Source of the DNA: Prolixibacteraceae bacterium
GTDB taxonomy: Bacteria > Bacteroidota > Bacteroidia > Bacteroidales > Prolixibacteraceae
Assembly (NCBI GenBank): GCA_023229575.1
Contig: JALNYZ010000009.1
Location: 69,581-133,580 of the forward strand
DNA: 64,000 nt
Direction: 5' to 3'
Numbering within the stretch: the first letter of the stretch is position 1; each line of letters begins with the position of its first letter. Below the pieces are notes generated by a model, which ran no database searches, was not told where the DNA came from, and saw only the letters and a list, made by a program, of their open reading frames with translations. Positions 1 through 64,000 of this stretch are shown piece after piece. Both the position numbers and the translations under genes were made by a program.

Positions 1-1
1 A

Positions 2-1672
2 CTGGGGATACTCTTTTCACAGTGCAAATTCATCGATCCTGAAGAGTTTACCTTAAGATCGGCCGATCAGGTGAAAAGAAATTTTGCAAATCTTGGCGCG
101 TTACGCGTTGCACCATTTAGTCATCTGCCAACAGGGTACAATACCATTGGAAATTCATGGCTGGCATCGGCATCCGATGAAGCTGAAGAGGTATTGGTAA
201 CCGAGTCGATCCAGAACTTCAACATCGGTAACTGGAACCAATATTCCAATCCGGATAACGTGTGGGCAAAAAATTACCAGGGAATCAGGAAAGCCAATGA
301 TTTTTCACAAATGGCAGATACCATTACCTGGTATGAATGGAAATTGAGCAATCCTACTGCCTACAACGATCGTGTTTTTAGGACCAATTTGTGGAAGAAT
401 GAGATGTTTTTCCTGCGTGGATTCTTCTACTTCGAACTAATAAAACGATATGGCGGGGTTCCTTTAATTAAGGAAAAATTGAACATGGCGCGACTGGATT
501 CTATTGCCTCGATCAAAAGAAGCAGTTTTTCAGATTGCGTTGAATATATTGTTACCCAGTGCGACACTGCTGCAAAAAATTTACCGGTCACCCAGGTTGC
601 TGCCGATTATGGCGAAATAACCAAAGGAGCGGCCCTGGCCTTAAAAGCGCGTACTTTGCTTTACGCGGCAAGCGACCTTTTTAACAAATCAGGAAATTCA
701 AATCCTGTTCTGGGCTATACGGATGGCAACCGTCAACAACGGTGGATCAGGGCAGCAGAAGCCTGCAAGGCAGTGCTCGATATGGCCCCTTCAACCTATG
801 CGTTGCATACAAATTATGGAGCATTGTTCTTGCTTGGATCGGCCTTTAACAAAGAGGTGATTTTTGAATGCCGGAGGGGTGCCCTGAATTCGTTTGAAGC
901 AGCCAATTACTCCATTGGGTTTAATGGAGGAAGAACAGGGACCTGCCCATCGCAAAACCTGGTTGATGCTTACGAAATGAAAGACGGTACTGCATTTAGC
1001 TGGTCTAATCCTGCCCAGGCCGCAGATCCTTATTTGAACCGCGATCCCCGTCTGGCATTGACCGTTGTGCTTAACAATGCAACTTTCAATGGACGGAAAA
1101 TTGAGTTATGGGAAGGTGGTAAGGATGGGTTGCCGCTCGACCGCGCTTCAAAAACCGGGTATTATCTGAGCAAATATGTGGTTCAAAATTTGGACCTCAC
1201 AAAGAATCAGACATCTTATCACCAATGGCTTAATTTCCGTTTGGCCGAGATGTACCTGAATTATGCCGAAGCCATGAACGAGGCGTTTGGACCCGACAAT
1301 AAAAGCATTTATACACTAACAGCACGTGAAGCGGTTAACCTGGTCCGTGCACGGGCCGGAGTGGTAATGCCCGCCTTTCCATTGGGTATGGCAGCGGACC
1401 AATTCAGGACCCGCCTTCGGAATGAAAGAAGGGTTGAATTAGCATTTGAAGATCACCGGTACTGGGATGTCAGACGTTGGGGCATTGGTTCCTCTGTCTT
1501 GGGAGGCGATATCAAGGGCGTAAAAATTGCCATGGTGGATCCTACCCACTTTACCTATACCCCATACCTGATTGAGACACGCACTTACAATTCTAAAATG
1601 GATCTATATCCAATACCTGAAGATGAGGTAGTAAAATCCAAGGGGAATTTAGCCCAAAACCCCGGTTGGTAG
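2..1672 (+). CDS. SusD/RagB-family outer-membrane nutrient-binding protein, 5' end outside the window
   Basis: The frame is open from nt 2, with no stop before the GTG listed at 71, so the gene starts upstream of the window. SusD-type C-terminal motifs are present: LAEMYLNYAEAMNE, RNERRVELAFEDHRYWDVRRW, and an ending in ...AQNPGW. Confidence 0.85.
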   Translation: MGILFSQCKFIDPEEFTLRSADQVKRNFANLGALRVAPFSHLPTGYNTIGNSWLASASDEAEEVLVTESIQNFNIGNWNQYSNPDNVWAKNYQGIRKANDFSQMADTITWYEWKLSNPTAYNDRVFRTNLWKNEMFFLRGFFYFELIKRYGGVPLIKEKLNMARLDSIASIKRSSFSDCVEYIVTQCDTAAKNLPVTQVAADYGEITKGAALALKARTLLYAASDLFNKSGNSNPVLGYTDGNRQQRWIRAAEACKAVLDMAPSTYALHTNYGALFLLGSAFNKEVIFECRRGALNSFEAANYSIGFNGGRTGTCPSQNLVDAYEMKDGTAFSWSNPAQAADPYLNRDPRLALTVVLNNATFNGRKIELWEGGKDGLPLDRASKTGYYLSKYVVQNLDLTKNQTSYHQWLNFRLAEMYLNYAEAMNEAFGPDNKSIYTLTAREAVNLVRARAGVVMPAFPLGMAADQFRTRLRNERRVELAFEDHRYWDVRRWGIGSSVLGGDIKGVKIAMVDPTHFTYTPYLIETRTYNSKMDLYPIPEDEVVKSKGNLAQNPGW

Positions 1673-1701
1673 TTTATTCGTTTATTTTGATTGGTTGATG
1701 G

Positions 1702-1735
1702 TGAGTGGCCCGAATTTGGGCCACTCATCTTTTAA
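1702..1735 (+). terminator. Rho-independent terminator after the SusD gene
   Basis: 10-bp stem TGAGTGGCCC / GGGCCACTCA with a 6-nt loop, followed by TCTTTT. It begins 30 nt after the stop at 1672. Confidence 0.6.
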
Positions 1736-1791
1736 AAATAAGATCAATTAATTACAGATTGATTTTATACAGTCACTGATTCATCTGACTG

Positions 1792-1799
1792 TATCTTTG
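1792..1799 (+). promoter_or_regulatory. Candidate Bacteroidetes sigma-A -7 box
   Basis: TATCTTTG fits the TAnnTTTG consensus. It lies about 65 nt upstream of the ATG at 1866 and downstream of a terminator. Confidence 0.35.
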
Positions 1800-1865
1800 C
1801 ATATTGTTTAAAGTTATATCTCCGATAAACAGGTATTATGAATATAATTTATCTAAACAAAATTT

Positions 1866-3413
1866 ATGATAAAAATGAAAGGTCTTAAACTCGTACTAAT
1901 TTTAGCCATTACATCGGTTGTCTCATTTGCCGGCTGCAAAAAGAAAGATACGGGGCCAATAACAAATGCGTTGAAGATAACGGCCGCTAACGGAACGGTA
2001 GTAAAAAATCCGAACCAGGAAGTTTATGAAAACGGAGCCCATGTTCAGTTGACTGCAACCGCAAATGCAAATTATACATTTTCCTCGTGGGGAGGAGATG
2101 CCGCAGGTACTGCAAATCCATTGACAATAACGATGGATGCGAACAAAAATATCGTAGCTAACTTCACGGTAAAAGTTGACACATACAGTTTAATGGTGAC
2201 TGCAACCAATGGAACCGTAGCAAAAAAACAGGATTTAGCTGTTTACAACAGTGGGACTTCCGTTCAGTTATCAGCGATTCCTAATTCCGGATATACATTT
2301 ACATCATGGAGTGGCGATGCCACGGGGAACGCTAATCCATTGACAATTTCGGTGAACGCAAATAAAAATATCGTCGCCAACTTTGCTGCAATACCTCATA
2401 ATCTGGATGTGAGGAGCAAAGGGGCCAAAGGCGACGGTGTTACCGATGATACGGCAGCCCTTCAGGCAGCCGTAGACCAGATAGGAGGGACCAACGATAC
2501 CGTATTTGTTTCAAATGGTACGTATATGATCCATCCATCTGTACATCTTAATTTAAAAAGCAACATGACCCTAAAAATGGCGAATGGCGCTGTACTCAAA
2601 GCAATTCCGGTATCCTCTGACGGTTATGCTGTTGTGAATTTAAGTAATATTCAAAACGTTACTATCATTGGTGGTAAGGTGGAAGGAGAAAGAGGTGGTC
2701 ATACAGGCGCCGCTGTTGCTGGTGATGGACATGGTCATGGCTTTACCATTTTGGGAACTGACAATATCATGGTAAAGGATTTAACCGTAAAAAACTGCTG
2801 GGGTGATGGTATCTATGTTGGAAAAGGAACGGTCATGACCAAGAATGTGACCATTGACAATGTCATATCGGACAATAACCGCCGACAAGGTATGTCTGTC
2901 GTAATGGTGGATGGTATGGTCGTGAAAAATTCAGTATTTAAAAATACCAATGGAACAGACCCTCAGGCCGGCATTGATCTTGAACCAAACCTTGGGAATA
3001 CGGTTAATAATGTCAAGATCCTCAACTGTCAGGTAATCGACAATGCCCATGCCGGAATCGTATTATGGGTATCCTCGGGTTTTACAAATACTTATGTAAC
3101 AAATGTGACAATAGATGGATGTACGGTTGACCGTAATATGCAGTCAGCGGGCATCGTTGCAGTGACTCGATCCCCAACCAATATTACCAACAATAAAGTC
3201 AGGAACAATGCCCATTATGGGTTGGTCATTGAGTCATCAAATGGCGCCATTACAGGCAACACCATTACCGACAATGGGAGGTGGGGTATCGAACTGCGTG
3301 CAGTGGCGCACGGTAACAATGTTACGGGCAATACCGTTTTACGCAATGTTTCAGGTCAGATCGTAGACAGGACATCCGGCAATAATACCATTGTTCCTAA
3401 CACAACAAACTAA
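1866..3413 (+). CDS. Surface lipoprotein: two divergent InlB B-repeat-like domains plus a pectate-lyase-fold beta-helix (putative endo-glycanase or lyase)
   Basis: Lipobox ...VVSFAGC. Two tandem units of about 70 aa follow the pattern NGTV..P....Y..G..VQL.A.P..GYTF.SW.GDA.G..NPLT.....NKNIVANF. Next comes GAKGDGVTDDTAALQAAV (pectate_lyase_3-type start) and repeated beta-helix rungs including DNNRRQGMSV and GIDLEPN. A paralogue lies at 45429-46952. The gene call is firm; the activity is unknown. Confidence 0.7.
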   Translation: MIKMKGLKLVLILAITSVVSFAGCKKKDTGPITNALKITAANGTVVKNPNQEVYENGAHVQLTATANANYTFSSWGGDAAGTANPLTITMDANKNIVANFTVKVDTYSLMVTATNGTVAKKQDLAVYNSGTSVQLSAIPNSGYTFTSWSGDATGNANPLTISVNANKNIVANFAAIPHNLDVRSKGAKGDGVTDDTAALQAAVDQIGGTNDTVFVSNGTYMIHPSVHLNLKSNMTLKMANGAVLKAIPVSSDGYAVVNLSNIQNVTIIGGKVEGERGGHTGAAVAGDGHGHGFTILGTDNIMVKDLTVKNCWGDGIYVGKGTVMTKNVTIDNVISDNNRRQGMSVVMVDGMVVKNSVFKNTNGTDPQAGIDLEPNLGNTVNNVKILNCQVIDNAHAGIVLWVSSGFTNTYVTNVTIDGCTVDRNMQSAGIVAVTRSPTNITNNKVRNNAHYGLVIESSNGAITGNTITDNGRWGIELRAVAHGNNVTGNTVLRNVSGQIVDRTSGNNTIVPNTTN

Positions 3414-3423
3414 AAATCCGTTT

Positions 3424-3656
3424 AAAATTATTACACAGAGAAATTACTAGTTTTGAATGAAACTAAAAATAGCTTTAAAATTGTTGCCTGATCATCAAAA
3501 CACTTGAGGAATCCCCGAGTGCACAGAGAGAAAAATCGCAAGCGATTTTTAAACTCAGCGAACTCAGTATTTTCTCTAAAATTTATCTAAAGACAAACAT
3601 ATCTATACTCGCTAAATTCTCAATTATTTGAAAATTATTCTCTGTGTTATTAATTA
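3424..3656. repeat. MITE/REP-like intergenic element bounded by imperfect inverted repeats
   Basis: AATTATTACACAGAGAA (3426-3442) faces TTCTCTGTGTTATTAATT (3639-3656), with 2 mismatches in 17. Inside are an AAAAATCGC/GCGATTTTT hairpin and CACAGAG / CTCAGCGAACTCAG motifs. There is no ORF. Confidence 0.35.
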
Positions 3657-3680
3657 AAACAGTCTCTAAATATAACTGAT

Positions 3681-5297
3681 ATGGCAAATAAAATTTTAAC
3701 TCTATTTGTAATTATACTATTAGTTACTAATTTGTCTTATGCCCAAACCCGGAATCCATCAGCAAAAATTACCCTTGAAAAAGGAGAGAAAGTATGGGCA
3801 GGGGTTATCAATGACGGTCACCTAATGCCCTTTCAGGAAAATTATGTAATGGATTTTGCCGAGGACAATAAATACAACCAGCTTCAACCGCTGATTCTTA
3901 CCAGCAAAGGCCAATACGTATGGGGCAGCGAGCCCTTCAAATTCGATGTGGGGAACAACGAAGTCGTTATCACAGATCCGAATAATTCTGTAATTACTGG
4001 CAGATCAGGGACAACACTAACAGAAGTGCGGCGGTTTGTTTCAAAGAAATATTTTCCTGCCAGCGGGATGCTTCCTGATACCATGTTATTTGCTGCACCA
4101 CAGTACAATACATGGATAGAACTTAATTACCACCAGAGTCAGGAGTCTGTTTTGAAATATGCCAGGGCAATTATTGCCAACGGATTACCTGCCGGTGTTC
4201 TAATGCTGGATGATTCCTGGCAGGAAGATTATGGTTTCTGGGATTTCCATCCCCGACGATTTCCAAATCCCAAGGAGATGGTGGATCAATTGCATAAAAT
4301 GGGATTTAAGGTGATGGTTTGGATCTGTCCATTCGTTAGTCCTGACCAGACACTAATTTACAACCAGTTGAGCAGGGAGAAGGCATTTTTATTGGAGAAG
4401 ACCAAACCAACAGATACCTGGGAATCAGTAACAAATCCTATTATGATCCGCTGGTGGGATGGTGTGTCAGCAGAACTCGATTTCTCGAACCCCGCTGCAA
4501 TAAAATGGTTTAACAGTCAATTGGACAGGCTGCAAAAAGATTACAATATTGATGGATTCAAATTTGATTGCGGCGACATGCTTTTTTATCCGCCAAATGC
4601 ATTGAGCATGGGAAATGTTACACCAAACCGGCATAGCGAATTATATGCCCAATTTGGATTGCGTTTTCCGTTGAATGAATATCGGGCCTGTTGGAAAATG
4701 GGCGGCCAACCGCTTGGTCAACGACTAACTGATAAAAGACATACATGGGAAGACCTTCAGAAACTCATCCCCAATATGATCGTTGAAGGACTTTCAGGCT
4801 ATACTTTTTCCTGTCCTGACCTGATTGGAGGGGGCCTCCTCTCTTCATTTGCAAATCCTGACTCGATCCGTCAGGACCTGATTGTACGATCAGCCCAATG
4901 CCATGCTTTGATGCCAATGATGCAATTTTCCGTTGCTCCCTGGAGGATATTGGATTCGCAGCACCTTGCGGCTGTAAAAAAGTGCGTGGAAACAAGGATG
5001 AAATTTACACCTTTGATAATGAAGTTGATTCGGGAATCGGCAAAATCAGGCGATCCAATCCTGAGAAACATGGAATTTGTCTTCCCTAATCAAGGCTATG
5101 AATCTGTAACAGATCAATTTATGATGGGCGATAACTTGCTGGTCGCACCGGTAGTTCAGCCGGGGACAAATGGAAGGAACGTTATTCTCCCCAAAGGAAC
5201 ATGGAAATCAGACGACGGGAAAGAATATAAAGGCGGAAAGTCGATTTTTATTAATGCCCCTTTGGAGAGACTTCCCTATTTTGAAAAGGTTAAATAA
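3681..5297 (+). CDS. Clan GH-D alpha-glycosidase, GH31-like (MYORG/alpha-galactosidase-type subgroup), secreted
   Basis: Signal peptide ending ...LSYAQ. Motifs PQYNTWIEL, LDDSWQEDYG, KVMVWICPFVSPD and IDGFKFDCGD (nucleophile-region pattern). Alignable over its full length with the paralogue at 49321-50892. Confidence 0.6.
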   Translation: MANKILTLFVIILLVTNLSYAQTRNPSAKITLEKGEKVWAGVINDGHLMPFQENYVMDFAEDNKYNQLQPLILTSKGQYVWGSEPFKFDVGNNEVVITDPNNSVITGRSGTTLTEVRRFVSKKYFPASGMLPDTMLFAAPQYNTWIELNYHQSQESVLKYARAIIANGLPAGVLMLDDSWQEDYGFWDFHPRRFPNPKEMVDQLHKMGFKVMVWICPFVSPDQTLIYNQLSREKAFLLEKTKPTDTWESVTNPIMIRWWDGVSAELDFSNPAAIKWFNSQLDRLQKDYNIDGFKFDCGDMLFYPPNALSMGNVTPNRHSELYAQFGLRFPLNEYRACWKMGGQPLGQRLTDKRHTWEDLQKLIPNMIVEGLSGYTFSCPDLIGGGLLSSFANPDSIRQDLIVRSAQCHALMPMMQFSVAPWRILDSQHLAAVKKCVETRMKFTPLIMKLIRESAKSGDPILRNMEFVFPNQGYESVTDQFMMGDNLLVAPVVQPGTNGRNVILPKGTWKSDDGKEYKGGKSIFINAPLERLPYFEKVK

Positions 5298-5308
5298 AAC
5301 AGATAGTA

Positions 5309-6916
5309 ATGAAGTTAATATTTTTGGTTCCCTTTCTGATTATTTCGCTGTGTGCGATGAAGGGGCCTTTAACAGCCGGTGAGGCTCCCAAAGGGATCCT
5401 GATTATCCCGATGCCTGGTGAGATTACCGTTCTCAACGGGACCTTTGTGATGAACGGTAAAACATCCATACAAGCCGGTCAGGACATACTTGTAAAGGCA
5501 GAACAATTACGGGCCTATCTTTCACCGGCTTCTGGTTACATGCTCCCGATTAATAAGATTATCTCCGGAGAAAATTTAATCGAACTTAAACTATCGAATG
5601 AACTATCATCCCTTGGAGAGGAGGGCTACAAACTGAATATAACCAATCAAAAGGTACTGATCACTGCTTATAAAATAACGGGGATATTTTGGGGTATTCA
5701 AACATTACGACAACTTTTCCCCAATGAAATATTGAGAGAGGCTGAAGTTGCTGGGGTTACATGGATGATTCCCTGTGTAAACATAGTTGACAAACCAAGG
5801 TTCAAGTGGAGAGGTTTGATGATTGACTACAGCCGAACTTTCTGGAATACACGTCATACCAAAAAGTACATAGATGCAATGGCATTCTACAAAATGAATA
5901 GACTGCATATGCACCTTACCGATGACCAGGGGTGGCGCCTTCAGATTGACAAGTACCCTGAATTGACCGCAAAAGCTTCGAAATTTGATACCATATATCA
6001 TGAGCCGAAGGAAAGGGAAGGGTTTTATTCAAAGGACGATATCCGCGAACTTGTGCGATACGCAGCGGCAAAAAATATAGAGATCATTCCTGAGATCGAA
6101 ATGCCCGGCCACACCTCAGAAGTACTTTCCGTATTTCCCGGATTATCTTGTACGGGTGAACTTGTGTCAATTCATCCCAACGGGAAAGGAAAGGTTAATG
6201 CAAAGGAGTTTTGTGCAGGGAAAGAGGAAACATTTACGCTCCTTCAAAATGTGCTTTCTGAGGTAATTGAGCTTTTCCCTTCAAAGTACGTACACATCGG
6301 TGGGGACGAATGTGACAAAGCTAGATGGGAAAAATGCCCTTTCGACCAGAAAAGGATCAAAGATGAAGGATTGAAGGATGAGAACGAACTGCAAAGTTGG
6401 TTTGTAAGACGGATAGAAAAATTCATAAACAGCAAAGGCAAGAAACTAATTGGATGGGACGAGATTTCGCAGGGAGGGCTTAGTAAATCTGCTACCGTGA
6501 TGTTTTGGCGGGGCGGAAAGGAAAAAATTGTTTTGGATGCTGTCAATCAAGGAAATGATGTGATAATGACCCCTACTTCCCATTTGTATTTTGATTACCC
6601 GTACGGTGGAAAATATACAGATTATCCGTACAATGGAATATCAACAGAGAGGGTTTACGCTTACGAACCTTGTTCCGGCATACTTAAAAATGTTAACCCG
6701 GAACACATTTTAGGGGTTCAGGCCAATTTTTGGTCCCATATTGACAGGACGGAGCCACGGATGGACCGGCAGATTTTCCCGCGCTTACTGTCGTTGGCTG
6801 AGGTCGGCTGGACGGAAAGCAAAAACAGGAACTGGGATAATTTCAGTTTAAGGCTTAAACATCAGTATAAATCATTGGATTTTTTGAATATTTATTATAT
6901 GGACACCAATAATTAG
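5309..6916 (+). CDS. GH20 beta-N-acetylhexosaminidase
   Basis: Signal peptide. Hallmark motifs RGLMIDYSRTF, HMHLTDDQGWRLQIDKYPELT and HIGGDEC (catalytic D-E pair). Confidence 0.9.
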   Translation: MKLIFLVPFLIISLCAMKGPLTAGEAPKGILIIPMPGEITVLNGTFVMNGKTSIQAGQDILVKAEQLRAYLSPASGYMLPINKIISGENLIELKLSNELSSLGEEGYKLNITNQKVLITAYKITGIFWGIQTLRQLFPNEILREAEVAGVTWMIPCVNIVDKPRFKWRGLMIDYSRTFWNTRHTKKYIDAMAFYKMNRLHMHLTDDQGWRLQIDKYPELTAKASKFDTIYHEPKEREGFYSKDDIRELVRYAAAKNIEIIPEIEMPGHTSEVLSVFPGLSCTGELVSIHPNGKGKVNAKEFCAGKEETFTLLQNVLSEVIELFPSKYVHIGGDECDKARWEKCPFDQKRIKDEGLKDENELQSWFVRRIEKFINSKGKKLIGWDEISQGGLSKSATVMFWRGGKEKIVLDAVNQGNDVIMTPTSHLYFDYPYGGKYTDYPYNGISTERVYAYEPCSGILKNVNPEHILGVQANFWSHIDRTEPRMDRQIFPRLLSLAEVGWTESKNRNWDNFSLRLKHQYKSLDFLNIYYMDTNN

Positions 6917-6920
6917 CAGA

Positions 6921-8273
6921 ATGAACAAAGTCCTTTTAAAATGCACTTTTGCCGTGGCGCTGGGCGGTTTGCTGTTTGGCTACGATACGGTTATCATCAA
7001 CGGCGCCATGATGGACCTGGTAAAGTATTTTCGGTTAACCCCCCAAATGCAGGGATGGACCGTCAGTTCGGCTTTGGTAGGGTGCATCCTGGGTACCATG
7101 CTGATCGGCAAAATAGGTGACAGGTACGGTGCAAAGCTGATGCTTCAAATATCGGCGATCATGTTTTTTGCCTCTTCGGTGGGATGCGGTATTGCTACAG
7201 ACATCAGCATCTTCATTCTGTTCCGGTTTATCGGCGGTTTGGCCATTGGCGCATCTTCAGTGCTTTGTACTACCTACATTGCCGAAATCTCGCCTCCCAA
7301 ACACAGGGGATTATTGGCCGGTACTTTTCAATTGGCCATTGTAGTCGGGATTTTGTTGTCGCTGATTTCCAATTATTTATTGCTCAATATTGGCGAACAG
7401 AACTGGCGCTGGATGCTTTACAGCGGTGCTGTTCCCGCGGTAGCCTTTTACCTGATGCTTTTGATTATCAGGAATAGTCCGCGATGGTTGGTAAAAAAGG
7501 GGCGGATTGGGGAGGCCGGGAAAAATATTGAAGATTTATCCTCCCACGAGATTGATTCGGACCAAACGATTCTCGAAATCCAGGAATCTATCCGGAATGA
7601 AAAAATTGGCGAAAGGATTAACCTGTTCAAAAGGCCATTCCGCAAAATAATCCTTATTGGGATATTTGTTGGCATTTTTAACCAGCTGACTGGTATCGGG
7701 GTGGTATTTTATTATTCTGCCCAGATTTTCAGTATTGCCGGTTTTTCCAATGACTCCTCGATGGCGCAGAGTGTCATTTTGGGCCTGACAAATTTGGTGT
7801 TTACCCTCGTTGCCATGGCAATCATTGACAAAGTAGGAAGAAAGAAAATCCTGCTCTTTGGACAAATGGGGATGGTGTTAGTACTAGGCTTGTTTGGCTA
7901 CGGGCTGCTTACCGGGGATATCAGGGGATATTGGCTGGTTGCCTTGCTGGTGGCATACATCGCGTTCTTTGCTTCATCGCAGGGAGCTGTAGTATGGGTG
8001 TTGTTGTCCGAAATGTTCCCGAACATCATACGCGCAAGAGGCGCTTCTGTAGGCTCATTGGCGAATTGGATGATCAGTGCAGGGCTAAATTTTTTCTTTC
8101 CGGTGGTAATCGGATTTTTTGGGACAACCCAAGCCGCACAAAAGTTGGGGTTAAGTTATGCTTTTATCTTTTTGGCAGTGGTCTCCTTCGTTGGGTTTGT
8201 ATATTTAAAAAAATACATCATTGAGACCAAAGGGAAAACGCTCGAACAAATTGAAAAGGAAGTACTTTATTAA
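6921..8273 (+). CDS. MFS sugar porter (sugar:H+ symporter family)
   Basis: 12-TM-like hydrophobicity. Motifs GGLLFGYDT..ING, GDRYGAK, RNSPRWLVKKGR and GRKKILL. Confidence 0.85.
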   Translation: MNKVLLKCTFAVALGGLLFGYDTVIINGAMMDLVKYFRLTPQMQGWTVSSALVGCILGTMLIGKIGDRYGAKLMLQISAIMFFASSVGCGIATDISIFILFRFIGGLAIGASSVLCTTYIAEISPPKHRGLLAGTFQLAIVVGILLSLISNYLLLNIGEQNWRWMLYSGAVPAVAFYLMLLIIRNSPRWLVKKGRIGEAGKNIEDLSSHEIDSDQTILEIQESIRNEKIGERINLFKRPFRKIILIGIFVGIFNQLTGIGVVFYYSAQIFSIAGFSNDSSMAQSVILGLTNLVFTLVAMAIIDKVGRKKILLFGQMGMVLVLGLFGYGLLTGDIRGYWLVALLVAYIAFFASSQGAVVWVLLSEMFPNIIRARGASVGSLANWMISAGLNFFFPVVIGFFGTTQAAQKLGLSYAFIFLAVVSFVGFVYLKKYIIETKGKTLEQIEKEVLY

Positions 8274-8291
8274 ACGATTAAAGATATCGAC

Positions 8292-9314
8292 ATGAACGGC
8301 TACGAAAGAATATGTGCTGCACTAAAAGGCGAAAAGCCTGATAAAACCCCCATCATGCTCCATAATTTTATGCTGGCAGCCAGGGAGCATGGTATATCCA
8401 TGGAGCAATACCGCAACAGTCCAAAGGCTATCGCAGAAACATTTATTGCTGCAATGGACAAATATCAATACGATGGTATTCTTGTTGATATCGACACGGT
8501 CACCCTTGCCGGGGCGGTTGGTGTCCCGGTCGATTTTCCTGTTAATGACCCTGCGCGGTCACACATTGGCAATTTGGCAAACCTGGAAGATGTTGTTCAT
8601 CTGAAGCCGGTACGAGTGGAAGATTACAGGTACATTCAAATTTGGTTGGAGGCAGTCCGTCTTTTAAAAACGTATTACAAAGATGAAATTCATATTCGTG
8701 GAAACTGCGACCAATCCCCATTCTCGTTGGCAAGCATGATGAGGGGGCCACAAAACTGGATGCTGGATTTGATGATGGGGAGTGAAGGGCAAATTGATGC
8801 GTTACTTGAGTATTGTACGGATGCAGGTTCCCAATTTATCAAATTGATGGCCCAAACCGGCTGTGATATGGTTTCAAATGGCGATAGTCCGGCAGGCCCC
8901 GAAATGATTTCGCCTGAAATGTATTTAAAATACGCGATGCCTTATGAAAAGAGAATTGTTGAAGTTGCCCACAATGCGGGTATCGCGTATACATTGCACA
9001 TCTGTGGCAATACCGATGTTATCCTGGAATACATGCTATTGACCGGGGCCGATGCTTTTGAATTGGATTATAAAACAGACATTGGCAGGATATACCACAC
9101 ATTGCACAACACAAACACTTTCATTGGAAACATTGACCCAAGCGGTGTTTTGGCCATGGGAACTGAAGATTTGGTCAGGATAAAAACGATGGAGTTGTTG
9201 TCCGTCTATAAAGGTTCAAATCGTTTCATCCTGAATGCCGGTTGCGCAATTCCCCCGACTACACCTTCCGGGAACCTGAAAATGATGATTGAAACCGCGA
9301 GAAATTTCGGATAA
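8292..9314 (+). CDS. Uroporphyrinogen-decarboxylase (URO-D) fold family protein, cytoplasmic, function unknown
   Basis: 340 aa with no signal peptide. The N-terminus MNGYERICAALKGEKPDKTPIM is typical of URO-D/MtaA-CmuA-like proteins, and the size fits the family. Confidence 0.6.
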   Translation: MNGYERICAALKGEKPDKTPIMLHNFMLAAREHGISMEQYRNSPKAIAETFIAAMDKYQYDGILVDIDTVTLAGAVGVPVDFPVNDPARSHIGNLANLEDVVHLKPVRVEDYRYIQIWLEAVRLLKTYYKDEIHIRGNCDQSPFSLASMMRGPQNWMLDLMMGSEGQIDALLEYCTDAGSQFIKLMAQTGCDMVSNGDSPAGPEMISPEMYLKYAMPYEKRIVEVAHNAGIAYTLHICGNTDVILEYMLLTGADAFELDYKTDIGRIYHTLHNTNTFIGNIDPSGVLAMGTEDLVRIKTMELLSVYKGSNRFILNAGCAIPPTTPSGNLKMMIETARNFG

Positions 9315-9435
9315 AAAAATAAGGCTTACGAACATCCTAGAAGTCCCATAGGAATAAATGCTGGAATCGCAAATTTTCGGATGAATCTTAGAAAAATGCG
9401 CCCAGCCACATTTGTATTTCACAAAATCTTAATGC

Positions 9436-9443
9436 TACATTTG
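9436..9443 (+). promoter_or_regulatory. Candidate -7 box for the ECF sigma gene
   Basis: TACATTTG fits TAnnTTTG and lies about 60 nt upstream of the ATG at 9505. Confidence 0.35.
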
Positions 9444-9504
9444 TTAAGTCTAAATAATGATTAATGAAAGTTCATTATTTTTTAGGGAATTTAATTCGGG
9501 ATGA

Positions 9505-10071
9505 ATGGAGGAAGAGCTAAAAATATGGGAAAAAATCCGGAATGGTGATACCATGGCTCTAAAGGTATTACACGACAGGTACTATTACCAGTTGTACCTG
9601 TTTGGTAAAAAATTATGCGACAATCGCTCTGTTCTTGACGAGGTTGTTTCAGACTGTTTCATTAAACTTTGGACTAAACGCAACGATCTGGTAATCGAAC
9701 GATCTGTCAAATCGTATCTGTTTTTGATGTTGCATAACGGATTGATTGATGTACTACGCAGAAAGGACCATACCCTTTATTTGGAAGAAGGCGCCATGCC
9801 CGATCTGCCTGATGAAGGGATGCACAGCGAGCTGGATCTTTACGCAAGGCTCTACAAGGCGCTGGAAAAGCTCCCCGATCAACGTTGCCGGATCCTTGAA
9901 CTGGCAGTATTCGAATCGTGTAGCTATGCCGGGATAGCGGAGAAGCTCAATATTTCGGTAAATACGGTAAAGACCCAAATGGGGCGCGCTTACAGGTTTC
10001 TTAAAAATGAACTGGATCCCAAATCGTTGCAGTTGTTGTTTATACTCAAAGCCCTCAATAAGAAATGCTAA
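9505..10071 (+). CDS. ECF-type RNA polymerase sigma-70 factor
   Basis: 188 aa. Region-2-like segment DEVVSDCFIKLW. Region 4 HTH LPDQRCRILELAVFESCSYAGIAEKLNISVNTVKTQMGRAYRFLK. Confidence 0.85.
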   Translation: MEEELKIWEKIRNGDTMALKVLHDRYYYQLYLFGKKLCDNRSVLDEVVSDCFIKLWTKRNDLVIERSVKSYLFLMLHNGLIDVLRRKDHTLYLEEGAMPDLPDEGMHSELDLYARLYKALEKLPDQRCRILELAVFESCSYAGIAEKLNISVNTVKTQMGRAYRFLKNELDPKSLQLLFILKALNKKC

Positions 10072-10072
10072 C

Positions 10073-11107
10073 CTAAAATGAATTTCGCCGGATAATTCGG
10101 AATGGGTTTTTAATTTTGTCCTTTTTTTTGCTGAATATCAGATCTGCAATTGTTTTTCCCATAAATTGAAAGTCAGTGCTGATCACTGTAATCCCATCTT
10201 CCAGAACTTCTTTCAGGACTACTTCATTATAAGCTATAAGTCCGATATCAACACCTATTTTGAACTCCTTTCCCCGACATATTTTGATAAAATCGGCCAG
10301 ATCATCATCGTCGATTACTATATACAAGTCTTTATATTCAAGTTCTACGTGAGAGGTACCTAAAACCATATCATGGTGCAACAGGTGTTGTGTGCAGAAT
10401 TTCTCAAAGCCGGTGATGATCTCAAAATTAGATGTGGGATCTAATGGAAAAACAAGGATCAACCGGTGGTAATTTTTGATTTCATCCAGCACCTTTGTCA
10501 GCGACTCCTGTATGTCATTTTCGAAATCTTCGTAAATAACCGGATACGGATGTTCAATAAAATCAACATCCTTATTAACCAGAACTAGTTTTTCTTGAGG
10601 AATGAGTTTAAATGTGTCGTTAACCAACTTATTGTATTCAAAAAAGAAGGGCATGATCACGTAAAAATCATAGGCATTCAGGTTGGCCTTGATGATGTTA
10701 TTGAAACGTTGTGCATCGTAATTGTGAACCTGGAGGTCAATAATTGCTTTGGTATTCATCGCATTGATAAACGCATTATAGATGATCTTTTTATAAGCCG
10801 TCATCTTATTGAAAACAAGCAATATCCGAAGTGGCGCCTCTCCATATTTCCCTTTAATAAAGAAACCCTTTCCAGGAACCGATTCGATGATGCCACGGTC
10901 CCGTAATTCTATGTAAGCACGCTGCACCGTATCTTTTGACAAGAGGTACTCAAAACTCAGGTCATTCAGGGAAGGCAGACGATCACCAATTTTTAAAAGT
11001 CCACTGTTAATTCCGTTGATCACAGAGTTGACTATCTGTCTGGATTTGGATTCTTTTCCCAGATCATTGATTTTGAAAACAGACTTTAATATGTCCAAAT
11101 TATTCAT
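10073..11107 (-). CDS. GntR-family HTH regulator with a sugar-binding (LacI/PBP-like) C-terminal domain
   Basis: N-terminal winged HTH: LPSLNDLSFEYLLSKDTVQRAYIELRDRGIIESVPGKGFFI. A C-terminal domain of about 250 aa follows. It is the only minus-strand gene and is divergent from the dehydrogenase operon. Confidence 0.8.
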   Translation of the reverse strand: MNNLDILKSVFKINDLGKESKSRQIVNSVINGINSGLLKIGDRLPSLNDLSFEYLLSKDTVQRAYIELRDRGIIESVPGKGFFIKGKYGEAPLRILLVFNKMTAYKKIIYNAFINAMNTKAIIDLQVHNYDAQRFNNIIKANLNAYDFYVIMPFFFEYNKLVNDTFKLIPQEKLVLVNKDVDFIEHPYPVIYEDFENDIQESLTKVLDEIKNYHRLILVFPLDPTSNFEIITGFEKFCTQHLLHHDMVLGTSHVELEYKDLYIVIDDDDLADFIKICRGKEFKIGVDIGLIAYNEVVLKEVLEDGITVISTDFQFMGKTIADLIFSKKKDKIKNPFRIIRRNSF

Positions 11108-11178
11108 GATCAGTACAGTTCAGTACGGTTAAATAAACTTCGATTCTTACCATTGTGGTAACAAATCACACTTCCTGG

Positions 11179-11201
11179 GTACTTTTTCCAACCAAAAGTA
11201 C
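11179..11201. promoter_or_regulatory. Candidate operator: 8-7-8 palindrome in the divergent promoter region
   Basis: GTACTTTT-TCCAACC-AAAAGTAC is a perfect inverted repeat. Tandem CAGTACAGTT/CAGTACGGTT (11111-11130) share the same GTAC core. Confidence 0.4.
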
Positions 11202-11240
11202 ACGAATAAAAATGACATTGTTAGCATATTGATTCATTTT

Positions 11241-12275
11241 ATGAGAGCATTAGTACTAGAAAGCAATAAATCATTGAACTATCAGAAGGTCAAAATGCCA
11301 ACCTCAGTACAAGACAAAGCCGTATTAGTCAGGGTGAAGGCCAGTGGCATTTGTGGTTCAGACATCGTGCGCGGATTCGGGGGCAAGGCATACCATTATC
11401 CCTTAATTATGGGGCATGAATTTGCCGGAACAGTAGAGGAATCAGTGGCAGGGAGCAAATATAAGCAAGGCGACCGGGTTACTGTCTTCCCGCTTTTGCC
11501 CTGTAAGCGCTGCGAGGCATGCCTGACAGGTGATTTTGCGCAGTGTACCAACTACGATTATTACGGTTCACGCAGGGATGGCGGCTTTGCAGAGTTTGTT
11601 TCTGTTCCGGAAGAGAACCTCTTTGCACTGCCTGATCATGTCGACCTGCTTCACGCAGCCATGACAGAACCTGCCGCCGTAGCCCTTCATGGAGTCAGAC
11701 AAGTAAAAGTGACCATTGGATCAACTGCTGTGGTTTATGGCTGTGGTCCTATCGGGAACATGACTGCTCAGTGGTTACGAATTGCTGGATGCGCTACCGT
11801 AATTGTGGTGGACATTGATCAGCCCAAACTTGACATTGCGCGGCAGATGGGTTTTGTGACCATTAATAGCTCAGATTTGGATCCCGTTAAGACAATTTAT
11901 GAACTAACTACAGGACATGGTGCAGATATTGCTGTTGAGGCAGTAGGGCATCCTGCAACATTTCTAAATGCAGTACGGTCTGTTGGGCGCATGGGGCAGG
12001 TGGTTTTCATGGGGAACATTCAAGGTAAGTTCGAAATAGGGGAAGTAGATTTTTCGAACCTGCTAAGGAAAGAAATTCAAATCTTCGGAACCTGGAATAG
12101 TAAGATTACCCCCGAAGGAATTGATGATTGGTCGACGGTATTAAAGATGATGGACAAACAGCTTATCGTTGCACCACTTATCAGTCATACCCCCGATTTG
12201 TCAGACGGTGTGGAAATCTTTAATGCAATTGCTAACAAACAAGGGTCCTTCAATAAAGTAATATTCAAAATTTAA
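11241..12275 (+). CDS. Zn-dependent medium-chain dehydrogenase (polyol / galactitol-1-phosphate 5-dehydrogenase-like)
   Basis: GICGSDI and GHEFAGTV zinc motifs, a structural-Zn Cys cluster CKRCEACLTGDFAQC, and GCGPIG Rossmann motif. I prefer the ATG at 11241 (MRALVLE...) over the TTG at 11229. Confidence 0.85.
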   Translation: MRALVLESNKSLNYQKVKMPTSVQDKAVLVRVKASGICGSDIVRGFGGKAYHYPLIMGHEFAGTVEESVAGSKYKQGDRVTVFPLLPCKRCEACLTGDFAQCTNYDYYGSRRDGGFAEFVSVPEENLFALPDHVDLLHAAMTEPAAVALHGVRQVKVTIGSTAVVYGCGPIGNMTAQWLRIAGCATVIVVDIDQPKLDIARQMGFVTINSSDLDPVKTIYELTTGHGADIAVEAVGHPATFLNAVRSVGRMGQVVFMGNIQGKFEIGEVDFSNLLRKEIQIFGTWNSKITPEGIDDWSTVLKMMDKQLIVAPLISHTPDLSDGVEIFNAIANKQGSFNKVIFKI

Positions 12276-12282
12276 TAATTCC

Positions 12283-13191
12283 ATGATTGAACTGGGTATA
12301 AAATCTGACCCTATTGAAACTCGGTATAGCTTTAATTGGCTTTTCAATCTAATGAACGATTTGAATGTGAGGGCTGTGCAGATTGGATCATTTTTCGAAA
12401 TGTATGTTCTTGATCTTCGGTATTTTGAAAAAATTAAGGAGGAGGCATACACCAAGAATATTCACATCAGAAGTATGTTTACTGCTCACCGAGAGTTAGG
12501 TGGGTTCTTTTATGACAACATCTATATGGAAAAGGCGGCACGTTCAATGTATGAGCGGCTGATTGATGTTGCATCTTTTCTAGGAGCCGATTATTGCGGA
12601 TCAAACCCAGGGGCTGTTTACCGTGACCAAATGAGCAAGAAAGCCGATGGGATTGCCTGTTACCTGAAACATATGAAAGAGCTTTCGTTTTATGCAAGTG
12701 AAAAAGGGCTGAAAGGACTTACCATTGAGCCAATGTCATGCGCAGCAGAGCCACCGACCTCGGTTACAGAAATTAGGACGATGATGACTGAGTTGAATAA
12801 TTTTCACTTGCAAAACCCCGAATCAACGGTGCCGTTCTACCTGTGCGGTGACATCAGCCATGGTTGGGCCGGTACCGACAGGGAAATCATCTCAACAAAT
12901 TATGAACTGTTCGAAGTCGCCATCCCCTGGATGTGTGAGTTTCATTATAAAAATACCGATCGATATTTTGAGTCGACTTTTGGATTTTCGGAAAAGGAAC
13001 AACTACTTGGAATTGTAGATATTAATCAGATTTCACAGTTAATTAATAAAAATCGGCATCAATTTCCTGTTTGGCCCATAACCGGCTATCTCGAAATTGG
13101 TGGCCCCAAAATCGGGCGCGACTATTCTGACAAATGGCTGGCAAAGTGCCTCATCGAATCAATTACTTCGATCAGAAAAAGCCTTCAATGA
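12283..13191 (+). CDS. Sugar phosphate isomerase/epimerase (xylose-isomerase-like TIM barrel)
   Basis: 302 aa, cytoplasmic. The size and general pattern fit the AP-endonuclease-2/xylose-isomerase TIM family. Assigned by overall resemblance and operon context only. Confidence 0.6.
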   Translation: MIELGIKSDPIETRYSFNWLFNLMNDLNVRAVQIGSFFEMYVLDLRYFEKIKEEAYTKNIHIRSMFTAHRELGGFFYDNIYMEKAARSMYERLIDVASFLGADYCGSNPGAVYRDQMSKKADGIACYLKHMKELSFYASEKGLKGLTIEPMSCAAEPPTSVTEIRTMMTELNNFHLQNPESTVPFYLCGDISHGWAGTDREIISTNYELFEVAIPWMCEFHYKNTDRYFESTFGFSEKEQLLGIVDINQISQLINKNRHQFPVWPITGYLEIGGPKIGRDYSDKWLAKCLIESITSIRKSLQ

Positions 13192-13237
13192 TAGGGCATA
13201 ATTGGATTTCAATCGTCAACGAAAACTTGAATTTTAT

Positions 13238-14293
13238 ATGAAAGCGGCAATATTAGTAGACTTGAATCAAATAGCTGTTAAAGAGGTGAGTGATCCGGTT
13301 TGCGGAGAGTGTGAAATGGTTATCAGGCCTGAGTCAGTGGCAATTTGCGGTTCAGATGTCCGTATCTATCGATTCGGCAATGACCGGGTTTTTCCACCGA
13401 CTGTCATCGGCCACGAAATTGCCGGGACCATTATAGAGGTTGGCAATAAAGTAACCAACTTCAAAGTGGGACAACGGGTGGTTCTGGGAGCTGATGTCCC
13501 TGACATGGATACAGGTAGAAACTATACGCTGAAAGGTCAGGGGAACTTATGTCCTGAAAACCTGGCCATCGGATACCAGCTTGATGGAGCTTTCCAGCAA
13601 AAAATGAAATTGAATGAAAATACAGTCAAATATGGACCGATAGTCGAAATTCCGGATCATGTAAGTTTCGATGAAGCCGCTCTGGCAGAACCATTGGCTT
13701 GCGCCATACATGGTTTTGAAATGGCCCGAATGAGCATCGGAAAAAGTATTTGCATTATCGGGCTGGGCCCTTTGGGCTGTATGATGGTTGAACTAACAAA
13801 AAGCTATGGAGCCGGAAAAATTTTTGCTGCCCAGCGGTCCGAAAAGCGGCTTGACATGGCCCGCAAATTCTTATCCGCTGTTGATGCCACATTCATTTCA
13901 ACTGAAGAGGAAGACCTGGTTGAACGGGTAATGAAAGAAACCAACGGTGAAGGGGTTGATGTGGTAATTACGGCCGCCGGAACAGTGAAAGCACAAGAAG
14001 ATGCGATCAGAATCGTAAAGAAGAGAGGGGTTGTGAACCTGTTTGCAGGCCTTAAAAATCAGCCAAAACTTGAGATTGACACAAACCTGATCCATTACAA
14101 AGAGTGTACTGTTCTTGGTAGCCATGGTTCTAACCAGCCGGATGTTGAGAAAGCAATGACTTTGATAGCAAAAGGCGATATTAAAACAAAGAAATACATC
14201 TCCAGGTATTTTCCGCTCGACGATATCGTTGAAGCTATAGAATACCATGAGTCACGGAATGGTATGAAGGTTATCATTAAACCGCAACAATAA
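13238..14293 (+). CDS. Zn-dependent medium-chain dehydrogenase (sorbitol/threonine dehydrogenase-like)
   Basis: AICGSDV and GHEIAGTI motifs, and GLGPLG Rossmann motif. I prefer the ATG at 13238 (MKAAILV...) over the TTG at 13202. Confidence 0.85.
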   Translation: MKAAILVDLNQIAVKEVSDPVCGECEMVIRPESVAICGSDVRIYRFGNDRVFPPTVIGHEIAGTIIEVGNKVTNFKVGQRVVLGADVPDMDTGRNYTLKGQGNLCPENLAIGYQLDGAFQQKMKLNENTVKYGPIVEIPDHVSFDEAALAEPLACAIHGFEMARMSIGKSICIIGLGPLGCMMVELTKSYGAGKIFAAQRSEKRLDMARKFLSAVDATFISTEEEDLVERVMKETNGEGVDVVITAAGTVKAQEDAIRIVKKRGVVNLFAGLKNQPKLEIDTNLIHYKECTVLGSHGSNQPDVEKAMTLIAKGDIKTKKYISRYFPLDDIVEAIEYHESRNGMKVIIKPQQ

Positions 14294-14304
14294 TATCTTT
14301 CAAA

Positions 14305-14991
14305 ATGGGAAAAATAAAACTTTCACCATCGATGATGTGTGCCGATTTTTTGAACATCCAAGACGAATTGGATATTTTTCAGAAATACAACATTGATTTT
14401 CTGCATATTGATGTAATGGATGGTCATTATGTGCCTAACTACACACTAGGCATTGATTTCTGTAAAAGCCTGAAACGATATTCATCCATTCCACTGGATA
14501 TTCACCTGATGATCGAAAATGTAGACCAATACATCGAATCATTTTGTCAGTTTGAAGGTTCATGGGTGAGTTTTCATCCTGAAACCACATGGCATCCGGT
14601 GCGCACCATTGAACAGATTAAAAGGCACAAATGCAAAGCCGGAATTGCGATTGATACTGCCGTAAGCATTGACCAATATAAAGAACTCTACGAACTGGTT
14701 GATTTTGTACTGGTCATGACTGTTACTCCTGGTTATGCCGGACAAAAGATTCTTCCGTTCTGTCTTGAAAAAATAGCTAAGTTAAATGCAGATTTCAAAC
14801 AAGCCAATATAATGGCAGCTATAGAGGTGGATGGTAACGTAAGTTGGGAAAATATCCCATCAATGGTAGAGGCCGGAGCAACTGTATTGGTAAGTGGATC
14901 ATCATCCATTTTCGATTCAAAATTCGGCAGGTCAGAGGCAATTGAACGTGTCAGGGAGTTGCTTGAATTTTACGAAGAGGCTGAGCTTTGA
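14305..14991 (+). CDS. Ribulose-phosphate 3-epimerase family, D-allulose-6-phosphate 3-epimerase (AlsE)-like
   Basis: KLSPSMMCADFLNIQDE....FLHIDVMDGHYVPN...LDIHLM...VMTVTPGYAGQ...EVDG follows the RPE/AlsE pattern along the whole length. Confidence 0.85.
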   Translation: MGKIKLSPSMMCADFLNIQDELDIFQKYNIDFLHIDVMDGHYVPNYTLGIDFCKSLKRYSSIPLDIHLMIENVDQYIESFCQFEGSWVSFHPETTWHPVRTIEQIKRHKCKAGIAIDTAVSIDQYKELYELVDFVLVMTVTPGYAGQKILPFCLEKIAKLNADFKQANIMAAIEVDGNVSWENIPSMVEAGATVLVSGSSSIFDSKFGRSEAIERVRELLEFYEEAEL

Positions 14992-15060
14992 CAGAGAATA
15001 ATTTGCATGGTAATACTGATTTGATAACCGCATAATTAATTAACCAATAAAACAATCAAC

Positions 15061-15149
15061 ATGAAAAAAAGTGAGCCATTGAAAGATCCTATGATCTCGC
15101 TAAAGAACAATATGCCGAATTAGGTATAGATACCGATCAGGTAGGATAA
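15061..15149 (+). pseudogene. Truncated, frameshifted N-terminal relic of an L-rhamnose-isomerase-like gene
   Basis: ATGAAAAAAAGTGAG is followed, one frame over, by A-IERSYDLAKEQYAELGIDTDQVG-stop. This matches the RhaA N-terminus pattern (E. coli [23 protein letters not shown]). No further homology follows nt ~15146. Confidence 0.5.
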
Positions 15150-15309
15150 GGTAATTATTACAATTGAAGTTCACTAGTCCAGACGATATTTTTAAGATAT
15201 GTAATACTCAATAAAAACGTAAACTAAAAGAAATTGATTTGTAATTTCTCTATTCCCTGTCACCCTTTTCCTCATTTCATGCGTCATATCTTAAGAAATA
15301 CAGCACTTA

Positions 15310-16308
15310 ATGGACAATACACAGGATTCCTACTGGGAAAAAATGGCAGGAAAACTTCACGGGGAACTAAGCAAGGAGGATGAAGTTGGTTTCGATGAAC
15401 TAATCTCTGATCAAGGTCGTTTATTGGAATTTAATAGGGTACGAAGTATTCGGGACAACCTATCCCTGGCCGGTTCTTGTCCGATTGATGGCAAGGAGAA
15501 ATCATGGAGCAGGGTGCAAGCCTCTATTCGGTGGACCAAAATTCGATGGATCAATACAACACTGAAATATGTGGCAATTGTTGTAGTAGCCTTTGTAGCC
15601 GGTATATTGCTTCAATCCAATTTAACTGGCAGCACAACGCTGCACTTCTCCGAAATACATATCCCATACGGTCAAATGGGCCAGCTCACACTGAGCGATG
15701 GAACAGAGGTATGGCTGAATTCCGGAACTACCCTTAGGTATCCCGACCGGTTCGGAACCAGGAGCAGGAATGTAGAGGTAATTGGGGAGGCCTTTTTTAA
15801 AGTAGCCAAGATTCCTGATAAGCCTTTTACTGTCAATTCGACAGATTTAAATATAGAGGTTCTGGGCACATCTTTCAATTTCTCAGCCTATCAGAGGGAC
15901 AATTTCTCTTCAGTTACACTGGTTGAGGGTAAAGTTGCCATTCAGGACAATGAGGGGGTAACCATTGCCCAACTCCATCCGGGTCAGATCGCCAAAAAAG
16001 TCAATAGTTCAAAAAAAATGGACATTAATGAGGTAAATACAACCTCTTATGCTGCATGGACTGATGGTAAAATGCTTTTTGAAGATGAAAGGTTGGATCA
16101 GATTGCTTTTAAATTGGAGCGATGGTTCAATGTGGAGATCTCTTTTGCCGATCCTGAGTTAAAGTCCAAACGGTTTACGGGCACCATACTGAAATACAAA
16201 CCGGTGGATCAGATCATGCAGGCGCTGGAACTTCTTGCCCCAATCAAATTTATACACAAAATAAATACCAATGGAAAAGATCAAATAACCATATTTAAAC
16301 GAACTTAA
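15310..16308 (+). CDS. FecR-family anti-sigma factor (transmembrane sensor)
   Basis: Short cytoplasmic N-domain, a single TM (YVAIVVVAFVAGILL), and a periplasmic FecR / DUF4974-like C-terminus (EGEAFF.V, V.V.GT.FN..AY). It lies directly upstream of an STN-bearing SusC. Confidence 0.85.
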   Translation: MDNTQDSYWEKMAGKLHGELSKEDEVGFDELISDQGRLLEFNRVRSIRDNLSLAGSCPIDGKEKSWSRVQASIRWTKIRWINTTLKYVAIVVVAFVAGILLQSNLTGSTTLHFSEIHIPYGQMGQLTLSDGTEVWLNSGTTLRYPDRFGTRSRNVEVIGEAFFKVAKIPDKPFTVNSTDLNIEVLGTSFNFSAYQRDNFSSVTLVEGKVAIQDNEGVTIAQLHPGQIAKKVNSSKKMDINEVNTTSYAAWTDGKMLFEDERLDQIAFKLERWFNVEISFADPELKSKRFTGTILKYKPVDQIMQALELLAPIKFIHKINTNGKDQITIFKRT

Positions 16309-16339
16309 AAACAGGATTGCCTATGAAAAAGTGAAGACC

Positions 16340-16414
16340 AAAAAGGCGGTGAAGATGTTCGTACCATCTTCACCGCAGCATGTGATTCAAACAAACCCTT
16401 TTAAATTAATTTAA
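16340..16414 (-). ncRNA. Candidate cis-antisense sRNA (DonS-like) opposite the susC 5' leader
   Basis: Perfect 12-bp hairpin at 16346-16376. On the minus strand it is followed by CTTTTTGG; on the plus strand it has no U-tract. The minus-strand box TAAATTTG (16428->16421) fits TAnnTTTG. The architecture recurs at 33597-33683. The ends are predictions only. Confidence 0.35.
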
Positions 16415-16427
16415 ATCATACAAATTT

Positions 16428-19400
16428 ATGAAAATGCACCAAATTATCCTTGGCGATAAAAGGTCGTGGATAAAAAAACTCAGAATAATGAAACTAACTG
16501 TCATTCTGTTGTTTGGAAGTATGGTTGCCATGAGTGCAACTACTTATTCTCAGACTGCCAAACTGAATATCTCTTCTAAAAACGCCGCACTGATTGATGT
16601 TTTCAGGAACATTGAAGATCAAAGCGAATTCTATTTTTATTTCAACAAAGAGGACTTAAAGACAAAAGAAGCTGTGACTGTTGAAATGAAAGATGCACAG
16701 ATCAATGACGTTCTGGATCAGGTTTTGGCAAAAACCGGATTGGAATATAAAATTATTGACCGGTATGTTGTTGTCAAAGAGAAGGGAAGTGATGAACCAG
16801 TCATTACCATGCAAGTGGCGCGTAAAATAACAGGAAAAGTCACTGACACCACAGGCGGGGCATTGCCCGGTGTGACTGTTGCCATCAAAGGAACAACAAC
16901 AGGTGTGATCACCGATAACAACGGTAACTATTCTTTGTCCAATGTTCCAGATAATGCTGTTTTGGTTTTCTCATTTGTTGGATTGAAAAACCAGGAAATT
17001 CCAGTAGGAGGCAAATCGGTTATCAACGTATCGATGGCAGAAGAAGCGCTGGGGATCGAAGAGGTTGTTGTAACAGGTTATTCTACTCAACGAAAGAAGG
17101 ATATTACTGGTGCGGTAGCCGTTGTGGATGTTCAATCCATGAAGGCAATGCCTTCTGGATCTGGTGTTGTTGCCCTCCAGGGGCAGGCATCGGGTGTCAA
17201 TATTATCAGCAGTGGGGCTCCGGGGGCGGCCAGTCAGATTTATATCCGCGGTATCGGAAACTTTGGAAATGTTGCCCCGCTCGTGTTGATTGACGGAGTA
17301 GGGGGAAATCTAGAGGATATCAGCGCCAACGAAATTGAGTCCCTCCAGGTGTTGAAAGACGCCGGATCCGCTGCTATTTACGGTGTGAGAGGGTCCAATG
17401 GTGTAATTATTGTAACCACCAAAAAAGGTAAAACCGGCGCTCCGACTGTTTCCTATGATGCTTATGCTGGCCTTCAGTTGCCTTTCAGCGGCAACCCGCT
17501 GAATATGGCAAACACAGAGGAGTATATAAAATTATTTAAATCCGCTATTCCTTACCACGGCTTCGATAATGGTATTCCTGATTACATGTACAGGAGTGGT
17601 AGCGGCGCTGCTGCCTGGGCTATGGCGGGCGACCCTGCTGTAGATCCGGCAAAGTATAAATATGATCCAATCACCCTCGGTACCAATTATATCATCGCGA
17701 AGGTCAATAAGCAAGGAACAAACTGGTACCAGGAAATCTTTAAGCCAGCAGTAACCAGCAACCAGGATTTAACCGTAAGTGGCGGAACGGAGAAGGCCAA
17801 ATACCTGCTTTCCCTGGGTTACCTGGATCAAAAAGGCACGCTTATTGAGACTTATCTTAAAAGGTATTCATTTAAGGTAAATACTGAATACAATGTGGGC
17901 AAGCATATCCGCATTGGTGAAAATTTATATATCATCCGTAAAGCAGGCAATGGTTATACCAACACTTCAGAGAGCAATGCAGTTTCGAACGCCATGTTGA
18001 TAAACCCGCTGTTTCCGGTATACGATATCTCCGGGAAACAATTTGCAGGCGCCTATTCTTACCCCATTACCACTATGCTGGCGTACGGTTCAAACCCAGT
18101 CGCTAACCAGAAACTGACGAATAACAATTATGACCATTCCCTTCAGTTAACTGGTAACATATATGCAGAAATCTCCTTCTTAAAACATTTTGTGGCGCGC
18201 ACCAGTATGGGATTAAGCCTGGGCAATTCAGAAGGAAGTGGATTTGCCTACAACCGCTATTTTGATGCCCAGTCCTTTGCAGTCCCCAACAATCTGACTT
18301 TATCCATGGGGAATAGCTGGAGTTATCTTTTCACAAATACTTTGAAATACGAAAATACTTTTGGCGACCATAAACTGTCAGTATTGGCTGGTTCTGAAGC
18401 AAATGAAGGTATGTCAAAAAGTGTTTATGGATACAGGCAAAATTTTCTGGTCAGTGATGCAGACTATCTCCTGTTGCAGAACGGCAGTATCGATGGGATA
18501 CAAAACGGCAGCGGCAAATCCCATGGGACCCTGTTTTCCCTTTTTGGCCGCGCGGATTATTCTTACCTGGATAAATACCTTCTGGCACTGACCATCCGTC
18601 GAGATGGCTCTTCATCTTTCGGGCCCAAGAGCAGGTATGGCTATTTTCCTTCAGTATCTGTAGGATGGCGCTTATCCGGCGAATCATTCCTGAAAAATAT
18701 TTCGTGGTTAAACGATTTGAAGATCAGGGCCAGTTATGGTCAGGCAGGTAATGCGAGCAATGTTAATCCCAATAATGCATACTCTGTCTTTGGAACAGGA
18801 GTCGGTAAATCCTATTATGATATAGCCGGTAGCAATAACAGCTCGACCCAGGGTTTTTATGCAAGCCAGCTAGGAAATGACCTGACTTCATGGGAAAAGG
18901 ATATTATCACCAATTTCGGACTTGATGGTACGATACTGAACAACAAGATTGAATTTTCTGCGGAGTATTACAAAAAATCAATTGAGGGATTGTTGTTTGA
19001 CCAGCAATTACTTGCCACCGCCGGTGGGGCTGCTGCACCAAAAGTGAACATTGGCGACATTCAGAACAATGGATTGGATATTTCTGTGACCTATCGGGAT
19101 AAATTCAGCAAGGATTTGAGTTTTAACATTACAGCCAACATTACGAGTTATAACAACAAAGTAGTTAGTATCCCTGGTCAGGCAGGCTATTTTGATACAG
19201 GCGCCCTACGCGGGGTCGGTAATGTTGTTCGTAATCAGGTAGGTCATCCGGTGGGCGCTTTCTTTGGGTACAAAGTTATTGGAATCTTTAAGGATGCTGC
19301 TGCAGTTGCCGCTGCGCCTGCCCAGTTGGACAAAAGGCCGGGGGTATTTCAATACGATGATACCGATGGTAAACCTGGTATAACAGCTGCTGACCGAGTT

Positions 19401-19919
19401 TTCATGGGTAGTCCAAATCCTGATTATACATATGGGGTGAATATCGGACTGAACTATAAGAATTTTGACTTCTCAACTGTTTTCTATGGCTCTCAGGGGA
19501 ATGAGATATTTAACCAAACAAAATTTTATACCTATTTCACAAGCTTTTTCCAATGCGGTCTGAATAGAAACCTGTTGAATGCCTGGTCACCGACCAATAC
19601 CGGTTCGGATATCCCTGTATTGTTAAGTACCGCCAGTTTCAGCGAAAACACGGTTCCAAATTCATGGTTCATTGAAGATGGTTCCTTCTTCAAATGCAGG
19701 TTAATTACACTGGGTTATACGTTGCCCCCTTCCGTGCTTAAAAAGCTGACACTTCAGAAATTAAGGGTATATCTGCAGGCGGTCAACCCCTTCCAGATTA
19801 CAAAATACAGTGGATTGGATCCTGAAATTCCGGGCAGTACATCAGCCTTTGGAATTGACGTAGGTAACTATCCCAACAACCAAAGGCAATTTAATGCGGG
19901 TATAAGTTTATCATTCTGA
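16428..19919 (+). CDS. SusC/RagA-family TonB-dependent transporter with N-terminal STN signalling domain
   Basis: 1163 aa. STN domain (TYSQTAKLNISSKNAALIDVFRNIEDQSEFYFYF...), then a CarboxypepD_reg-like domain (ITGKVTDTTGGALPGVTVAIKGTTTG), a plug (IESLQVLKDAGSAAIYGVRGSNGVIIVTTKKG), and a barrel ending ...NAGISLSF. Confidence 0.95.
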   Translation: MKMHQIILGDKRSWIKKLRIMKLTVILLFGSMVAMSATTYSQTAKLNISSKNAALIDVFRNIEDQSEFYFYFNKEDLKTKEAVTVEMKDAQINDVLDQVLAKTGLEYKIIDRYVVVKEKGSDEPVITMQVARKITGKVTDTTGGALPGVTVAIKGTTTGVITDNNGNYSLSNVPDNAVLVFSFVGLKNQEIPVGGKSVINVSMAEEALGIEEVVVTGYSTQRKKDITGAVAVVDVQSMKAMPSGSGVVALQGQASGVNIISSGAPGAASQIYIRGIGNFGNVAPLVLIDGVGGNLEDISANEIESLQVLKDAGSAAIYGVRGSNGVIIVTTKKGKTGAPTVSYDAYAGLQLPFSGNPLNMANTEEYIKLFKSAIPYHGFDNGIPDYMYRSGSGAAAWAMAGDPAVDPAKYKYDPITLGTNYIIAKVNKQGTNWYQEIFKPAVTSNQDLTVSGGTEKAKYLLSLGYLDQKGTLIETYLKRYSFKVNTEYNVGKHIRIGENLYIIRKAGNGYTNTSESNAVSNAMLINPLFPVYDISGKQFAGAYSYPITTMLAYGSNPVANQKLTNNNYDHSLQLTGNIYAEISFLKHFVARTSMGLSLGNSEGSGFAYNRYFDAQSFAVPNNLTLSMGNSWSYLFTNTLKYENTFGDHKLSVLAGSEANEGMSKSVYGYRQNFLVSDADYLLLQNGSIDGIQNGSGKSHGTLFSLFGRADYSYLDKYLLALTIRRDGSSSFGPKSRYGYFPSVSVGWRLSGESFLKNISWLNDLKIRASYGQAGNASNVNPNNAYSVFGTGVGKSYYDIAGSNNSSTQGFYASQLGNDLTSWEKDIITNFGLDGTILNNKIEFSAEYYKKSIEGLLFDQQLLATAGGAAAPKVNIGDIQNNGLDISVTYRDKFSKDLSFNITANITSYNNKVVSIPGQAGYFDTGALRGVGNVVRNQVGHPVGAFFGYKVIGIFKDAAAVAAAPAQLDKRPGVFQYDDTDGKPGITAADRVFMGSPNPDYTYGVNIGLNYKNFDFSTVFYGSQGNEIFNQTKFYTYFTSFFQCGLNRNLLNAWSPTNTGSDIPVLLSTASFSENTVPNSWFIEDGSFFKCRLITLGYTLPPSVLKKLTLQKLRVYLQAVNPFQITKYSGLDPEIPGSTSAFGIDVGNYPNNQRQFNAGISLSF

Positions 19920-19944
19920 TGTTACTCTTTAAAATTATAAAACG

Positions 19945-21753
19945 ATGAAAAAAATATATTTTAAAATAACTTATGCAGTATGTCTGATGACCATGTTATC
20001 ATTCATTTCCTGTACAAAGTCTTATCTGGATATAAAACCTATAGGAAGCGTAAGTGTAGCAATCCTTGCCAATAAAACCGGCGTCAACAAAGTACTCATT
20101 GGCGCTTATGCAACGCTGGAAACAAACCATTCGAACAACGTTGGTTATGGTGACGGATATTGGGTTGGCTATGGCCCGTTTTATTCGGATATCGCTTCAC
20201 ACGAAGCAATATGGGGTTTTCAATATGAGCCAAATACCAATTCATTTGAGCGGCATGATGGACAACCCTCCTATAAAGTATTTGCCTATCATTGGGTGAA
20301 TTTCTATTATGGCGTTCAGGCCGCCAATGATGTATTGCGTGTATTGGCAGCTGTGCCGACAGATCAGCTTACCGCAGCCGAAGCCTTGCAGATTAAGGCA
20401 GAAGCAACATTCTTAAGGGCCCTCCACCATTTTAGGCTAAAAAAGACGTTTGGGAATGTTCCATATATCGATGAAACCATTACGGCCAACAACTGCAATG
20501 TATCAAACGCTACCTCGATATGGCCAAAAATTGAGGCAGATTTTAAATTTGCCGCGGATAATCTGGATGAGACAAAGGCTGATGTTGGCAGGGCCAATAA
20601 ATGGGCCGCAAAGGCATTCCTGGCCGAAGTGTATATGCAACAGGGTAAATATTCCGATGCATTGCCTTTGCTTACCAGTTGCATCACCAACGGAGTTACC
20701 CAAAAGGGCTTGAAATATGCCCTTGTAGCCAATTATCCCGATATTCTCAATTTTAGAAAAGAGGCCAACTCCGAACAGGTGTTTGCAATTCAGTTCACCT
20801 TCGACGGTACATCGGTTGCCGCCCCAAATGGCAACTGGGAATATGCTGTTATTCAACCGGTAACCCCGCCCAATCAGGGAGGCGGTGGTGGTTTCTGCTC
20901 TTTTGATATGGTGAACGCCTTTAAAACCGATGCCGTTACAGGGTTGCCTATGTTTGACACTTACAATGATGTTAACATGACGAATGACCAGGGTCTAGGT
21001 CTTAATGATCCGTTTACTCCATATGCAGGGACAGTCGATCCAAGGCTGGATTTTACCGTTGTACGAAGGGGGATTCCATATTTCGACTGGGGATTGTACA
21101 ATGTCAACTGGGCTTACGATCAACCGGAGACGGGCCCTTACTCCTGGAAAAAGTTTTCATTCAATAAAGCTGACCTGGCTGCGGTGCAAGCTAACTGGGT
21201 TGCAGTTTCCCCAATCAATGTTCCCCTTATACGGTTTGCCGACATACTGCTGCGTGCGGCTGAATGTCTGGTTGAAACAGGTGGAAGCCTCTCCACTGCT
21301 GAAGGATATGTGAACCAGGTGAGACAGCGGGCCGCCAACCAAAGTGCATGGGTTAAAACCTATGTTAACAATAGTAGTCCTGCATTGGGGTTCACCAATA
21401 CACCAGCTGCAAATTACTTCATCAGTCCTTATACCGGTCAGTTTACGGCCAATGGCGCAACTTATGCCCGTAAGGCAATTCGTTTTGAAAGAAGGCTAGA
21501 GCTGGCATTGGAAAGTAAGCGTTTCTTTGACCTGCAGCGCTGGGATGCCGGTTCAGGTAGCATGGCAACTGAATTGAACCGCATACTTGATCATTCAAGA
21601 TCCTTTATGACAATTTATAAAGGTATTTATCCGAATATGGTTGGGGCCAAATTCACAAAGGGGAAAAACGAAGTATTTCCTATCCCGCAATCCCAAATTG
21701 ACTTGAGTATGGTCGAAGGCAAACCCGTATTGGTTCAAAATCCCGGGTATTAA
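19945..21753 (+). CDS. SusD/RagB-family lipoprotein
   Basis: Lipobox LSFISC followed by TKSYLD. It is adjacent to the SusC gene. The C-terminus reads RFERRLELALESKRFFDLQRW ... VQNPGY. Confidence 0.9.
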   Translation: MKKIYFKITYAVCLMTMLSFISCTKSYLDIKPIGSVSVAILANKTGVNKVLIGAYATLETNHSNNVGYGDGYWVGYGPFYSDIASHEAIWGFQYEPNTNSFERHDGQPSYKVFAYHWVNFYYGVQAANDVLRVLAAVPTDQLTAAEALQIKAEATFLRALHHFRLKKTFGNVPYIDETITANNCNVSNATSIWPKIEADFKFAADNLDETKADVGRANKWAAKAFLAEVYMQQGKYSDALPLLTSCITNGVTQKGLKYALVANYPDILNFRKEANSEQVFAIQFTFDGTSVAAPNGNWEYAVIQPVTPPNQGGGGGFCSFDMVNAFKTDAVTGLPMFDTYNDVNMTNDQGLGLNDPFTPYAGTVDPRLDFTVVRRGIPYFDWGLYNVNWAYDQPETGPYSWKKFSFNKADLAAVQANWVAVSPINVPLIRFADILLRAAECLVETGGSLSTAEGYVNQVRQRAANQSAWVKTYVNNSSPALGFTNTPAANYFISPYTGQFTANGATYARKAIRFERRLELALESKRFFDLQRWDAGSGSMATELNRILDHSRSFMTIYKGIYPNMVGAKFTKGKNEVFPIPQSQIDLSMVEGKPVLVQNPGY

Positions 21754-21849
21754 AACTTAATTGTTGGAAATATTCAATATTAATGTAAAATATAACAAGT
21801 ATTATCGAATAACTATTTTATACGAAACGTCAGTTTTTCAAATCATTGA

Positions 21850-21881
21850 ATAACCCCGGTCATGTGACCGGGGTTATTTTC
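21850..21881 (+). terminator. Rho-independent terminator after SusD
   Basis: Perfect dyad ATAACCCCGGTCA / TGACCGGGGTTAT (a stem of about 12 bp around CATG), followed by TTTTC. Confidence 0.65.
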
Positions 21882-22024
21882 ATAAATTGTCGGAAACCTT
21901 TGAGAATACTAATACAGTTAAACAAAATCAATGAAATACCCATGGGAAAACATTCACACCAACCGAATCCGCCAGATGGCGGATGGGTATTCCATGCGAC
22001 CTTAAAAAAACAAATTATATACGC

Positions 22025-23659
22025 ATGAAAATTAAATTTAAGGAGATGGATATTACCTACGAGTCGAAAATTATTGCCTGTCGGCAATCTCAATCCATAG
22101 GGAGCAAGGTTCCCTGTTTTCAACCAGCCAAGGCCAATGACAGTTTTGTATCTGTTTTTGTAAGAGGACGTTTACAGCATAAAGCTATAGTAATGTTGCT
22201 GCTCTGTACAATTTTTTTTGCTTCTGCCAATGCCCAGGTTGGTAAATTGTACATCGGCACTGCAACAGCAGATATCTCACCCAAACTGCCAATTGCATTG
22301 GGAGGCCAGTTTGAATTGCGGATCGCCCATCAGGCAGCCACACCATTTTCTGCCAATGTGGTGGCATTGGAAACCAGAAATGGCAACCAGTCTGTTGACC
22401 AGGCCATTATGGTCTCGTGCGATCTGGAGGGTATCCCTGAGCTTTTGCTTAAAGTGTTAAGGGATGAGGTGCACCGGCAAATGCCGGATTTCGATGTTAA
22501 GAAAATCTTTCTGAACGCCATCCATACACATACGGGCCCTGTCTTGCTGAGCGCCGATGAAACCCCAATGTGGGGATATATAATACCCAAGGAAGGTGTC
22601 CAGCAGGTAGATGAGTACCGTACTTTTTTTGTTCAGCGGGTGGCAGCTGCTATCGTACAGGCGTGGAAAGGGCGGTTACCCGGAAGTATGACATGGGGGC
22701 TCAGCAGTGCCGTGATCGCTAACAACCGGCGTACCATCTATGCTGATGGTTCGGCAAAGATGTACGGAAATACCAACTCACCGCTATTCCGTGGAATGGA
22801 GGGCATCGAAGATCACGATGTCAATATTCTCTTCTTCTGGAACCAGGCCAAAAAGTTGATTGCGGTCAATATTGAAGTACCCTGTCCGGCCCAGGAAGTT
22901 GAGAATGATACGATTTTGAACGCAGATTACTGGCATCCGGTACGGGTAGGTTTGCGCAAGCGATTTGGCCCGGATTTGTGCGTTTTAGGTTGGATTGGTG
23001 CCGGGGGTGACCAGTCACCACACCTGATGTACCGCAAGGCAGCCGACGACAGGATGCGCAAACTGCGTAACCTTAACCGGCTAGACGAGATTGCCCGTCG
23101 CGTTGTCCGTGCGGTAGACGAGGCCTATGATGCAGTGAAGGACGACCGCCACGACAATGTTGTGCTAATCCATAAAGTCGAGACGCTCCGGTTGCCATTC
23201 AGGTTGATAACTGATGCCGAATGTGCGGAGGCAAAGGCCATCAGCGACGAGGCCAGGGCACAGATTGCTGCAAATCCAAAAGCTGCAGATCTGCTCTTTG
23301 CCAAAATGAAGTGGTATGGAAATATTGTCACTCGTTTCGAAAAACAGAAAACCGACCCCCGGTCGAAACATGAAATGGAGATACATGTGTTGCGCATCGG
23401 GGACATAGCATTGTGCACCTACGGTATTGAAGTTTTTACTGATTATGGGATTCAACTTCAGGCGCGCAGCAAGGCCCTACAGACATTCATTGTTGAGATT
23501 GCAGGGCCTGATGACTATTACCTTCCAACGGAAAAAGCTGTTAAGGCCGGCAGTTACAGCGCCATCGCAGAGAGCAATATTGTGGGCCCTGATAGTGGTC
23601 AGATACTGGTAGAACGAACAATAGAACTGATCAACAGTATGTGGCCGGAAGTAAAATAA
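22025..23659 (+). CDS. Neutral/alkaline-ceramidase-like N-terminal-domain protein (putative Zn amidohydrolase), paralogue 1
   Basis: IGTATADISP...VVALE...MVSCDL...KIFLNAIHTHTGP matches the neutral ceramidase catalytic-domain pattern (..DITP..., ..aTHTHsGP). Signal-like segment MLLLCTIFFASANAQ. The start is ambiguous among 21983, 22025, 22046 and 22193. Paralogues lie at 29772 and 61742. Confidence 0.6.
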   Translation: MKIKFKEMDITYESKIIACRQSQSIGSKVPCFQPAKANDSFVSVFVRGRLQHKAIVMLLLCTIFFASANAQVGKLYIGTATADISPKLPIALGGQFELRIAHQAATPFSANVVALETRNGNQSVDQAIMVSCDLEGIPELLLKVLRDEVHRQMPDFDVKKIFLNAIHTHTGPVLLSADETPMWGYIIPKEGVQQVDEYRTFFVQRVAAAIVQAWKGRLPGSMTWGLSSAVIANNRRTIYADGSAKMYGNTNSPLFRGMEGIEDHDVNILFFWNQAKKLIAVNIEVPCPAQEVENDTILNADYWHPVRVGLRKRFGPDLCVLGWIGAGGDQSPHLMYRKAADDRMRKLRNLNRLDEIARRVVRAVDEAYDAVKDDRHDNVVLIHKVETLRLPFRLITDAECAEAKAISDEARAQIAANPKAADLLFAKMKWYGNIVTRFEKQKTDPRSKHEMEIHVLRIGDIALCTYGIEVFTDYGIQLQARSKALQTFIVEIAGPDDYYLPTEKAVKAGSYSAIAESNIVGPDSGQILVERTIELINSMWPEVK

Positions 23660-23729
23660 CATCCTTTCCAGGAGGTCAGCGGTAAACGTTCTGCAGTTAA
23701 AGTATTAATCAATATAATAAGATTCAAAT

Positions 23730-25964
23730 ATGAATACGAAATCATCCCTTATTCTGTTGTTGGCAACTCTTTTTATCTCCTTCGGTTTTAAAGTCGTACC
23801 TGAAGAAAAAAAGCAATTGAGCGATAAAGAGCGGATGAAGCATGAAGCCAGCGCCATTCCCGGAGTTGAGAAGAAAGTCCTTGACCTGCTTTCAAGGATG
23901 ACATTGGAAGAAAAGGCAGGCCAAATGGTACAGGTTACCCCGGCAATTGGAAATAAGGAACAGATTGCCCTGTTTGGTAAGAAAAACGTGGGAAGTGTCT
24001 ATTATTCACCTGAAAACTTCTCGATAAACGATTGGTACGTTTATGAAAAAAATTATATGGAGAGCTACCTTGCCAACAACAGGTTAAAAATACCATTCTT
24101 ATCGCCGCATTGCTTTCAACACGGCGCCACTTACATTAAAGATGCAACGATATTCCCGCATAACCTTACCTTGGCCGCCACTTTTACCCCCGGGTTTGGC
24201 CAGGAGATGGGAAATGTGACAGTATTGGAATGTGGCGACCTGGCGCATAATTTTATCTGGGTGCCGGTCATGGATATTGGCCGCAACCACCGCTGGTCAA
24301 GATTTTTTGAAACTTTTGGCGAATCGTATTATCTCTGTTCACGAATGGGCGAAGCCATTGTAAAGGGGATCCAGGATACTGTTCTAACCTCGCCCTATAA
24401 GGTCGCGGCCTGCGCCAAACATTTTATTGGTTATTCAGATCCCCGGTCCGGCTGGGACAGGTCCCCGGTAATCATCGCGGACCAGGAGCTTTATGAGTAT
24501 TATGTTCCCTCCTTCAAGGCATGTATCGATGCAGGGGTAAAGATCATTGAGGCCAACAGCGGCGAAGTGAATGGCATTCCGGTCCATGCTTCGCACCGGT
24601 TGCTGACAACCTTGCTTCGCGACGAAATGGGGTTTAAAGGCCTGCTAAATTCAGATTACCAGGATATCCGAAAACTGGCAACTTACCACCATGTTGCGGC
24701 AAACGAGAAAGAAGCTGCCTATTTAGGGGTGATGGCCGGTCTTGACCTTGTCCTTACCCCGCACGACCTGCTGTTTGCCGATGATGTGATTGCTTTGGTC
24801 AAAGAGGGAAGGATTTCAGAAGAACGAATTGATTTATCAGTAGCGAGGGTCCTTCGCCTAAAATTTGAACTTGGGTTGTTTGACCATCCTATGCCCCGCG
24901 ACGACCGGTTCGACCGCTTTGCCAGGCCGGAATCAACGCAGAAAGCGTTAAACGCCGCACGCGAAGCAATTGTTTTGTTAAAAAACGAAAACAACCTGCT
25001 CCCATTAAACCTACAAACATCAAAACGGATCCTTGTAACCGGTTTTAATGCCAATAAAAGGATGGCAACCAGTGGTGGCTGGACAGTTGTGACAACCTCC
25101 CCCAAAGCCAAAACGGTTTTTGAAGGGATCACAGAACAATTCCACGACAGCAAAGTTACCCTGGCTGAAAACGATGTCACTAAGATTATAACCGGCGCCA
25201 AAGATGCTGATGCGATCATCTATGTGGCCGGGGAAAATCCCTACAGTGAAGAAAGGGGCAATATCCAGGACGTGAACCTTCCTGATGATCAATTGGAGCA
25301 AATCAATGCAGCAATTTCAACAGGCAAGCCTGTCATACTGATCATGGTTGCCGGAAGGCCACTGATTATTACCAGGGTATTTGACCGCTGCAAGGCCGTA
25401 CTCTGGGCCGGACTTCCCGGGTATGAAGGGGCAAGGGCCATTGCCGAGATTCTAACCGGAACAGTCAATCCTAGCGGGAAACTGCCTTTTGCCTATCCCT
25501 ACACCGATTCGCGCAACTTGACCTACAACCAGAAATACCACGATTTACAACTGACCAAAAACCTGAATGTGCCCTGGACATTTGCCGATTTTGGAAGTGG
25601 GATGGGTTATACCACCTTTTCATACAGTAATATTCAATTGTCAGACACCATCATAAACGGAAAAAACGGTTCATTGAAAGCAACCGTGAAGGTGACCAAT
25701 ACAGGAAAACTTGATGGAAAAGAGGCGGTACTGTGGTTTCTTTGGGACGAAGTGGGCAGTATCACCCGACCCATCAGGGAGTTGAAATATTTCGAAAAGG
25801 AACTGATCAAAAGCGGGGAGGAAAAAACTTTTACTTTTGTGATTGATCCTGAAAGGGATCTGAGCTTTCCCAATGAAAAAGGTGAAAAACTGATTGAAGA
25901 GGGGTATTTTACACTTTCTGTTGGCAACCAAACGGCGAGGTTTCATTTAAAAGAGATAAAATGA
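23730..25964 (+). CDS. GH3 glycoside hydrolase (beta-glucosidase/beta-hexosaminidase type)
   Basis: Motifs KHFIGYS and GFKGLLNSDYQDI (nucleophile region), an alpha/beta C-domain, and a C-terminal FnIII-like domain (VKVTNTGKLDGKEAV). Confidence 0.85.
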   Translation: MNTKSSLILLLATLFISFGFKVVPEEKKQLSDKERMKHEASAIPGVEKKVLDLLSRMTLEEKAGQMVQVTPAIGNKEQIALFGKKNVGSVYYSPENFSINDWYVYEKNYMESYLANNRLKIPFLSPHCFQHGATYIKDATIFPHNLTLAATFTPGFGQEMGNVTVLECGDLAHNFIWVPVMDIGRNHRWSRFFETFGESYYLCSRMGEAIVKGIQDTVLTSPYKVAACAKHFIGYSDPRSGWDRSPVIIADQELYEYYVPSFKACIDAGVKIIEANSGEVNGIPVHASHRLLTTLLRDEMGFKGLLNSDYQDIRKLATYHHVAANEKEAAYLGVMAGLDLVLTPHDLLFADDVIALVKEGRISEERIDLSVARVLRLKFELGLFDHPMPRDDRFDRFARPESTQKALNAAREAIVLLKNENNLLPLNLQTSKRILVTGFNANKRMATSGGWTVVTTSPKAKTVFEGITEQFHDSKVTLAENDVTKIITGAKDADAIIYVAGENPYSEERGNIQDVNLPDDQLEQINAAISTGKPVILIMVAGRPLIITRVFDRCKAVLWAGLPGYEGARAIAEILTGTVNPSGKLPFAYPYTDSRNLTYNQKYHDLQLTKNLNVPWTFADFGSGMGYTTFSYSNIQLSDTIINGKNGSLKATVKVTNTGKLDGKEAVLWFLWDEVGSITRPIRELKYFEKELIKSGEEKTFTFVIDPERDLSFPNEKGEKLIEEGYFTLSVGNQTARFHLKEIK

Positions 25965-27937
25965 AAAAGACTAAAAATCAAGCATGTATGCGATTACTGA
26001 CGGGTATTGCTTTATTGACAGTTCTGTTTTTTGGCGGCGCAAATCTAAGGGCACAAACGACAGGTTCAAGTTGTATCATCGATGTTTCGAAGCCAGGCGT
26101 CCAGGTTGCCCCAATTTGCAGGGGACAACAAATTGAAGAATTCAATTACCAGATTCAGGGAGGCTTGTATGCACAGTTGATCAACAACCCATCTTTTGAG
26201 GAACTGAAAGATCCAATAGCTTATTGGACGTTGGTAAAATCCGCATCATCCAATGGCAATCTGGTAAGCCAGGCTTCGGCTGAAACAAGCATGCTGAACG
26301 GCCATCAGGCACGTTGCGTTAAACTTGAGGTAACTTCAGTGGCTTCGGGAGATGTTGGTATGGCAAACAGTGGCTACTGGGGGATTAGATTAGACAATAA
26401 GACAAAATACAAAATTTCGTTCTGGGCCAAAGCTGGTACAAATTTCAGTGGTACCATAAAAGCTAAACTTGAAAGCAACGATGGTACCGTTTATGCACAA
26501 TCGGCAGACCTTAAACCGACCGTTAACTGGCAGCATTTTACCTGCGACCTGATCACCAAAGGCATTTCAAAGGTTACGGGAACCAACCGGTTTGTCATTT
26601 ATGCCACATCTCCGGGAGATATCTATTTTGATGTTGTCACATTGATGCCTCCTACCTGGAAAAACCGGCCCAACGGGCTCCGGCCTGATTTGGCAAAGAA
26701 GCTGGCAGATTTGAAACTAAAATACATACAATTTCCCGGAGGTTGCACAGCGGAATCAGCCAATATGGATTCGTGCTGGAACTGGAAGAATTCGGTTGGT
26801 CCAATTGAACAACGACCGGGTTCCACCAGAAACAGGTGGAACTATAAAAACGACCTCTATTTTGGGTTGGACGAGCATATGCAGTTGTGTGAAGATTTGG
26901 GGGCGGAACCCATTTATGTGACCTCCGCCGGTATCAGTGAAAATCCCGGATCGAAACGTTGGTGGGGACTTTGTCCGCTAAATAAGATGCAGCCAATCAT
27001 TGACGACATCCTGGATTTGCTTGAGTATTGCAAGGGGTCTACCGCAACGGTATGGGGGGCAAAACGTGCCGCAAATGGCCACCCCAAACCTTATAGTCTT
27101 AAATACATTGAGATAGGCAACGAAAATGGGGGGAATGCCGATACGGTATACTCGCCCCGGTATGCGATGATCCGAAATGCCTTACTTGCCAGGTATCCTG
27201 ATATCGAATTCCTTTACAATGGGCATCGTCAAACCAATGAGCTTTCGCATACGTTTGGAAATCCGGTTGATTTCGTCGATGAACATTTTTATTTAAAAGA
27301 CCTGTCGCCATTCTATAACAAATACGACAGCATCGATCCGGCCTGCAAAAAAATCTGTGTTGCCGAATATGCAACCTCCATCAAAGGAAACGGGGGAAAC
27401 GTAATTGGAAACTTCGGTGACGCGCTTGGGGATGCGGCCTTTATGCTGGGTTGCGAGAAGAATTCGGAGCGGATGTGGTGGACCGGATATGGCAATTATG
27501 CCGGCCTTGTAGGTCATGGTAATTTTGGGCCATGTATCGTTTGGAACGACGCAGTTTCGTGCTTTGCTTCCCCTTCGTATTATATGCAGAAAATGTTGTT
27601 CACGGATAATCCGGGTTCCCGTATTTTGCCTTTTGTTCAAAATACTGAAAACTGTTTCTGGTCTGCTTCAATCGCTTCTGAATCCGGCAAGAATGATATC
27701 CTGCTTAAAGTGGCCAATAAAAACAGCACTTCCAAAACAGTAAATATTACTTTAAAAGGAGCCGGCAAAGTCAATTCTGTTGGTCATTCTACGCTTTTGA
27801 CAGGGGCTTTGGACGCAGAAAATTCAATTTCAGAACCGGTTAAAATTGTACCTTCGACAGGTACGTTTACTGCTGGAAGTAGTTTTACTTATACATTCCC
27901 TGCCAATTCGGTTAATGTTCTCAGGATTGGGCTATGA
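25961..27937 (+). CDS. GH51-type alpha-L-arabinofuranosidase with N-terminal CBM-like domain
   Basis: GGLYAQLINNPSFEE, LKYIQFPGGCTAE, NWKNSVGPIEQRPG, YIEIGNENGG (acid/base) and ICVAEYAT (nucleophile region). Its start overlaps the GH3 stop (ATGA). Confidence 0.75.
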   Translation: MKKTKNQACMRLLTGIALLTVLFFGGANLRAQTTGSSCIIDVSKPGVQVAPICRGQQIEEFNYQIQGGLYAQLINNPSFEELKDPIAYWTLVKSASSNGNLVSQASAETSMLNGHQARCVKLEVTSVASGDVGMANSGYWGIRLDNKTKYKISFWAKAGTNFSGTIKAKLESNDGTVYAQSADLKPTVNWQHFTCDLITKGISKVTGTNRFVIYATSPGDIYFDVVTLMPPTWKNRPNGLRPDLAKKLADLKLKYIQFPGGCTAESANMDSCWNWKNSVGPIEQRPGSTRNRWNYKNDLYFGLDEHMQLCEDLGAEPIYVTSAGISENPGSKRWWGLCPLNKMQPIIDDILDLLEYCKGSTATVWGAKRAANGHPKPYSLKYIEIGNENGGNADTVYSPRYAMIRNALLARYPDIEFLYNGHRQTNELSHTFGNPVDFVDEHFYLKDLSPFYNKYDSIDPACKKICVAEYATSIKGNGGNVIGNFGDALGDAAFMLGCEKNSERMWWTGYGNYAGLVGHGNFGPCIVWNDAVSCFASPSYYMQKMLFTDNPGSRILPFVQNTENCFWSASIASESGKNDILLKVANKNSTSKTVNITLKGAGKVNSVGHSTLLTGALDAENSISEPVKIVPSTGTFTAGSSFTYTFPANSVNVLRIGL

Positions 27938-27973
27938 GCAGTGGTAAAATACTGAAAGCATCCCAAATACAGT

Positions 27974-28022
27974 ATTTTATGCAAATAGAGTGTCATGAAC
28001 TGGAAAAGCAGTAGTATTTTGA
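27974..28022 (+). repeat. 49-nt intergenic direct repeat, copy A
   Basis: ATTTTATGCAAATAGAGTGTCATGAACTGGAAAAGCAGTAGTATTTTGA is identical at 43 of 49 positions, ungapped, to 31321-31369. Confidence 0.8.
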
Positions 28023-28055
28023 TTTTTATTTTTTACATAATCTTGTTACTCACAT

Positions 28056-28871
28056 ATGGAAATAAGATATATTTGTACATATTGGGGCCAGGGGCATTTG
28101 CCGGTAAATGAATTTGTAGCTAAAGCAGTGGAAGCGGGGTACGACGGAATTGAGATTGGTATTCCAATTTATGAAAAATTCACATCTTCAGCATTAAGGG
28201 CTATTGAGAATTCGGGCGTCAGCTTTATCGCACAGCAGTATTTACAACCGGTAATAGAATCGTTTGACCGATACCGTGGTAGGTTGAATGAATATTTAGC
28301 TTTTTTGGCTGCATTAAATCCCATCTTCATCAACTCGCACACAGGAAAGGATTTTTATTCATTTGAAGAAAATGCTATTTTAATCGAGGATTGTTTCCGC
28401 TTTTCCAATCAGACTGGGATTCAGGTCTTTCATGAAACGCATCGTGGTCGGTTCTCTTACCACGCTAGCAACCTTTTGCCCTATATCGACAAATTTGAGA
28501 ACCTCAAACTTACTGCTGATCTATCCCATTTTTGCGTTGTTTCAGAAAGTCTTCTGGAAGATCAGGAAGATATTCTTGATAAAATTTTGGCCCGTTGCAC
28601 ATATATTCATGCCCGGGTAGGTTTTGGTCAGGCCGCACAGGTAAATCATCCATTTGCACCTGAATGGCAGACTACATTGGATCGTTTTGTAGGATGGTGG
28701 CAAAGAATAATTGAATTAGCAAAATCCAAAAGGAGTGGAATATTTTACATTTGTCCTGAATTTGGACCGGCTCCTTATATGCCGACTCTTCCATTTACAC
28801 AACAATCGGTTGCAAATCAATGGGATATTAATATTGAGATGATGAAATACCTTAAGAAGGAATTGAAGTAA
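28056..28871 (+). CDS. Xylose-isomerase-like TIM-barrel protein (sugar phosphate isomerase/epimerase family), cytoplasmic
   Basis: No signal peptide. Motifs AGYDGIEIGIP, FHETHRGR, ADLSHF and IHARVG follow the metal-ligand pattern of this fold. Confidence 0.65.
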   Translation: MEIRYICTYWGQGHLPVNEFVAKAVEAGYDGIEIGIPIYEKFTSSALRAIENSGVSFIAQQYLQPVIESFDRYRGRLNEYLAFLAALNPIFINSHTGKDFYSFEENAILIEDCFRFSNQTGIQVFHETHRGRFSYHASNLLPYIDKFENLKLTADLSHFCVVSESLLEDQEDILDKILARCTYIHARVGFGQAAQVNHPFAPEWQTTLDRFVGWWQRIIELAKSKRSGIFYICPEFGPAPYMPTLPFTQQSVANQWDINIEMMKYLKKELK

Positions 28872-28923
28872 TTTCCATCTGATATTCGGAATTTAAAATT
28901 TAAAATCACAGAAATATTGTAAT

Positions 28924-29700
28924 ATGACAGGCAAGTATAAAGTAACCCCCGAGCAAACAGCGTTTTTCAACGACCAGGGATATCTGCTGGTAAAGGATAT
29001 TATCTCGGCTGAAGAGGTTCTGCGCTACTCCGGGATTTATGATAAGTTTTTGGATGGAACCATTGATGCCGGGAAAAACCGCGCTGATCTTGGTATTGGT
29101 ATGGCAAAATCGGGTCAAGTGGAAGCCATTACGCAAATCATGTGGCCAAGTGATTTTATGCCGGCGCTGTTAGAAATGTCATTTCACCATCGGGTACTTT
29201 CCATTTCCCGTGATTTGCTTGGTAAGGATATGGACTTTGATTTTGATATGCTGATCAGTAAAGCCCCGGGTACAAATAGTCCTACTCCCTGGCACCAGGA
29301 TGCAGCTTATTGGATTAATATGCCAGATACGAGGGCAGTCAGTTGTTGGATGACGTTGGATGATTCCACCAAAGAAAATGGATGTATGTGGTATGTCCCG
29401 GGATCCCACAAACTACCTTTGCGCCCCCATCGATTTGCGGGGAAAGTTGGCGGAGCGCTGATGTGTGATTGTTCGGAAGAAGAGGGTCTGGCCATTGAGA
29501 TTAAGCCGGGTTCATGTATCTTTCATCACGGACATACCCTTCATTATAGTCGTGGCAACTCAACCCCTGGCAACCGAAGGGCTTTTATCATTAACCTCAG
29601 ACCTGAGACGATGATCGCTTTGGAACGTGAAAAGGGATACGACCATGGTCGGGGAGGCAATGCCGCAGACAGGCAACTGCGAAATCAAGAGATAAAATAA
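28924..29700 (+). CDS. Phytanoyl-CoA dioxygenase (PhyH) family Fe(II)/2-oxoglutarate oxygenase
   Basis: FFNDQGYLLVKD N-terminus, WHQDAAYW (HxD of the facial triad), a distal His in HGHTLHYSRGN, then RRAF. Confidence 0.8.
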   Translation: MTGKYKVTPEQTAFFNDQGYLLVKDIISAEEVLRYSGIYDKFLDGTIDAGKNRADLGIGMAKSGQVEAITQIMWPSDFMPALLEMSFHHRVLSISRDLLGKDMDFDFDMLISKAPGTNSPTPWHQDAAYWINMPDTRAVSCWMTLDDSTKENGCMWYVPGSHKLPLRPHRFAGKVGGALMCDCSEEEGLAIEIKPGSCIFHHGHTLHYSRGNSTPGNRRAFIINLRPETMIALEREKGYDHGRGGNAADRQLRNQEIK

Positions 29701-29771
29701 GATCCGTGCAAATCAAGGTTTTACACAAATTAGTTCACATTATAATTTTTACAACTTAATAAAATCAGGTT

Positions 29772-31301
29772 ATGCAAAATAATATTGTTTCAGGAAAAAA
29801 AAGGGGTGAAAGCCAACACATCGCATTGTTAAAAGTTTCAATGCCCCAATTGGCGGTAATAATTTTCTCTCTTTTCATTGCTACACTGGGTAGTACAGCG
29901 AATTCACAAGGCCAACAACTAAATATTGGTGTGGCTACAGCCGACATTACCCCGGTCCTGCCTGTTGCCCTTGATGGCCAGATGTATTTGCGGGTGGCAA
30001 AAGAGGTAGAAACCCCACTTTCGGCCAGCGTTTTGGTAATGGAATCCCGTCAGGGAAGTAAATCAATGGAATCTGTGGTTTTCGTATCCTGTGAATTGGT
30101 GGCGGTTCCTTCAGATTTATTGGCAATGGTTCGCAAAGAGGTGCACCAACGATTGCCAGAATTAGATGTGAATAAGATCGTTATGAATGCCATCCATACA
30201 CATACGGCCCCTGTTGTCAGGTATGGGCTTTATGATATCCCTAAGGAGATTACCCAAATTGAAGCCTATTACACCTTCTTCACAAAGCGTGTTTCAGATG
30301 CCATTGAAGAGGCCTGGAAAAGCAGGGCACCGGGCAGTATAACCTGGGGACTTAGTCAGGCGAAGGTCGGGTACAACCGTCGGGCAACCTATTCTGACAA
30401 CTCTTCAAAGATGTATGGAAAAACCAATCAGGATGATTTTAGGGGGATAGAAGGCTATGAAGACCAAAATGTGAATACCTTGTTTGTTTGGAACCAGGCC
30501 GGCAAACTTACAGCCGTCAGCATTGATGTTGCTTGTCCTGCACAGGAAGTCGAGCATAGGGAAAAAATCAATGCAGATTATTGGTTTCCTGTCAGAAATG
30601 CCTTGCGCAAACAGTTTGGTCCAAAACTTTGTGTGCTGGGTTGGATTGCGGCAGCAGGAGATCAGTCACCACACTTGATGTACGGCCAGGCTGGAGAGGA
30701 GCGAATGCGCAACCTGCGCAAACTGGACCGTTTGGATGAAATAGCGCGCCGCGTAGTAAATGCCGTTGAGGATGCATATGAAGTTGTTAAGTCGGATCGC
30801 CACAAGGAGATAAAATTGGTACATGAGGTCGAAAAAATTTCATTGCCAATGAGGATCGTATCGGATGCAGAATATGAGCAGTGTAAGATTGAGGTGAACA
30901 AAGCGAAGGAGCAAATAGCCAAAGATCCAAAATCATCCGACCAGCTATTCAGAAAGTTAAACTGGGAAGGAGATGTAGTCCGGCGATATGAGGAACAGAA
31001 AACCAATCCGCACCCAATGTATGATACTGAGATACATGTGCTCAGGATTGGGGATGTTGCTGTATGTACCAACTCTTTCGAACTTTTCACAGATTACGGC
31101 ATCGCTATTCAGGCACGGAGCCTGGCAGTGCAGACATTTGTTATTCAACATGTAGGCCCGGGAACCTATCTTCCAACAGAAAAAGCTGTTAAGGGCGGTA
31201 GTTACAGTGCGATCATAGAGAGTAACCTGGTAGGACCGGAGGGTGGGCAGATTTTGGTTGACCGCACAGTAAAATTGATTAATGGCATGTTTGCGCAATA
31301 A
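29772..31301 (+). CDS. Neutral/alkaline-ceramidase-like N-terminal-domain protein, paralogue 2
   Basis: Collinear with paralogue 1 over the full length, and more than half the positions look identical by eye. Shared blocks: IGVATADITP, NAIHTHTAPV, CPAQEVE, DYWFPVR, AAAGDQSPHLMY, HVLRIGDVAVCT, YLPTEKAVKGGSYSAI. An alternative start lies at 29841. Confidence 0.6.
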   Translation: MQNNIVSGKKRGESQHIALLKVSMPQLAVIIFSLFIATLGSTANSQGQQLNIGVATADITPVLPVALDGQMYLRVAKEVETPLSASVLVMESRQGSKSMESVVFVSCELVAVPSDLLAMVRKEVHQRLPELDVNKIVMNAIHTHTAPVVRYGLYDIPKEITQIEAYYTFFTKRVSDAIEEAWKSRAPGSITWGLSQAKVGYNRRATYSDNSSKMYGKTNQDDFRGIEGYEDQNVNTLFVWNQAGKLTAVSIDVACPAQEVEHREKINADYWFPVRNALRKQFGPKLCVLGWIAAAGDQSPHLMYGQAGEERMRNLRKLDRLDEIARRVVNAVEDAYEVVKSDRHKEIKLVHEVEKISLPMRIVSDAEYEQCKIEVNKAKEQIAKDPKSSDQLFRKLNWEGDVVRRYEEQKTNPHPMYDTEIHVLRIGDVAVCTNSFELFTDYGIAIQARSLAVQTFVIQHVGPGTYLPTEKAVKGGSYSAIIESNLVGPEGGQILVDRTVKLINGMFAQ

Positions 31302-31320
31302 TATATTGCATTAGAGTCCA

Positions 31321-31369
31321 ATTTTGTGCAAATAGAGTGTCATTAATTGAAAATGCAGTAGTTTTTTGA
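31321..31369 (+). repeat. 49-nt intergenic direct repeat, copy B
   Basis: ATTTTGTGCAAATAGAGTGTCATTAATTGAAAATGCAGTAGTTTTTTGA is identical at 43 of 49 positions to 27974-28022. Confidence 0.8.
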
Positions 31370-31547
31370 GAAACTACAGGCCATAACTTTGTTAATTCTT
31401 GTTAAAAAATGCAATGATCAGTTTTATATAGCCCTCTGATCACATGGGTTTGTAATTTAGACTGAATATTTGAACTTTTCCGGGAGTAATTTCTGAGAAA
31501 TAGTTAGCTTTATACTTTAGGGAACTAACTATCTTAACAAACGTCCT

Positions 31548-32156
31548 ATGAAGAAGCAGGATAACAACGACTATCATGCTATTTGGGAATCGTTTATAAC
31601 AAACGGCAATCATGAAGCCATAGGAATGATCTATTTTGGTCATTACGACTTGCTGTATAATTTTGGTTTGAAGTATACAAAAGATGTTCAGGTCATTGAA
31701 GATGCAATTCAAAATACCTTCGGTTATTTTCTTAAAACTGGCCGCAAACTAAGCCCCGTCACCAATTTACGCTCGTTTCTCCTTCAATCATTTCGCCATC
31801 GGTTGCTTCTCGAACTTAAACGCAGAAGCAGAATTTTTCACATGCATGCGATTGAAGCTAAAAACGTTGGTTCACACGAGCCGGAAGTCAATGAAAAAAT
31901 AGAACAGGAATGGAGCAGCTGGCTAGGGAAAAAAATTTCCAAATGCATGGAACGTCTTACCGGGAAGCAGAAGGAGATACTCTATCTGCGTTTCCAATGT
32001 GACCTTTCCTATGCTGAGATTGCATCCATGCTGGATATCACGGTCGATTCGTGCTACAAGATGACCTATCGTTCCCTCAAAGAGCTTCGGGAGGATATAG
32101 AAGAATTGGAATCCATCGGGCATCGCTTGATTATGTTTTTCATGATAAAATCCTGA
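31548..32156 (+). CDS. ECF-type RNA polymerase sigma-70 factor
   Basis: 202 aa. Region 4 HTH LTGKQKEILYLRFQCDLSYAEIASMLDITVDSCYKMTYRSLKELR. It lies upstream of a FecR/SusC(STN) set. Confidence 0.8.
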   Translation: MKKQDNNDYHAIWESFITNGNHEAIGMIYFGHYDLLYNFGLKYTKDVQVIEDAIQNTFGYFLKTGRKLSPVTNLRSFLLQSFRHRLLLELKRRSRIFHMHAIEAKNVGSHEPEVNEKIEQEWSSWLGKKISKCMERLTGKQKEILYLRFQCDLSYAEIASMLDITVDSCYKMTYRSLKELREDIEELESIGHRLIMFFMIKS

Positions 32157-32215
32157 AAGTTATTCTCATTTATTGATAGGCCCTCCTGTCGGCCGGCATA
32201 TAAATATTGCATTTT

Positions 32216-32257
32216 CAAAAAAAAACACTTTTTTTCAAAAAAAGGTGTTTTTTTTTG
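32216..32257. terminator. Long A/T hairpin, bidirectional terminator-like
   Basis: CAAAAAAAAACACTTTTTTT-C-AAAAAAAGGTGTTTTTTTTTG forms a stem of about 20 bp with one bulge and has T-runs on both strands. It starts 60 nt after the sigma stop. Confidence 0.45.
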
Positions 32258-32414
32258 TCCAGATTTCATTTTTGCCTGACTCTTATACTAAACTAAGCTT
32301 ATCAGATACAAAACACATCCCGGTAAACCGGAACGAATGAGAAAACAATCAGCCATAAGCGGATCGGCTATACCGATCTAAACTATTTGATCTTAAAATT
32401 CAAAATTTTAAAAA

Positions 32415-33578
32415 ATGAACCTTAATCGTTTCAACTCATATAGTGCAGAGGATTTTGTTATCGATGAAATATTCTGTGAGATTGTTGGTGGGGGTACACC
32501 TGCCGTTCAAAATCTAAAAGAACAGTTTCCATTTAAGAAACATGAGATTGATTTAGCTGTAGAGATGCTTAACAAACTGCAGAGTTTGGAATTTCAACAA
32601 TCTCCTGAAAAAAAACTTGAGCAGTGGGACCAAATTCTTAAAAATAAGCGAAAATCCATCAGGTTCACGATTTTCAGGATTGCGGCCGCTGTGCTTTTGA
32701 TTATCGGAAGTACCGCCATCGCCTATTATCAACTGTCGAGACACTCCATTATCAACCAATTAGCCTCCACAAAGGAGGTTAATTATGCAAATGCAAGGTT
32801 GATCTTGGTTGACGGAGAGCAAATCGACATTGGCCAAAACCGGCCAAATATTAAATATTCAGCCGATGGGGCCGGTGTTTTAGTCAATGATTCAACCGAA
32901 AAGCGGCAATCGGTCAATACGGATGGGTTTAATCAGGTCATCGTTCCCTTTGGTCAACATACCTATTTAATCCTGTCTGACGGAACAAAGGTTTGGATCA
33001 ACTCGGGATCACGCCTTGTTTATTCCCCGGTTTTTAAAGGGAAAAGCAGGGAAGTTTTTTTGGAAGGGGAGGCCTATTTTGAAGTTACGAAAGACGAAAA
33101 TAAACCTTTTTATGTTGGAACGAATGCATTCCGTGTAAAAGTATACGGAACGAAGTTCGATGTACAGGCTTACAAACAAAACAATGAATACAATACCATT
33201 TTGATGGAGGGAAAAGTAAGTCTTGAAGCAAACAAGGGTGGGATAATGGCGAAGGAACAATTTCTTTACCCGGATCAAAAGGCCACGCTATCAGATAATA
33301 AGAAAGATTTTCTTGTTTCTGAAGTCGCCAATATTGAAAACTATACCGCCTGGAAAGATGGATACCTGCTCTTTAAAAATGAGGCTTTTCAATCCATCTT
33401 AAAACGGGTATCCCACTATTACAATGTTGATATTGAACTTAATGATGAGATTCAGGTTAGACGGTTGTCCGGAAAACTTGACTTAAAAGAGGACCCGGAA
33501 AGGGTACTGGAAGGTTTGGCCTTAATTTCGAAAATCCGTTTTGTAAAAACCAATAATAAATATCGTTTTTATGAGTAA
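32415..33578 (+). CDS. FecR-family anti-sigma factor
   Basis: Single TM (IFRIAAAVLLIIGSTAIAYY) and a FecR/DUF4974-type periplasmic part (EGEAYFEV, V.VYGTKFDVQAY). Confidence 0.85.
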   Translation: MNLNRFNSYSAEDFVIDEIFCEIVGGGTPAVQNLKEQFPFKKHEIDLAVEMLNKLQSLEFQQSPEKKLEQWDQILKNKRKSIRFTIFRIAAAVLLIIGSTAIAYYQLSRHSIINQLASTKEVNYANARLILVDGEQIDIGQNRPNIKYSADGAGVLVNDSTEKRQSVNTDGFNQVIVPFGQHTYLILSDGTKVWINSGSRLVYSPVFKGKSREVFLEGEAYFEVTKDENKPFYVGTNAFRVKVYGTKFDVQAYKQNNEYNTILMEGKVSLEANKGGIMAKEQFLYPDQKATLSDNKKDFLVSEVANIENYTAWKDGYLLFKNEAFQSILKRVSHYYNVDIELNDEIQVRRLSGKLDLKEDPERVLEGLALISKIRFVKTNNKYRFYE

Positions 33579-33596
33579 CTAACCGTTTTGTAGATG

Positions 33597-33669
33597 AAAA
33601 AACCGGTTAATGGTCGAAACATTAACCGGCTAAAGTAAATCATGCCGCTAGGCAACATGTTTAATTAAT
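33597..33669 (-). ncRNA. Candidate cis-antisense sRNA (DonS-like) opposite the susC 5' leader, locus 2
   Basis: 10-bp hairpin CCGGTTAATG/CATTAACCGG (33603-33629), followed by TTTTTT on the minus strand only. The minus-strand box TACTTTTG (33683->33676) overlaps the susC ATG in the same register as at 16421-16428. Confidence 0.35.
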
Positions 33670-33682
33670 TCAATTCAAAAGT

Positions 33683-36600
33683 ATGAAAAAAGATCCAAAT
33701 GATTGCTCTTTCCTCTTGGGAAAGAGGTTAAAGATTAATTGGCTAGCTATGAAATTGTTAACGATTTTGCTCTTTACCGGTTCGATGACATTGTCGGCCA
33801 GTTCCTATTCCCAGAAGACAAAAATTGACTTGCACCTGCAAAACTCTTCATTGTCAGAAATATTTAGTTTGATTGAAAAATCGAGCGACTTTATTTTTTT
33901 CTACAATGATGAGATTTTAAATGATAAAGTCAGAAAATCGGTTTCTGTGGATGGAGAGAAGATCGAGGTAATTCTTGAGCAGTTGTTTGAGGGAACAAAT
34001 ATTGCCTACAAGATTGATGACAGGCAGGTTTTCCTATACAACAAGGATGATTTAAAATCACTTGAAACCCTCGTTTCCATTTCCTTAGTTCAACAACCTA
34101 AGAATAAGGAGGTTTCAGGAACTGTGCACGACTCAAAGGGACAACCATTGCCCGGGGCCACCATCCTGATCAAAGGGACAACCTTGGGTATTGTTACCGA
34201 TATTGATGGAAAATTCAGGTTTAATGTTCCGCTCGATGCGAAAACACTGGTAATTTCCTTTGTCGGTATGAAGTCACAGGAAATCGCGATTGCAGCGAAA
34301 AGAACTTTCGATGTTGTGCTGGCAGAGGAGACAGTTGGATTGGAAGAGGTAGTGGCTGTGGGGTACAGCATTCAAAAGAAGGAGTCTGTTGTAGGCGCCA
34401 TCTCACAAGTAAATAATGCTGCATTGATGCAGTCAGGATCCCCCAATATTACCAGTTCCTTGTCGGGTAAGCTTTCTGGTGTTTTGACCATACAGCAAAC
34501 CGGCTTACCCGGACAAAGTCAATCTGAAATTATTATCCGGGGTTTGTCCAGTTGGAGTGGTTCAGCGCCATTGATCCTGATTGACGGTGTCGAACGTGAT
34601 TTTCAGGATATGGATCCCAATGAAGTCAATACGATTTCGGTGTTGAAGGATGCGTCTGCCACTGCAGTATTCGGATCCAAAGGCGCCAATGGGGTTATTC
34701 TTGTAACCACCAAACGTGGGAAATTGGGCAAGCCTCAAATTACTTTTACAGGTTCTGCAGGGGTTGAGTCAGCCACAAGATTGCCCTCCTTTGTTGATTC
34801 ATACACCACCTTGTCAATGATGAATGTTGCCAGGATGAATTCTCAGAGGTTCAAAGAACTGACCCCGCAAAATATCCTCAATGAATACCGTAATCCTTCC
34901 TCCCCGTTAAAAGCAATTCAATATCCGAGTGTCGATTGGATCGGTATGCTTACCAAACCATTTGCCCCATCGGCCAATTCCAACCTTAGTGTTACCGGTG
35001 GTACAGAGTTTGTAAAATATTTTTTGATGCTTGGGGACCAGTATGAAGGCAGTTTATTAAAATATGCAAAAAGTGGATATTCTGATGCCAATTATTGGTT
35101 TCACCGGTTTAATTACCGGGCCAATCTGGATTTCACCCTCTCCAAAACAACTCAGTTGTCGCTCAACATAGGAGGCGAAGTAGGGATTAGAAACCAGCCA
35201 ACCGAAGCCTTTTATGGTGACTGGAAAGACTTCTATGGTGCAGCGGTAAGCGATTTCCCCGCAAATTATCCCGATTGGGTATTGAAACAGATTCCGGATA
35301 CCGACTATCCCAATGCCACTGGTTTAAGGAGAGCGGCCACTACCGGAAGCTTCATTCTGAATCCATGGAGCAACGTAAACACAGGTTCTTTCTCACGATC
35401 TTTGGATTCTAAGTTGTTTACCGACCTTGTTTTGGACCAAAAACTCGACTTTATTACGAAAGGGTTATCATTGAAAGGTAAAGTCGCGCTAAATACTTAC
35501 TACAATCACCAGATATTGTATGCCAATTACACCAACCCAGCCTATCGGATCATCTGGTCCAGGGTAGGAGTGGACGCGAATGGCGATGGAATTGTTGATC
35601 AAAACCCCTGGGAACGGGATGGACAGGGCCAGGAATATTATACCCCGCCCAAACTGGATATGAATGTAGGAGGATTGACCGGTAGTTATTACTACGATCG
35701 TTATTTCGAGGGCTCCTTAAATTACAGCAATACTTTCGGGAAACATTCTGTTACAGGATTGGCGCTGATCAATTTTCAGGAAAAAGACCGTGGAACAGAA
35801 TTCCCCTACTACAATGAAGCGCTCGTTGGCAGGGCAACTTACGATTATTCACATAAATATTTTGCTGAGATTAACATCGGATATACCGGCTCTGAAAGGT
35901 TTGCACCAAGTAACCGATTCGGGTTCTTTCCTTCAGGCGCCATCGGATGGACCATCTCAGAGGAGAAATTCTTTAAAAATAACGTAGCCTGGATGAACAA
36001 GCTGAAGTTGCGCTACTCCGACGGAGTGGTTGGTAGTGATTACGCCGCTAGCCGATGGCTTTACAAGAGCGATTTCTATTTAGACTATGCAGGAATTGTC
36101 ACTGAAGACAAAGGTGCAAATACTTCTGCCCAGTGGGAAGAGGCAAGGAAAAGGGACCTGGGGATCGAAATAGGTATTTTCAAGAACCGTTTCACATTCA
36201 GTGTGGATTTGTTCGACGAACAGCGTTCTAAAATGCTGATGACGCCGTTGAGTACAACCTTCCTGATTGGCAATTCATTTAAAGACCTGAACATTGGCCG
36301 TATAAAAAAACATGGAATAGAAGTTGAGGCTGAGTACAATAATACGACGGCCAACAATATCAACTATTTTATTAAGGGAAACTTTTCGTTCAATGAAAAC
36401 CGCATTTTATTCAGGGACGATCCGGTTTATGCCCCCGACTATACCAAGGCTGCGGGTAAACCCTTGGGCGCCCAATTAAATGGGGAGACACTGACCGGTA
36501 CCGGATATTTTACCTCAGTGGATGACGTACACATCAATCCTTCCCCAATCGCATTGGAGAAACTTTATGTAGGCGATTATAAATTTTTGGATTACAATGC

Positions 36601-37153
36601 TGATGGGATTGTCAGTAGTGCAGACGGTCATGCCATCAAAGGTCAGGCTTATGCACCGATTACCTATTCTTTCTCAACCGGGTTTAGTTACAAAGGATTT
36701 AATTTAAGTATCATGTTCCAGGGGAACTATGGTAAGAACATACAAATGAGCCCGGTTAGTGAGATGGAATTTTATACCGGTCAACCCCGGGTGCACATGT
36801 CACAAATGGATTATTGGAGACCCGACAACCAGGATGCAACCCATTCTACATTGCGTATCAGCGCTTCCGAGGCGGGCGATATCATTTATACATGGGGGCC
36901 GCTTTTGCAGGACCGGTTGTGGAGGAATGCCTCTTACCTGCGGTTAAAGGAGATTTATGCCGGCTACAATATCAATTCAGGTTTGATCAAGCGATTGACA
37001 GGCATATCAGGGATGCTTGTCTATGCCAATGCCACCAATGTGCTGACATTTACCAAGTTGCTCAAAGAGTGGGACCCTGAAGTCAAAAGTATAGGCACGG
37101 GATGGTATCCCCAGTTAAGCCGTTACAATCTTGGTGTGAAGTTTACTTTCTAA
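33683..37153 (+). CDS. SusC/RagA-family TonB-dependent transporter with STN domain
   Basis: 1156 aa. STN (SYSQKTKIDLHLQNSSLSEIFSLIEKSSDFIFFY), CarboxypepD_reg (VSGTVHDSKGQPLPGATILIKGTTLG), a plug (ISVLKDASATAVFGSKGANGVILVTTKRG), and an ending in ...NLGVKFTF. Confidence 0.95.
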   Translation: MKKDPNDCSFLLGKRLKINWLAMKLLTILLFTGSMTLSASSYSQKTKIDLHLQNSSLSEIFSLIEKSSDFIFFYNDEILNDKVRKSVSVDGEKIEVILEQLFEGTNIAYKIDDRQVFLYNKDDLKSLETLVSISLVQQPKNKEVSGTVHDSKGQPLPGATILIKGTTLGIVTDIDGKFRFNVPLDAKTLVISFVGMKSQEIAIAAKRTFDVVLAEETVGLEEVVAVGYSIQKKESVVGAISQVNNAALMQSGSPNITSSLSGKLSGVLTIQQTGLPGQSQSEIIIRGLSSWSGSAPLILIDGVERDFQDMDPNEVNTISVLKDASATAVFGSKGANGVILVTTKRGKLGKPQITFTGSAGVESATRLPSFVDSYTTLSMMNVARMNSQRFKELTPQNILNEYRNPSSPLKAIQYPSVDWIGMLTKPFAPSANSNLSVTGGTEFVKYFLMLGDQYEGSLLKYAKSGYSDANYWFHRFNYRANLDFTLSKTTQLSLNIGGEVGIRNQPTEAFYGDWKDFYGAAVSDFPANYPDWVLKQIPDTDYPNATGLRRAATTGSFILNPWSNVNTGSFSRSLDSKLFTDLVLDQKLDFITKGLSLKGKVALNTYYNHQILYANYTNPAYRIIWSRVGVDANGDGIVDQNPWERDGQGQEYYTPPKLDMNVGGLTGSYYYDRYFEGSLNYSNTFGKHSVTGLALINFQEKDRGTEFPYYNEALVGRATYDYSHKYFAEINIGYTGSERFAPSNRFGFFPSGAIGWTISEEKFFKNNVAWMNKLKLRYSDGVVGSDYAASRWLYKSDFYLDYAGIVTEDKGANTSAQWEEARKRDLGIEIGIFKNRFTFSVDLFDEQRSKMLMTPLSTTFLIGNSFKDLNIGRIKKHGIEVEAEYNNTTANNINYFIKGNFSFNENRILFRDDPVYAPDYTKAAGKPLGAQLNGETLTGTGYFTSVDDVHINPSPIALEKLYVGDYKFLDYNADGIVSSADGHAIKGQAYAPITYSFSTGFSYKGFNLSIMFQGNYGKNIQMSPVSEMEFYTGQPRVHMSQMDYWRPDNQDATHSTLRISASEAGDIIYTWGPLLQDRLWRNASYLRLKEIYAGYNINSGLIKRLTGISGMLVYANATNVLTFTKLLKEWDPEVKSIGTGWYPQLSRYNLGVKFTF

Positions 37154-37173
37154 ATTTCTAAAATTCGACAACC

Positions 37174-39030
37174 ATGAAAAAATCAATCATATTATTATGT
37201 ACAGGGCTTTTTTTAATATTCATCAGCTCGTGCAAAGATTACCTGGATAAGTCCCCCGAATCCACCTTCACCGAGGAAGATGTATTTTCGAACTACAGTA
37301 CCTTTAAAACTTATTTTGACGGGCTATACAAGGGGAAAACAGGGCGCAATACGACCGCGACCAATTACTCAAACAACACCAATATTTTTGTCAATTTCAG
37401 CTTGTACTTTGGAGGTATTCCCAGGCATTTCAGTCAGGAACAGATGACCGATATGAGTGATGCCGGTTGGATCAGGGAAAATGCATCCATCAAAGGGGGG
37501 AGTTTAGGGACCAATATCAGCCTTTTTTATGATGACGGTTTCCAGCGCCCCATTTTTAAAACCTCGTTCCATACGCTAAGGATTGCCAACATGGCCTTGG
37601 AGAAAGTACATCTGCTGAAAGATGTCAAACAGGAAGAGATTGATGATATTCTGGCACAATCGCATTTCTGCAGGGCATTTTCCCATTTTGCCCTGTTCCG
37701 TTACTGGGGACCCATGCCTTACATTACTAAGGTAATAGGGCCCGATGACCAATGGGACATTCCACGTCTGTCGAAATACGAAACATGCCGTAAAATTTGC
37801 GCCGATTTGGATACAGCCGCTACCATTTTTGAAAAAATTCACCTGATGCGAAGGGATGTTGCAGGGGTTGGCGAAGTAGGGCACCTTAGCAGTCCGGATC
37901 AGTTTCGTCCGAGCGGGGCATTGTGTAAAGCGCTGAAAGGACGCGTATTGTTGTATGCCGCCAGTCCATTGAACAATAAAAATGGCGTGAAAGACTGGGA
38001 AGATGCGGCCAAAGCCAATTGGGAAGCAATACAAATTGCCCTACAAAACGGTTATTTTCTGTTACCCAAGAAAGATTATCAATTAAATTGGGTTGGATCA
38101 AATTATACGGACGAATCGCTTTGGTCATGGACTCCGGGCTTATTGAAACATGACGATCAAATGCTTACTTTCCTGAGCAATGGCGTTTTCTCAGCTTCAG
38201 CAAATGTTGCAGGGGATAGTCCTACTCAAAATTGTGTAGATAAATTTGAAACCGCATGGGGCGACCCGCTCGATACACAGGCAGACAGGGATGCTGCTAC
38301 CGCGCTTGGCCATTACAAGGAACAGGATCCATACAAGAACAGGGAGCCCCGTTTCTATATCGATATCATGTACAACGAAGCGCCGATTCCGGGTTATGTA
38401 ACGGCCAAGATCTATACGCAGACCGTAAATGGTGTGATTACCTATTCGGAACTTCTGGATCAAAAATATCCGGGTATTACCTCTACAGGTTATTATGAGC
38501 GAAAACTTTGGGGTGGGCAAAGTGTGAAGAATAACATTGCGGTCATGCATTCTGACCCATTCATACGCTTGGCAGAACTTTATCTGAATTATGCCGAAGC
38601 TGCGAACGAAGCGTACGGGCCCAATACGCCTGCCCCTGGCGCTACCCTTACAGCGGTTCAGGCCATTAACCTTGTAAGGCAAAGGATTGGACACGTTGAT
38701 GTTCAGTCCAGGTTTACTACAAGCACAGAGGTTTTCAGGCCGAGGATCAAAAACGAACGTACCATTGAGTTGGCCTTCGAAGGGCACTACTATTTCGACG
38801 AAAGAAGATGGATGGATGCCCCGGTCGCAATGGGTGGCCCGCTGATGGGCATGGCTATCGAAAAAGTACCGGTCAGTTCGACCTATCCGATCGGTTACAA
38901 ACACACGCGTGTACCTTTAAATGCAACCCGTCAGAGCACGTGGAAACCTGAAATGTATTATTTGCCTTTCAGACAAGCCGATTATTTTAAGATGAAAAAA
39001 TTCGATGCCACACTAAACCCACGTTGGTAA
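37174..39030 (+). CDS. SusD/RagB-family lipoprotein
   Basis: Lipobox IFISSC followed by KDYLDKSPES. C-terminal motifs LAELYLNYAEAANEAYG and IKNERTIELAFEGHYYFDERRW. Confidence 0.9.
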   Translation: MKKSIILLCTGLFLIFISSCKDYLDKSPESTFTEEDVFSNYSTFKTYFDGLYKGKTGRNTTATNYSNNTNIFVNFSLYFGGIPRHFSQEQMTDMSDAGWIRENASIKGGSLGTNISLFYDDGFQRPIFKTSFHTLRIANMALEKVHLLKDVKQEEIDDILAQSHFCRAFSHFALFRYWGPMPYITKVIGPDDQWDIPRLSKYETCRKICADLDTAATIFEKIHLMRRDVAGVGEVGHLSSPDQFRPSGALCKALKGRVLLYAASPLNNKNGVKDWEDAAKANWEAIQIALQNGYFLLPKKDYQLNWVGSNYTDESLWSWTPGLLKHDDQMLTFLSNGVFSASANVAGDSPTQNCVDKFETAWGDPLDTQADRDAATALGHYKEQDPYKNREPRFYIDIMYNEAPIPGYVTAKIYTQTVNGVITYSELLDQKYPGITSTGYYERKLWGGQSVKNNIAVMHSDPFIRLAELYLNYAEAANEAYGPNTPAPGATLTAVQAINLVRQRIGHVDVQSRFTTSTEVFRPRIKNERTIELAFEGHYYFDERRWMDAPVAMGGPLMGMAIEKVPVSSTYPIGYKHTRVPLNATRQSTWKPEMYYLPFRQADYFKMKKFDATLNPRW

Positions 39031-39046
39031 CTTAAAACTTTTAAAA

Positions 39047-42000
39047 ATGAATAATTTAAGATTTCATCATATTTCACTTCAAGAAATAAGGTTTTTCTGT
39101 GTGCTTCTCATCTGTGTTATTTTAACCGGATCAATATATGCACAAAACAGACCTGATAAAAAGACCCAAACTATAAGCGTTAGCCTAAAAGTTGTTGACG
39201 ATAAAGGAGTTCCGGTCCCTAATGCTAAGGTTGTAGTAGGTGAAGGGTTGGTTCATTCCTACACCAATGAAAATGGAGCAAGTACCTTCTCAGCCAATTC
39301 AGGCAAAATTGTTACAATATCTGCACCCGGATATGAGAAAAATGTGTCGACAGTTCAATATATTGTAAAGAACAATACCATCCAGCTTTTGAAATCCGGA
39401 CTCTTTCTGACCTCTGGTGACAACGTTCCGCTTCCATTCAATACAGGAAAGAAACGGTTCATGACCGGCAGCGCAAATACACTCACAAGTGACCAGTTGG
39501 AGAAATATCCTTCCAATGACCTGCGCAACGCGTTTACGGGCCTTGTTCCCGGGCTTCTGGTAAATGAGTTCAATGGATCACCCGGCTTAAGCGCAGAAGA
39601 AAGACTCGGGAATTACGGTATTACCAGTAAAATAGGTGTTGGGGCCAGGGGACGCAGTATGATGTATATTATTGATGATGTTCCTACGGATATCACCGAG
39701 ATGTCGCTCGATCCCCAGGAAATTGAATCGGTAACGATCATCAAGGATATTGTTGGGAAAGCCATGTACGGACCCATTGCCGCGGACGGTGTTATATTCA
39801 TCAAAACCAAACGGGGAAGCAAAAACGAACGCCTTTTGAAAGTTAACGTTGAAGATGGCGTAAGTGTAATCGATAGATTTCCGGGGATGACCTCCGGGAC
39901 CGATTATGCCCGGCTCAACAACTCGGCAAGGCAAAATGACGGATTGGCGGCATTGTACTCTGATCAGGATATTGCAGCGTATGCAAAAAACAATCCCTAT
40001 GACATGTACCACCCAAGTAGTAATTTCAGGGATTTGATGCTTAAAAATGCCAAGTCTTTCAAAAGGGTCAATGTCTCTTCTAGCGGAGGCAACGATGTGG
40101 TACAATATTCGGCCTATATAGGTTACGATGGGGAAGGCGATATTTACAAGATCGGCGCTACCGCGGACTATAACCGGCTCAATGTCCGTTCGAACATTGA
40201 TGTGAAGATCAACGAGGATTTCAATGTTCAGTTTGGCATTTCCGCCGGCCTTACCAACCGGCGTTCCCCAAATTATGGATATTCAACCAGTGAGGGTACA
40301 ACCACATCATTGATAGAATTTGATTCGGCTTTGTCCGATATGAACAATACCCCGCCCAATGCTTTCCCGGTATATGCCAACAACGATCCTTCCTTGAAAT
40401 TCCCATGGTTCGGAGTCAGCCCCGTTTACAAAGTGAACCCCATCGGTAATTTGATTGGTCAGGGCTATTTTACAGAAACAGGCAGAAAGGGGTCGGCAAA
40501 TATCGCTGTCAACTATGATTTTTCCAAACTGATTAAGGGGCTTACCTCACAAACCTCATTTGGTTTTGATGTATACGATCTAATACGGCTTGGGAAAGCC
40601 CAGGATTACATTGCCTATATTGCTTCACCTTCGAAAACTCCTGCCGGCAATGATACGATCTTACTGGCAAAGGCGCACAATGGTGTCGTTTCGGCCGATC
40701 TGATCAATTTGCATGATTACTATTATCAGAAATTTAGTTTTTTTGAAAAGCTAAGCTACCAAAAATCTTTTGGCGTTCATGATATACAGTCTACCTTGAC
40801 TTATTTGATATACAAAGCGTCAAGAAATGGAATTGAAGAACCTGAACGTCAACAGAATGGGGTATGGACTGTTAACTATACCAACAACGACAAATACATC
40901 CTTAAGGGAGTATTGAATTATGCAGGCACCTATACTTTGGACAAATCACAAAGAACCAAATTTTTCCCATCCATTGGCGCCGGTTGGATTATCTCCGAAG
41001 AAAGTTTTATGTCTGACCTGAAATTTGTAAATTTTCTGAAGCTTAGGGCCGAAGCAGGGATCCTTGGTTATGAAAACTTCATGACACCATTTCTTTACAG
41101 GGACAGATGGTTGTATGGAAACGGTTCTAATTTCGGCCCTTATACCACTGGTACCAAATGGTTTGGAACAACCCAGAGTACCCCTACGGTAGTCTATCCA
41201 AGCAGAATTGCCAATCCAGGCATTACATGGGAAACAAGAAAAGAATTTAGCATTGGGTTAGACGCTTTGATGGCCAATAATAAATTGTTATTGGAATTGA
41301 CCTATTACAACAATCTTCGTGATGGGATTGTTACCCAGTTACCAAATTCGATGCCATATGTTGCAGGTATTTCAGCAGCCTTACCCTGGTTTAATTTCAA
41401 TCAGACAAAGTACTTTGGAATAGAATCTAAATTACAGTTTACCGATAAGGCAGGAAAATTGGAATATTCATTTGGAGGTAATGCGACCCTACAGAATTCT
41501 AAAATCGAAAAATACGATGAGCCTGCATATAGATTTAATTATCAGTTTACTAAGGGTAGGCCTGCCGATGCATACTGGGGGTTGACATACTTGGGTAAAT
41601 TCCAAACGGATGCGGAGACAAAGGTAATTCCTCAAATTTATGACGAAGTACTTAAAAAGGGAGACCTGAAATACAAGGATATGAATAATGACGGCGTGAT
41701 TGATGACAATGACAGGACAGTTATTGGACATACGACTCCCCGTATTTTTTATGCCCTCAATGCCAGTTTAAAGTACAAAAACTTTGAACTAACCCTTATT
41801 GGCACTGGCGCTGCACTATATGATATTCCAAGGACAAATAGCTATTTCATGAGTGGATGGGGTGACAATAACTATTCAAATTTTGTCAAAGACAATATTG
41901 GCGGGGCCTATCCCAGGTTAACCTATTACAAAGTGAACAACAATTTTGTAGCTTCCGATTTCTGGCTTACCAAGGGAGGTTATTTTAAACTGCAGAATGT

Positions 42001-42193
42001 TGAATTGGCCTATAATATTTCAGACAAAAAATTAAATAAAATCGGTTCACAAGGGATTCGGTTATTTGTACGCGGGGCCAATTTGTTAACGATATCAAAA
42101 GTCAGAGATGTTGACCCTGAATCGATTAATTCCGGCGTAACCATGTATCCGTTGTTCAAAACTTTCACGGGCGGAGTTAAATTAACCTTTTAA
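39047..42193 (+). CDS. SusC/RagA-family TonB-dependent transporter without STN domain (second of a tandem pair)
   Basis: 1048 aa. The signal peptide runs directly into a CarboxypepD_reg-like domain (SLKVVDDKGVPVPNAKVVVGEG), then a plug (IESVTIIKDIVGKAMYGPIAADGVIFIKTKRG). It ends ...TGGVKLTF. Confidence 0.9.
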   Translation: MNNLRFHHISLQEIRFFCVLLICVILTGSIYAQNRPDKKTQTISVSLKVVDDKGVPVPNAKVVVGEGLVHSYTNENGASTFSANSGKIVTISAPGYEKNVSTVQYIVKNNTIQLLKSGLFLTSGDNVPLPFNTGKKRFMTGSANTLTSDQLEKYPSNDLRNAFTGLVPGLLVNEFNGSPGLSAEERLGNYGITSKIGVGARGRSMMYIIDDVPTDITEMSLDPQEIESVTIIKDIVGKAMYGPIAADGVIFIKTKRGSKNERLLKVNVEDGVSVIDRFPGMTSGTDYARLNNSARQNDGLAALYSDQDIAAYAKNNPYDMYHPSSNFRDLMLKNAKSFKRVNVSSSGGNDVVQYSAYIGYDGEGDIYKIGATADYNRLNVRSNIDVKINEDFNVQFGISAGLTNRRSPNYGYSTSEGTTTSLIEFDSALSDMNNTPPNAFPVYANNDPSLKFPWFGVSPVYKVNPIGNLIGQGYFTETGRKGSANIAVNYDFSKLIKGLTSQTSFGFDVYDLIRLGKAQDYIAYIASPSKTPAGNDTILLAKAHNGVVSADLINLHDYYYQKFSFFEKLSYQKSFGVHDIQSTLTYLIYKASRNGIEEPERQQNGVWTVNYTNNDKYILKGVLNYAGTYTLDKSQRTKFFPSIGAGWIISEESFMSDLKFVNFLKLRAEAGILGYENFMTPFLYRDRWLYGNGSNFGPYTTGTKWFGTTQSTPTVVYPSRIANPGITWETRKEFSIGLDALMANNKLLLELTYYNNLRDGIVTQLPNSMPYVAGISAALPWFNFNQTKYFGIESKLQFTDKAGKLEYSFGGNATLQNSKIEKYDEPAYRFNYQFTKGRPADAYWGLTYLGKFQTDAETKVIPQIYDEVLKKGDLKYKDMNNDGVIDDNDRTVIGHTTPRIFYALNASLKYKNFELTLIGTGAALYDIPRTNSYFMSGWGDNNYSNFVKDNIGGAYPRLTYYKVNNNFVASDFWLTKGGYFKLQNVELAYNISDKKLNKIGSQGIRLFVRGANLLTISKVRDVDPESINSGVTMYPLFKTFTGGVKLTF

Positions 42194-42205
42194 TCTAGAC
42201 ACATT

Positions 42206-44026
42206 ATGAATACAAAAGTACTATTACAAATAGGGTTGATTATTGTGCTGATAAGTTCATGTAAAAATTACCTTGAACCCTTTCCAAACGGCGATCGCTC
42301 GAGCGAAGATATCTGGAAATACCAGGAGAATATTCAGGGACTGGTAGGCCGGTGTTATGATAATATGGCCAGAAACTACAATGACAACGAAGGTGCCTAT
42401 CTGGATGGGGCAACAGACAATGCGGAGATAACAAGTACGGTTAATGCATTGCACAGACTGGCAACCGGAACAATGACCACAGGACAGGATCCATTCCTAA
42501 CCTATTGGAACAGGGATTATCAATCCATCTACCTGGTCAATCTGTTTCTGAAAGACCGACGCGGATACAATACACCTTTCATAATTGATCAACGCATGAA
42601 TGACCTTGTGCGCCGCAGGTTGCAGGGCGAAGCATTTGCCCTGCGCGCATGGTTCCAATGGGACCTGCTCCAGAAATTCGGCGGTGAAGGGATGGATGGG
42701 AAGATGCTTGGATTCCCGATCATTACTACCCCGGTCGACCCTAACGGCCAAATTAATTTTGCCCGAAATACATATGACGAATGCGTTGCGCAGATTATTG
42801 CCGATTGTGATTCCGCTTACAAATACCTTCCAATAGCGCATCGTGACTTTCTAGTAACTGTTCCGGGAGATCTTCTCTATGCGGGTGGCAAATATTGGGG
42901 CCGCATGGATGGGATTACCACACGTGCCATTAAGGCCAATGTTTATTTAACATGGGCAAGCCCGCGGTTTAATCCCGGCAACAATATTGCCCGTTGGGAT
43001 TCTGCCGCAGTCAATGCAAAGAAAGTAATGGATTTTAAATTGACAAGGGACAATGTCACAGGTGGGTTTAACCCTGTTAATGCGGTAAACTGGTTCGATC
43101 CAATGTTTGCCGGTGTTGTGTTTCCTTCACGTTGGGTGGCAACGAACGAAGATATGGAGAAAATGTTTTACCCGGGCGGGTTCCAGGGAAATGGTGTGAT
43201 TGGCGCTACCCAGGACCTGGTCAATGCATTCCCGATGGCAAACGGATATCCGATAGATGATCCGGCAAACCGAGGTTTTTATAATCCGGCAAACCCTTAT
43301 GCAGGGCGTGATCCCAGGTTTTACAGCACCATTTTTTACAACACTGCCCAGTCCAAGAAAAATAATACCGGTGTCTTGATGTATACTTTCGAGAATTGGT
43401 CCAATGGAGGTAAAGATGCGGCAGGGGTAAAATCCAGCAACAGTCTGACCAACTATCATATCAAGAAGTTTGTTTACATGGGTTTAAACTGGTCCGATCC
43501 AACGATCAGCAGGCTACCCCATACCAAATTTTTTGTTCGCTGGGCGCATATGTGCCTCGCATTCGCCGAAGCTGCCAATCAGGTTGTCGGACCAACTGAT
43601 GCTTCAAAGTACGGAATGTCGGCAAAAACGGCGATTCAATACATTCGTGCAAGGAAGACGCCCGATGGTGCAACCGGACTCTCCCCTGTAGTTCCAGGGA
43701 ATTCAGACGCATACCTTACTGAAGTTGCGGCTAACGGAAAAACGGCTTTTGATGTGCTAGTCAAAAACGAGCGAAGGATTGAAACCTGTTTCGAAGGAAT
43801 GCGGTTCTTCGACTTACGCCGTTGGACTACAGACCTAACTGAGCTAAATAAAGCTATACATGGCGCCAGCATCACACTAAATTCGGATGGAAAAACGTTT
43901 AGTTACGATTTGAATTATCAGGTTGGGAACCGTACCTATCTGTCTGCTTACCTGCCGATACCTTACAATGAAATATTGAGGATGAGCAAATTGGTTCAGA
44001 ACAAAGGATGGGACAGTTGGAAATAA
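42206..44026 (+). CDS. SusD/RagB-family lipoprotein (second pair)
   Basis: Lipobox VLISSC followed by KNYLE. C-terminal motif VKNERRIETCFEGMRFFDLRRW. Confidence 0.9.
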   Translation: MNTKVLLQIGLIIVLISSCKNYLEPFPNGDRSSEDIWKYQENIQGLVGRCYDNMARNYNDNEGAYLDGATDNAEITSTVNALHRLATGTMTTGQDPFLTYWNRDYQSIYLVNLFLKDRRGYNTPFIIDQRMNDLVRRRLQGEAFALRAWFQWDLLQKFGGEGMDGKMLGFPIITTPVDPNGQINFARNTYDECVAQIIADCDSAYKYLPIAHRDFLVTVPGDLLYAGGKYWGRMDGITTRAIKANVYLTWASPRFNPGNNIARWDSAAVNAKKVMDFKLTRDNVTGGFNPVNAVNWFDPMFAGVVFPSRWVATNEDMEKMFYPGGFQGNGVIGATQDLVNAFPMANGYPIDDPANRGFYNPANPYAGRDPRFYSTIFYNTAQSKKNNTGVLMYTFENWSNGGKDAAGVKSSNSLTNYHIKKFVYMGLNWSDPTISRLPHTKFFVRWAHMCLAFAEAANQVVGPTDASKYGMSAKTAIQYIRARKTPDGATGLSPVVPGNSDAYLTEVAANGKTAFDVLVKNERRIETCFEGMRFFDLRRWTTDLTELNKAIHGASITLNSDGKTFSYDLNYQVGNRTYLSAYLPIPYNEILRMSKLVQNKGWDSWK

Positions 44027-44046
44027 TATATATAAAAAAGATACAC

Positions 44047-45018
44047 ATGAAAAAAATATTAGCATTTCTTCTGGTCACGTTAGCAATGGGTTCATGCTAC
44101 AAAGACTACTTAAAAGATTTTGATTACAGCAGTGTCTATTTCACCTATCCGATAGATGTTCGTTCAGTTATAGTTGGCGAAGGGATGAAAATACAATTGG
44201 GCGTAGTGTTGGGAGGTGTCAGTACAAATGACAGGGACCGGAATGTGCTGTTTGCAGTTGACAATACACTGGTAAATTCTACTGCGCTCACTGCAATGAA
44301 AAGCGCTGCTGCCTATATACAAAGCGCTGTAAGTTCAGTTACTGCCCTGTCGCCGCTTCCTGCCAATTACTATACCCTGAGTGACAATAGTAAAATGGTC
44401 ATAAAAACAGGACAAAACATGGGTTCCATTACTTTGAAAGCCGACTCGGCCGCTTTTTTGACTGATCCTGCCACAATAATGCCAACCTATGCAATTGCAT
44501 TGAATATTACCAGCGCGGATGCAGATACGGTTCTTCAAGTTAAACGAACTGCAGTAATCGGATTAAAATACGAGAATATGTTGTTCGGCAATTACTTGCA
44601 TGGAGGTGTAACCACCGTCAAAGATGCTACCGGAAATGTTGTTCAGACCATTCCATATTATACTGCTGTCAATGCACCTGAAACGGCCATCTGGAAGTTG
44701 ACGACAGTAGCTCCAAATGCATTGATAACCAATGGATATAGCAACAAAACCACGGCAAAAGGCGAGATGAAGCTTACGCTGGATGGTTCCAACATTACGG
44801 TCAGTAGCAATGTTGGGGCAGCAAATACAATTCTTCCGGATGGAGCAAGTACCTATAACAGGGCTAAACTTCTTCAGAACCGCAAGATTCTCTTAAACTA
44901 TAAGTATGTAGTAGGCACAAACACCTATTATTGCCAGGATACATTGACATTTAGAAACCGGATACGGGATGGAGTAAACGAATGGCAGGATGAAAATCCC
45001 TCACATTACGTAAAGTAG
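44047..45018 (+). CDS. DUF1735-like surface lipoprotein (candidate surface glycan-binding protein)
   Basis: The ATG at 44047 gives MKKILAFLLVTLAMGSC (lipobox). The start DYSSVYFTYP... is typical of DUF1735/BT_3987-like domains. It sits immediately after susD, the usual SGBP position. Confidence 0.6.
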   Translation: MKKILAFLLVTLAMGSCYKDYLKDFDYSSVYFTYPIDVRSVIVGEGMKIQLGVVLGGVSTNDRDRNVLFAVDNTLVNSTALTAMKSAAAYIQSAVSSVTALSPLPANYYTLSDNSKMVIKTGQNMGSITLKADSAAFLTDPATIMPTYAIALNITSADADTVLQVKRTAVIGLKYENMLFGNYLHGGVTTVKDATGNVVQTIPYYTAVNAPETAIWKLTTVAPNALITNGYSNKTTAKGEMKLTLDGSNITVSSNVGAANTILPDGASTYNRAKLLQNRKILLNYKYVVGTNTYYCQDTLTFRNRIRDGVNEWQDENPSHYVK

Positions 45019-45262
45019 TCAGAAGTCACAATACATGATCCAATTTTTCACCAGGGCACAACCCCCTCTTCGTCAGAGGATGGGAGTTGTGCTCTGATGA
45101 TTGATCTTCCCGCCTTAGAGAATCCTGGGATTCTTTGAATTTTTTGGATCTGAACAATATATTAAGCGCCATTATATGATTTGATAATTTTCCAATTACT
45201 TAGAAACTGTTTAAATTTAATGGTTCTCTTGTTTTTTCGTCAGAAATCAGGCAAGAAAGACA

Positions 45263-45379
45263 GTGCCGTAGGCACATAATGTGGGTAGAAAGAGAATTTT
45301 GCGGATAATATCTCGTCCCGTACGGGACGAAATTTAGATCTGAATCCATTTTCTACCAACATAATATCCCTAACGGGAC
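45263..45379. repeat. REP/MITE-like cluster of short GC hairpins with nested inverted repeats
   Basis: Three hairpins or palindromes: GTGCCGTAGGCAC, CGTCCCGTACGGGACG (perfect 16-nt palindrome) and TCCCTAACGGGA. The central palindrome is flanked about 20 nt either side by GGTAGAAA (45284-45291) and TTTCTACC (45350-45357). Confidence 0.45.
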
Positions 45380-45428
45380 AATAAATCAAATTTTAATCAG
45401 CTTCTTAGCTTCACTCTAAATAAAGAAA

Positions 45429-46952
45429 ATGAGGAAAATAAAACTATCTGCAATTTTTTTACTGGTATCTGTTGTCTCACTTGCAGGATGTAACAAAGAC
45501 AAATCTGTCGTAAAAACCTTTACTGTAAATGTTATCACAGCGAACGGAACGGTTGAAAAAAGTCCCAATCTATCTACCTACAATGATGGGGCCCAGGTGC
45601 AATTGACAGCTAAGCCGAATCCCGATTTTAAGTTTACATCATGGAGCGGGGATATTACAAGTCCGGCAAATCCATTAACGGTTATCATGAATGGGGACAA
45701 AAATATCACGGCTAACTTTAATCAAATTGTTAAAGCTTTTACATTAACTGTGACAGCAATCAACGGAACTGTAGCCAATATGCCAGCGCTTGCTGTTTAT
45801 GCCAACGGGGCTTCGGTACAACTAACAGCAACGCCAAATTCAGGCTATACATTTACGTCGTGGGGTGGAGATGCCACCGGTTCGACAAATCCAGTGACGG
45901 TATTTATGGATGCGGAAAAAAATATTATCGCAAACTTTACGGCATTGCCTGCTACCATCGATGTGAAAAGTACAGGAGCAAAAGGTGATGGGGTGACCGA
46001 TGATACTGGGGCGATCCAGAACGCCATTGCTCAAATTGCCGGGACTGGCGGCACCGTTTTAATATCATCAGGCACCTACATGATCAATACCGGGGCTATT
46101 AACGATTATGCAGGAAGAAGAGGGCTTCAGTTGAAAAGCAACATGACATTAAAATTGGCCTCTGACGCAATATTGAAAGCAATCCCGAATAGTGGTGGGG
46201 TAGGTGGCACAGTTGTTGATCTCTTAAGCGCCGACAAAGTAGATATAACCGGTGGTACAATAATAGGCGACAGGGCGAACCCTGCACCCAATGAAAGTGG
46301 TGACTGTATTGCCGTCAGGGCTTCACACAATGTAACAGTAAAGAACATCACTTTAAAGGATGCCCATGATGATGGCATCATCATTGCATATGAATCTTCA
46401 AATGTTACTTTAGATGGTGTAGTTTCTGACAACAATCGGCGTCAGGGATTGTCCATCGTTTCGGTAGTTGGGGCTGTGATCAAAAACTCAGTTTTTAAAA
46501 ACACCATAGGTACCGCGCCCCAGTGTGGTATTGATGTTGAGCCAAATAAAGGAGAGGTTGTTAATGATGTCCTTATCCAAAATTGCGAGTTTTTTGGCAA
46601 TAAAAATCACGGGTTGGTACTGCAGGCTATGAATGGCGTTGTCAGCAATGTTATTGTTGATAAATGTTCATCTCACAACAATGTTTCGTGCGGTTTGGTG
46701 GCCTATAGAATATTATCAGCTTCAAAGAATAGTTTTACCAATAATACGGCCAATAACAATGGAAATTCCGGTATATTGTTAGGGAATAGTTCTGCGGATG
46801 TATCAGTTAACGGAAATATTTGCAACAACAATGGAAATTTCGGTATACTGATCAATAACAGCGCAACCGGGAACACCGATACAGGCAACACCGCCACCGG
46901 AAACACAAATGGGCAGATTGTTGACCAGGTTGGTGGCAATACAATCAAATAA
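45429..46952 (+). CDS. Surface lipoprotein: two divergent InlB B-repeat-like domains plus a pectate-lyase-fold beta-helix (paralogue of 1866-3413)
   Basis: Lipobox VVSLAGC. Two B-repeat units, GAKGDGVTDDTGAIQNAI, DNNRRQGLSIV and GIDVEPN. Collinear with the 1866 protein. Confidence 0.7.
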   Translation: MRKIKLSAIFLLVSVVSLAGCNKDKSVVKTFTVNVITANGTVEKSPNLSTYNDGAQVQLTAKPNPDFKFTSWSGDITSPANPLTVIMNGDKNITANFNQIVKAFTLTVTAINGTVANMPALAVYANGASVQLTATPNSGYTFTSWGGDATGSTNPVTVFMDAEKNIIANFTALPATIDVKSTGAKGDGVTDDTGAIQNAIAQIAGTGGTVLISSGTYMINTGAINDYAGRRGLQLKSNMTLKLASDAILKAIPNSGGVGGTVVDLLSADKVDITGGTIIGDRANPAPNESGDCIAVRASHNVTVKNITLKDAHDDGIIIAYESSNVTLDGVVSDNNRRQGLSIVSVVGAVIKNSVFKNTIGTAPQCGIDVEPNKGEVVNDVLIQNCEFFGNKNHGLVLQAMNGVVSNVIVDKCSSHNNVSCGLVAYRILSASKNSFTNNTANNNGNSGILLGNSSADVSVNGNICNNNGNFGILINNSATGNTDTGNTATGNTNGQIVDQVGGNTIK

Positions 46953-46954
46953 AA

Positions 46955-49312
46955 ATGAATAGAATGATCCAAAAAGTAGTTGTTTTTTTCGTATTAACGA
47001 CCCTGTCATATGGTAGTTTACAAGGTCAGTTATTACCTTATAAAGATTCCCGTTTAATAGTTGAGGAACGTGTAACGGACCTGATAAACAGGATGACCAT
47101 TGAAGAGAAAGTCGGCCAGATGCTGAAGGTAGTACTCTCCGACCTAAAAGTGGACGCGAAAGGTAATATTACCGAAGAATCACTGGAGAAACTTTTTCAT
47201 GGCAAGAGCATAGGATGCCTCGACCCACCACGCACGGATGTTGAGGGTATTGCGAAATACTCGGAAGCAGCCGATCAGTACCTGAGAACCAAAACCCGGT
47301 TGGGTATCCCTGCCATCCAGGTTGATTTGGGTGGCATACATGGACAATTGGCCTATGGAGCTACCAATTTTCCGCAATCAATTGGGCAGGGAAGCACCTG
47401 GAATCCTGAACTGATCGGGAAAATGGCACAGCTTATCGGTTATGAAGCGGGATTAACCGGATGTGACCAGCTCTTTGCCCCCCTGTTCGACATTGCAAGG
47501 GATCCCAGATATGGCAGGGTCGAGGAGTGTTTTGGGGAAGATCCATACCTCGTTGCCGAAATGGGGAAAGCTTTTCTCATCGGATTGCAGGGAGATCCCC
47601 AAATAACCCGGAACCATATTCCCGAGGGTCATATCATGGGAACCGCCAAACACTATGTAGCCTACTGTACCCCTACCGCCGGCATAAACATTGCCCCGGT
47701 TGAGGTTGGGCCAAGGGATTTGCGGAGTTTGCACCTCTATCCTTTCGAAAGGGCGGTCAAAGAGGCCAACGTCTATTGTATCATGCCCGCCTACAATGAG
47801 GTAAACGGTATTCCGGTACATGCCAACGAATACCTTTTACGGGACATCCTGCGAAAGGAATATGGCTTTAAAGGCTATGTATTTGCAGATTATGGCGCAG
47901 TCGGCATGTTACAGCGGGAGCACTACCTTACTGACAACAAAGCCGCAACTGCTGCGCTGGCATTGAAAGCAGGTGTTGACCAGGAGGGTTCTGATTTTGC
48001 CTATTCGGAACTGATCAATCTGGCAAAAAAAGATAAGGAAATTGCCGCTTTGGTGGATGAATCGGTAAGGAATATGCTGACCATAAAATTCAGGGCAGGG
48101 CTTTTTGACAAACCCTATTTTGCGCCTAAAAACCTGGCAAAGCTAGTTCATACGAAAGCTTCCATCCAACTGGCACGCGAAATCGCTGAGGAGTCGATCG
48201 TATTGCTGAAAAATCAGGATCATTTGTTGCCTCTGAAGCTCTCCGGGCTAAAGTCAATTGCCGTTATCGGGCCGAATGCCAATCAGGTTCAATATGGCGA
48301 TTACAGCATCACGAAAGACAATTCATCAGGCGTTACGATCCTCGAAGGGATAAAAAACATCGTAAAGGATAAAGTAAAGATCAACTTTGCCCAGGGCTGT
48401 GGTATCACAAGCCTGAACAACAGTGGATTGAAAGATGCCTTAGATGCGGCAAATAAAAGTGATGTGGTCGTATTGGTCATTGGCGGGTCAAGCATGTCTC
48501 TGGCTGGGACAGGATGGGGCGAATTGGCCAGGGATGGCGGTTACCCGACCTGTGGGGAAGGGTACGACAGGGCTGAATTGACCCCGCCAGGCATTCAATC
48601 CGAACTGATACAGGCAATCTACAAAACAGGCAAGCCCATCGTGCTGGTCATGGTTCATGGACGGGCTTATAGTATTAAATGGGAAAAAGAGCATCTTCCT
48701 GCCATTCTCGATGCCTGGTACCCGGGGGAGGAGGGAGGTAATGCCGTTGCCCGCATCCTGTTTGGAGAGGTGGCGCCTTCGGGAAGGCTCACGGTATCCG
48801 TACCTCAAAGCGTCGGTCAAGTGCCTGTATTCTATAATTACAAACCCACCGGCAGGGGACATTACCATAAACCAGGAACTCCTGAAATACCTGGAAGGGA
48901 CTATGTTTTTTCTTCGACCGATCCATTGTTTTCTTTTGGATTCGGATTGAGTTATACCCAATTTGAATATTCAGATTTGAAGTTAGGCCAAAAGGAATTA
49001 AGCGCAAGAGATACCGTTAAATTATCGGTTAAAGTTAAAAACATTGGAAAAGTCACAGGGAAAGAGGTGGTACAGGTTTATATCCGGGATAAAATCAGTT
49101 CGGTAACAACGCCGGTAAAAGTTTTGAAAGGGTTTAAAAAAACGGAAGTTAATCCAGGTGAATCTGCCCAATTGAGTTTTTTAATTCCCTGTCATGAACT
49201 TGGCCTTTGGGACAAAAACATGAATTATGTTGTTGAACCCGGGGAGTTTGAAATTATGGTAGGGGCATCAGCCGAGGATATCAAATTGGAGGATACGATC
49301 ACTGTTAAATAA
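46955..49312 (+). CDS. GH3 beta-glucosidase (BglX-like)
   Basis: MTIEEKVGQM, FDIARDPRYGRVEE.FGEDP, KHYVAY, GFKGYVFADYGAV (nucleophile region), and a C-terminal FnIII-like domain (SVKVKNIGKVTGKEVVQVY). Confidence 0.9.
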   Translation: MNRMIQKVVVFFVLTTLSYGSLQGQLLPYKDSRLIVEERVTDLINRMTIEEKVGQMLKVVLSDLKVDAKGNITEESLEKLFHGKSIGCLDPPRTDVEGIAKYSEAADQYLRTKTRLGIPAIQVDLGGIHGQLAYGATNFPQSIGQGSTWNPELIGKMAQLIGYEAGLTGCDQLFAPLFDIARDPRYGRVEECFGEDPYLVAEMGKAFLIGLQGDPQITRNHIPEGHIMGTAKHYVAYCTPTAGINIAPVEVGPRDLRSLHLYPFERAVKEANVYCIMPAYNEVNGIPVHANEYLLRDILRKEYGFKGYVFADYGAVGMLQREHYLTDNKAATAALALKAGVDQEGSDFAYSELINLAKKDKEIAALVDESVRNMLTIKFRAGLFDKPYFAPKNLAKLVHTKASIQLAREIAEESIVLLKNQDHLLPLKLSGLKSIAVIGPNANQVQYGDYSITKDNSSGVTILEGIKNIVKDKVKINFAQGCGITSLNNSGLKDALDAANKSDVVVLVIGGSSMSLAGTGWGELARDGGYPTCGEGYDRAELTPPGIQSELIQAIYKTGKPIVLVMVHGRAYSIKWEKEHLPAILDAWYPGEEGGNAVARILFGEVAPSGRLTVSVPQSVGQVPVFYNYKPTGRGHYHKPGTPEIPGRDYVFSSTDPLFSFGFGLSYTQFEYSDLKLGQKELSARDTVKLSVKVKNIGKVTGKEVVQVYIRDKISSVTTPVKVLKGFKKTEVNPGESAQLSFLIPCHELGLWDKNMNYVVEPGEFEIMVGASAEDIKLEDTITVK

Positions 49313-49320
49313 ATTGAACA

Positions 49321-50892
49321 ATGGGAAAAGCAATAATAACATTAATTCTGGCTTTTTGCTCGGCAAATATATTCGCCGAAAAGTTTGTGACAGAAATAAA
49401 ACCAATGACAGGAGAACAGTGGTATGGCGCTTATACCGCAAAAACCATTCAGCCCTATGGGGCCAATGTGAAGAAAATGGATTTAAATATTGAGAACTTC
49501 ACAAATCAGGCTGCACCGTTGCTTATTTCCAACATGGGCCGCTATGTTTGGAACGATAAACCTTTCGCCTTCGAATTTAAAGAGGGCAGTTTGATCCTTT
49601 ATTCTGAAACTGAAAAATTGGATGCTATTGCCTCCGGAAAAACACTGCGCGATGCGTATGTGGCAGTAAAGGATAATTATTTCCCTGCTTCTGGAAAAAC
49701 GCCCAATCCGCTGATGTTTAAAATGCCTCAATACAATACCTGGATTGAGCTTGGAACCAATCAAAATCAAAAAGATATTATAAAATATGCTGACAATGTA
49801 TTGAAAAACGGCTTCCCGACAGGCGTTTTTATGATTGATGATATATGGCAGAAATATTATGGAAACTTTGAATTTGATGCATCAAAGTTTTCCGATCCCA
49901 AAGGCATGGTGGACTATCTTCACGAAAAGGGTTTTAAAATTATGTTGTGGCTTACCCCATTTATCAGTCCTGATTGTAAGGAGTTTTTATTTTTGGAAAA
50001 AGAAGGATGTCTGGTGCTGAACAAAGAAAATAATAGTCCTGCCTTTATTAGATGGTGGAACGGCTACAGCGCCTGTCTGGATTTTACCAAACCGAAGGCC
50101 AATAATTGGTTAAAGGAACAATTGAAAAACCTGCAACAGAAATATGGTATTGACGGGTTCAAATTTGATGCGGCGGATTTTGATTTCTATTCCAAAAAAC
50201 CGACAAATGCGAGAGGATTTGAACAGGCCGAGATGTATGCAAAACTGGGAACTGCGTTCGATTTTAATGAGTTCAGGGCTTGTTGGAAAATGGGAAACCA
50301 ACCTCTTGCCCAGCGACTTGTAGATAAATCAAATTCTTGGGGCGATCTGAAATTGCTTGTTCCGGATATGGTTTCGGCAGGGCTCCTTGGTCATCCTTTT
50401 ACTTGTCCGGATATGATTGGCGGTGGATTGTTGTGGACTTTTTTAAACATTGATAAAAATAAGTTTGATCAGGAATTAATGGTCCGTTCTGCCCAAATAC
50501 AGGCTTTGATGCCGATGATGCAATTTTCGGTAGCGCCTTGGAGGGTGTTGGATGACAAGCATTTGTCACTGTGCCGTGAGGCAGCTTTGTTGCATGCCAA
50601 AATGGGTGGGTACATTTATGAACTGGCTCAAAAAGCCGCAAAGGACGGTGAGCCGATCGTTCGTCACATGGAATATTCTTTCCCGCATCAAGGATTCGAA
50701 GCTTGCAACGATCAGTACATGTTTGGAGAAAATTATTTAGTGGCCCCAATGATTGATAAAGGCGAAACAAGAGTGGTGAAATTACCAAAAGGGAATTGGG
50801 TTGATGATCAAGGTAAAAAATACAAGGGTGGACAATCAGTTACAATGAATGTACCACTTAATCGCCTCGTTTATTTTGTACGTCAGAAATAG
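49321..50892 (+). CDS. Clan GH-D alpha-glycosidase, GH31-like (paralogue of 3681-5297)
   Basis: PQYNTWIEL, IDDIWQKYYG, KIMLWLTPFISPD, IDGFKFDAADFD and MPMMQFSVAPWR, all collinear with the 3681 protein. Confidence 0.6.
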   Translation: MGKAIITLILAFCSANIFAEKFVTEIKPMTGEQWYGAYTAKTIQPYGANVKKMDLNIENFTNQAAPLLISNMGRYVWNDKPFAFEFKEGSLILYSETEKLDAIASGKTLRDAYVAVKDNYFPASGKTPNPLMFKMPQYNTWIELGTNQNQKDIIKYADNVLKNGFPTGVFMIDDIWQKYYGNFEFDASKFSDPKGMVDYLHEKGFKIMLWLTPFISPDCKEFLFLEKEGCLVLNKENNSPAFIRWWNGYSACLDFTKPKANNWLKEQLKNLQQKYGIDGFKFDAADFDFYSKKPTNARGFEQAEMYAKLGTAFDFNEFRACWKMGNQPLAQRLVDKSNSWGDLKLLVPDMVSAGLLGHPFTCPDMIGGGLLWTFLNIDKNKFDQELMVRSAQIQALMPMMQFSVAPWRVLDDKHLSLCREAALLHAKMGGYIYELAQKAAKDGEPIVRHMEYSFPHQGFEACNDQYMFGENYLVAPMIDKGETRVVKLPKGNWVDDQGKKYKGGQSVTMNVPLNRLVYFVRQK

Positions 50893-50907
50893 GTTTAAAG
50901 TGTTGTC

Positions 50908-53900
50908 ATGAAAAAAGTAGCGTTTCTATTTATCCTTTTCCTTTTGTATTTGCAGCTTGCAGCTCAAAAGGCCACTATTACGGAAGAGGTTAGGGAGGTA
51001 CTCACCTATCCCTACAGCGACCCAAGCCCAATACCGGTATTGTCCGAAAGGAACTTCAAGATCTATCCTTACCACACATTCGATGGATATTCGGTAAGCG
51101 CAATGAAGCAAAAATGGAAAGTCGTAAAACTGGAAAACGATTACATAGAAGTCTATATTTTACCCGAAGTGGGGGGCAAGATCTGGGGGGCTGTCGAGAA
51201 ATCGACCGGCAAGGAGTTTATTTACCACAATGATGTGATGAAGTTCCGGAACATCTCCATGCGTGGCCCGTGGACTTCGGGTGGAATTGAATACAATTTG
51301 GGATTAATAGGACATTCACCTGCAACCTCGAGCCCTGTTGATTACCTGACCAGGGAAAATCCCGATGGAAGCGTAAGTTGTTTTGTTGGCAACATGGATT
51401 TGCCTTCCCGCACACAGTGGAGGGTTGAAGTGAGGTTGCCTAAAGACAAGGCATATTTTGAAACCATCCCCTTGTGGAACAACCCGACGCCAATTCCACA
51501 ATCCTACTATTGCTTTATGACCGGTGCTGCCGGTGTTTCTGACGATCTGGAGTTTTTCTATCCCGGAAACCAGGCGCTGGAGCACAATGGGAGGGTCAAG
51601 CCGTGGCCTTACCAGGATGGCCACCTCAAATCAATCTATCCGAACAACGCCTATGGTTCGCATACATCGATACATGTCGTTGGCGGCTACAATGACTTCA
51701 TGGGCGGCTATTACCACAAGTCGGAATTTGGTTTCGGCCATTGGGCCCTCTACAACGATATGCCGGGCCGCAAACTTTGGCTTTGGGCTTTGTCGGGTGA
51801 AGGCGAAATATGGAAGGACCTGTTAACCGACAGACACGGCCAATACATGGAATTCCAGGCCGGGCGCACCTTTAACCAATACGCGCAATCTTCGTTCAGA
51901 AGCCCCATTAAGGAGATGCCCTTTAATCCCGGTGTTACCGACCAATGGAAAGAGATCTGGTTTCCGGTAAAAGGGATAGGCGGATTGCAGGAAGTCTCCC
52001 CGATGGGCGTATTAAATGTCAAACATGAAAACGGAAAGCTGGAAATAGGGATCAATGCCCTCTCATTTGTTCAGGCCAAAATAATTGTCACCTCCAACGG
52101 GAAAACCATTTACACTCAGGACAAAAAATTCAGTCCAATGGATGTTTACAAAACTTCTGTTGCCCTGGCCGATGATGCCCCTTACGAAGTGAAGGCAGAA
52201 GGCATGGATCTTTTGCACGGTTCTGTAAACACAAAATTGATCAAACGGCCCTTTGCCACAGTTTTGCCAGCCGATCCCTCAAGCGCTTCAAGCTTGTACC
52301 AGGACGGGATACAACTGAAGGAGAACAGGAATTACAAATCTGCCAGGACAGCGTTAAAAAAGTGCCTGGCCAAAGATCCGCTTTACATAGATGCCATGGC
52401 AGCCCTGACCGAGTTGTATTACCGCAGCAATCAGCTGGATTCGGCATTGTTCTTTGCCAACCGGGCCTTGCAATTGGATGCATACCATCCGGCAGCCAAC
52501 TATTTTGAGGGAATAACTTATCGTGCCCAGGGAGACCTGGTCAATGCGCTTGAAACCTTTGGATGGGCCGCCCGATCGATGGAGTTTCGGTCTGCGGCCT
52601 ATTCCCAGATGGCCGGTATCGAACTTCAGCTTCATGACTTAAAGTTGGCACGCCACTATGCAAACCAGTCGTTGGACTATAATCGGTTCAATTTTAATGC
52701 CTTTAAAGTGCTGTCAATCATCTACCGGCAACAGGGGAATTTCGAACTGGCCGACCAGATGATCAACAATATGCTCACCATGGACCCATTGAACCATTTT
52801 GCCCGTTTTGAGCAATACCTTTTGCATTCTTCACCGGAGAACCTCGCCAAATTCAAAGAGGGGATCAGGAATGAATTCCCTTACCAGGCTTACCTTGAAT
52901 TGGCCATGGATTATTATGGTTCAGGTCAAAAGGATGATGCATTAATGGTACTTGAAAACGCACCGTCCCATCCGTTGGTTGGCCTCTGGAAGGCATTTCT
53001 GAAGAATGATCCGTCACTGCTGGCCGATATCGCGAAACAATCACCTGAATTTGTTTTCCCCTACCGTACTGAAACAGTTGCGGCATTGAACTGGGCGGTT
53101 GCAAACAGCAATCATTGGAAATTAAAGTATTACCTGGCATTAAACTATTGGGCCATTCAAAGGGAAGATGATGCCATAAAACTGTTCAGGGCTTGTGGAG
53201 CGGAACCTGATTATGCCATTTTCTACCTCTCGCGTGCCAGTCTGGATAAGCAAAGCGAAGGGAAGCAAGAGCTCAGTGACCTACTGACAGCCCATCGGTT
53301 GTCACCGGACGATTGGCGTACATCGGATAAGCTGATTGAGTATTATATAAATAACTCTGATAATAAAACTGCCTTATCCCTTTCAAGTGAAGCTTCCGCG
53401 AAATTTAAGAACAATTTCAACCTGGCCCTGCAACATGCCATCGTGCAGTTGAACAACAACCAATTCAGGGAGAGCATCAAAACGCTCGAAAACACCCAAA
53501 TACTTCCTTTTGAAGGATCTACGCAGGGAAAAACGGTGTATGAACAAGCTTGCCTGCTTCTTTCCATTGATCTGATGAAAAAGAAGAATTTTAGGGAAGC
53601 AATTGCAAACCTGGAAAAGTCGAAATCATGGCCTGCCAACCTTGGGGTAGGCGCGCCCTATGATCCGGATAACAGGATGCAGGATTACCTCGAAGCGATC
53701 TGCCTGGAAAAAACCGGCAAGGCCAAGGAGGCTGCCGGAATGCGGGATTCGGTACTGACATATACAAAACAACATTCCGGCGGATCCGGAAACAAATACA
53801 ACAACCTGCTTGCCCTTCTGATCCTGCAGCAGCAAGGAGAAACGGGATCTGTCGATGCCCTGATTAAAAATATTCAAGGAACAGGCCAACGCGGACAAAC

Positions 53901-54027
53901 GGTCAACCGCTGGGTTGTTGCTTATTTTAATCACGATAGTGCTACCTGCGGAACGTTGGAAAAAGAGTTGGACAAAGACCGTTACTTTATAATTATGAAA
54001 GGCATCCTTGGTTTTATCAACCAATAA
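50908..54027 (+). CDS. Large secreted protein: DUF5107-like N-terminal domain plus long C-terminal TPR array
   Basis: Signal peptide ...LQLAAQ. The N-terminal ~370 aa include EVGGKIWGAVEKSTGKEFIYHNDV..RGPWTSGGIEYNLG, which I recognise as DUF5107-like (mutarotase-like beta-sandwich). Residues ~480-1000 show repeated 34-aa TPR-like periodicity (e.g. ALKKCLAKDPLYIDAMAALTELYY). The function is unknown. Confidence 0.55.
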   Translation: MKKVAFLFILFLLYLQLAAQKATITEEVREVLTYPYSDPSPIPVLSERNFKIYPYHTFDGYSVSAMKQKWKVVKLENDYIEVYILPEVGGKIWGAVEKSTGKEFIYHNDVMKFRNISMRGPWTSGGIEYNLGLIGHSPATSSPVDYLTRENPDGSVSCFVGNMDLPSRTQWRVEVRLPKDKAYFETIPLWNNPTPIPQSYYCFMTGAAGVSDDLEFFYPGNQALEHNGRVKPWPYQDGHLKSIYPNNAYGSHTSIHVVGGYNDFMGGYYHKSEFGFGHWALYNDMPGRKLWLWALSGEGEIWKDLLTDRHGQYMEFQAGRTFNQYAQSSFRSPIKEMPFNPGVTDQWKEIWFPVKGIGGLQEVSPMGVLNVKHENGKLEIGINALSFVQAKIIVTSNGKTIYTQDKKFSPMDVYKTSVALADDAPYEVKAEGMDLLHGSVNTKLIKRPFATVLPADPSSASSLYQDGIQLKENRNYKSARTALKKCLAKDPLYIDAMAALTELYYRSNQLDSALFFANRALQLDAYHPAANYFEGITYRAQGDLVNALETFGWAARSMEFRSAAYSQMAGIELQLHDLKLARHYANQSLDYNRFNFNAFKVLSIIYRQQGNFELADQMINNMLTMDPLNHFARFEQYLLHSSPENLAKFKEGIRNEFPYQAYLELAMDYYGSGQKDDALMVLENAPSHPLVGLWKAFLKNDPSLLADIAKQSPEFVFPYRTETVAALNWAVANSNHWKLKYYLALNYWAIQREDDAIKLFRACGAEPDYAIFYLSRASLDKQSEGKQELSDLLTAHRLSPDDWRTSDKLIEYYINNSDNKTALSLSSEASAKFKNNFNLALQHAIVQLNNNQFRESIKTLENTQILPFEGSTQGKTVYEQACLLLSIDLMKKKNFREAIANLEKSKSWPANLGVGAPYDPDNRMQDYLEAICLEKTGKAKEAAGMRDSVLTYTKQHSGGSGNKYNNLLALLILQQQGETGSVDALIKNIQGTGQRGQTVNRWVVAYFNHDSATCGTLEKELDKDRYFIIMKGILGFINQ

Positions 54028-54043
54028 ATTCTTAAGAAAAAAA

Positions 54044-55492
54044 ATGAAAAAATTGTTGAATTTATTTTTGTCCATTGCTGTCATTTTTTTGATGGCCGTT
54101 GATGTTTCTGCCCAGAAAACCATAAAGGTTAGGTTCAATGAGACCGATGAAGTTTTGATCAATCCGGGAATGGGGTTTATGACCTTTCAAAGGTTTAACG
54201 GGGATGAAACAAATGCCGGGGTTGGCTGGACGGAAGGAAAGCCCATCGATTACCAAAAATTCAGCGGCAATCTGGTAACCAAAGACCATCCCATGACCTC
54301 CATTGCCTATTTCAGGGTTTACTGGAGATATCTGGAACCGGAAATGGGTAAATTTAACTGGGCGATGATCGATTTGGCCCTTAAAACGGCACATGACCGA
54401 AAACAGGCATTGATGCTCCGGATAGCTCCATATGGCGAAGATCCCGATGATGTCCCTGGTTGGTACCGTGCCATGGTTGGAGGCCCCTCTATGTGGCCGG
54501 GACAACCCAAATGGAGGGTTGATGCGGAAGATCCAAGATATCCGCAATACTTTGGAAGGTTTATAACTGAACTTGCCAAACGATATGACGGCCATCCTGA
54601 TCTCGAATCAGTTGACCTGGCCATTGTTGGATTCTGGGGCGAAGGCAGCAACGCTTCCATGCTGACGCAAAGAACCAGGGAGGCCCTGGTAACTGCCTAC
54701 ACCGATCATTTTAAAAAGACCCCGCTGATTATGATGCTGACAGATGAGAAGACAAATAAATTTGGTCTTATTCAGGCTAATGTTGGCTGGAGGGTCGACT
54801 GTATCGGCGATCTTGGATTTTGGTCCAAAGATCAGGCCAATCCTGATTATACCCACATGTACGATTATTATCCGCAGGGAATCATCAACTGGGGTATGAA
54901 AGACGCCTGGAAGAAGGCGCCCATCAGCATGGAAGTTTGCGGCACGATCAAGAGTTGGAAAGGGGAGAGGGGAACCTGCCAATATTGCCAGGGATATACC
55001 ATCGATCAGGTAAATTATATCATCGATGAAACCTTGAAATGGCATATCTCATCCTTCAATGCCAAATCATCCGGGGTACCGGACGAGTGGCGGCCGCTGA
55101 TCGACCGATGGCTCAAGAGGATGGGGTATCGGTTTGTACTGCGGAGTTTTTCTTATCCTGAATTCGTTTCGGCGGGAGGGCAAATCAACTTCAAATCCTG
55201 GTGGGACAACAAGGGTGTAGCGCCCATCTACAAAAAATACCTTCTTGCTGTCAGGTTGACAAATGAAAAAAGATCTGAGGTGATCGTTACCGATGCGGAT
55301 ATCAATTCATGGTTCCCAGGCGACAACCTTTATGATGATTCCGTATTTGTTCCTCAGGAGATGCCTGCCGGCATTTATCAGCTTCAAATTGGTATTGTAG
55401 ACCGTCAGTCGCATCAACCCAAAGTCAACCTCGCCATCCCGGGTAAAGATCCCGAAGGTTGGTATTCGCTTGGGAAAATAGAAATCAAATGA
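54044..55492 (+). CDS. Putative TIM-barrel glycoside hydrolase (DUF4874/DUF4832-like, clan GH-A-like)
   Basis: The ATG at 54044 gives MKKLLNLFLSIAVIFLMAVDVSAQ. Motifs YFRVYWRYLEPEMGKFNW and VGFWGEGS (candidate acid/base Glu). The family assignment is tentative. Confidence 0.45.
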   Translation: MKKLLNLFLSIAVIFLMAVDVSAQKTIKVRFNETDEVLINPGMGFMTFQRFNGDETNAGVGWTEGKPIDYQKFSGNLVTKDHPMTSIAYFRVYWRYLEPEMGKFNWAMIDLALKTAHDRKQALMLRIAPYGEDPDDVPGWYRAMVGGPSMWPGQPKWRVDAEDPRYPQYFGRFITELAKRYDGHPDLESVDLAIVGFWGEGSNASMLTQRTREALVTAYTDHFKKTPLIMMLTDEKTNKFGLIQANVGWRVDCIGDLGFWSKDQANPDYTHMYDYYPQGIINWGMKDAWKKAPISMEVCGTIKSWKGERGTCQYCQGYTIDQVNYIIDETLKWHISSFNAKSSGVPDEWRPLIDRWLKRMGYRFVLRSFSYPEFVSAGGQINFKSWWDNKGVAPIYKKYLLAVRLTNEKRSEVIVTDADINSWFPGDNLYDDSVFVPQEMPAGIYQLQIGIVDRQSHQPKVNLAIPGKDPEGWYSLGKIEIK

Positions 55493-55513
55493 CCTGATTA
55501 AACACTGAATGAA

Positions 55514-57820
55514 ATGAAAAAAATATTTAATTACCTGATACTCTTATCCGTTTTTTCAATAATTACGATTGACCTACCTGCAAGGTCGATTATCACACCT
55601 GAAGATCAGATATATCAAAGACGTGATAGCGGCTACATTACCCTGGGCAACAACCATCTGGAGATCTGCCTTTCAGAGAAGGATGGTACGATCCGTCACC
55701 TGATCAACAAGACCGATAAAGTCGACTATTGCAACCAGGTATTGGGGGCTTCAAACCGCGACCCGGAAGTACCGCTCAAAGAAGAGTTGGTGGGGGAAAG
55801 GATCGGAGGGGTGATGGTCTGTGATGACCTGGCCCAAAAAACATTTTCAGACCTCGCGGGAGGTTCAGTGATTTCGAATATCAGGATACTCAAAAACAAG
55901 GATGGTATTACCTGTACATTTGATAAGGCGTTTAAAGGTGCGGATTTTATCCTCAGACAAAGCTTTACGATCAGGGAGGACCATGTGCGATGGGAACTGC
56001 ATGCCAGAAAAATCCGGGGAGCTGACCGATCACTGAGGCTGGTGCAATTACTACCTTTTCCCACCTGGGAATATTCCTGTTGGGCCCCGATCGCAGAGAC
56101 GATCCCCACCAACCCCTGGTTGCCATTTCAGGTCACCTATGGCCAGCAGGATGCCGGGGCCGTCGGGAACGACAACTGGAGAACCGCCATCCCAATGATG
56201 GTGTTCTGGAGTGGAAGGCAAAAAAACGCCCTCTGTCTGGTTAACCCTTTCGAGATACCGGCAGTCAGGATTCGTTATCGCAATAATATAGGAATTGCCG
56301 AGGACTTTCACTGGAATAGCCGTAACTATAAGCTTGACGAACGTCCCTACCTCCAGGTTATCAGCGAGTACCTCGGACTTCGGGATAAGAAGGAAGCAGT
56401 TACAGGGCTATTGATCACGCTGCAGCCCCGCGACTGGCGTGCCTCCCTTGGGTGGGTCTACAATCAGTACAAAGAGTATTTTGATCCGGCACCGGGGTTT
56501 GGTAAATACGAGGGTAATTATGTTAACTCTGTTCCTTACCCGGACAGTTCCAACCAGGTACAGACCCAGGTCCGTTTCCAAAATTTACACGATCAGCAGT
56601 TCGTCCGGTGGTGGGAGATGCACATGCATTTCCCAAAATACGGTGAGATGGTCCCTCCCGATTCGGTTAAAAGCTGGACTTGCTTCAGTCACCCGAGACC
56701 GGGTTATACCAATAGCCGCGAAAAGATAGCCGCCCATGCGGAGGCCACTCGTGCAGCCGGCGTGGGCTGTTTCATCTATTACAATACAACCGAGAGCACA
56801 TGGTGGCACGCCAGGGACCAATTCCCTGAAAGCATCGCGCGCGATGAAAACGGAAATGTGATAGATGCCTTCATTGGCGCCAATTACCCGGAAAAGAAAG
56901 CATGCTGGTTGATGAATTCTGACCCGGAATCCTCTTTTGGAAAGGATATGTATAAACAAGCCACGGAGATGGTTAAGTTGTACCCTGCTATTGCCGGGTT
57001 TTTCTGGGATGTTTACGGAAGGACCTACAAGTTCGATTTTGCCCATGACGATGGGATTACAATGGTGAACAATAAGCCGGTCTATTTCCCTGAATTTATG
57101 TTCGAACGCATGATAGCGAAGGTAGGTCCTTTGCTGCATGGTAGCGGACGCTACATCACCTGTAACAAACCCACCATGGTCACCGGTTGCAAGGGAATTG
57201 ACGGTATCATGGCCAGGGAAGATACACCTGCACAGGAAAAGAACAAGTGGCTTGTATCCCAGAGCTACCTCGGCCTTAACCGTTATATGATGATATTGGA
57301 CGATCGCTCCTGGCAGCACCCTGAGCGTACACTACTCACCTGCCTGCTTTATGGTTATTTTTTTTCCGATATAAGTCAACCGACAGTCAGGGACTCGAAA
57401 ACCGTATACAATGGGAAGTATGGGACAGGCACTGTAGCTGATCAAAAAGAAAGGGCCCTGGCAATTGAAAAAAACTATCTTCCCCTGATAAAAATGTTCA
57501 AGGGCAGAAAATGGATTTTTTATCCCCGGGCTTTAGAACTGCCACCGATGACCGACGGCAACATTTTCAGACTCGAGGACGGTTCTGTAATGGTTACGAT
57601 GGTAAGCCTCTGGCGTGAACTTAACAACATTCCGGGCAGTGTCGAAGAAGCAATGATCAAGGTACGACTACCGGATGCAGGTGAGTTTAGTAAATTTACA
57701 CTTTATCAACCTGACCGGAATACAGAGAACAAGATTGAGCCCATTTCCCGTCAGGGCGACACCATGACTTTCCGGGTTACCGGGCATAGTCTGGCAAGTG
57801 TTGTTGTGTTGCGGAAATAA
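55514..57820 (+). CDS. Secreted protein of unknown function (768 aa)
   Basis: Signal-like N-terminus MKKIFNYLILLSVFSIITIDLP. I see no recognisable family motif. The middle segment (GCFIYYNTTES...AIAGFFWDVYG) is vaguely reminiscent of glycoside-hydrolase-like TIM barrels. The gene call is firm; the function is open. Confidence 0.5.
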   Translation: MKKIFNYLILLSVFSIITIDLPARSIITPEDQIYQRRDSGYITLGNNHLEICLSEKDGTIRHLINKTDKVDYCNQVLGASNRDPEVPLKEELVGERIGGVMVCDDLAQKTFSDLAGGSVISNIRILKNKDGITCTFDKAFKGADFILRQSFTIREDHVRWELHARKIRGADRSLRLVQLLPFPTWEYSCWAPIAETIPTNPWLPFQVTYGQQDAGAVGNDNWRTAIPMMVFWSGRQKNALCLVNPFEIPAVRIRYRNNIGIAEDFHWNSRNYKLDERPYLQVISEYLGLRDKKEAVTGLLITLQPRDWRASLGWVYNQYKEYFDPAPGFGKYEGNYVNSVPYPDSSNQVQTQVRFQNLHDQQFVRWWEMHMHFPKYGEMVPPDSVKSWTCFSHPRPGYTNSREKIAAHAEATRAAGVGCFIYYNTTESTWWHARDQFPESIARDENGNVIDAFIGANYPEKKACWLMNSDPESSFGKDMYKQATEMVKLYPAIAGFFWDVYGRTYKFDFAHDDGITMVNNKPVYFPEFMFERMIAKVGPLLHGSGRYITCNKPTMVTGCKGIDGIMAREDTPAQEKNKWLVSQSYLGLNRYMMILDDRSWQHPERTLLTCLLYGYFFSDISQPTVRDSKTVYNGKYGTGTVADQKERALAIEKNYLPLIKMFKGRKWIFYPRALELPPMTDGNIFRLEDGSVMVTMVSLWRELNNIPGSVEEAMIKVRLPDAGEFSKFTLYQPDRNTENKIEPISRQGDTMTFRVTGHSLASVVVLRK

Positions 57821-57890
57821 TGCCGGGGACAAGCGAAAATAGTGCATTATTTCCGGAAATGCTGAATTCGGAAATACAAACAGAATGCAC
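57813..57890. promoter_or_regulatory. Dyad and direct-repeat cluster in the only large gap of the 45-64 kb gene array
   Basis: 11-bp stem GGAAATAATGC (57813-57823) / GCATTATTTCC (57844-57854). A 12-nt palindrome ATTTCCGGAAAT (57849-57860). Three CGGAAAT copies at 57812, 57854 and 57869. GTGCATT / AATGCAC at 57842 and 57884. Confidence 0.3.
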
Positions 57891-58044
57891 GAAAAGACCT
57901 CTTTTGGTTGTCACCCTTTTATTTGCAATAAGTGTCTCTATAGAAACTGACACATCATGCCTCAGGACAGATTATTGAGGTTTTCGGTAATACCATCAAG
58001 GACAATACAACAATTCAATCACCCATTTATAAAAAGTAAATACC

Positions 58045-59742
58045 ATGAGATTATCTTTTCACATCACTATCTTGTTCCTGGCCGTTTTTTCTTTTGTTGA
58101 ACTATTTGGTCAGACAACACAGGAAAAGCCATTGAACCCTTTTGCTGTTTCAACTTATGAATGCAGCAGTATCTATTGGGAAACCCCCGAGGCAGGTATT
58201 TGCAAAATCCGTTACAAAGAAGTTTTAGGAAACTCCTGGAAAGAGGGACTGGAACTGGTATATGATGCCCGTGACAGTGAGTACCGTGGAAGTCTGGTTG
58301 GATTGGCGCCAAATACAGAATACCAGGCAGAACTCTCCACCGCTTCTTCAAAAACAAAGTTAAAATTCAAAACCAGGAATGATAATTTCCAAATAGGCAA
58401 AACTACCATACTACCGACTGGTGAATCGGATACCACAGTTGTCATTACCGAATCTGGCACTCCTGAGGCATACCACCTTGTAACTGTTCCTGAAAATGCC
58501 AAGTCGGTTCTTAACCTCAGGAACACCTGCAATTACGGAATTGAGATTGATGCTGATTTCGTTATCCTCCGAGGGGTTGAAATCAGAAATGCGAAGATTC
58601 ATGGAATAAGGGTCAGGGCCAACCGGCATGATATTGTAATTGAACAATGTCATTTGGCTTTCTGGGGAAGAATGGGCGGGCCAATTTCTTACGGGAACTT
58701 TGATGGTAATTCGGACAGCGGTATATGGGCAGACAGCGGGACCGAAAATATTACGGTCCAGCGGAATTTGATCGAAGATCCCAGGGGCGCTTCAAACGAT
58801 TGGGAAACAGGCCATCCAAGTGGTCCCCAGGGAGTGACCATCATTCAAAGCAGAGGTGGAAATGTGATTCGTTACAATGATATTGTGACCACGGAGGATC
58901 ATGGTTTCAATGACGCTATCGGGGGGGCAAACAATTTTTCGTTCGAGGGAAACATGAACAGGAATTCTGATATTTATGGAAATATTATCCGTGGCGCGTG
59001 GGACGATGCGATTGAGAGCGAAGGGGCAAATATGAATGTCCGGATTTGGGGAAACTACCTGCATCGCTTTTTTAACGGCATCGCGAGCGCATGTACATCA
59101 AGGGGGCCTTTGTATTGCTTTAGGAATGTGTTTGGGGAAAGCAGGACCGGCCATAGGAACTCTATTGGGGGATCACTTTTTAAACTGGGCGGCAGAAATG
59201 AATTTGCGGGTGGGAAACGGTTTCTTTTCCACAATACCGCCTTGCAACCCAATGGCGCTTATAATGCATTCAGCAATTTCAGTTCGGAGCTGAACTGCGT
59301 CCATAGCCGAAACAATATTTTTGATACACCCGGAAGAATGGCAACCAATAGAGAGAAGGAGCCACTCAGTATTTATGATTATGATTATTTTCCTGGTTCC
59401 CAGGAAGAGCATGGCATAAGGGTTAGCACTACTCCCTCAGGTACAAGATTGTTTGTAGAGTCATACAAATTGGAATTCTATCCCCGGGTAAATATTATCA
59501 GCATTAATTGGGGAGTTCAACCAAATAAGTTTGGCGACTTGAAGGTTAAAGTAACTGATCCGCTTGGCTGGGTAAAAAACCCAATGATAGATGGAGGTGT
59601 AGTTATTCCTGGATTTAATGACGACTTCAAAGGAAGCGCTCCCGATGCGGGCGCTTTTGAAGTAGGCGCCCCTCCATTGCAATTCGGAAGACGCGCCTAC
59701 CTTGGATATGATGAAGGCTGGTGTCCCTGGGAAAAATTTTAA
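58045..59742 (+). CDS. Secreted FnIII-like plus right-handed parallel beta-helix protein (putative glycanase or lyase)
   Basis: Signal peptide ...VELFGQ. An N-terminal beta-sandwich of about 90 aa (SSIYWETPEAGICKIRY...NTEYQAEL). Then beta-helix rungs (VILRGVEIRNAKIHGIRV, IVIEQCHL, NIIRGAWDDAIESEGANMNVRIWGNYLH). Confidence 0.55.
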   Translation: MRLSFHITILFLAVFSFVELFGQTTQEKPLNPFAVSTYECSSIYWETPEAGICKIRYKEVLGNSWKEGLELVYDARDSEYRGSLVGLAPNTEYQAELSTASSKTKLKFKTRNDNFQIGKTTILPTGESDTTVVITESGTPEAYHLVTVPENAKSVLNLRNTCNYGIEIDADFVILRGVEIRNAKIHGIRVRANRHDIVIEQCHLAFWGRMGGPISYGNFDGNSDSGIWADSGTENITVQRNLIEDPRGASNDWETGHPSGPQGVTIIQSRGGNVIRYNDIVTTEDHGFNDAIGGANNFSFEGNMNRNSDIYGNIIRGAWDDAIESEGANMNVRIWGNYLHRFFNGIASACTSRGPLYCFRNVFGESRTGHRNSIGGSLFKLGGRNEFAGGKRFLFHNTALQPNGAYNAFSNFSSELNCVHSRNNIFDTPGRMATNREKEPLSIYDYDYFPGSQEEHGIRVSTTPSGTRLFVESYKLEFYPRVNIISINWGVQPNKFGDLKVKVTDPLGWVKNPMIDGGVVIPGFNDDFKGSAPDAGAFEVGAPPLQFGRRAYLGYDEGWCPWEKF

Positions 59743-59753
59743 ATTCTAATTCC

Positions 59754-61709
59754 ATGAAAATTCCAAACCATTCACTTGTGATTCTTATCCTGTCGTTTGC
59801 TTTTGTATCATCCTGCAATCAAATGCAAACCTATACTGTCGGAAAAATCAATGATCCCGATCTACTTAAATATCCTGCCCCTGCTCCGGTTCATCCCGTT
59901 TCCAAGAGTTTCGTGGTAACAGGTACAAACCATGTAGAAGAGATTACCGTCAATTCCCGGCATTTAAGAAATCTATCCATCACCATTGAAAATAATGGTA
60001 AAGGAGTCATCAAAGAGCCTCATCTTTTTGGTCCACAGGGTTGGGATTTACGAGGGGATTCGGATGCCTACAAGGCTTTGGCAACAAACATTACCCAGGG
60101 AAATCTTACCAAAGAGCAGAAATTTTTCAGGGCTTTCGAATGGACGGCGCTGCACATTCACAGGGCTGAAATGACCAATGCACCTAATTATACTGGTTAT
60201 TTTCATGCGGGCAATGCTTCCCGCCTTTTGAACCAATATGGTGCCTGCATGTGTGGGGAATTTCACCATGTGGTAAACCCAATCTATGTTAAAATTCCAG
60301 GCGCAGGAATGTATGGGACAATTTACGGTATGGGCGGCCATAATGCTGGTGGCGCCTTCTGGGATGGGAAGTGGCATGATTATAATGGTACCCCGGATAT
60401 TCAGATCGTTCATTATAAAATGGATGGAAAAACCATTGCAACCTGGGAAGAATTAAAAAAAGACCCTGCACCTATTGATTCGCTGAATAAAATTATAGGC
60501 CGACACCTCACTTATGGCAAAAGTCTCGGTCCCGATTCTCCAATATGCCCTTTGAACAGTACACCTTTCCCACCTAAATTTTATGAATCCAATTATCTCG
60601 TAAAATTCAAATACAGCGATTTGAGGCCCAATGAAAAAATGACCCTCTTTTTTGACATGAGGGGTAGATTTGACTCGACCAGCGCCAGATTTAATTCGTA
60701 TAAAGGGGGTGCACCCAGGAGCTGGGTGGATTACGGAAGTGTGGTTTATACCTACATGCCGAACTTTCACAATTCCCTGTATGAGCCTTTCATCGTAGAA
60801 CAAAACAATGTCCAGCGTACCGCAAAGGGATTGATCCCGGTCGATCCTTCAAAACCTTCCTTTGTCGTTTTTGCTTCCAACCATTATCCCTGGTATCATG
60901 TGGGTGCAGATATCAAAGCATGGTTTAAAACGAACGGTAATGTCTATATTGCCCGTAACAATACGATACCAGGCCAGGGAAATCAGGGCGCTGATACTAT
61001 ATACTCAAATCTTACCTGGGCCAAACTGAGTCCTGAACTAAAGGATTACCCTAAATCTTCCATTATTGCGAAGTCCTGTTACTGGATAAAATTTGAATTT
61101 TCGGGCAAGGGTTCAGGCCTCGACAGCGCAGAAGTTTCTTCTGAACTTCAGATGAGCCAGTGGGCTATGCCCGGATTGGAATATGGAAAAAATTACATCC
61201 GTTTCACAGCGAAAGATATGGGAGGCAGTTCTGCCAAAGTCACCTATAACTACGATGATCAATCGACTTATTATTTCTACGAACCTGCAACAAGCCCGAC
61301 AGGAAAACATATCTATCATCGTCTTGGAGGAAAATTACAGCACTCATCAGGGCTTTGGAAAAAATCCGCATTTTGGCCTCGCATGAAGGATTCTACTGAT
61401 GTAACAACAAATGTAACAGTGCGGATTTTCAATGCCCAGAACACCTCCAATATTCGATGCGTCCGGACATTGTTTGCCAATAAACCGCTTCACTGGGGTT
61501 ACTATTGGTGGTACTGGGATGGGAAAGATGATAAAGGAGCGTTACTTCCCCCTGGGATGTACGTCTATCGAATTGAAACAGACAAGGATACTAATCCGGT
61601 CCATGCTGCCTTTGTCTATTTATATCCTGACGGCATTTGGCCTTTGCCCAATGAATTAAGAAACAGCGCCCCGCCAGTTGACGGATTGGAAGATACATCC
61701 CACAACTAA
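59754..61709 (+). CDS. Lipoprotein with a transglutaminase-like Cys/His/Asp core and a C-terminal FlgD-Ig-like domain
   Basis: The ATG at 59754 gives MKIPNHSLVILILSFAFVSSC (lipobox). YGACMCGEFHH ... GGHNAGGAFWDGKWHDYNGTPD fits the G.C..f ... H.w.e...g.W...D.t pattern of the transglutaminase core. The C-terminal WYWDGKDDKGALLPPGMYVYRIE fits the FlgD-Ig pattern. Confidence 0.4.
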   Translation: MKIPNHSLVILILSFAFVSSCNQMQTYTVGKINDPDLLKYPAPAPVHPVSKSFVVTGTNHVEEITVNSRHLRNLSITIENNGKGVIKEPHLFGPQGWDLRGDSDAYKALATNITQGNLTKEQKFFRAFEWTALHIHRAEMTNAPNYTGYFHAGNASRLLNQYGACMCGEFHHVVNPIYVKIPGAGMYGTIYGMGGHNAGGAFWDGKWHDYNGTPDIQIVHYKMDGKTIATWEELKKDPAPIDSLNKIIGRHLTYGKSLGPDSPICPLNSTPFPPKFYESNYLVKFKYSDLRPNEKMTLFFDMRGRFDSTSARFNSYKGGAPRSWVDYGSVVYTYMPNFHNSLYEPFIVEQNNVQRTAKGLIPVDPSKPSFVVFASNHYPWYHVGADIKAWFKTNGNVYIARNNTIPGQGNQGADTIYSNLTWAKLSPELKDYPKSSIIAKSCYWIKFEFSGKGSGLDSAEVSSELQMSQWAMPGLEYGKNYIRFTAKDMGGSSAKVTYNYDDQSTYYFYEPATSPTGKHIYHRLGGKLQHSSGLWKKSAFWPRMKDSTDVTTNVTVRIFNAQNTSNIRCVRTLFANKPLHWGYYWWYWDGKDDKGALLPPGMYVYRIETDKDTNPVHAAFVYLYPDGIWPLPNELRNSAPPVDGLEDTSHN

Positions 61710-61741
61710 AAATCTGATTATAAACGATTAAAAACAATAAT

Positions 61742-63310
61742 ATGATGAAATCATTGAAACGCACCTATGTCCCATATTCTCTTTTAGGAATACCTTCAGC
61801 TTTGGCAAAACCAACACTCCAATTTGTAATTTTGATCGTAATAATTCTATCTGTTAAGAGATGTTACGCAATAGAACAATTGAAAGATGGCGGATTACGC
61901 ATCGGCTGGTCTATTGAAGACATTACACCGGCCGGGCCCGTATCATTGACCGGCCAATATTACGACAGGATATCAACCTACGTCCAAAGCCCGTTAAAAG
62001 TCACTGCATGTGCGATTGAATCTGCAAACGAAATGGGGATCAAAGAGCAGGCCATCATGGTATCGGTAGATCTGGTGGAAATTCCACGCGTGTTACAGGA
62101 TTCGTTAAAGAACCGGGTAAAGAAGCAAATTCCTGATTTTGATGTCAGGAAACTCTTTATGAATGCAACACATGACCATTCCGCAGCCAATCCTGATATT
62201 ACTACTGAATATGGAAAATTCCTGGTTACAAAAGCTTGTCAGGCCGCTGTAACTGCCTGGAACAAACGCAAACCTGCTGGTATCAGCAGGGTGTTGGGAT
62301 ATGCGGTTGTCGGCCATAACCGGCGTGCACAATATGCCAACGGTACCACAGAAATGTATGGGGCAACTGATAGAAAAGATTTTATCGGGATGGAAGGTGC
62401 CACAGATCCCGGAGTTGATATGCTTTACTGTTGGGACCTGAACATGAAGCTGACCGGAATTATCATGAATGTCTCCTGTCCTGCACAGGTAACTGAGGCG
62501 AGATACTATGTTTCAGCGGATTATTGGGGAGAAGTCAGAAATTACATTCAGAAAAAATTCTCCACAGATGTATATATTTTACCCCAGTGTGGAGCTGCCG
62601 GAGATTTGTCCCCCCGCGACCTGCCCCGTGGCTACAGGGGCGGTGAACCCAACATGTGGGATGTTCCGGGCATCGTTGAGATTGGAAGAAGGCTGGCACA
62701 GGTCATTGATGCAACTTATCCGGATGCCACGAAGAACATTCAAACATCCCCCATATTTAAACATACCGTTGCAGATGTCGATCTTCCCAGAAGGAAAGTA
62801 ACGGAAAAAGAATACCAGAAAGCATTGAAGATTGTCACTGAAATACGCTCCAGGGAACCGAAAGATGCCAATTCTCCCAACACCGCGTGGAACAGGTTCC
62901 TGAAGGAGATGCACGACAATGAAAAAATAAGGGATTATGGTCCCTGGGACAACAAAGAATCCGATTTTGGCATCGTAAAAATCAACGAGCGTATATTAAA
63001 TATCTATGCAAATCAAGACAAACACCCAGTTTATCCTGTGGAGTTACATGTTATTCGTATTGGTGATGTGGCAATTGCTTCCAATCCATTTGAACTTTAT
63101 GTCGACTATGGATTTGCTATGAAAGGTAGAAGTAAAGCGAACCAAACCTTTGTGGTCCAATTAACAGGGGATTATGGGGATTATCTGCCCACAGCAAGGG
63201 CTATTCCCGGTGGCCAGTACAGCGCCCTGGTTTCAATAGTTGGGCCGGAAGGCGGGCAAATGCTGGTGGACACAACTGTGAATATGATCAATGGTATGTG
63301 GGGGAAATGA
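61742..63310 (+). CDS. Neutral/alkaline-ceramidase-like N-terminal-domain protein, divergent paralogue 3
   Basis: Collinear with paralogues 1 and 2: IGWSIEDITP, MVSVDL, LFMNATHDHSAAN (HTH replaced by HDH), CPAQVTE, DYWGEVR, GAAGDLSPRDL, HVIRIGDVAIAS, YLPTARAIPGGQYSAL. Confidence 0.55.
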   Translation: MMKSLKRTYVPYSLLGIPSALAKPTLQFVILIVIILSVKRCYAIEQLKDGGLRIGWSIEDITPAGPVSLTGQYYDRISTYVQSPLKVTACAIESANEMGIKEQAIMVSVDLVEIPRVLQDSLKNRVKKQIPDFDVRKLFMNATHDHSAANPDITTEYGKFLVTKACQAAVTAWNKRKPAGISRVLGYAVVGHNRRAQYANGTTEMYGATDRKDFIGMEGATDPGVDMLYCWDLNMKLTGIIMNVSCPAQVTEARYYVSADYWGEVRNYIQKKFSTDVYILPQCGAAGDLSPRDLPRGYRGGEPNMWDVPGIVEIGRRLAQVIDATYPDATKNIQTSPIFKHTVADVDLPRRKVTEKEYQKALKIVTEIRSREPKDANSPNTAWNRFLKEMHDNEKIRDYGPWDNKESDFGIVKINERILNIYANQDKHPVYPVELHVIRIGDVAIASNPFELYVDYGFAMKGRSKANQTFVVQLTGDYGDYLPTARAIPGGQYSALVSIVGPEGGQMLVDTTVNMINGMWGK

Positions 63311-63365
63311 TACAAACATCCTTTAACTCCTTAAAATTTCTATTGTTACATGTACAAATGATAAA

Positions 63366-64000
63366 ATGAGAAAAGTTTGCCTGATTGTGATTTTGTTGTC
63401 CGCAATATTTGCAGGTTGCGTCCCATCAAAGTTGATCACAGTCTATACAATTGGTGATTCTACTATGGCGAATAAGAAACCGGAGGTATATCCGGAGACG
63501 GGATGGGGACAGAAATTTCAAGACCATTTCGACTCAAAAGTAAAGGTTAGCAATCACGCAATAAATGGCAGAAGTTCAAAGAGTTTTATTGACGAAGGGA
63601 GTTGGAAAAAGGTATTGGACAGCCTTAAACGTGGTGATTATGTTTTTATTCAGTTTGGACATAACGACGAAAAAGCTAATCTTCCCTCCCATTTCACGGA
63701 TCCGCGGTCGAGTTTCAGGCAATACCTTGAAAAGTATATTCGGGAAACCAGGGAGAAAGGGGCTACACCGGTATTGTTAACCCCAATTGTTCGCCGGAAA
63801 TTCGATGAATCCGGAAAACTCATCGAAACCCATGGAAAGTATCCTGATGCGGTACGCGAAGTGGCTGCCAATAAAAAAGTTAAACTTATTGATATGCAGA
63901 TAATCACCTATTCGTTCGTTAATTCAATGGGTGATGAACCTTCAAAAAAAATGTACCTGTGGACTTCACCCGACCAGAAATTCCCTGAGGGGAGAAAAGA
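63366..64000 (+). CDS. SGNH/GDSL hydrolase, CE12 rhamnogalacturonan-acetylesterase-like; 3' end outside the window
   Basis: Absent from the ORF track because no stop is reached, but the frame from the ATG at 63366 stays open to nt 64000. Lipobox-like LLSAIFAGC, TIGDSTM (block I Ser), NHAINGRSSKSF (block II) and FIQFGHND (block III). Confidence 0.8.
   Translation, partial: MRKVCLIVILLSAIFAGCVPSKLITVYTIGDSTMANKKPEVYPETGWGQKFQDHFDSKVKVSNHAINGRSSKSFIDEGSWKKVLDSLKRGDYVFIQFGHNDEKANLPSHFTDPRSSFRQYLEKYIRETREKGATPVLLTPIVRRKFDESGKLIETHGKYPDAVREVAANKKVKLIDMQIITYSFVNSMGDEPSKKMYLWTSPDQKFPEGRK

Follow-up and report, generated by a model that had tools for sequence, protein, structure and literature searches.

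Six consecutive genes, P1–P6, occupy positions 50908–63310 of the window, that is, of the whole 64-kb stretch of DNA that was analysed, which comes from a Prolixibacteraceae MAG (sediment-type Bacteroidota). We favour, with moderate confidence, the view that they are the distal accessory-enzyme end of a PUL controlled by an ECF-sigma/anti-sigma pair and encode hydrolases that finish the breakdown of a glycoconjugate. This view builds on observed features: how the genes are arranged, their export signals, the families and folds of the products, their paralogs, a partly conserved synteny and a pseudogene scar. P1–P6 look like distant cousins of known sugar- or amide-cleaving enzymes, which makes them promising candidates for new families of enzymes and not for a new type of system. 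The block is a typical case of 'PUL dark matter'.

Organization of the locus

All six open reading frames listed in an earlier note on this DNA are present on the + strand, co-directional and tightly spaced, and the gap sizes given there (11–55 nt, with one gap of 224 nt) were reproduced on recomputation: from the GH31 gene through the GDSL gene they are 15, 16, 21, 224, 11, 32 and 55 nt. With ATG starts P2 covers 54044–55492 (482 aa) and P5 covers 59754–61709 (651 aa); in a mechanical list of ORFs the two begin further upstream, with a TTG (54008) and a GTG (59721), respectively. The export signals that had been described are also there, as SPI-like signal peptides predicted on P1–P4, a lipobox (LILSFAFVSSC|N) at the N-terminus of P5 and a hydrophobic signal anchor on P6.

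Pfam confirms the surroundings of the block as they had been read from the sequence. An ECF sigma factor (31548–32156, + strand; Sigma70_r2/r4_2) and a FecR-type anti-sigma (32415–33578, +; FecR and FecR_C) precede two SusC/SusD pairs (33683..44026, +; STN, Plug and CarboxypepD_reg for SusC, SusD_RagB for SusD), and the first of the two SusC proteins carries the STN signalling domain. The enzyme stretch upstream of the block (44008..50892, +) encodes a BT_3987-like surface protein, an InlB-repeat and beta-helix protein (45429), a GH3 (46955) and a GH31 alpha-galactosidase (49321), all on the + strand. In the PDB sequence search the last of these matched 8j53, a 'GH31 alpha-galactosidase', at E 6e-188, and also 8j50, so that the solved GH31 alpha-galactosidases belong to a family near-identical to its own; 8j53 and 8j50 are presumably members of GH31_19 with specificity for Gal-alpha-1,4-Gal and globotriose. 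On the other side of the block lies a CE12-like GDSL/SGNH esterase lipoprotein (63366..64000, +, cut by the window end; Lipase_GDSL_2 E 7e-16), the translation of which contains TIGDSTMA. GH20 and a GH51 arabinofuranosidase are encoded in the window as well. Across the PUL of the block and two neighbouring PULs, ceramidase-like genes occur three times, and GH31, InlB-beta-helix and GH3 genes twice each.

Families and folds of the six proteins

None of the six proteins could be assigned to a characterised family by searching Pfam, NCBIfam and the PDB sequences, so the absence of assignable activity that the earlier note had claimed holds for these libraries, and the HMM and structure searches that we ran did not place all six in characterised families. 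No measured activity for any member of the six families was found in the searchable literature.

The domain labels of P1 and P2 proved right. P1 (50908..54027, +, 1039 aa, exported) has DUF5107 at residues 51–354 (PF17128, E 1.7e-123), followed by a solenoid of TPR families reaching into the C-terminal third; its sole solved relative is 5cd6, a 'TPR-domain containing protein' (E 2e-23) with no function annotated. P2 (54044..55492, +, exported) matches PF16116 (DUF4832) at E 2.7e-18 and 67 bits (cut-off 29.2), while no match to it came from the PDB sequence search. Its N-terminal barrel gives a GH42/GH35-like, clan GH-A-like signal that is sub-threshold: PF02449 (GH42) scores 20.3–20.4 bits, just below the cut-off of 21, the NCBIfam GH35_fam model gives E 8e-4 and DUF4874 E 0.24.

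P3 (55514..57820, +, 768 aa, exported) had been called an orphan, and this is overturned by at least 119 clusters of homologs in several phyla, at 40–66% identity and all named 'hypothetical'. Pfam, NCBIfam and PDB sequence searches, including a profile search, gave no match for it. The AF2 model (pLDDT 87.5, pTM 0.88) consists of an N-terminal beta-sandwich, a (beta/alpha)8 barrel and a C-terminal beta-sandwich, and its best Foldseek matches are GH36 alpha-galactosidases (E 4e-18, TM 0.56), followed by a GH36 galactosaminidase, GH66, GH101 and GH129, each at ∼10% identity. We are confident that the modelled structure is a three-domain fold of the GH36/clan GH-D type. Many acidic residues are invariant in the family, including E368, D470, D499, D512 and D513; the catalytic residues, Asp pair included, could not be placed. 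No sequence-profile relation to the GH31 proteins of the window was detected (hhalign prob 0.9%).

P4 (58045..59742, +, 565 aa, exported) belongs to a large and highly conserved family: its homologs fall into more than 1869 clusters, and in the 120 best of these the identity to P4 is 62–80%. The HMM signals for the FnIII plus right-handed beta-helix that had been described are weak: Pfam Beta_helix matches at E 2.6e-4, under the gathering score, the profile search returned no solved relative and only faint Fn3 matches (residues 54–103), and most homologs have a weak precomputed match to PF22842 (Pel9A-like).

P5 (59754..61709, +) is a lipoprotein of a rare family with only 36 homolog clusters. 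Transglut_core does not match it, and the only Pfam signal is a weak C-terminal FlgD_ig. The AF2 model (pLDDT 86.4) shows a beta-sandwich, a transglutaminase/papain-like core, further beta-sandwich domains and a C-terminal FlgD-Ig-like domain; the last has a fold match of prob 0.99, and the best PDB folds overall, factor XIII and transglutaminase 2, are weak (E 7e-5, prob 0.44, TM 0.13). C167 and H196 are invariant in the family, within the motif NQYG..MCGE ... GH..GE..DG.WH, and the column of the canonical Asp holds Asn in the clade of P5 and Asp in distant homologs. The label 'transglutaminase-like' is therefore justified at superfamily level by the Cys-His motif and the factor XIII and transglutaminase 2 matches.

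P6 (61742..63310, +, 522 aa, signal-anchored) is a divergent relative of the neutral/alkaline-ceramidase superfamily, as judged from its paralogs and profile. By itself it has no Pfam match at E ≤ 0.01 (ceramidase HMM E 0.15). Two paralogs, 35–36% identical to it, are encoded in the neighbouring PUL: one of 558 aa (21983..23659, +; BLASTP E 7e-93, 35% identity), with no Pfam match at E ≤ 1e-4, and one of 509 aa (29772..31301, +; BLASTP E 2e-102), which matches PF04734 at E 3.5e-7 and 29.7 bits, below the cut-off of 32.1. A four-sequence profile reaches the neutral ceramidase of Pseudomonas (2zws) at E 0.002 over the HxH motif, and PF04734 is matched at E ≤ 0.01 by 48 of 63 family members, so 'ceramidase-like' is correct for the superfamily. 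At E ≤ 1e-30 the family comprises 664 clusters, formed at the 50% identity level, with H144, H146, R194, Q249, D260, G287, E451 and Y481 invariant. No clear counterpart of the second zinc-binding His is seen in it, an invariant C-P-A-Q occupying the place where this residue would be expected. We regard P6 as a putative Zn amidohydrolase.

A decayed gene between P3 and P4

The 224-nt gap (57821–58044) had been described as full of dyad symmetry. Inverted repeats do exist in it, located around repeat-coding remnants, but with a z of –1.68 the gap does not stand out by its folding, no terminator-like site was found in it, and we reject it as a regulatory dyad region. It contains the 3' remnant of a decayed beta-helix gene (57849..58007, +), the intact form of which is found in a related metagenome contig (L053). 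Positions 57965–58007 match L053 2022–2064 at 91% (E 4e-11) and 57849–57877 match L053 1989–2017 at 86%; the remnants ISGNAEFGNT and GQIIEVFGNTIKDN are translated from two different frames of the gap, and the intact gene ends in ISGNAVFGNTTGQITEVSGNTIKDNKVTPSVQR followed by the stop. On these matches the gap is a beta-helix pseudogene remnant. Since it holds this decayed gene, the block is, as judged from sequence, a mosaic of two modules, P1–P3 with high GC3 and P4–P6, joined there.

Such a structure raises the question of whether the modules are related at all. P1–P3 might be a later-acquired cassette and P4–P6 an older module for a beta-HexNAc-rich glycan, made neighbours by rearrangement and gene loss, with separate transcripts and different substrates. 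Besides the dead gene at the junction, this is suggested by GC3 (0.52–0.56 in P1–P3 versus 0.42–0.44 in P4–P6 and most window genes) and by the distribution of homologs. The P3 family is centred on Acidobacteriota and Gemmatimonadota, mostly outside Bacteroidota; the majority of its members stand alone among housekeeping genes, outside glycan clusters, which leaves room for a role of P3 unrelated to this glycan. In 47 genomes with P3 homologs the other five genes are almost never nearby, for which reason we reject the block as a conserved six-gene unit. Exceptions are partial: in Acidobacteriaceae (L047) a P3 homolog has a DUF5107 and TPR protein, 22% identical to P1, two genes downstream of it, and in L025 a P3 homolog is near a ceramidase-like gene.

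Synteny of the whole block does not recur elsewhere. That of P4-P5(-P6) does, usually beside GH20, GH123 or GH27, and relatives of P3, P4, P5 and P6 are found in carbohydrate clusters. P4 and P5 travel without P1–P3 in L051, where they are 64 and 63% identical to ours and belong to a GH123-rich PUL with five GH123 genes, and in L067, where adjacent homologs are 31 and 38% identical. A P4 homolog is found alongside two GH20 genes and a GH27 in L137, and a P5 homolog in a sulfatase/GH172/esterase cluster in L139. Against unrelated modules, L053 has the order P3, beta-helix gene, P4, P5, GH20, P6, esterases, with P3 93% identical to ours, so the juxtaposition of P3 with P4-P5-P6 is conserved at least among close relatives; moreover, the genes are co-directional, the other gaps are only 11–55 nt and the 224-nt gap is free of terminator-like sites. 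We consider two or more independent modules unlikely, although this is the alternative that survives best.

Proposed role and remaining alternatives

In the reading that we prefer, an imported or surface-bound glycoconjugate would be broken down by accessory periplasmic or surface hydrolases. P3 would probably be a retaining alpha-glycosidase of the GH36/clan GH-D-like type, and P2 probably a beta-glycosidase combining a clan GH-A-like barrel with DUF4832. P4 may be a glycanase or lyase-like protein (Fn3 plus beta-helix), P5 is probably a surface lipoprotein acting as amidase, peptidase or glycoamidase through its transglutaminase/papain-like Cys-His core, and P6 could be a metal amidohydrolase of the neutral-ceramidase superfamily; for P1, with DUF5107 and TPR, we propose no role. 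Together with GH3, the GH31 alpha-galactosidase, the beta-helix enzyme and the SGNH esterase they would most likely complete degradation of a complex glycoconjugate, probably one with alpha-galactosyl and beta-N-acetylhexosaminyl residues and amide- or ester-linked substituents. Catalytic activities, bond types, substrate and co-transcription of P1–P6 are what we infer here, and that the genes are regulated jointly with susC and their products act on a single shared glycan would likewise follow by inference only. Several results speak against this reading: the missing profile relation between P3 and the GH31 proteins, the weak transglutaminase match of P5 and the Asn of its clade, the low score of P6 on the ceramidase HMM, the mostly solitary P3 homologs and the 224-nt gap that divides the block. 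As to the earlier proposal of new glycan-active families or non-glycosidic debranching, folds and motifs point to hydrolases and would fit both; the six-gene unit itself is not conserved.

Some of the six might already sit in recent CAZy or PL/CE families that Pfam, NCBIfam and the PDB sequence set do not cover, their 'unassignable' status being an artefact of these libraries. P4, with its very large and conserved family, and P2, a long-standing DUF, are for that reason the type of target taken up by recent CAZyme discovery screens. However, no close match for P2–P6 came from PDB libraries of sequences and folds reaching to 2026, full-text searches on DUF5107, DUF4832, DUF4874 and Pel9A-like gave no functional characterisation, and every named homolog, those of P3, P4 and P5 included, is 'hypothetical' or generic, which makes this quite improbable.

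Least probable is the use of glycosphingolipids or other glycolipids, with a head group of globo type or plant/fungal GIPC type that three adjoining PULs would take apart step by step: beta-GalNAc would be released by GH20 (by GH123 in relatives), alpha-Gal by the GH31 alpha-galactosidase and P3, beta-Gal by the GH-A-like P2 and beta-Glc by GH3, until the three ceramidase-superfamily paralogs, P6 among them, cleave the ceramide amide bond. The three paralogs across two PULs, the closeness of the GH31 to 8j53/8j50, GH20 in the window and between P5 and P6 in L053, the two GH3 genes and the relatives of P5 and P4 among five GH123 genes would agree with it; the founding member of GH123 is a glycosphingolipid beta-GalNAc-ase. 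Against it, no endoglycoceramidase, sphingolipid kinase/lyase or lipid-transport gene was seen, lipid import is not known for SusC/SusD systems, the GH51 arabinofuranosidase, SGNH esterase and beta-helix enzymes misfit animal glycosphingolipids, P6 is remote from true ceramidases, and a literature search gave no precedent for a PUL ceramidase.

Comparison with known systems

P1 and P2 are clear HMM members of the DUF5107 (PDB 5cd6) and DUF4874/DUF4832 families; these are of unknown function and membership confers no activity. P3 shares domain order with AgaA, SpAga, FpGalactosaminidase, GH129 NagBb, GH101 and GH66 (TM 0.5–0.6), is exported and is encoded in a glycan locus, but differs from this GH36/clan GH-D group in its low identity, its lack of sequence or profile matches, its unlocated Asp pair and a family often outside glycan clusters. 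P4 resembles right-handed beta-helix lyases and hydrolases (PL9 Pel9A-like, GH28) in its weak Beta_helix, Pel9A-like and Fn3-like signals, yet stays below all gathering thresholds, has no solved relative by profile and is partnered by GH20, GH123, GH27 and P5 instead of pectinases. As in the transglutaminase-like superfamily (factor XIII/TG2, bacterial transglutaminase-like cysteine peptidases, PNGase Png1), the invariant Cys of P5 stands at the N-terminal end of a helix, with an invariant His ∼29 residues further on and then Asn/Asp, and its flanking beta-sandwich domains recall animal transglutaminases; P5 departs from this superfamily in its weak fold score, the Asn of its clade as third triad residue, its lipoprotein nature with an FlgD-Ig-like C-terminus and a rare family always within carbohydrate clusters. 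With neutral/alkaline non-lysosomal ceramidases (PF04734; PaCD, 2zws) the P6 family shares the HxH motif, three invariant residues (Arg, Glu and Tyr) and a motif like GDxSP, but it is ∼480–520 aa long, lacks the ceramidase C-terminal domain, has C-P-A-Q in place of the second zinc His and is found in SusC/SusD loci, here with three paralogs, P6 itself falling far under the Pfam threshold. As a whole, the locus follows the plan of trans-envelope ECF-sigma/anti-sigma PULs of Bacteroidota, with sigma factor, FecR, STN-SusC, SusD and then CAZymes in the same direction, and differs from them in an unusually long enzyme tail of ∼12 kb without family assignment and in its recurrent paralogy with two neighbouring PULs.

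Results

Gene structure and export of P1-P6

The co-directional genes P1-P6 (+ strand, 50908-63310) form the tail of a SusC/SusD PUL and are part of the nearly continuous + strand series of window genes. P1 (50908-54027) encodes 1039 aa, P2 (54044-55492) 482 aa counted from ATG (the mechanical ORF opens at TTG 54008), P3 (55514-57820) 768 aa, P4 (58045-59742) 565 aa, P5 (59754-61709) 651 aa, again counted from ATG with the ORF opening at GTG 59721, and P6 (61742-63310) 522 aa. Intergenic gaps along the block are 15, 16, 21, 224, 11, 32 and 55 nt, all short apart from the 224-nt one, which has no terminator-like site. Classical signal peptides are found at the N-termini of P1-P4, P5 has a lipobox (…SFAFVSSC/N) and P6 starts with a hydrophobic anchor. 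Since ORF coordinates, spacing and N-terminal export signals were all found, the observation of the earlier note, that six exported proteins are encoded here in a row, is confirmed; the finding is real.

PUL context and paralogy between the blocks

Database entries 100% identical to P3 and P4 are assigned to a MAG of Prolixibacteraceae (Bacteroidota, Marinilabiliales). Three PUL-like blocks are carried by the window. Block A comprises SusD, an InlB-repeat + beta-helix protein, a short GH31, GH20, an MFS transporter and a URO-D-like protein, and block B comprises FecR, STN-SusC, SusD, a 558-aa protein, GH3, GH51, a xylose-isomerase-like TIM barrel, PhyH and a 509-aa protein with a weak ceramidase match. 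Block C opens with an ECF sigma, FecR, STN-SusC, SusD, SusC, SusD, a BT_3987-like protein and an InlB-repeat + beta-helix protein, and continues with GH3, a short GH31, P1-P6 and a GDSL/SGNH esterase crossing the window end. The two SusC/SusD pairs of block C (33683-44026) are recognized by Pfam (Plug and CarboxypepD_reg on SusC, SusD_RagB on SusD), as are the ECF control genes (Sigma70_r2/r4_2 at 31548, FecR/FecR_C at 32415, STN on the SusC at 33683). This sigma at 31548 is the sole one seen in the window: neither the FecR anti-sigma (15310) nor the STN-SusC (16428) is accompanied by an adjacent ECF sigma gene (region 14991-16308), and merely 318 nt separate the FecR gene at 15310 from the upstream ribulose-phosphate epimerase gene. 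Cytoplasmic-looking genes are found at 10073-14991 (a GntR-type regulator, two Zn-dependent dehydrogenases, a second TIM-barrel-like protein and ribulose-phosphate 3-epimerase) and at 28056-29700 (the xylose-isomerase-like TIM barrel and PhyH dioxygenase pair); these inter-PUL genes may serve downstream sugar catabolism.

The blocks are tied by paralogy, as the two GH31 proteins share 45% identity and P6 is 35-36% identical to the 509-aa and 558-aa proteins of block B. The GH31 gene at 49321 has the GH31 Pfam domains, and its product matches the solved 'GH31 alpha-galactosidase' 8j53/8j50 with E 6e-188 over residues 21-521 and MYORG with E 7e-63; we take 8j53/8j50 to be GH31_19 enzymes specific for Gal-alpha-1,4-Gal. 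A pairing of an InlB-B-repeat + beta-helix protein with a short GH31 alpha-galactosidase is duplicated in two PULs (1866-5297 and 45429-50892), the beta-helix partner being an unclassified Pect-lyase_RHGA_epim match and the 45% identical GH31 partners being 8j53-like.

The 224-nt gap

The gap between P3 and P4 (57821-58044) had been described as dyad-rich, and inverted repeats are indeed present, but not as part of a regulatory element. A regulatory RNA or terminator is ruled out, as Rfam and terminator searches returned no match and no terminator-like site and the predicted folding is unremarkable (z –1.68). In the related metagenome contig L053 the order is P3 (93%), a 368-aa beta-helix gene (984-2090), P4 (88%), P5 (86%), GH20, P6 (84%) and esterases. 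Window positions 57965-58007 match the last codons of that beta-helix gene (91%, E 4e-11), and positions 57849-57877 match its preceding rung (86%). When the gap is translated, ISGNAEFGNT is still readable in one frame and GQIIEVFGNTIKDN in another; the L053 gene, which is intact, ends in ISGNAVFGNTTGQITEVSGNTIKDNKVTPSVQR followed by the stop. Because these frameshifted remnants match the L053 gene end, the gap is the scar left by loss of a beta-helix gene, a pseudogene remnant, and the inverted repeats surround the repeat-coding remnants. The L053 GH20 (6141-7766), located between P5 and P6, is 79% identical to the GH20 of block A (5309-6916), and genes appear to have been shuffled between these PULs.

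P1 and P2

P1 is a DUF5107 protein (PF17128, 411.9 bits versus a gathering cut-off of 24.4, E 1.7e–123) with TPR repeats that follow this domain and extend into the C-terminal third; its sole solved relative, 5cd6, carries no assigned function. P2 matches DUF4832 (PF16116) with 67 bits versus a gathering cut-off of 29.2. The N-terminal half of P2 gives sub-threshold GH42, GH35 and DUF4874 signals (20.3-20.4 bits for GH42 PF02449, under the cut-off of 21; 18 bits for NCBIfam GH35_fam with its cut-off of 500), which together suggest a clan GH-A-like barrel. Literature searches on DUF5107, DUF4832, DUF4874 and Pel9A-like proteins did not find functional data.

P3

For P3, sequence searches returned nothing in Pfam (even at E ≤ 10), NCBIfam or PDB, and a profile of 49 sequences gave no match in PDB. 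The protein had been called an orphan, a label that has to be corrected: at least 119 clusters of relatives (40-66% identity, all unnamed) come from several phyla, with Acidobacteriota, Gemmatimonadota, Glassbacteria and KSB1 among others. In the AF2 model, which is confident (pLDDT 87.5, pTM 0.88), a (beta/alpha)8 barrel is flanked by one beta-sandwich on its N-terminal and another on its C-terminal side. Foldseek places GH36 alpha-galactosidases at the top (E 4e–18, TM 0.56), then a GH36 galactosaminidase, GH66, GH101 and GH129, at ~10% identity throughout. P3 therefore has the same three-domain fold as GH36 of clan GH-D according to the AF2 model and Foldseek, but lacks sequence-family membership as judged by Melibiase, GH36 and GH31 HMMs. 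In the homolog alignment of the barrel region D470, D499 and D512/D513 are invariant, and D563 and E569 near-invariant; profile-profile comparison with the GH31 proteins of the window by hhalign (prob 0.9%) gave no signal to place catalytic residues. The model makes P3 a candidate GH36-like alpha-glycosidase, a testable fold-level hypothesis. Kinship of P3 with the 558-aa protein at 21983 was dismissed, the latter being a ceramidase-like paralog.

P4 and P5

P4 belongs to a strongly conserved family of >1869 clusters, the best 120 of which are 62-80% identical. Its score with Beta_helix PF13229 is 21.1 bits, below the cut-off of 25.9, Pel9A-like PF22842 appears in the family as a precomputed weak match only, and a P4 profile search of PDB returned no solved relative. 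P4 has no similarity to the InlB-repeat beta-helix proteins, and paralogy with them was ruled out.

The P5 family is rare (36 clusters). Its multi-domain AF2 model (pLDDT 86.4) has factor XIII and transglutaminase 2 as top, though weak, PDB fold matches (E 7e–5, prob 0.44 and TM 0.13 for factor XIII), and Transglut_core gave no Pfam match at E ≤ 10. Cys167, at a helix N-terminus, and His196 are invariant across the alignment, and D224 is conserved in 30/31 sequences; in the transglutaminase-core motif H..GE..DG.WH..D.TP the Asp is kept in distant P5 homologs and is Asn in the Bacteroidota clade. The name 'transglutaminase-like' is reasonable at the superfamily level because of the invariant Cys167/His196 and the core-motif Asp of the distant homologs, and the predicted fold allows a testable hypothesis that P5 is a Cys-His amidase. 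A cryptic GH123, considered as five GH123 genes surround P5 in the comparison locus L051, is ruled out by a fold without TIM barrel and contradicted also by the lack of matches to solved GH123 or beta-NGA structures. The C-terminal domain of P5 is confidently FlgD-Ig-like (residues 551-623) and shows weak similarity (E 0.005) to a CHU_C/T9SS sorting domain; together with the lipobox, such a C-terminus would be an odd pairing of export signals.

P6 and its paralogs

The uncharacterised P6 family counts 664 clusters (50% identity level) at E ≤ 1e–30. P6 itself scores 11.1 bits with ceramidase PF04734 (E 0.15) and its paralog at 29772 scores 29.7 bits, both below the cut-off of 32.1; among sampled family members, however, 48/63 match PF04734 at E ≤ 0.01 (best 2.5e–11), and a small P6 profile marginally matches the Pseudomonas ceramidase 2zws over a region spanning the HxH motif. 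Apart from this match, PDB sequence and profile searches with P2-P6 gave nothing useful. The label 'ceramidase-like' thus holds at the level of the superfamily. Invariant residues of the family are H144, H146, R194, E451 and Y481; a second zinc-binding His is not conserved, C246 and Q249 being conserved instead. In contrast to neutral/alkaline ceramidase (646 aa for 2zws), members are ~480-520 aa long and lack the C-terminal tail domain, and the ceramidase C-terminal HMM matches 0/63 of them. These profiles make a divergent ceramidase-superfamily branch the most fitting description of P6, which is probably a metal-dependent amidohydrolase. Three paralogs of this superfamily (21983-23659, 29772-31301 and 61742-63310, 35-36% identical) are spread across two adjacent PULs. 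A literature search combining ceramidase and PUL did not find functional data.

Conservation of the neighbourhood

P1-P6 are not a conserved six-gene unit: P3 homologs were examined in 47 genome loci, and they hardly ever have the other five families nearby. What surrounds them is for the most part housekeeping genes (DUF885, P5C reductase, DNA pol III tau, HypF, MazG) that reflect Acidobacteriota synteny, which makes guilt by association uninformative for P3 in these 47 loci. The nearest P3 relatives beyond this lineage, 65-66% identical, are on two unrelated contigs (L135 and L136); SBF-like genes of the bile acid/Na+ symporter family are located upstream of them (1209-2201 in L135, 3396-4376 in L136).

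Sub-modules do recur in carbohydrate loci. In L051, a PUL with five GH123 genes, P5 and P4 homologs (63/64% identity) are separated by GH123 and one unannotated gene, and in L067 such homologs are adjacent (38/31% identity). A Bacteroidales PUL (L137) has a P4 homolog with two GH20 genes and GH27, a distant P5 homolog occurs amid sulfatases, GH172, an esterase and further GHs (L139), and another P5 homolog adjoins a beta-helix + LamG protein (L056). P3 is found with GH65-like, FG-GAP, DUF5107+TPR and GH42-like genes in an Acidobacteriaceae locus (L047), and with a beta-helix protein, a ceramidase-like protein and GH29 in a Bryobacteraceae locus (L025). Because of this recurrence the P4, P5, P3 and P6 families are repeatedly glycan-associated, and by gene order P4-P5 appear as a linked pair. 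Genes for beta-N-acetylhexosaminidases and alpha-galactosidase-type enzymes usually accompany them. In another Bryobacteraceae locus (L001, 1-14523) a P3 homolog belongs to a series of five large proteins (~700-1000 aa) that carry no annotation. Two of the five weakly match DUF6259/GHL6, and the series is another cluster of uncharacterised putative glycosidases.

Discussion

The best-supported reading of our data casts P1-P6 as exported hydrolases with an accessory role in a PUL under sigma/anti-sigma regulation, a reading in which we infer activities, substrate and co-transcription. P2, P3 and P4 would probably cleave glycosidic bonds, P5, P6 and the downstream SGNH esterase probably amide or ester bonds, and the target would be a complex glycoconjugate with alpha-Gal and beta-HexNAc.

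One alternative, that these PULs dismantle a glycosphingolipid or another glycolipid, remains a rival and is attractive because the set of GH20/GH123, GH31 alpha-galactosidase, GH-A-like, GH3 and ceramidase-like enzymes mirrors globoside catabolism. However, lipid-handling genes are absent, and GH51 and the esterase are left unexplained by it. Also still standing is the view that two unrelated modules are merely juxtaposed here. GC3 is 0.52-0.56 in P1-P3 versus 0.42-0.44 in P4-P6 (roughly 0.35-0.55, mostly 0.40-0.51, in the other genes of the window), and the compositional break falls together with the gene-loss scar. Such values suggest that P1-P3 differ from the rest in history or expression level. 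Hidden membership of recent CAZy families, set against searches that covered Pfam, NCBIfam and PDB, remains as the last rival.

Returning to the accessory-hydrolase reading, the cautious interpretation of the earlier note, possible new glycan-active families, stands in part: nothing in it was refuted and several labels were verified at the superfamily level, while two details were corrected, since P3 is no orphan and the gap is a gene-loss scar. A bolder version, to which we give rather less than even chances, is that the locus holds at least three new glycoconjugate-active families: P3 as a GH-D-fold alpha-glycosidase, P5 as a transglutaminase-fold Cys-His glycoamidase or peptidase partnering P4, and P6 with its paralogs as a ceramidase-fold PUL de-N-acylase. 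If this were true, Bacteroidota would have a non-glycosidic, amide-cleaving 'debranching' toolkit for an alpha-Gal/beta-HexNAc-rich substrate, possibly of glycosphingolipid or lipoglycan type.

New families of carbohydrate-active enzymes are sought above all in PULs, and this locus packs six unassigned exported proteins into 12 kb, three of which (P3, P5 and P6) now have testable fold-level hypotheses. If P6 and ~660 related clusters are PUL-borne de-N-acylases or ceramidases, or if P4-P5 act together as a new depolymerase/amidase pair on beta-GalNAc-rich glycans, they would represent new enzyme classes for glycan and glycolipid catabolism and would also supply glycan-editing reagents. As a system the locus is not of a new kind, uncharacterised genes in a PUL tail being a familiar and common situation, and each of the proteins represents a divergent branch of a known superfamily, not a new fold.
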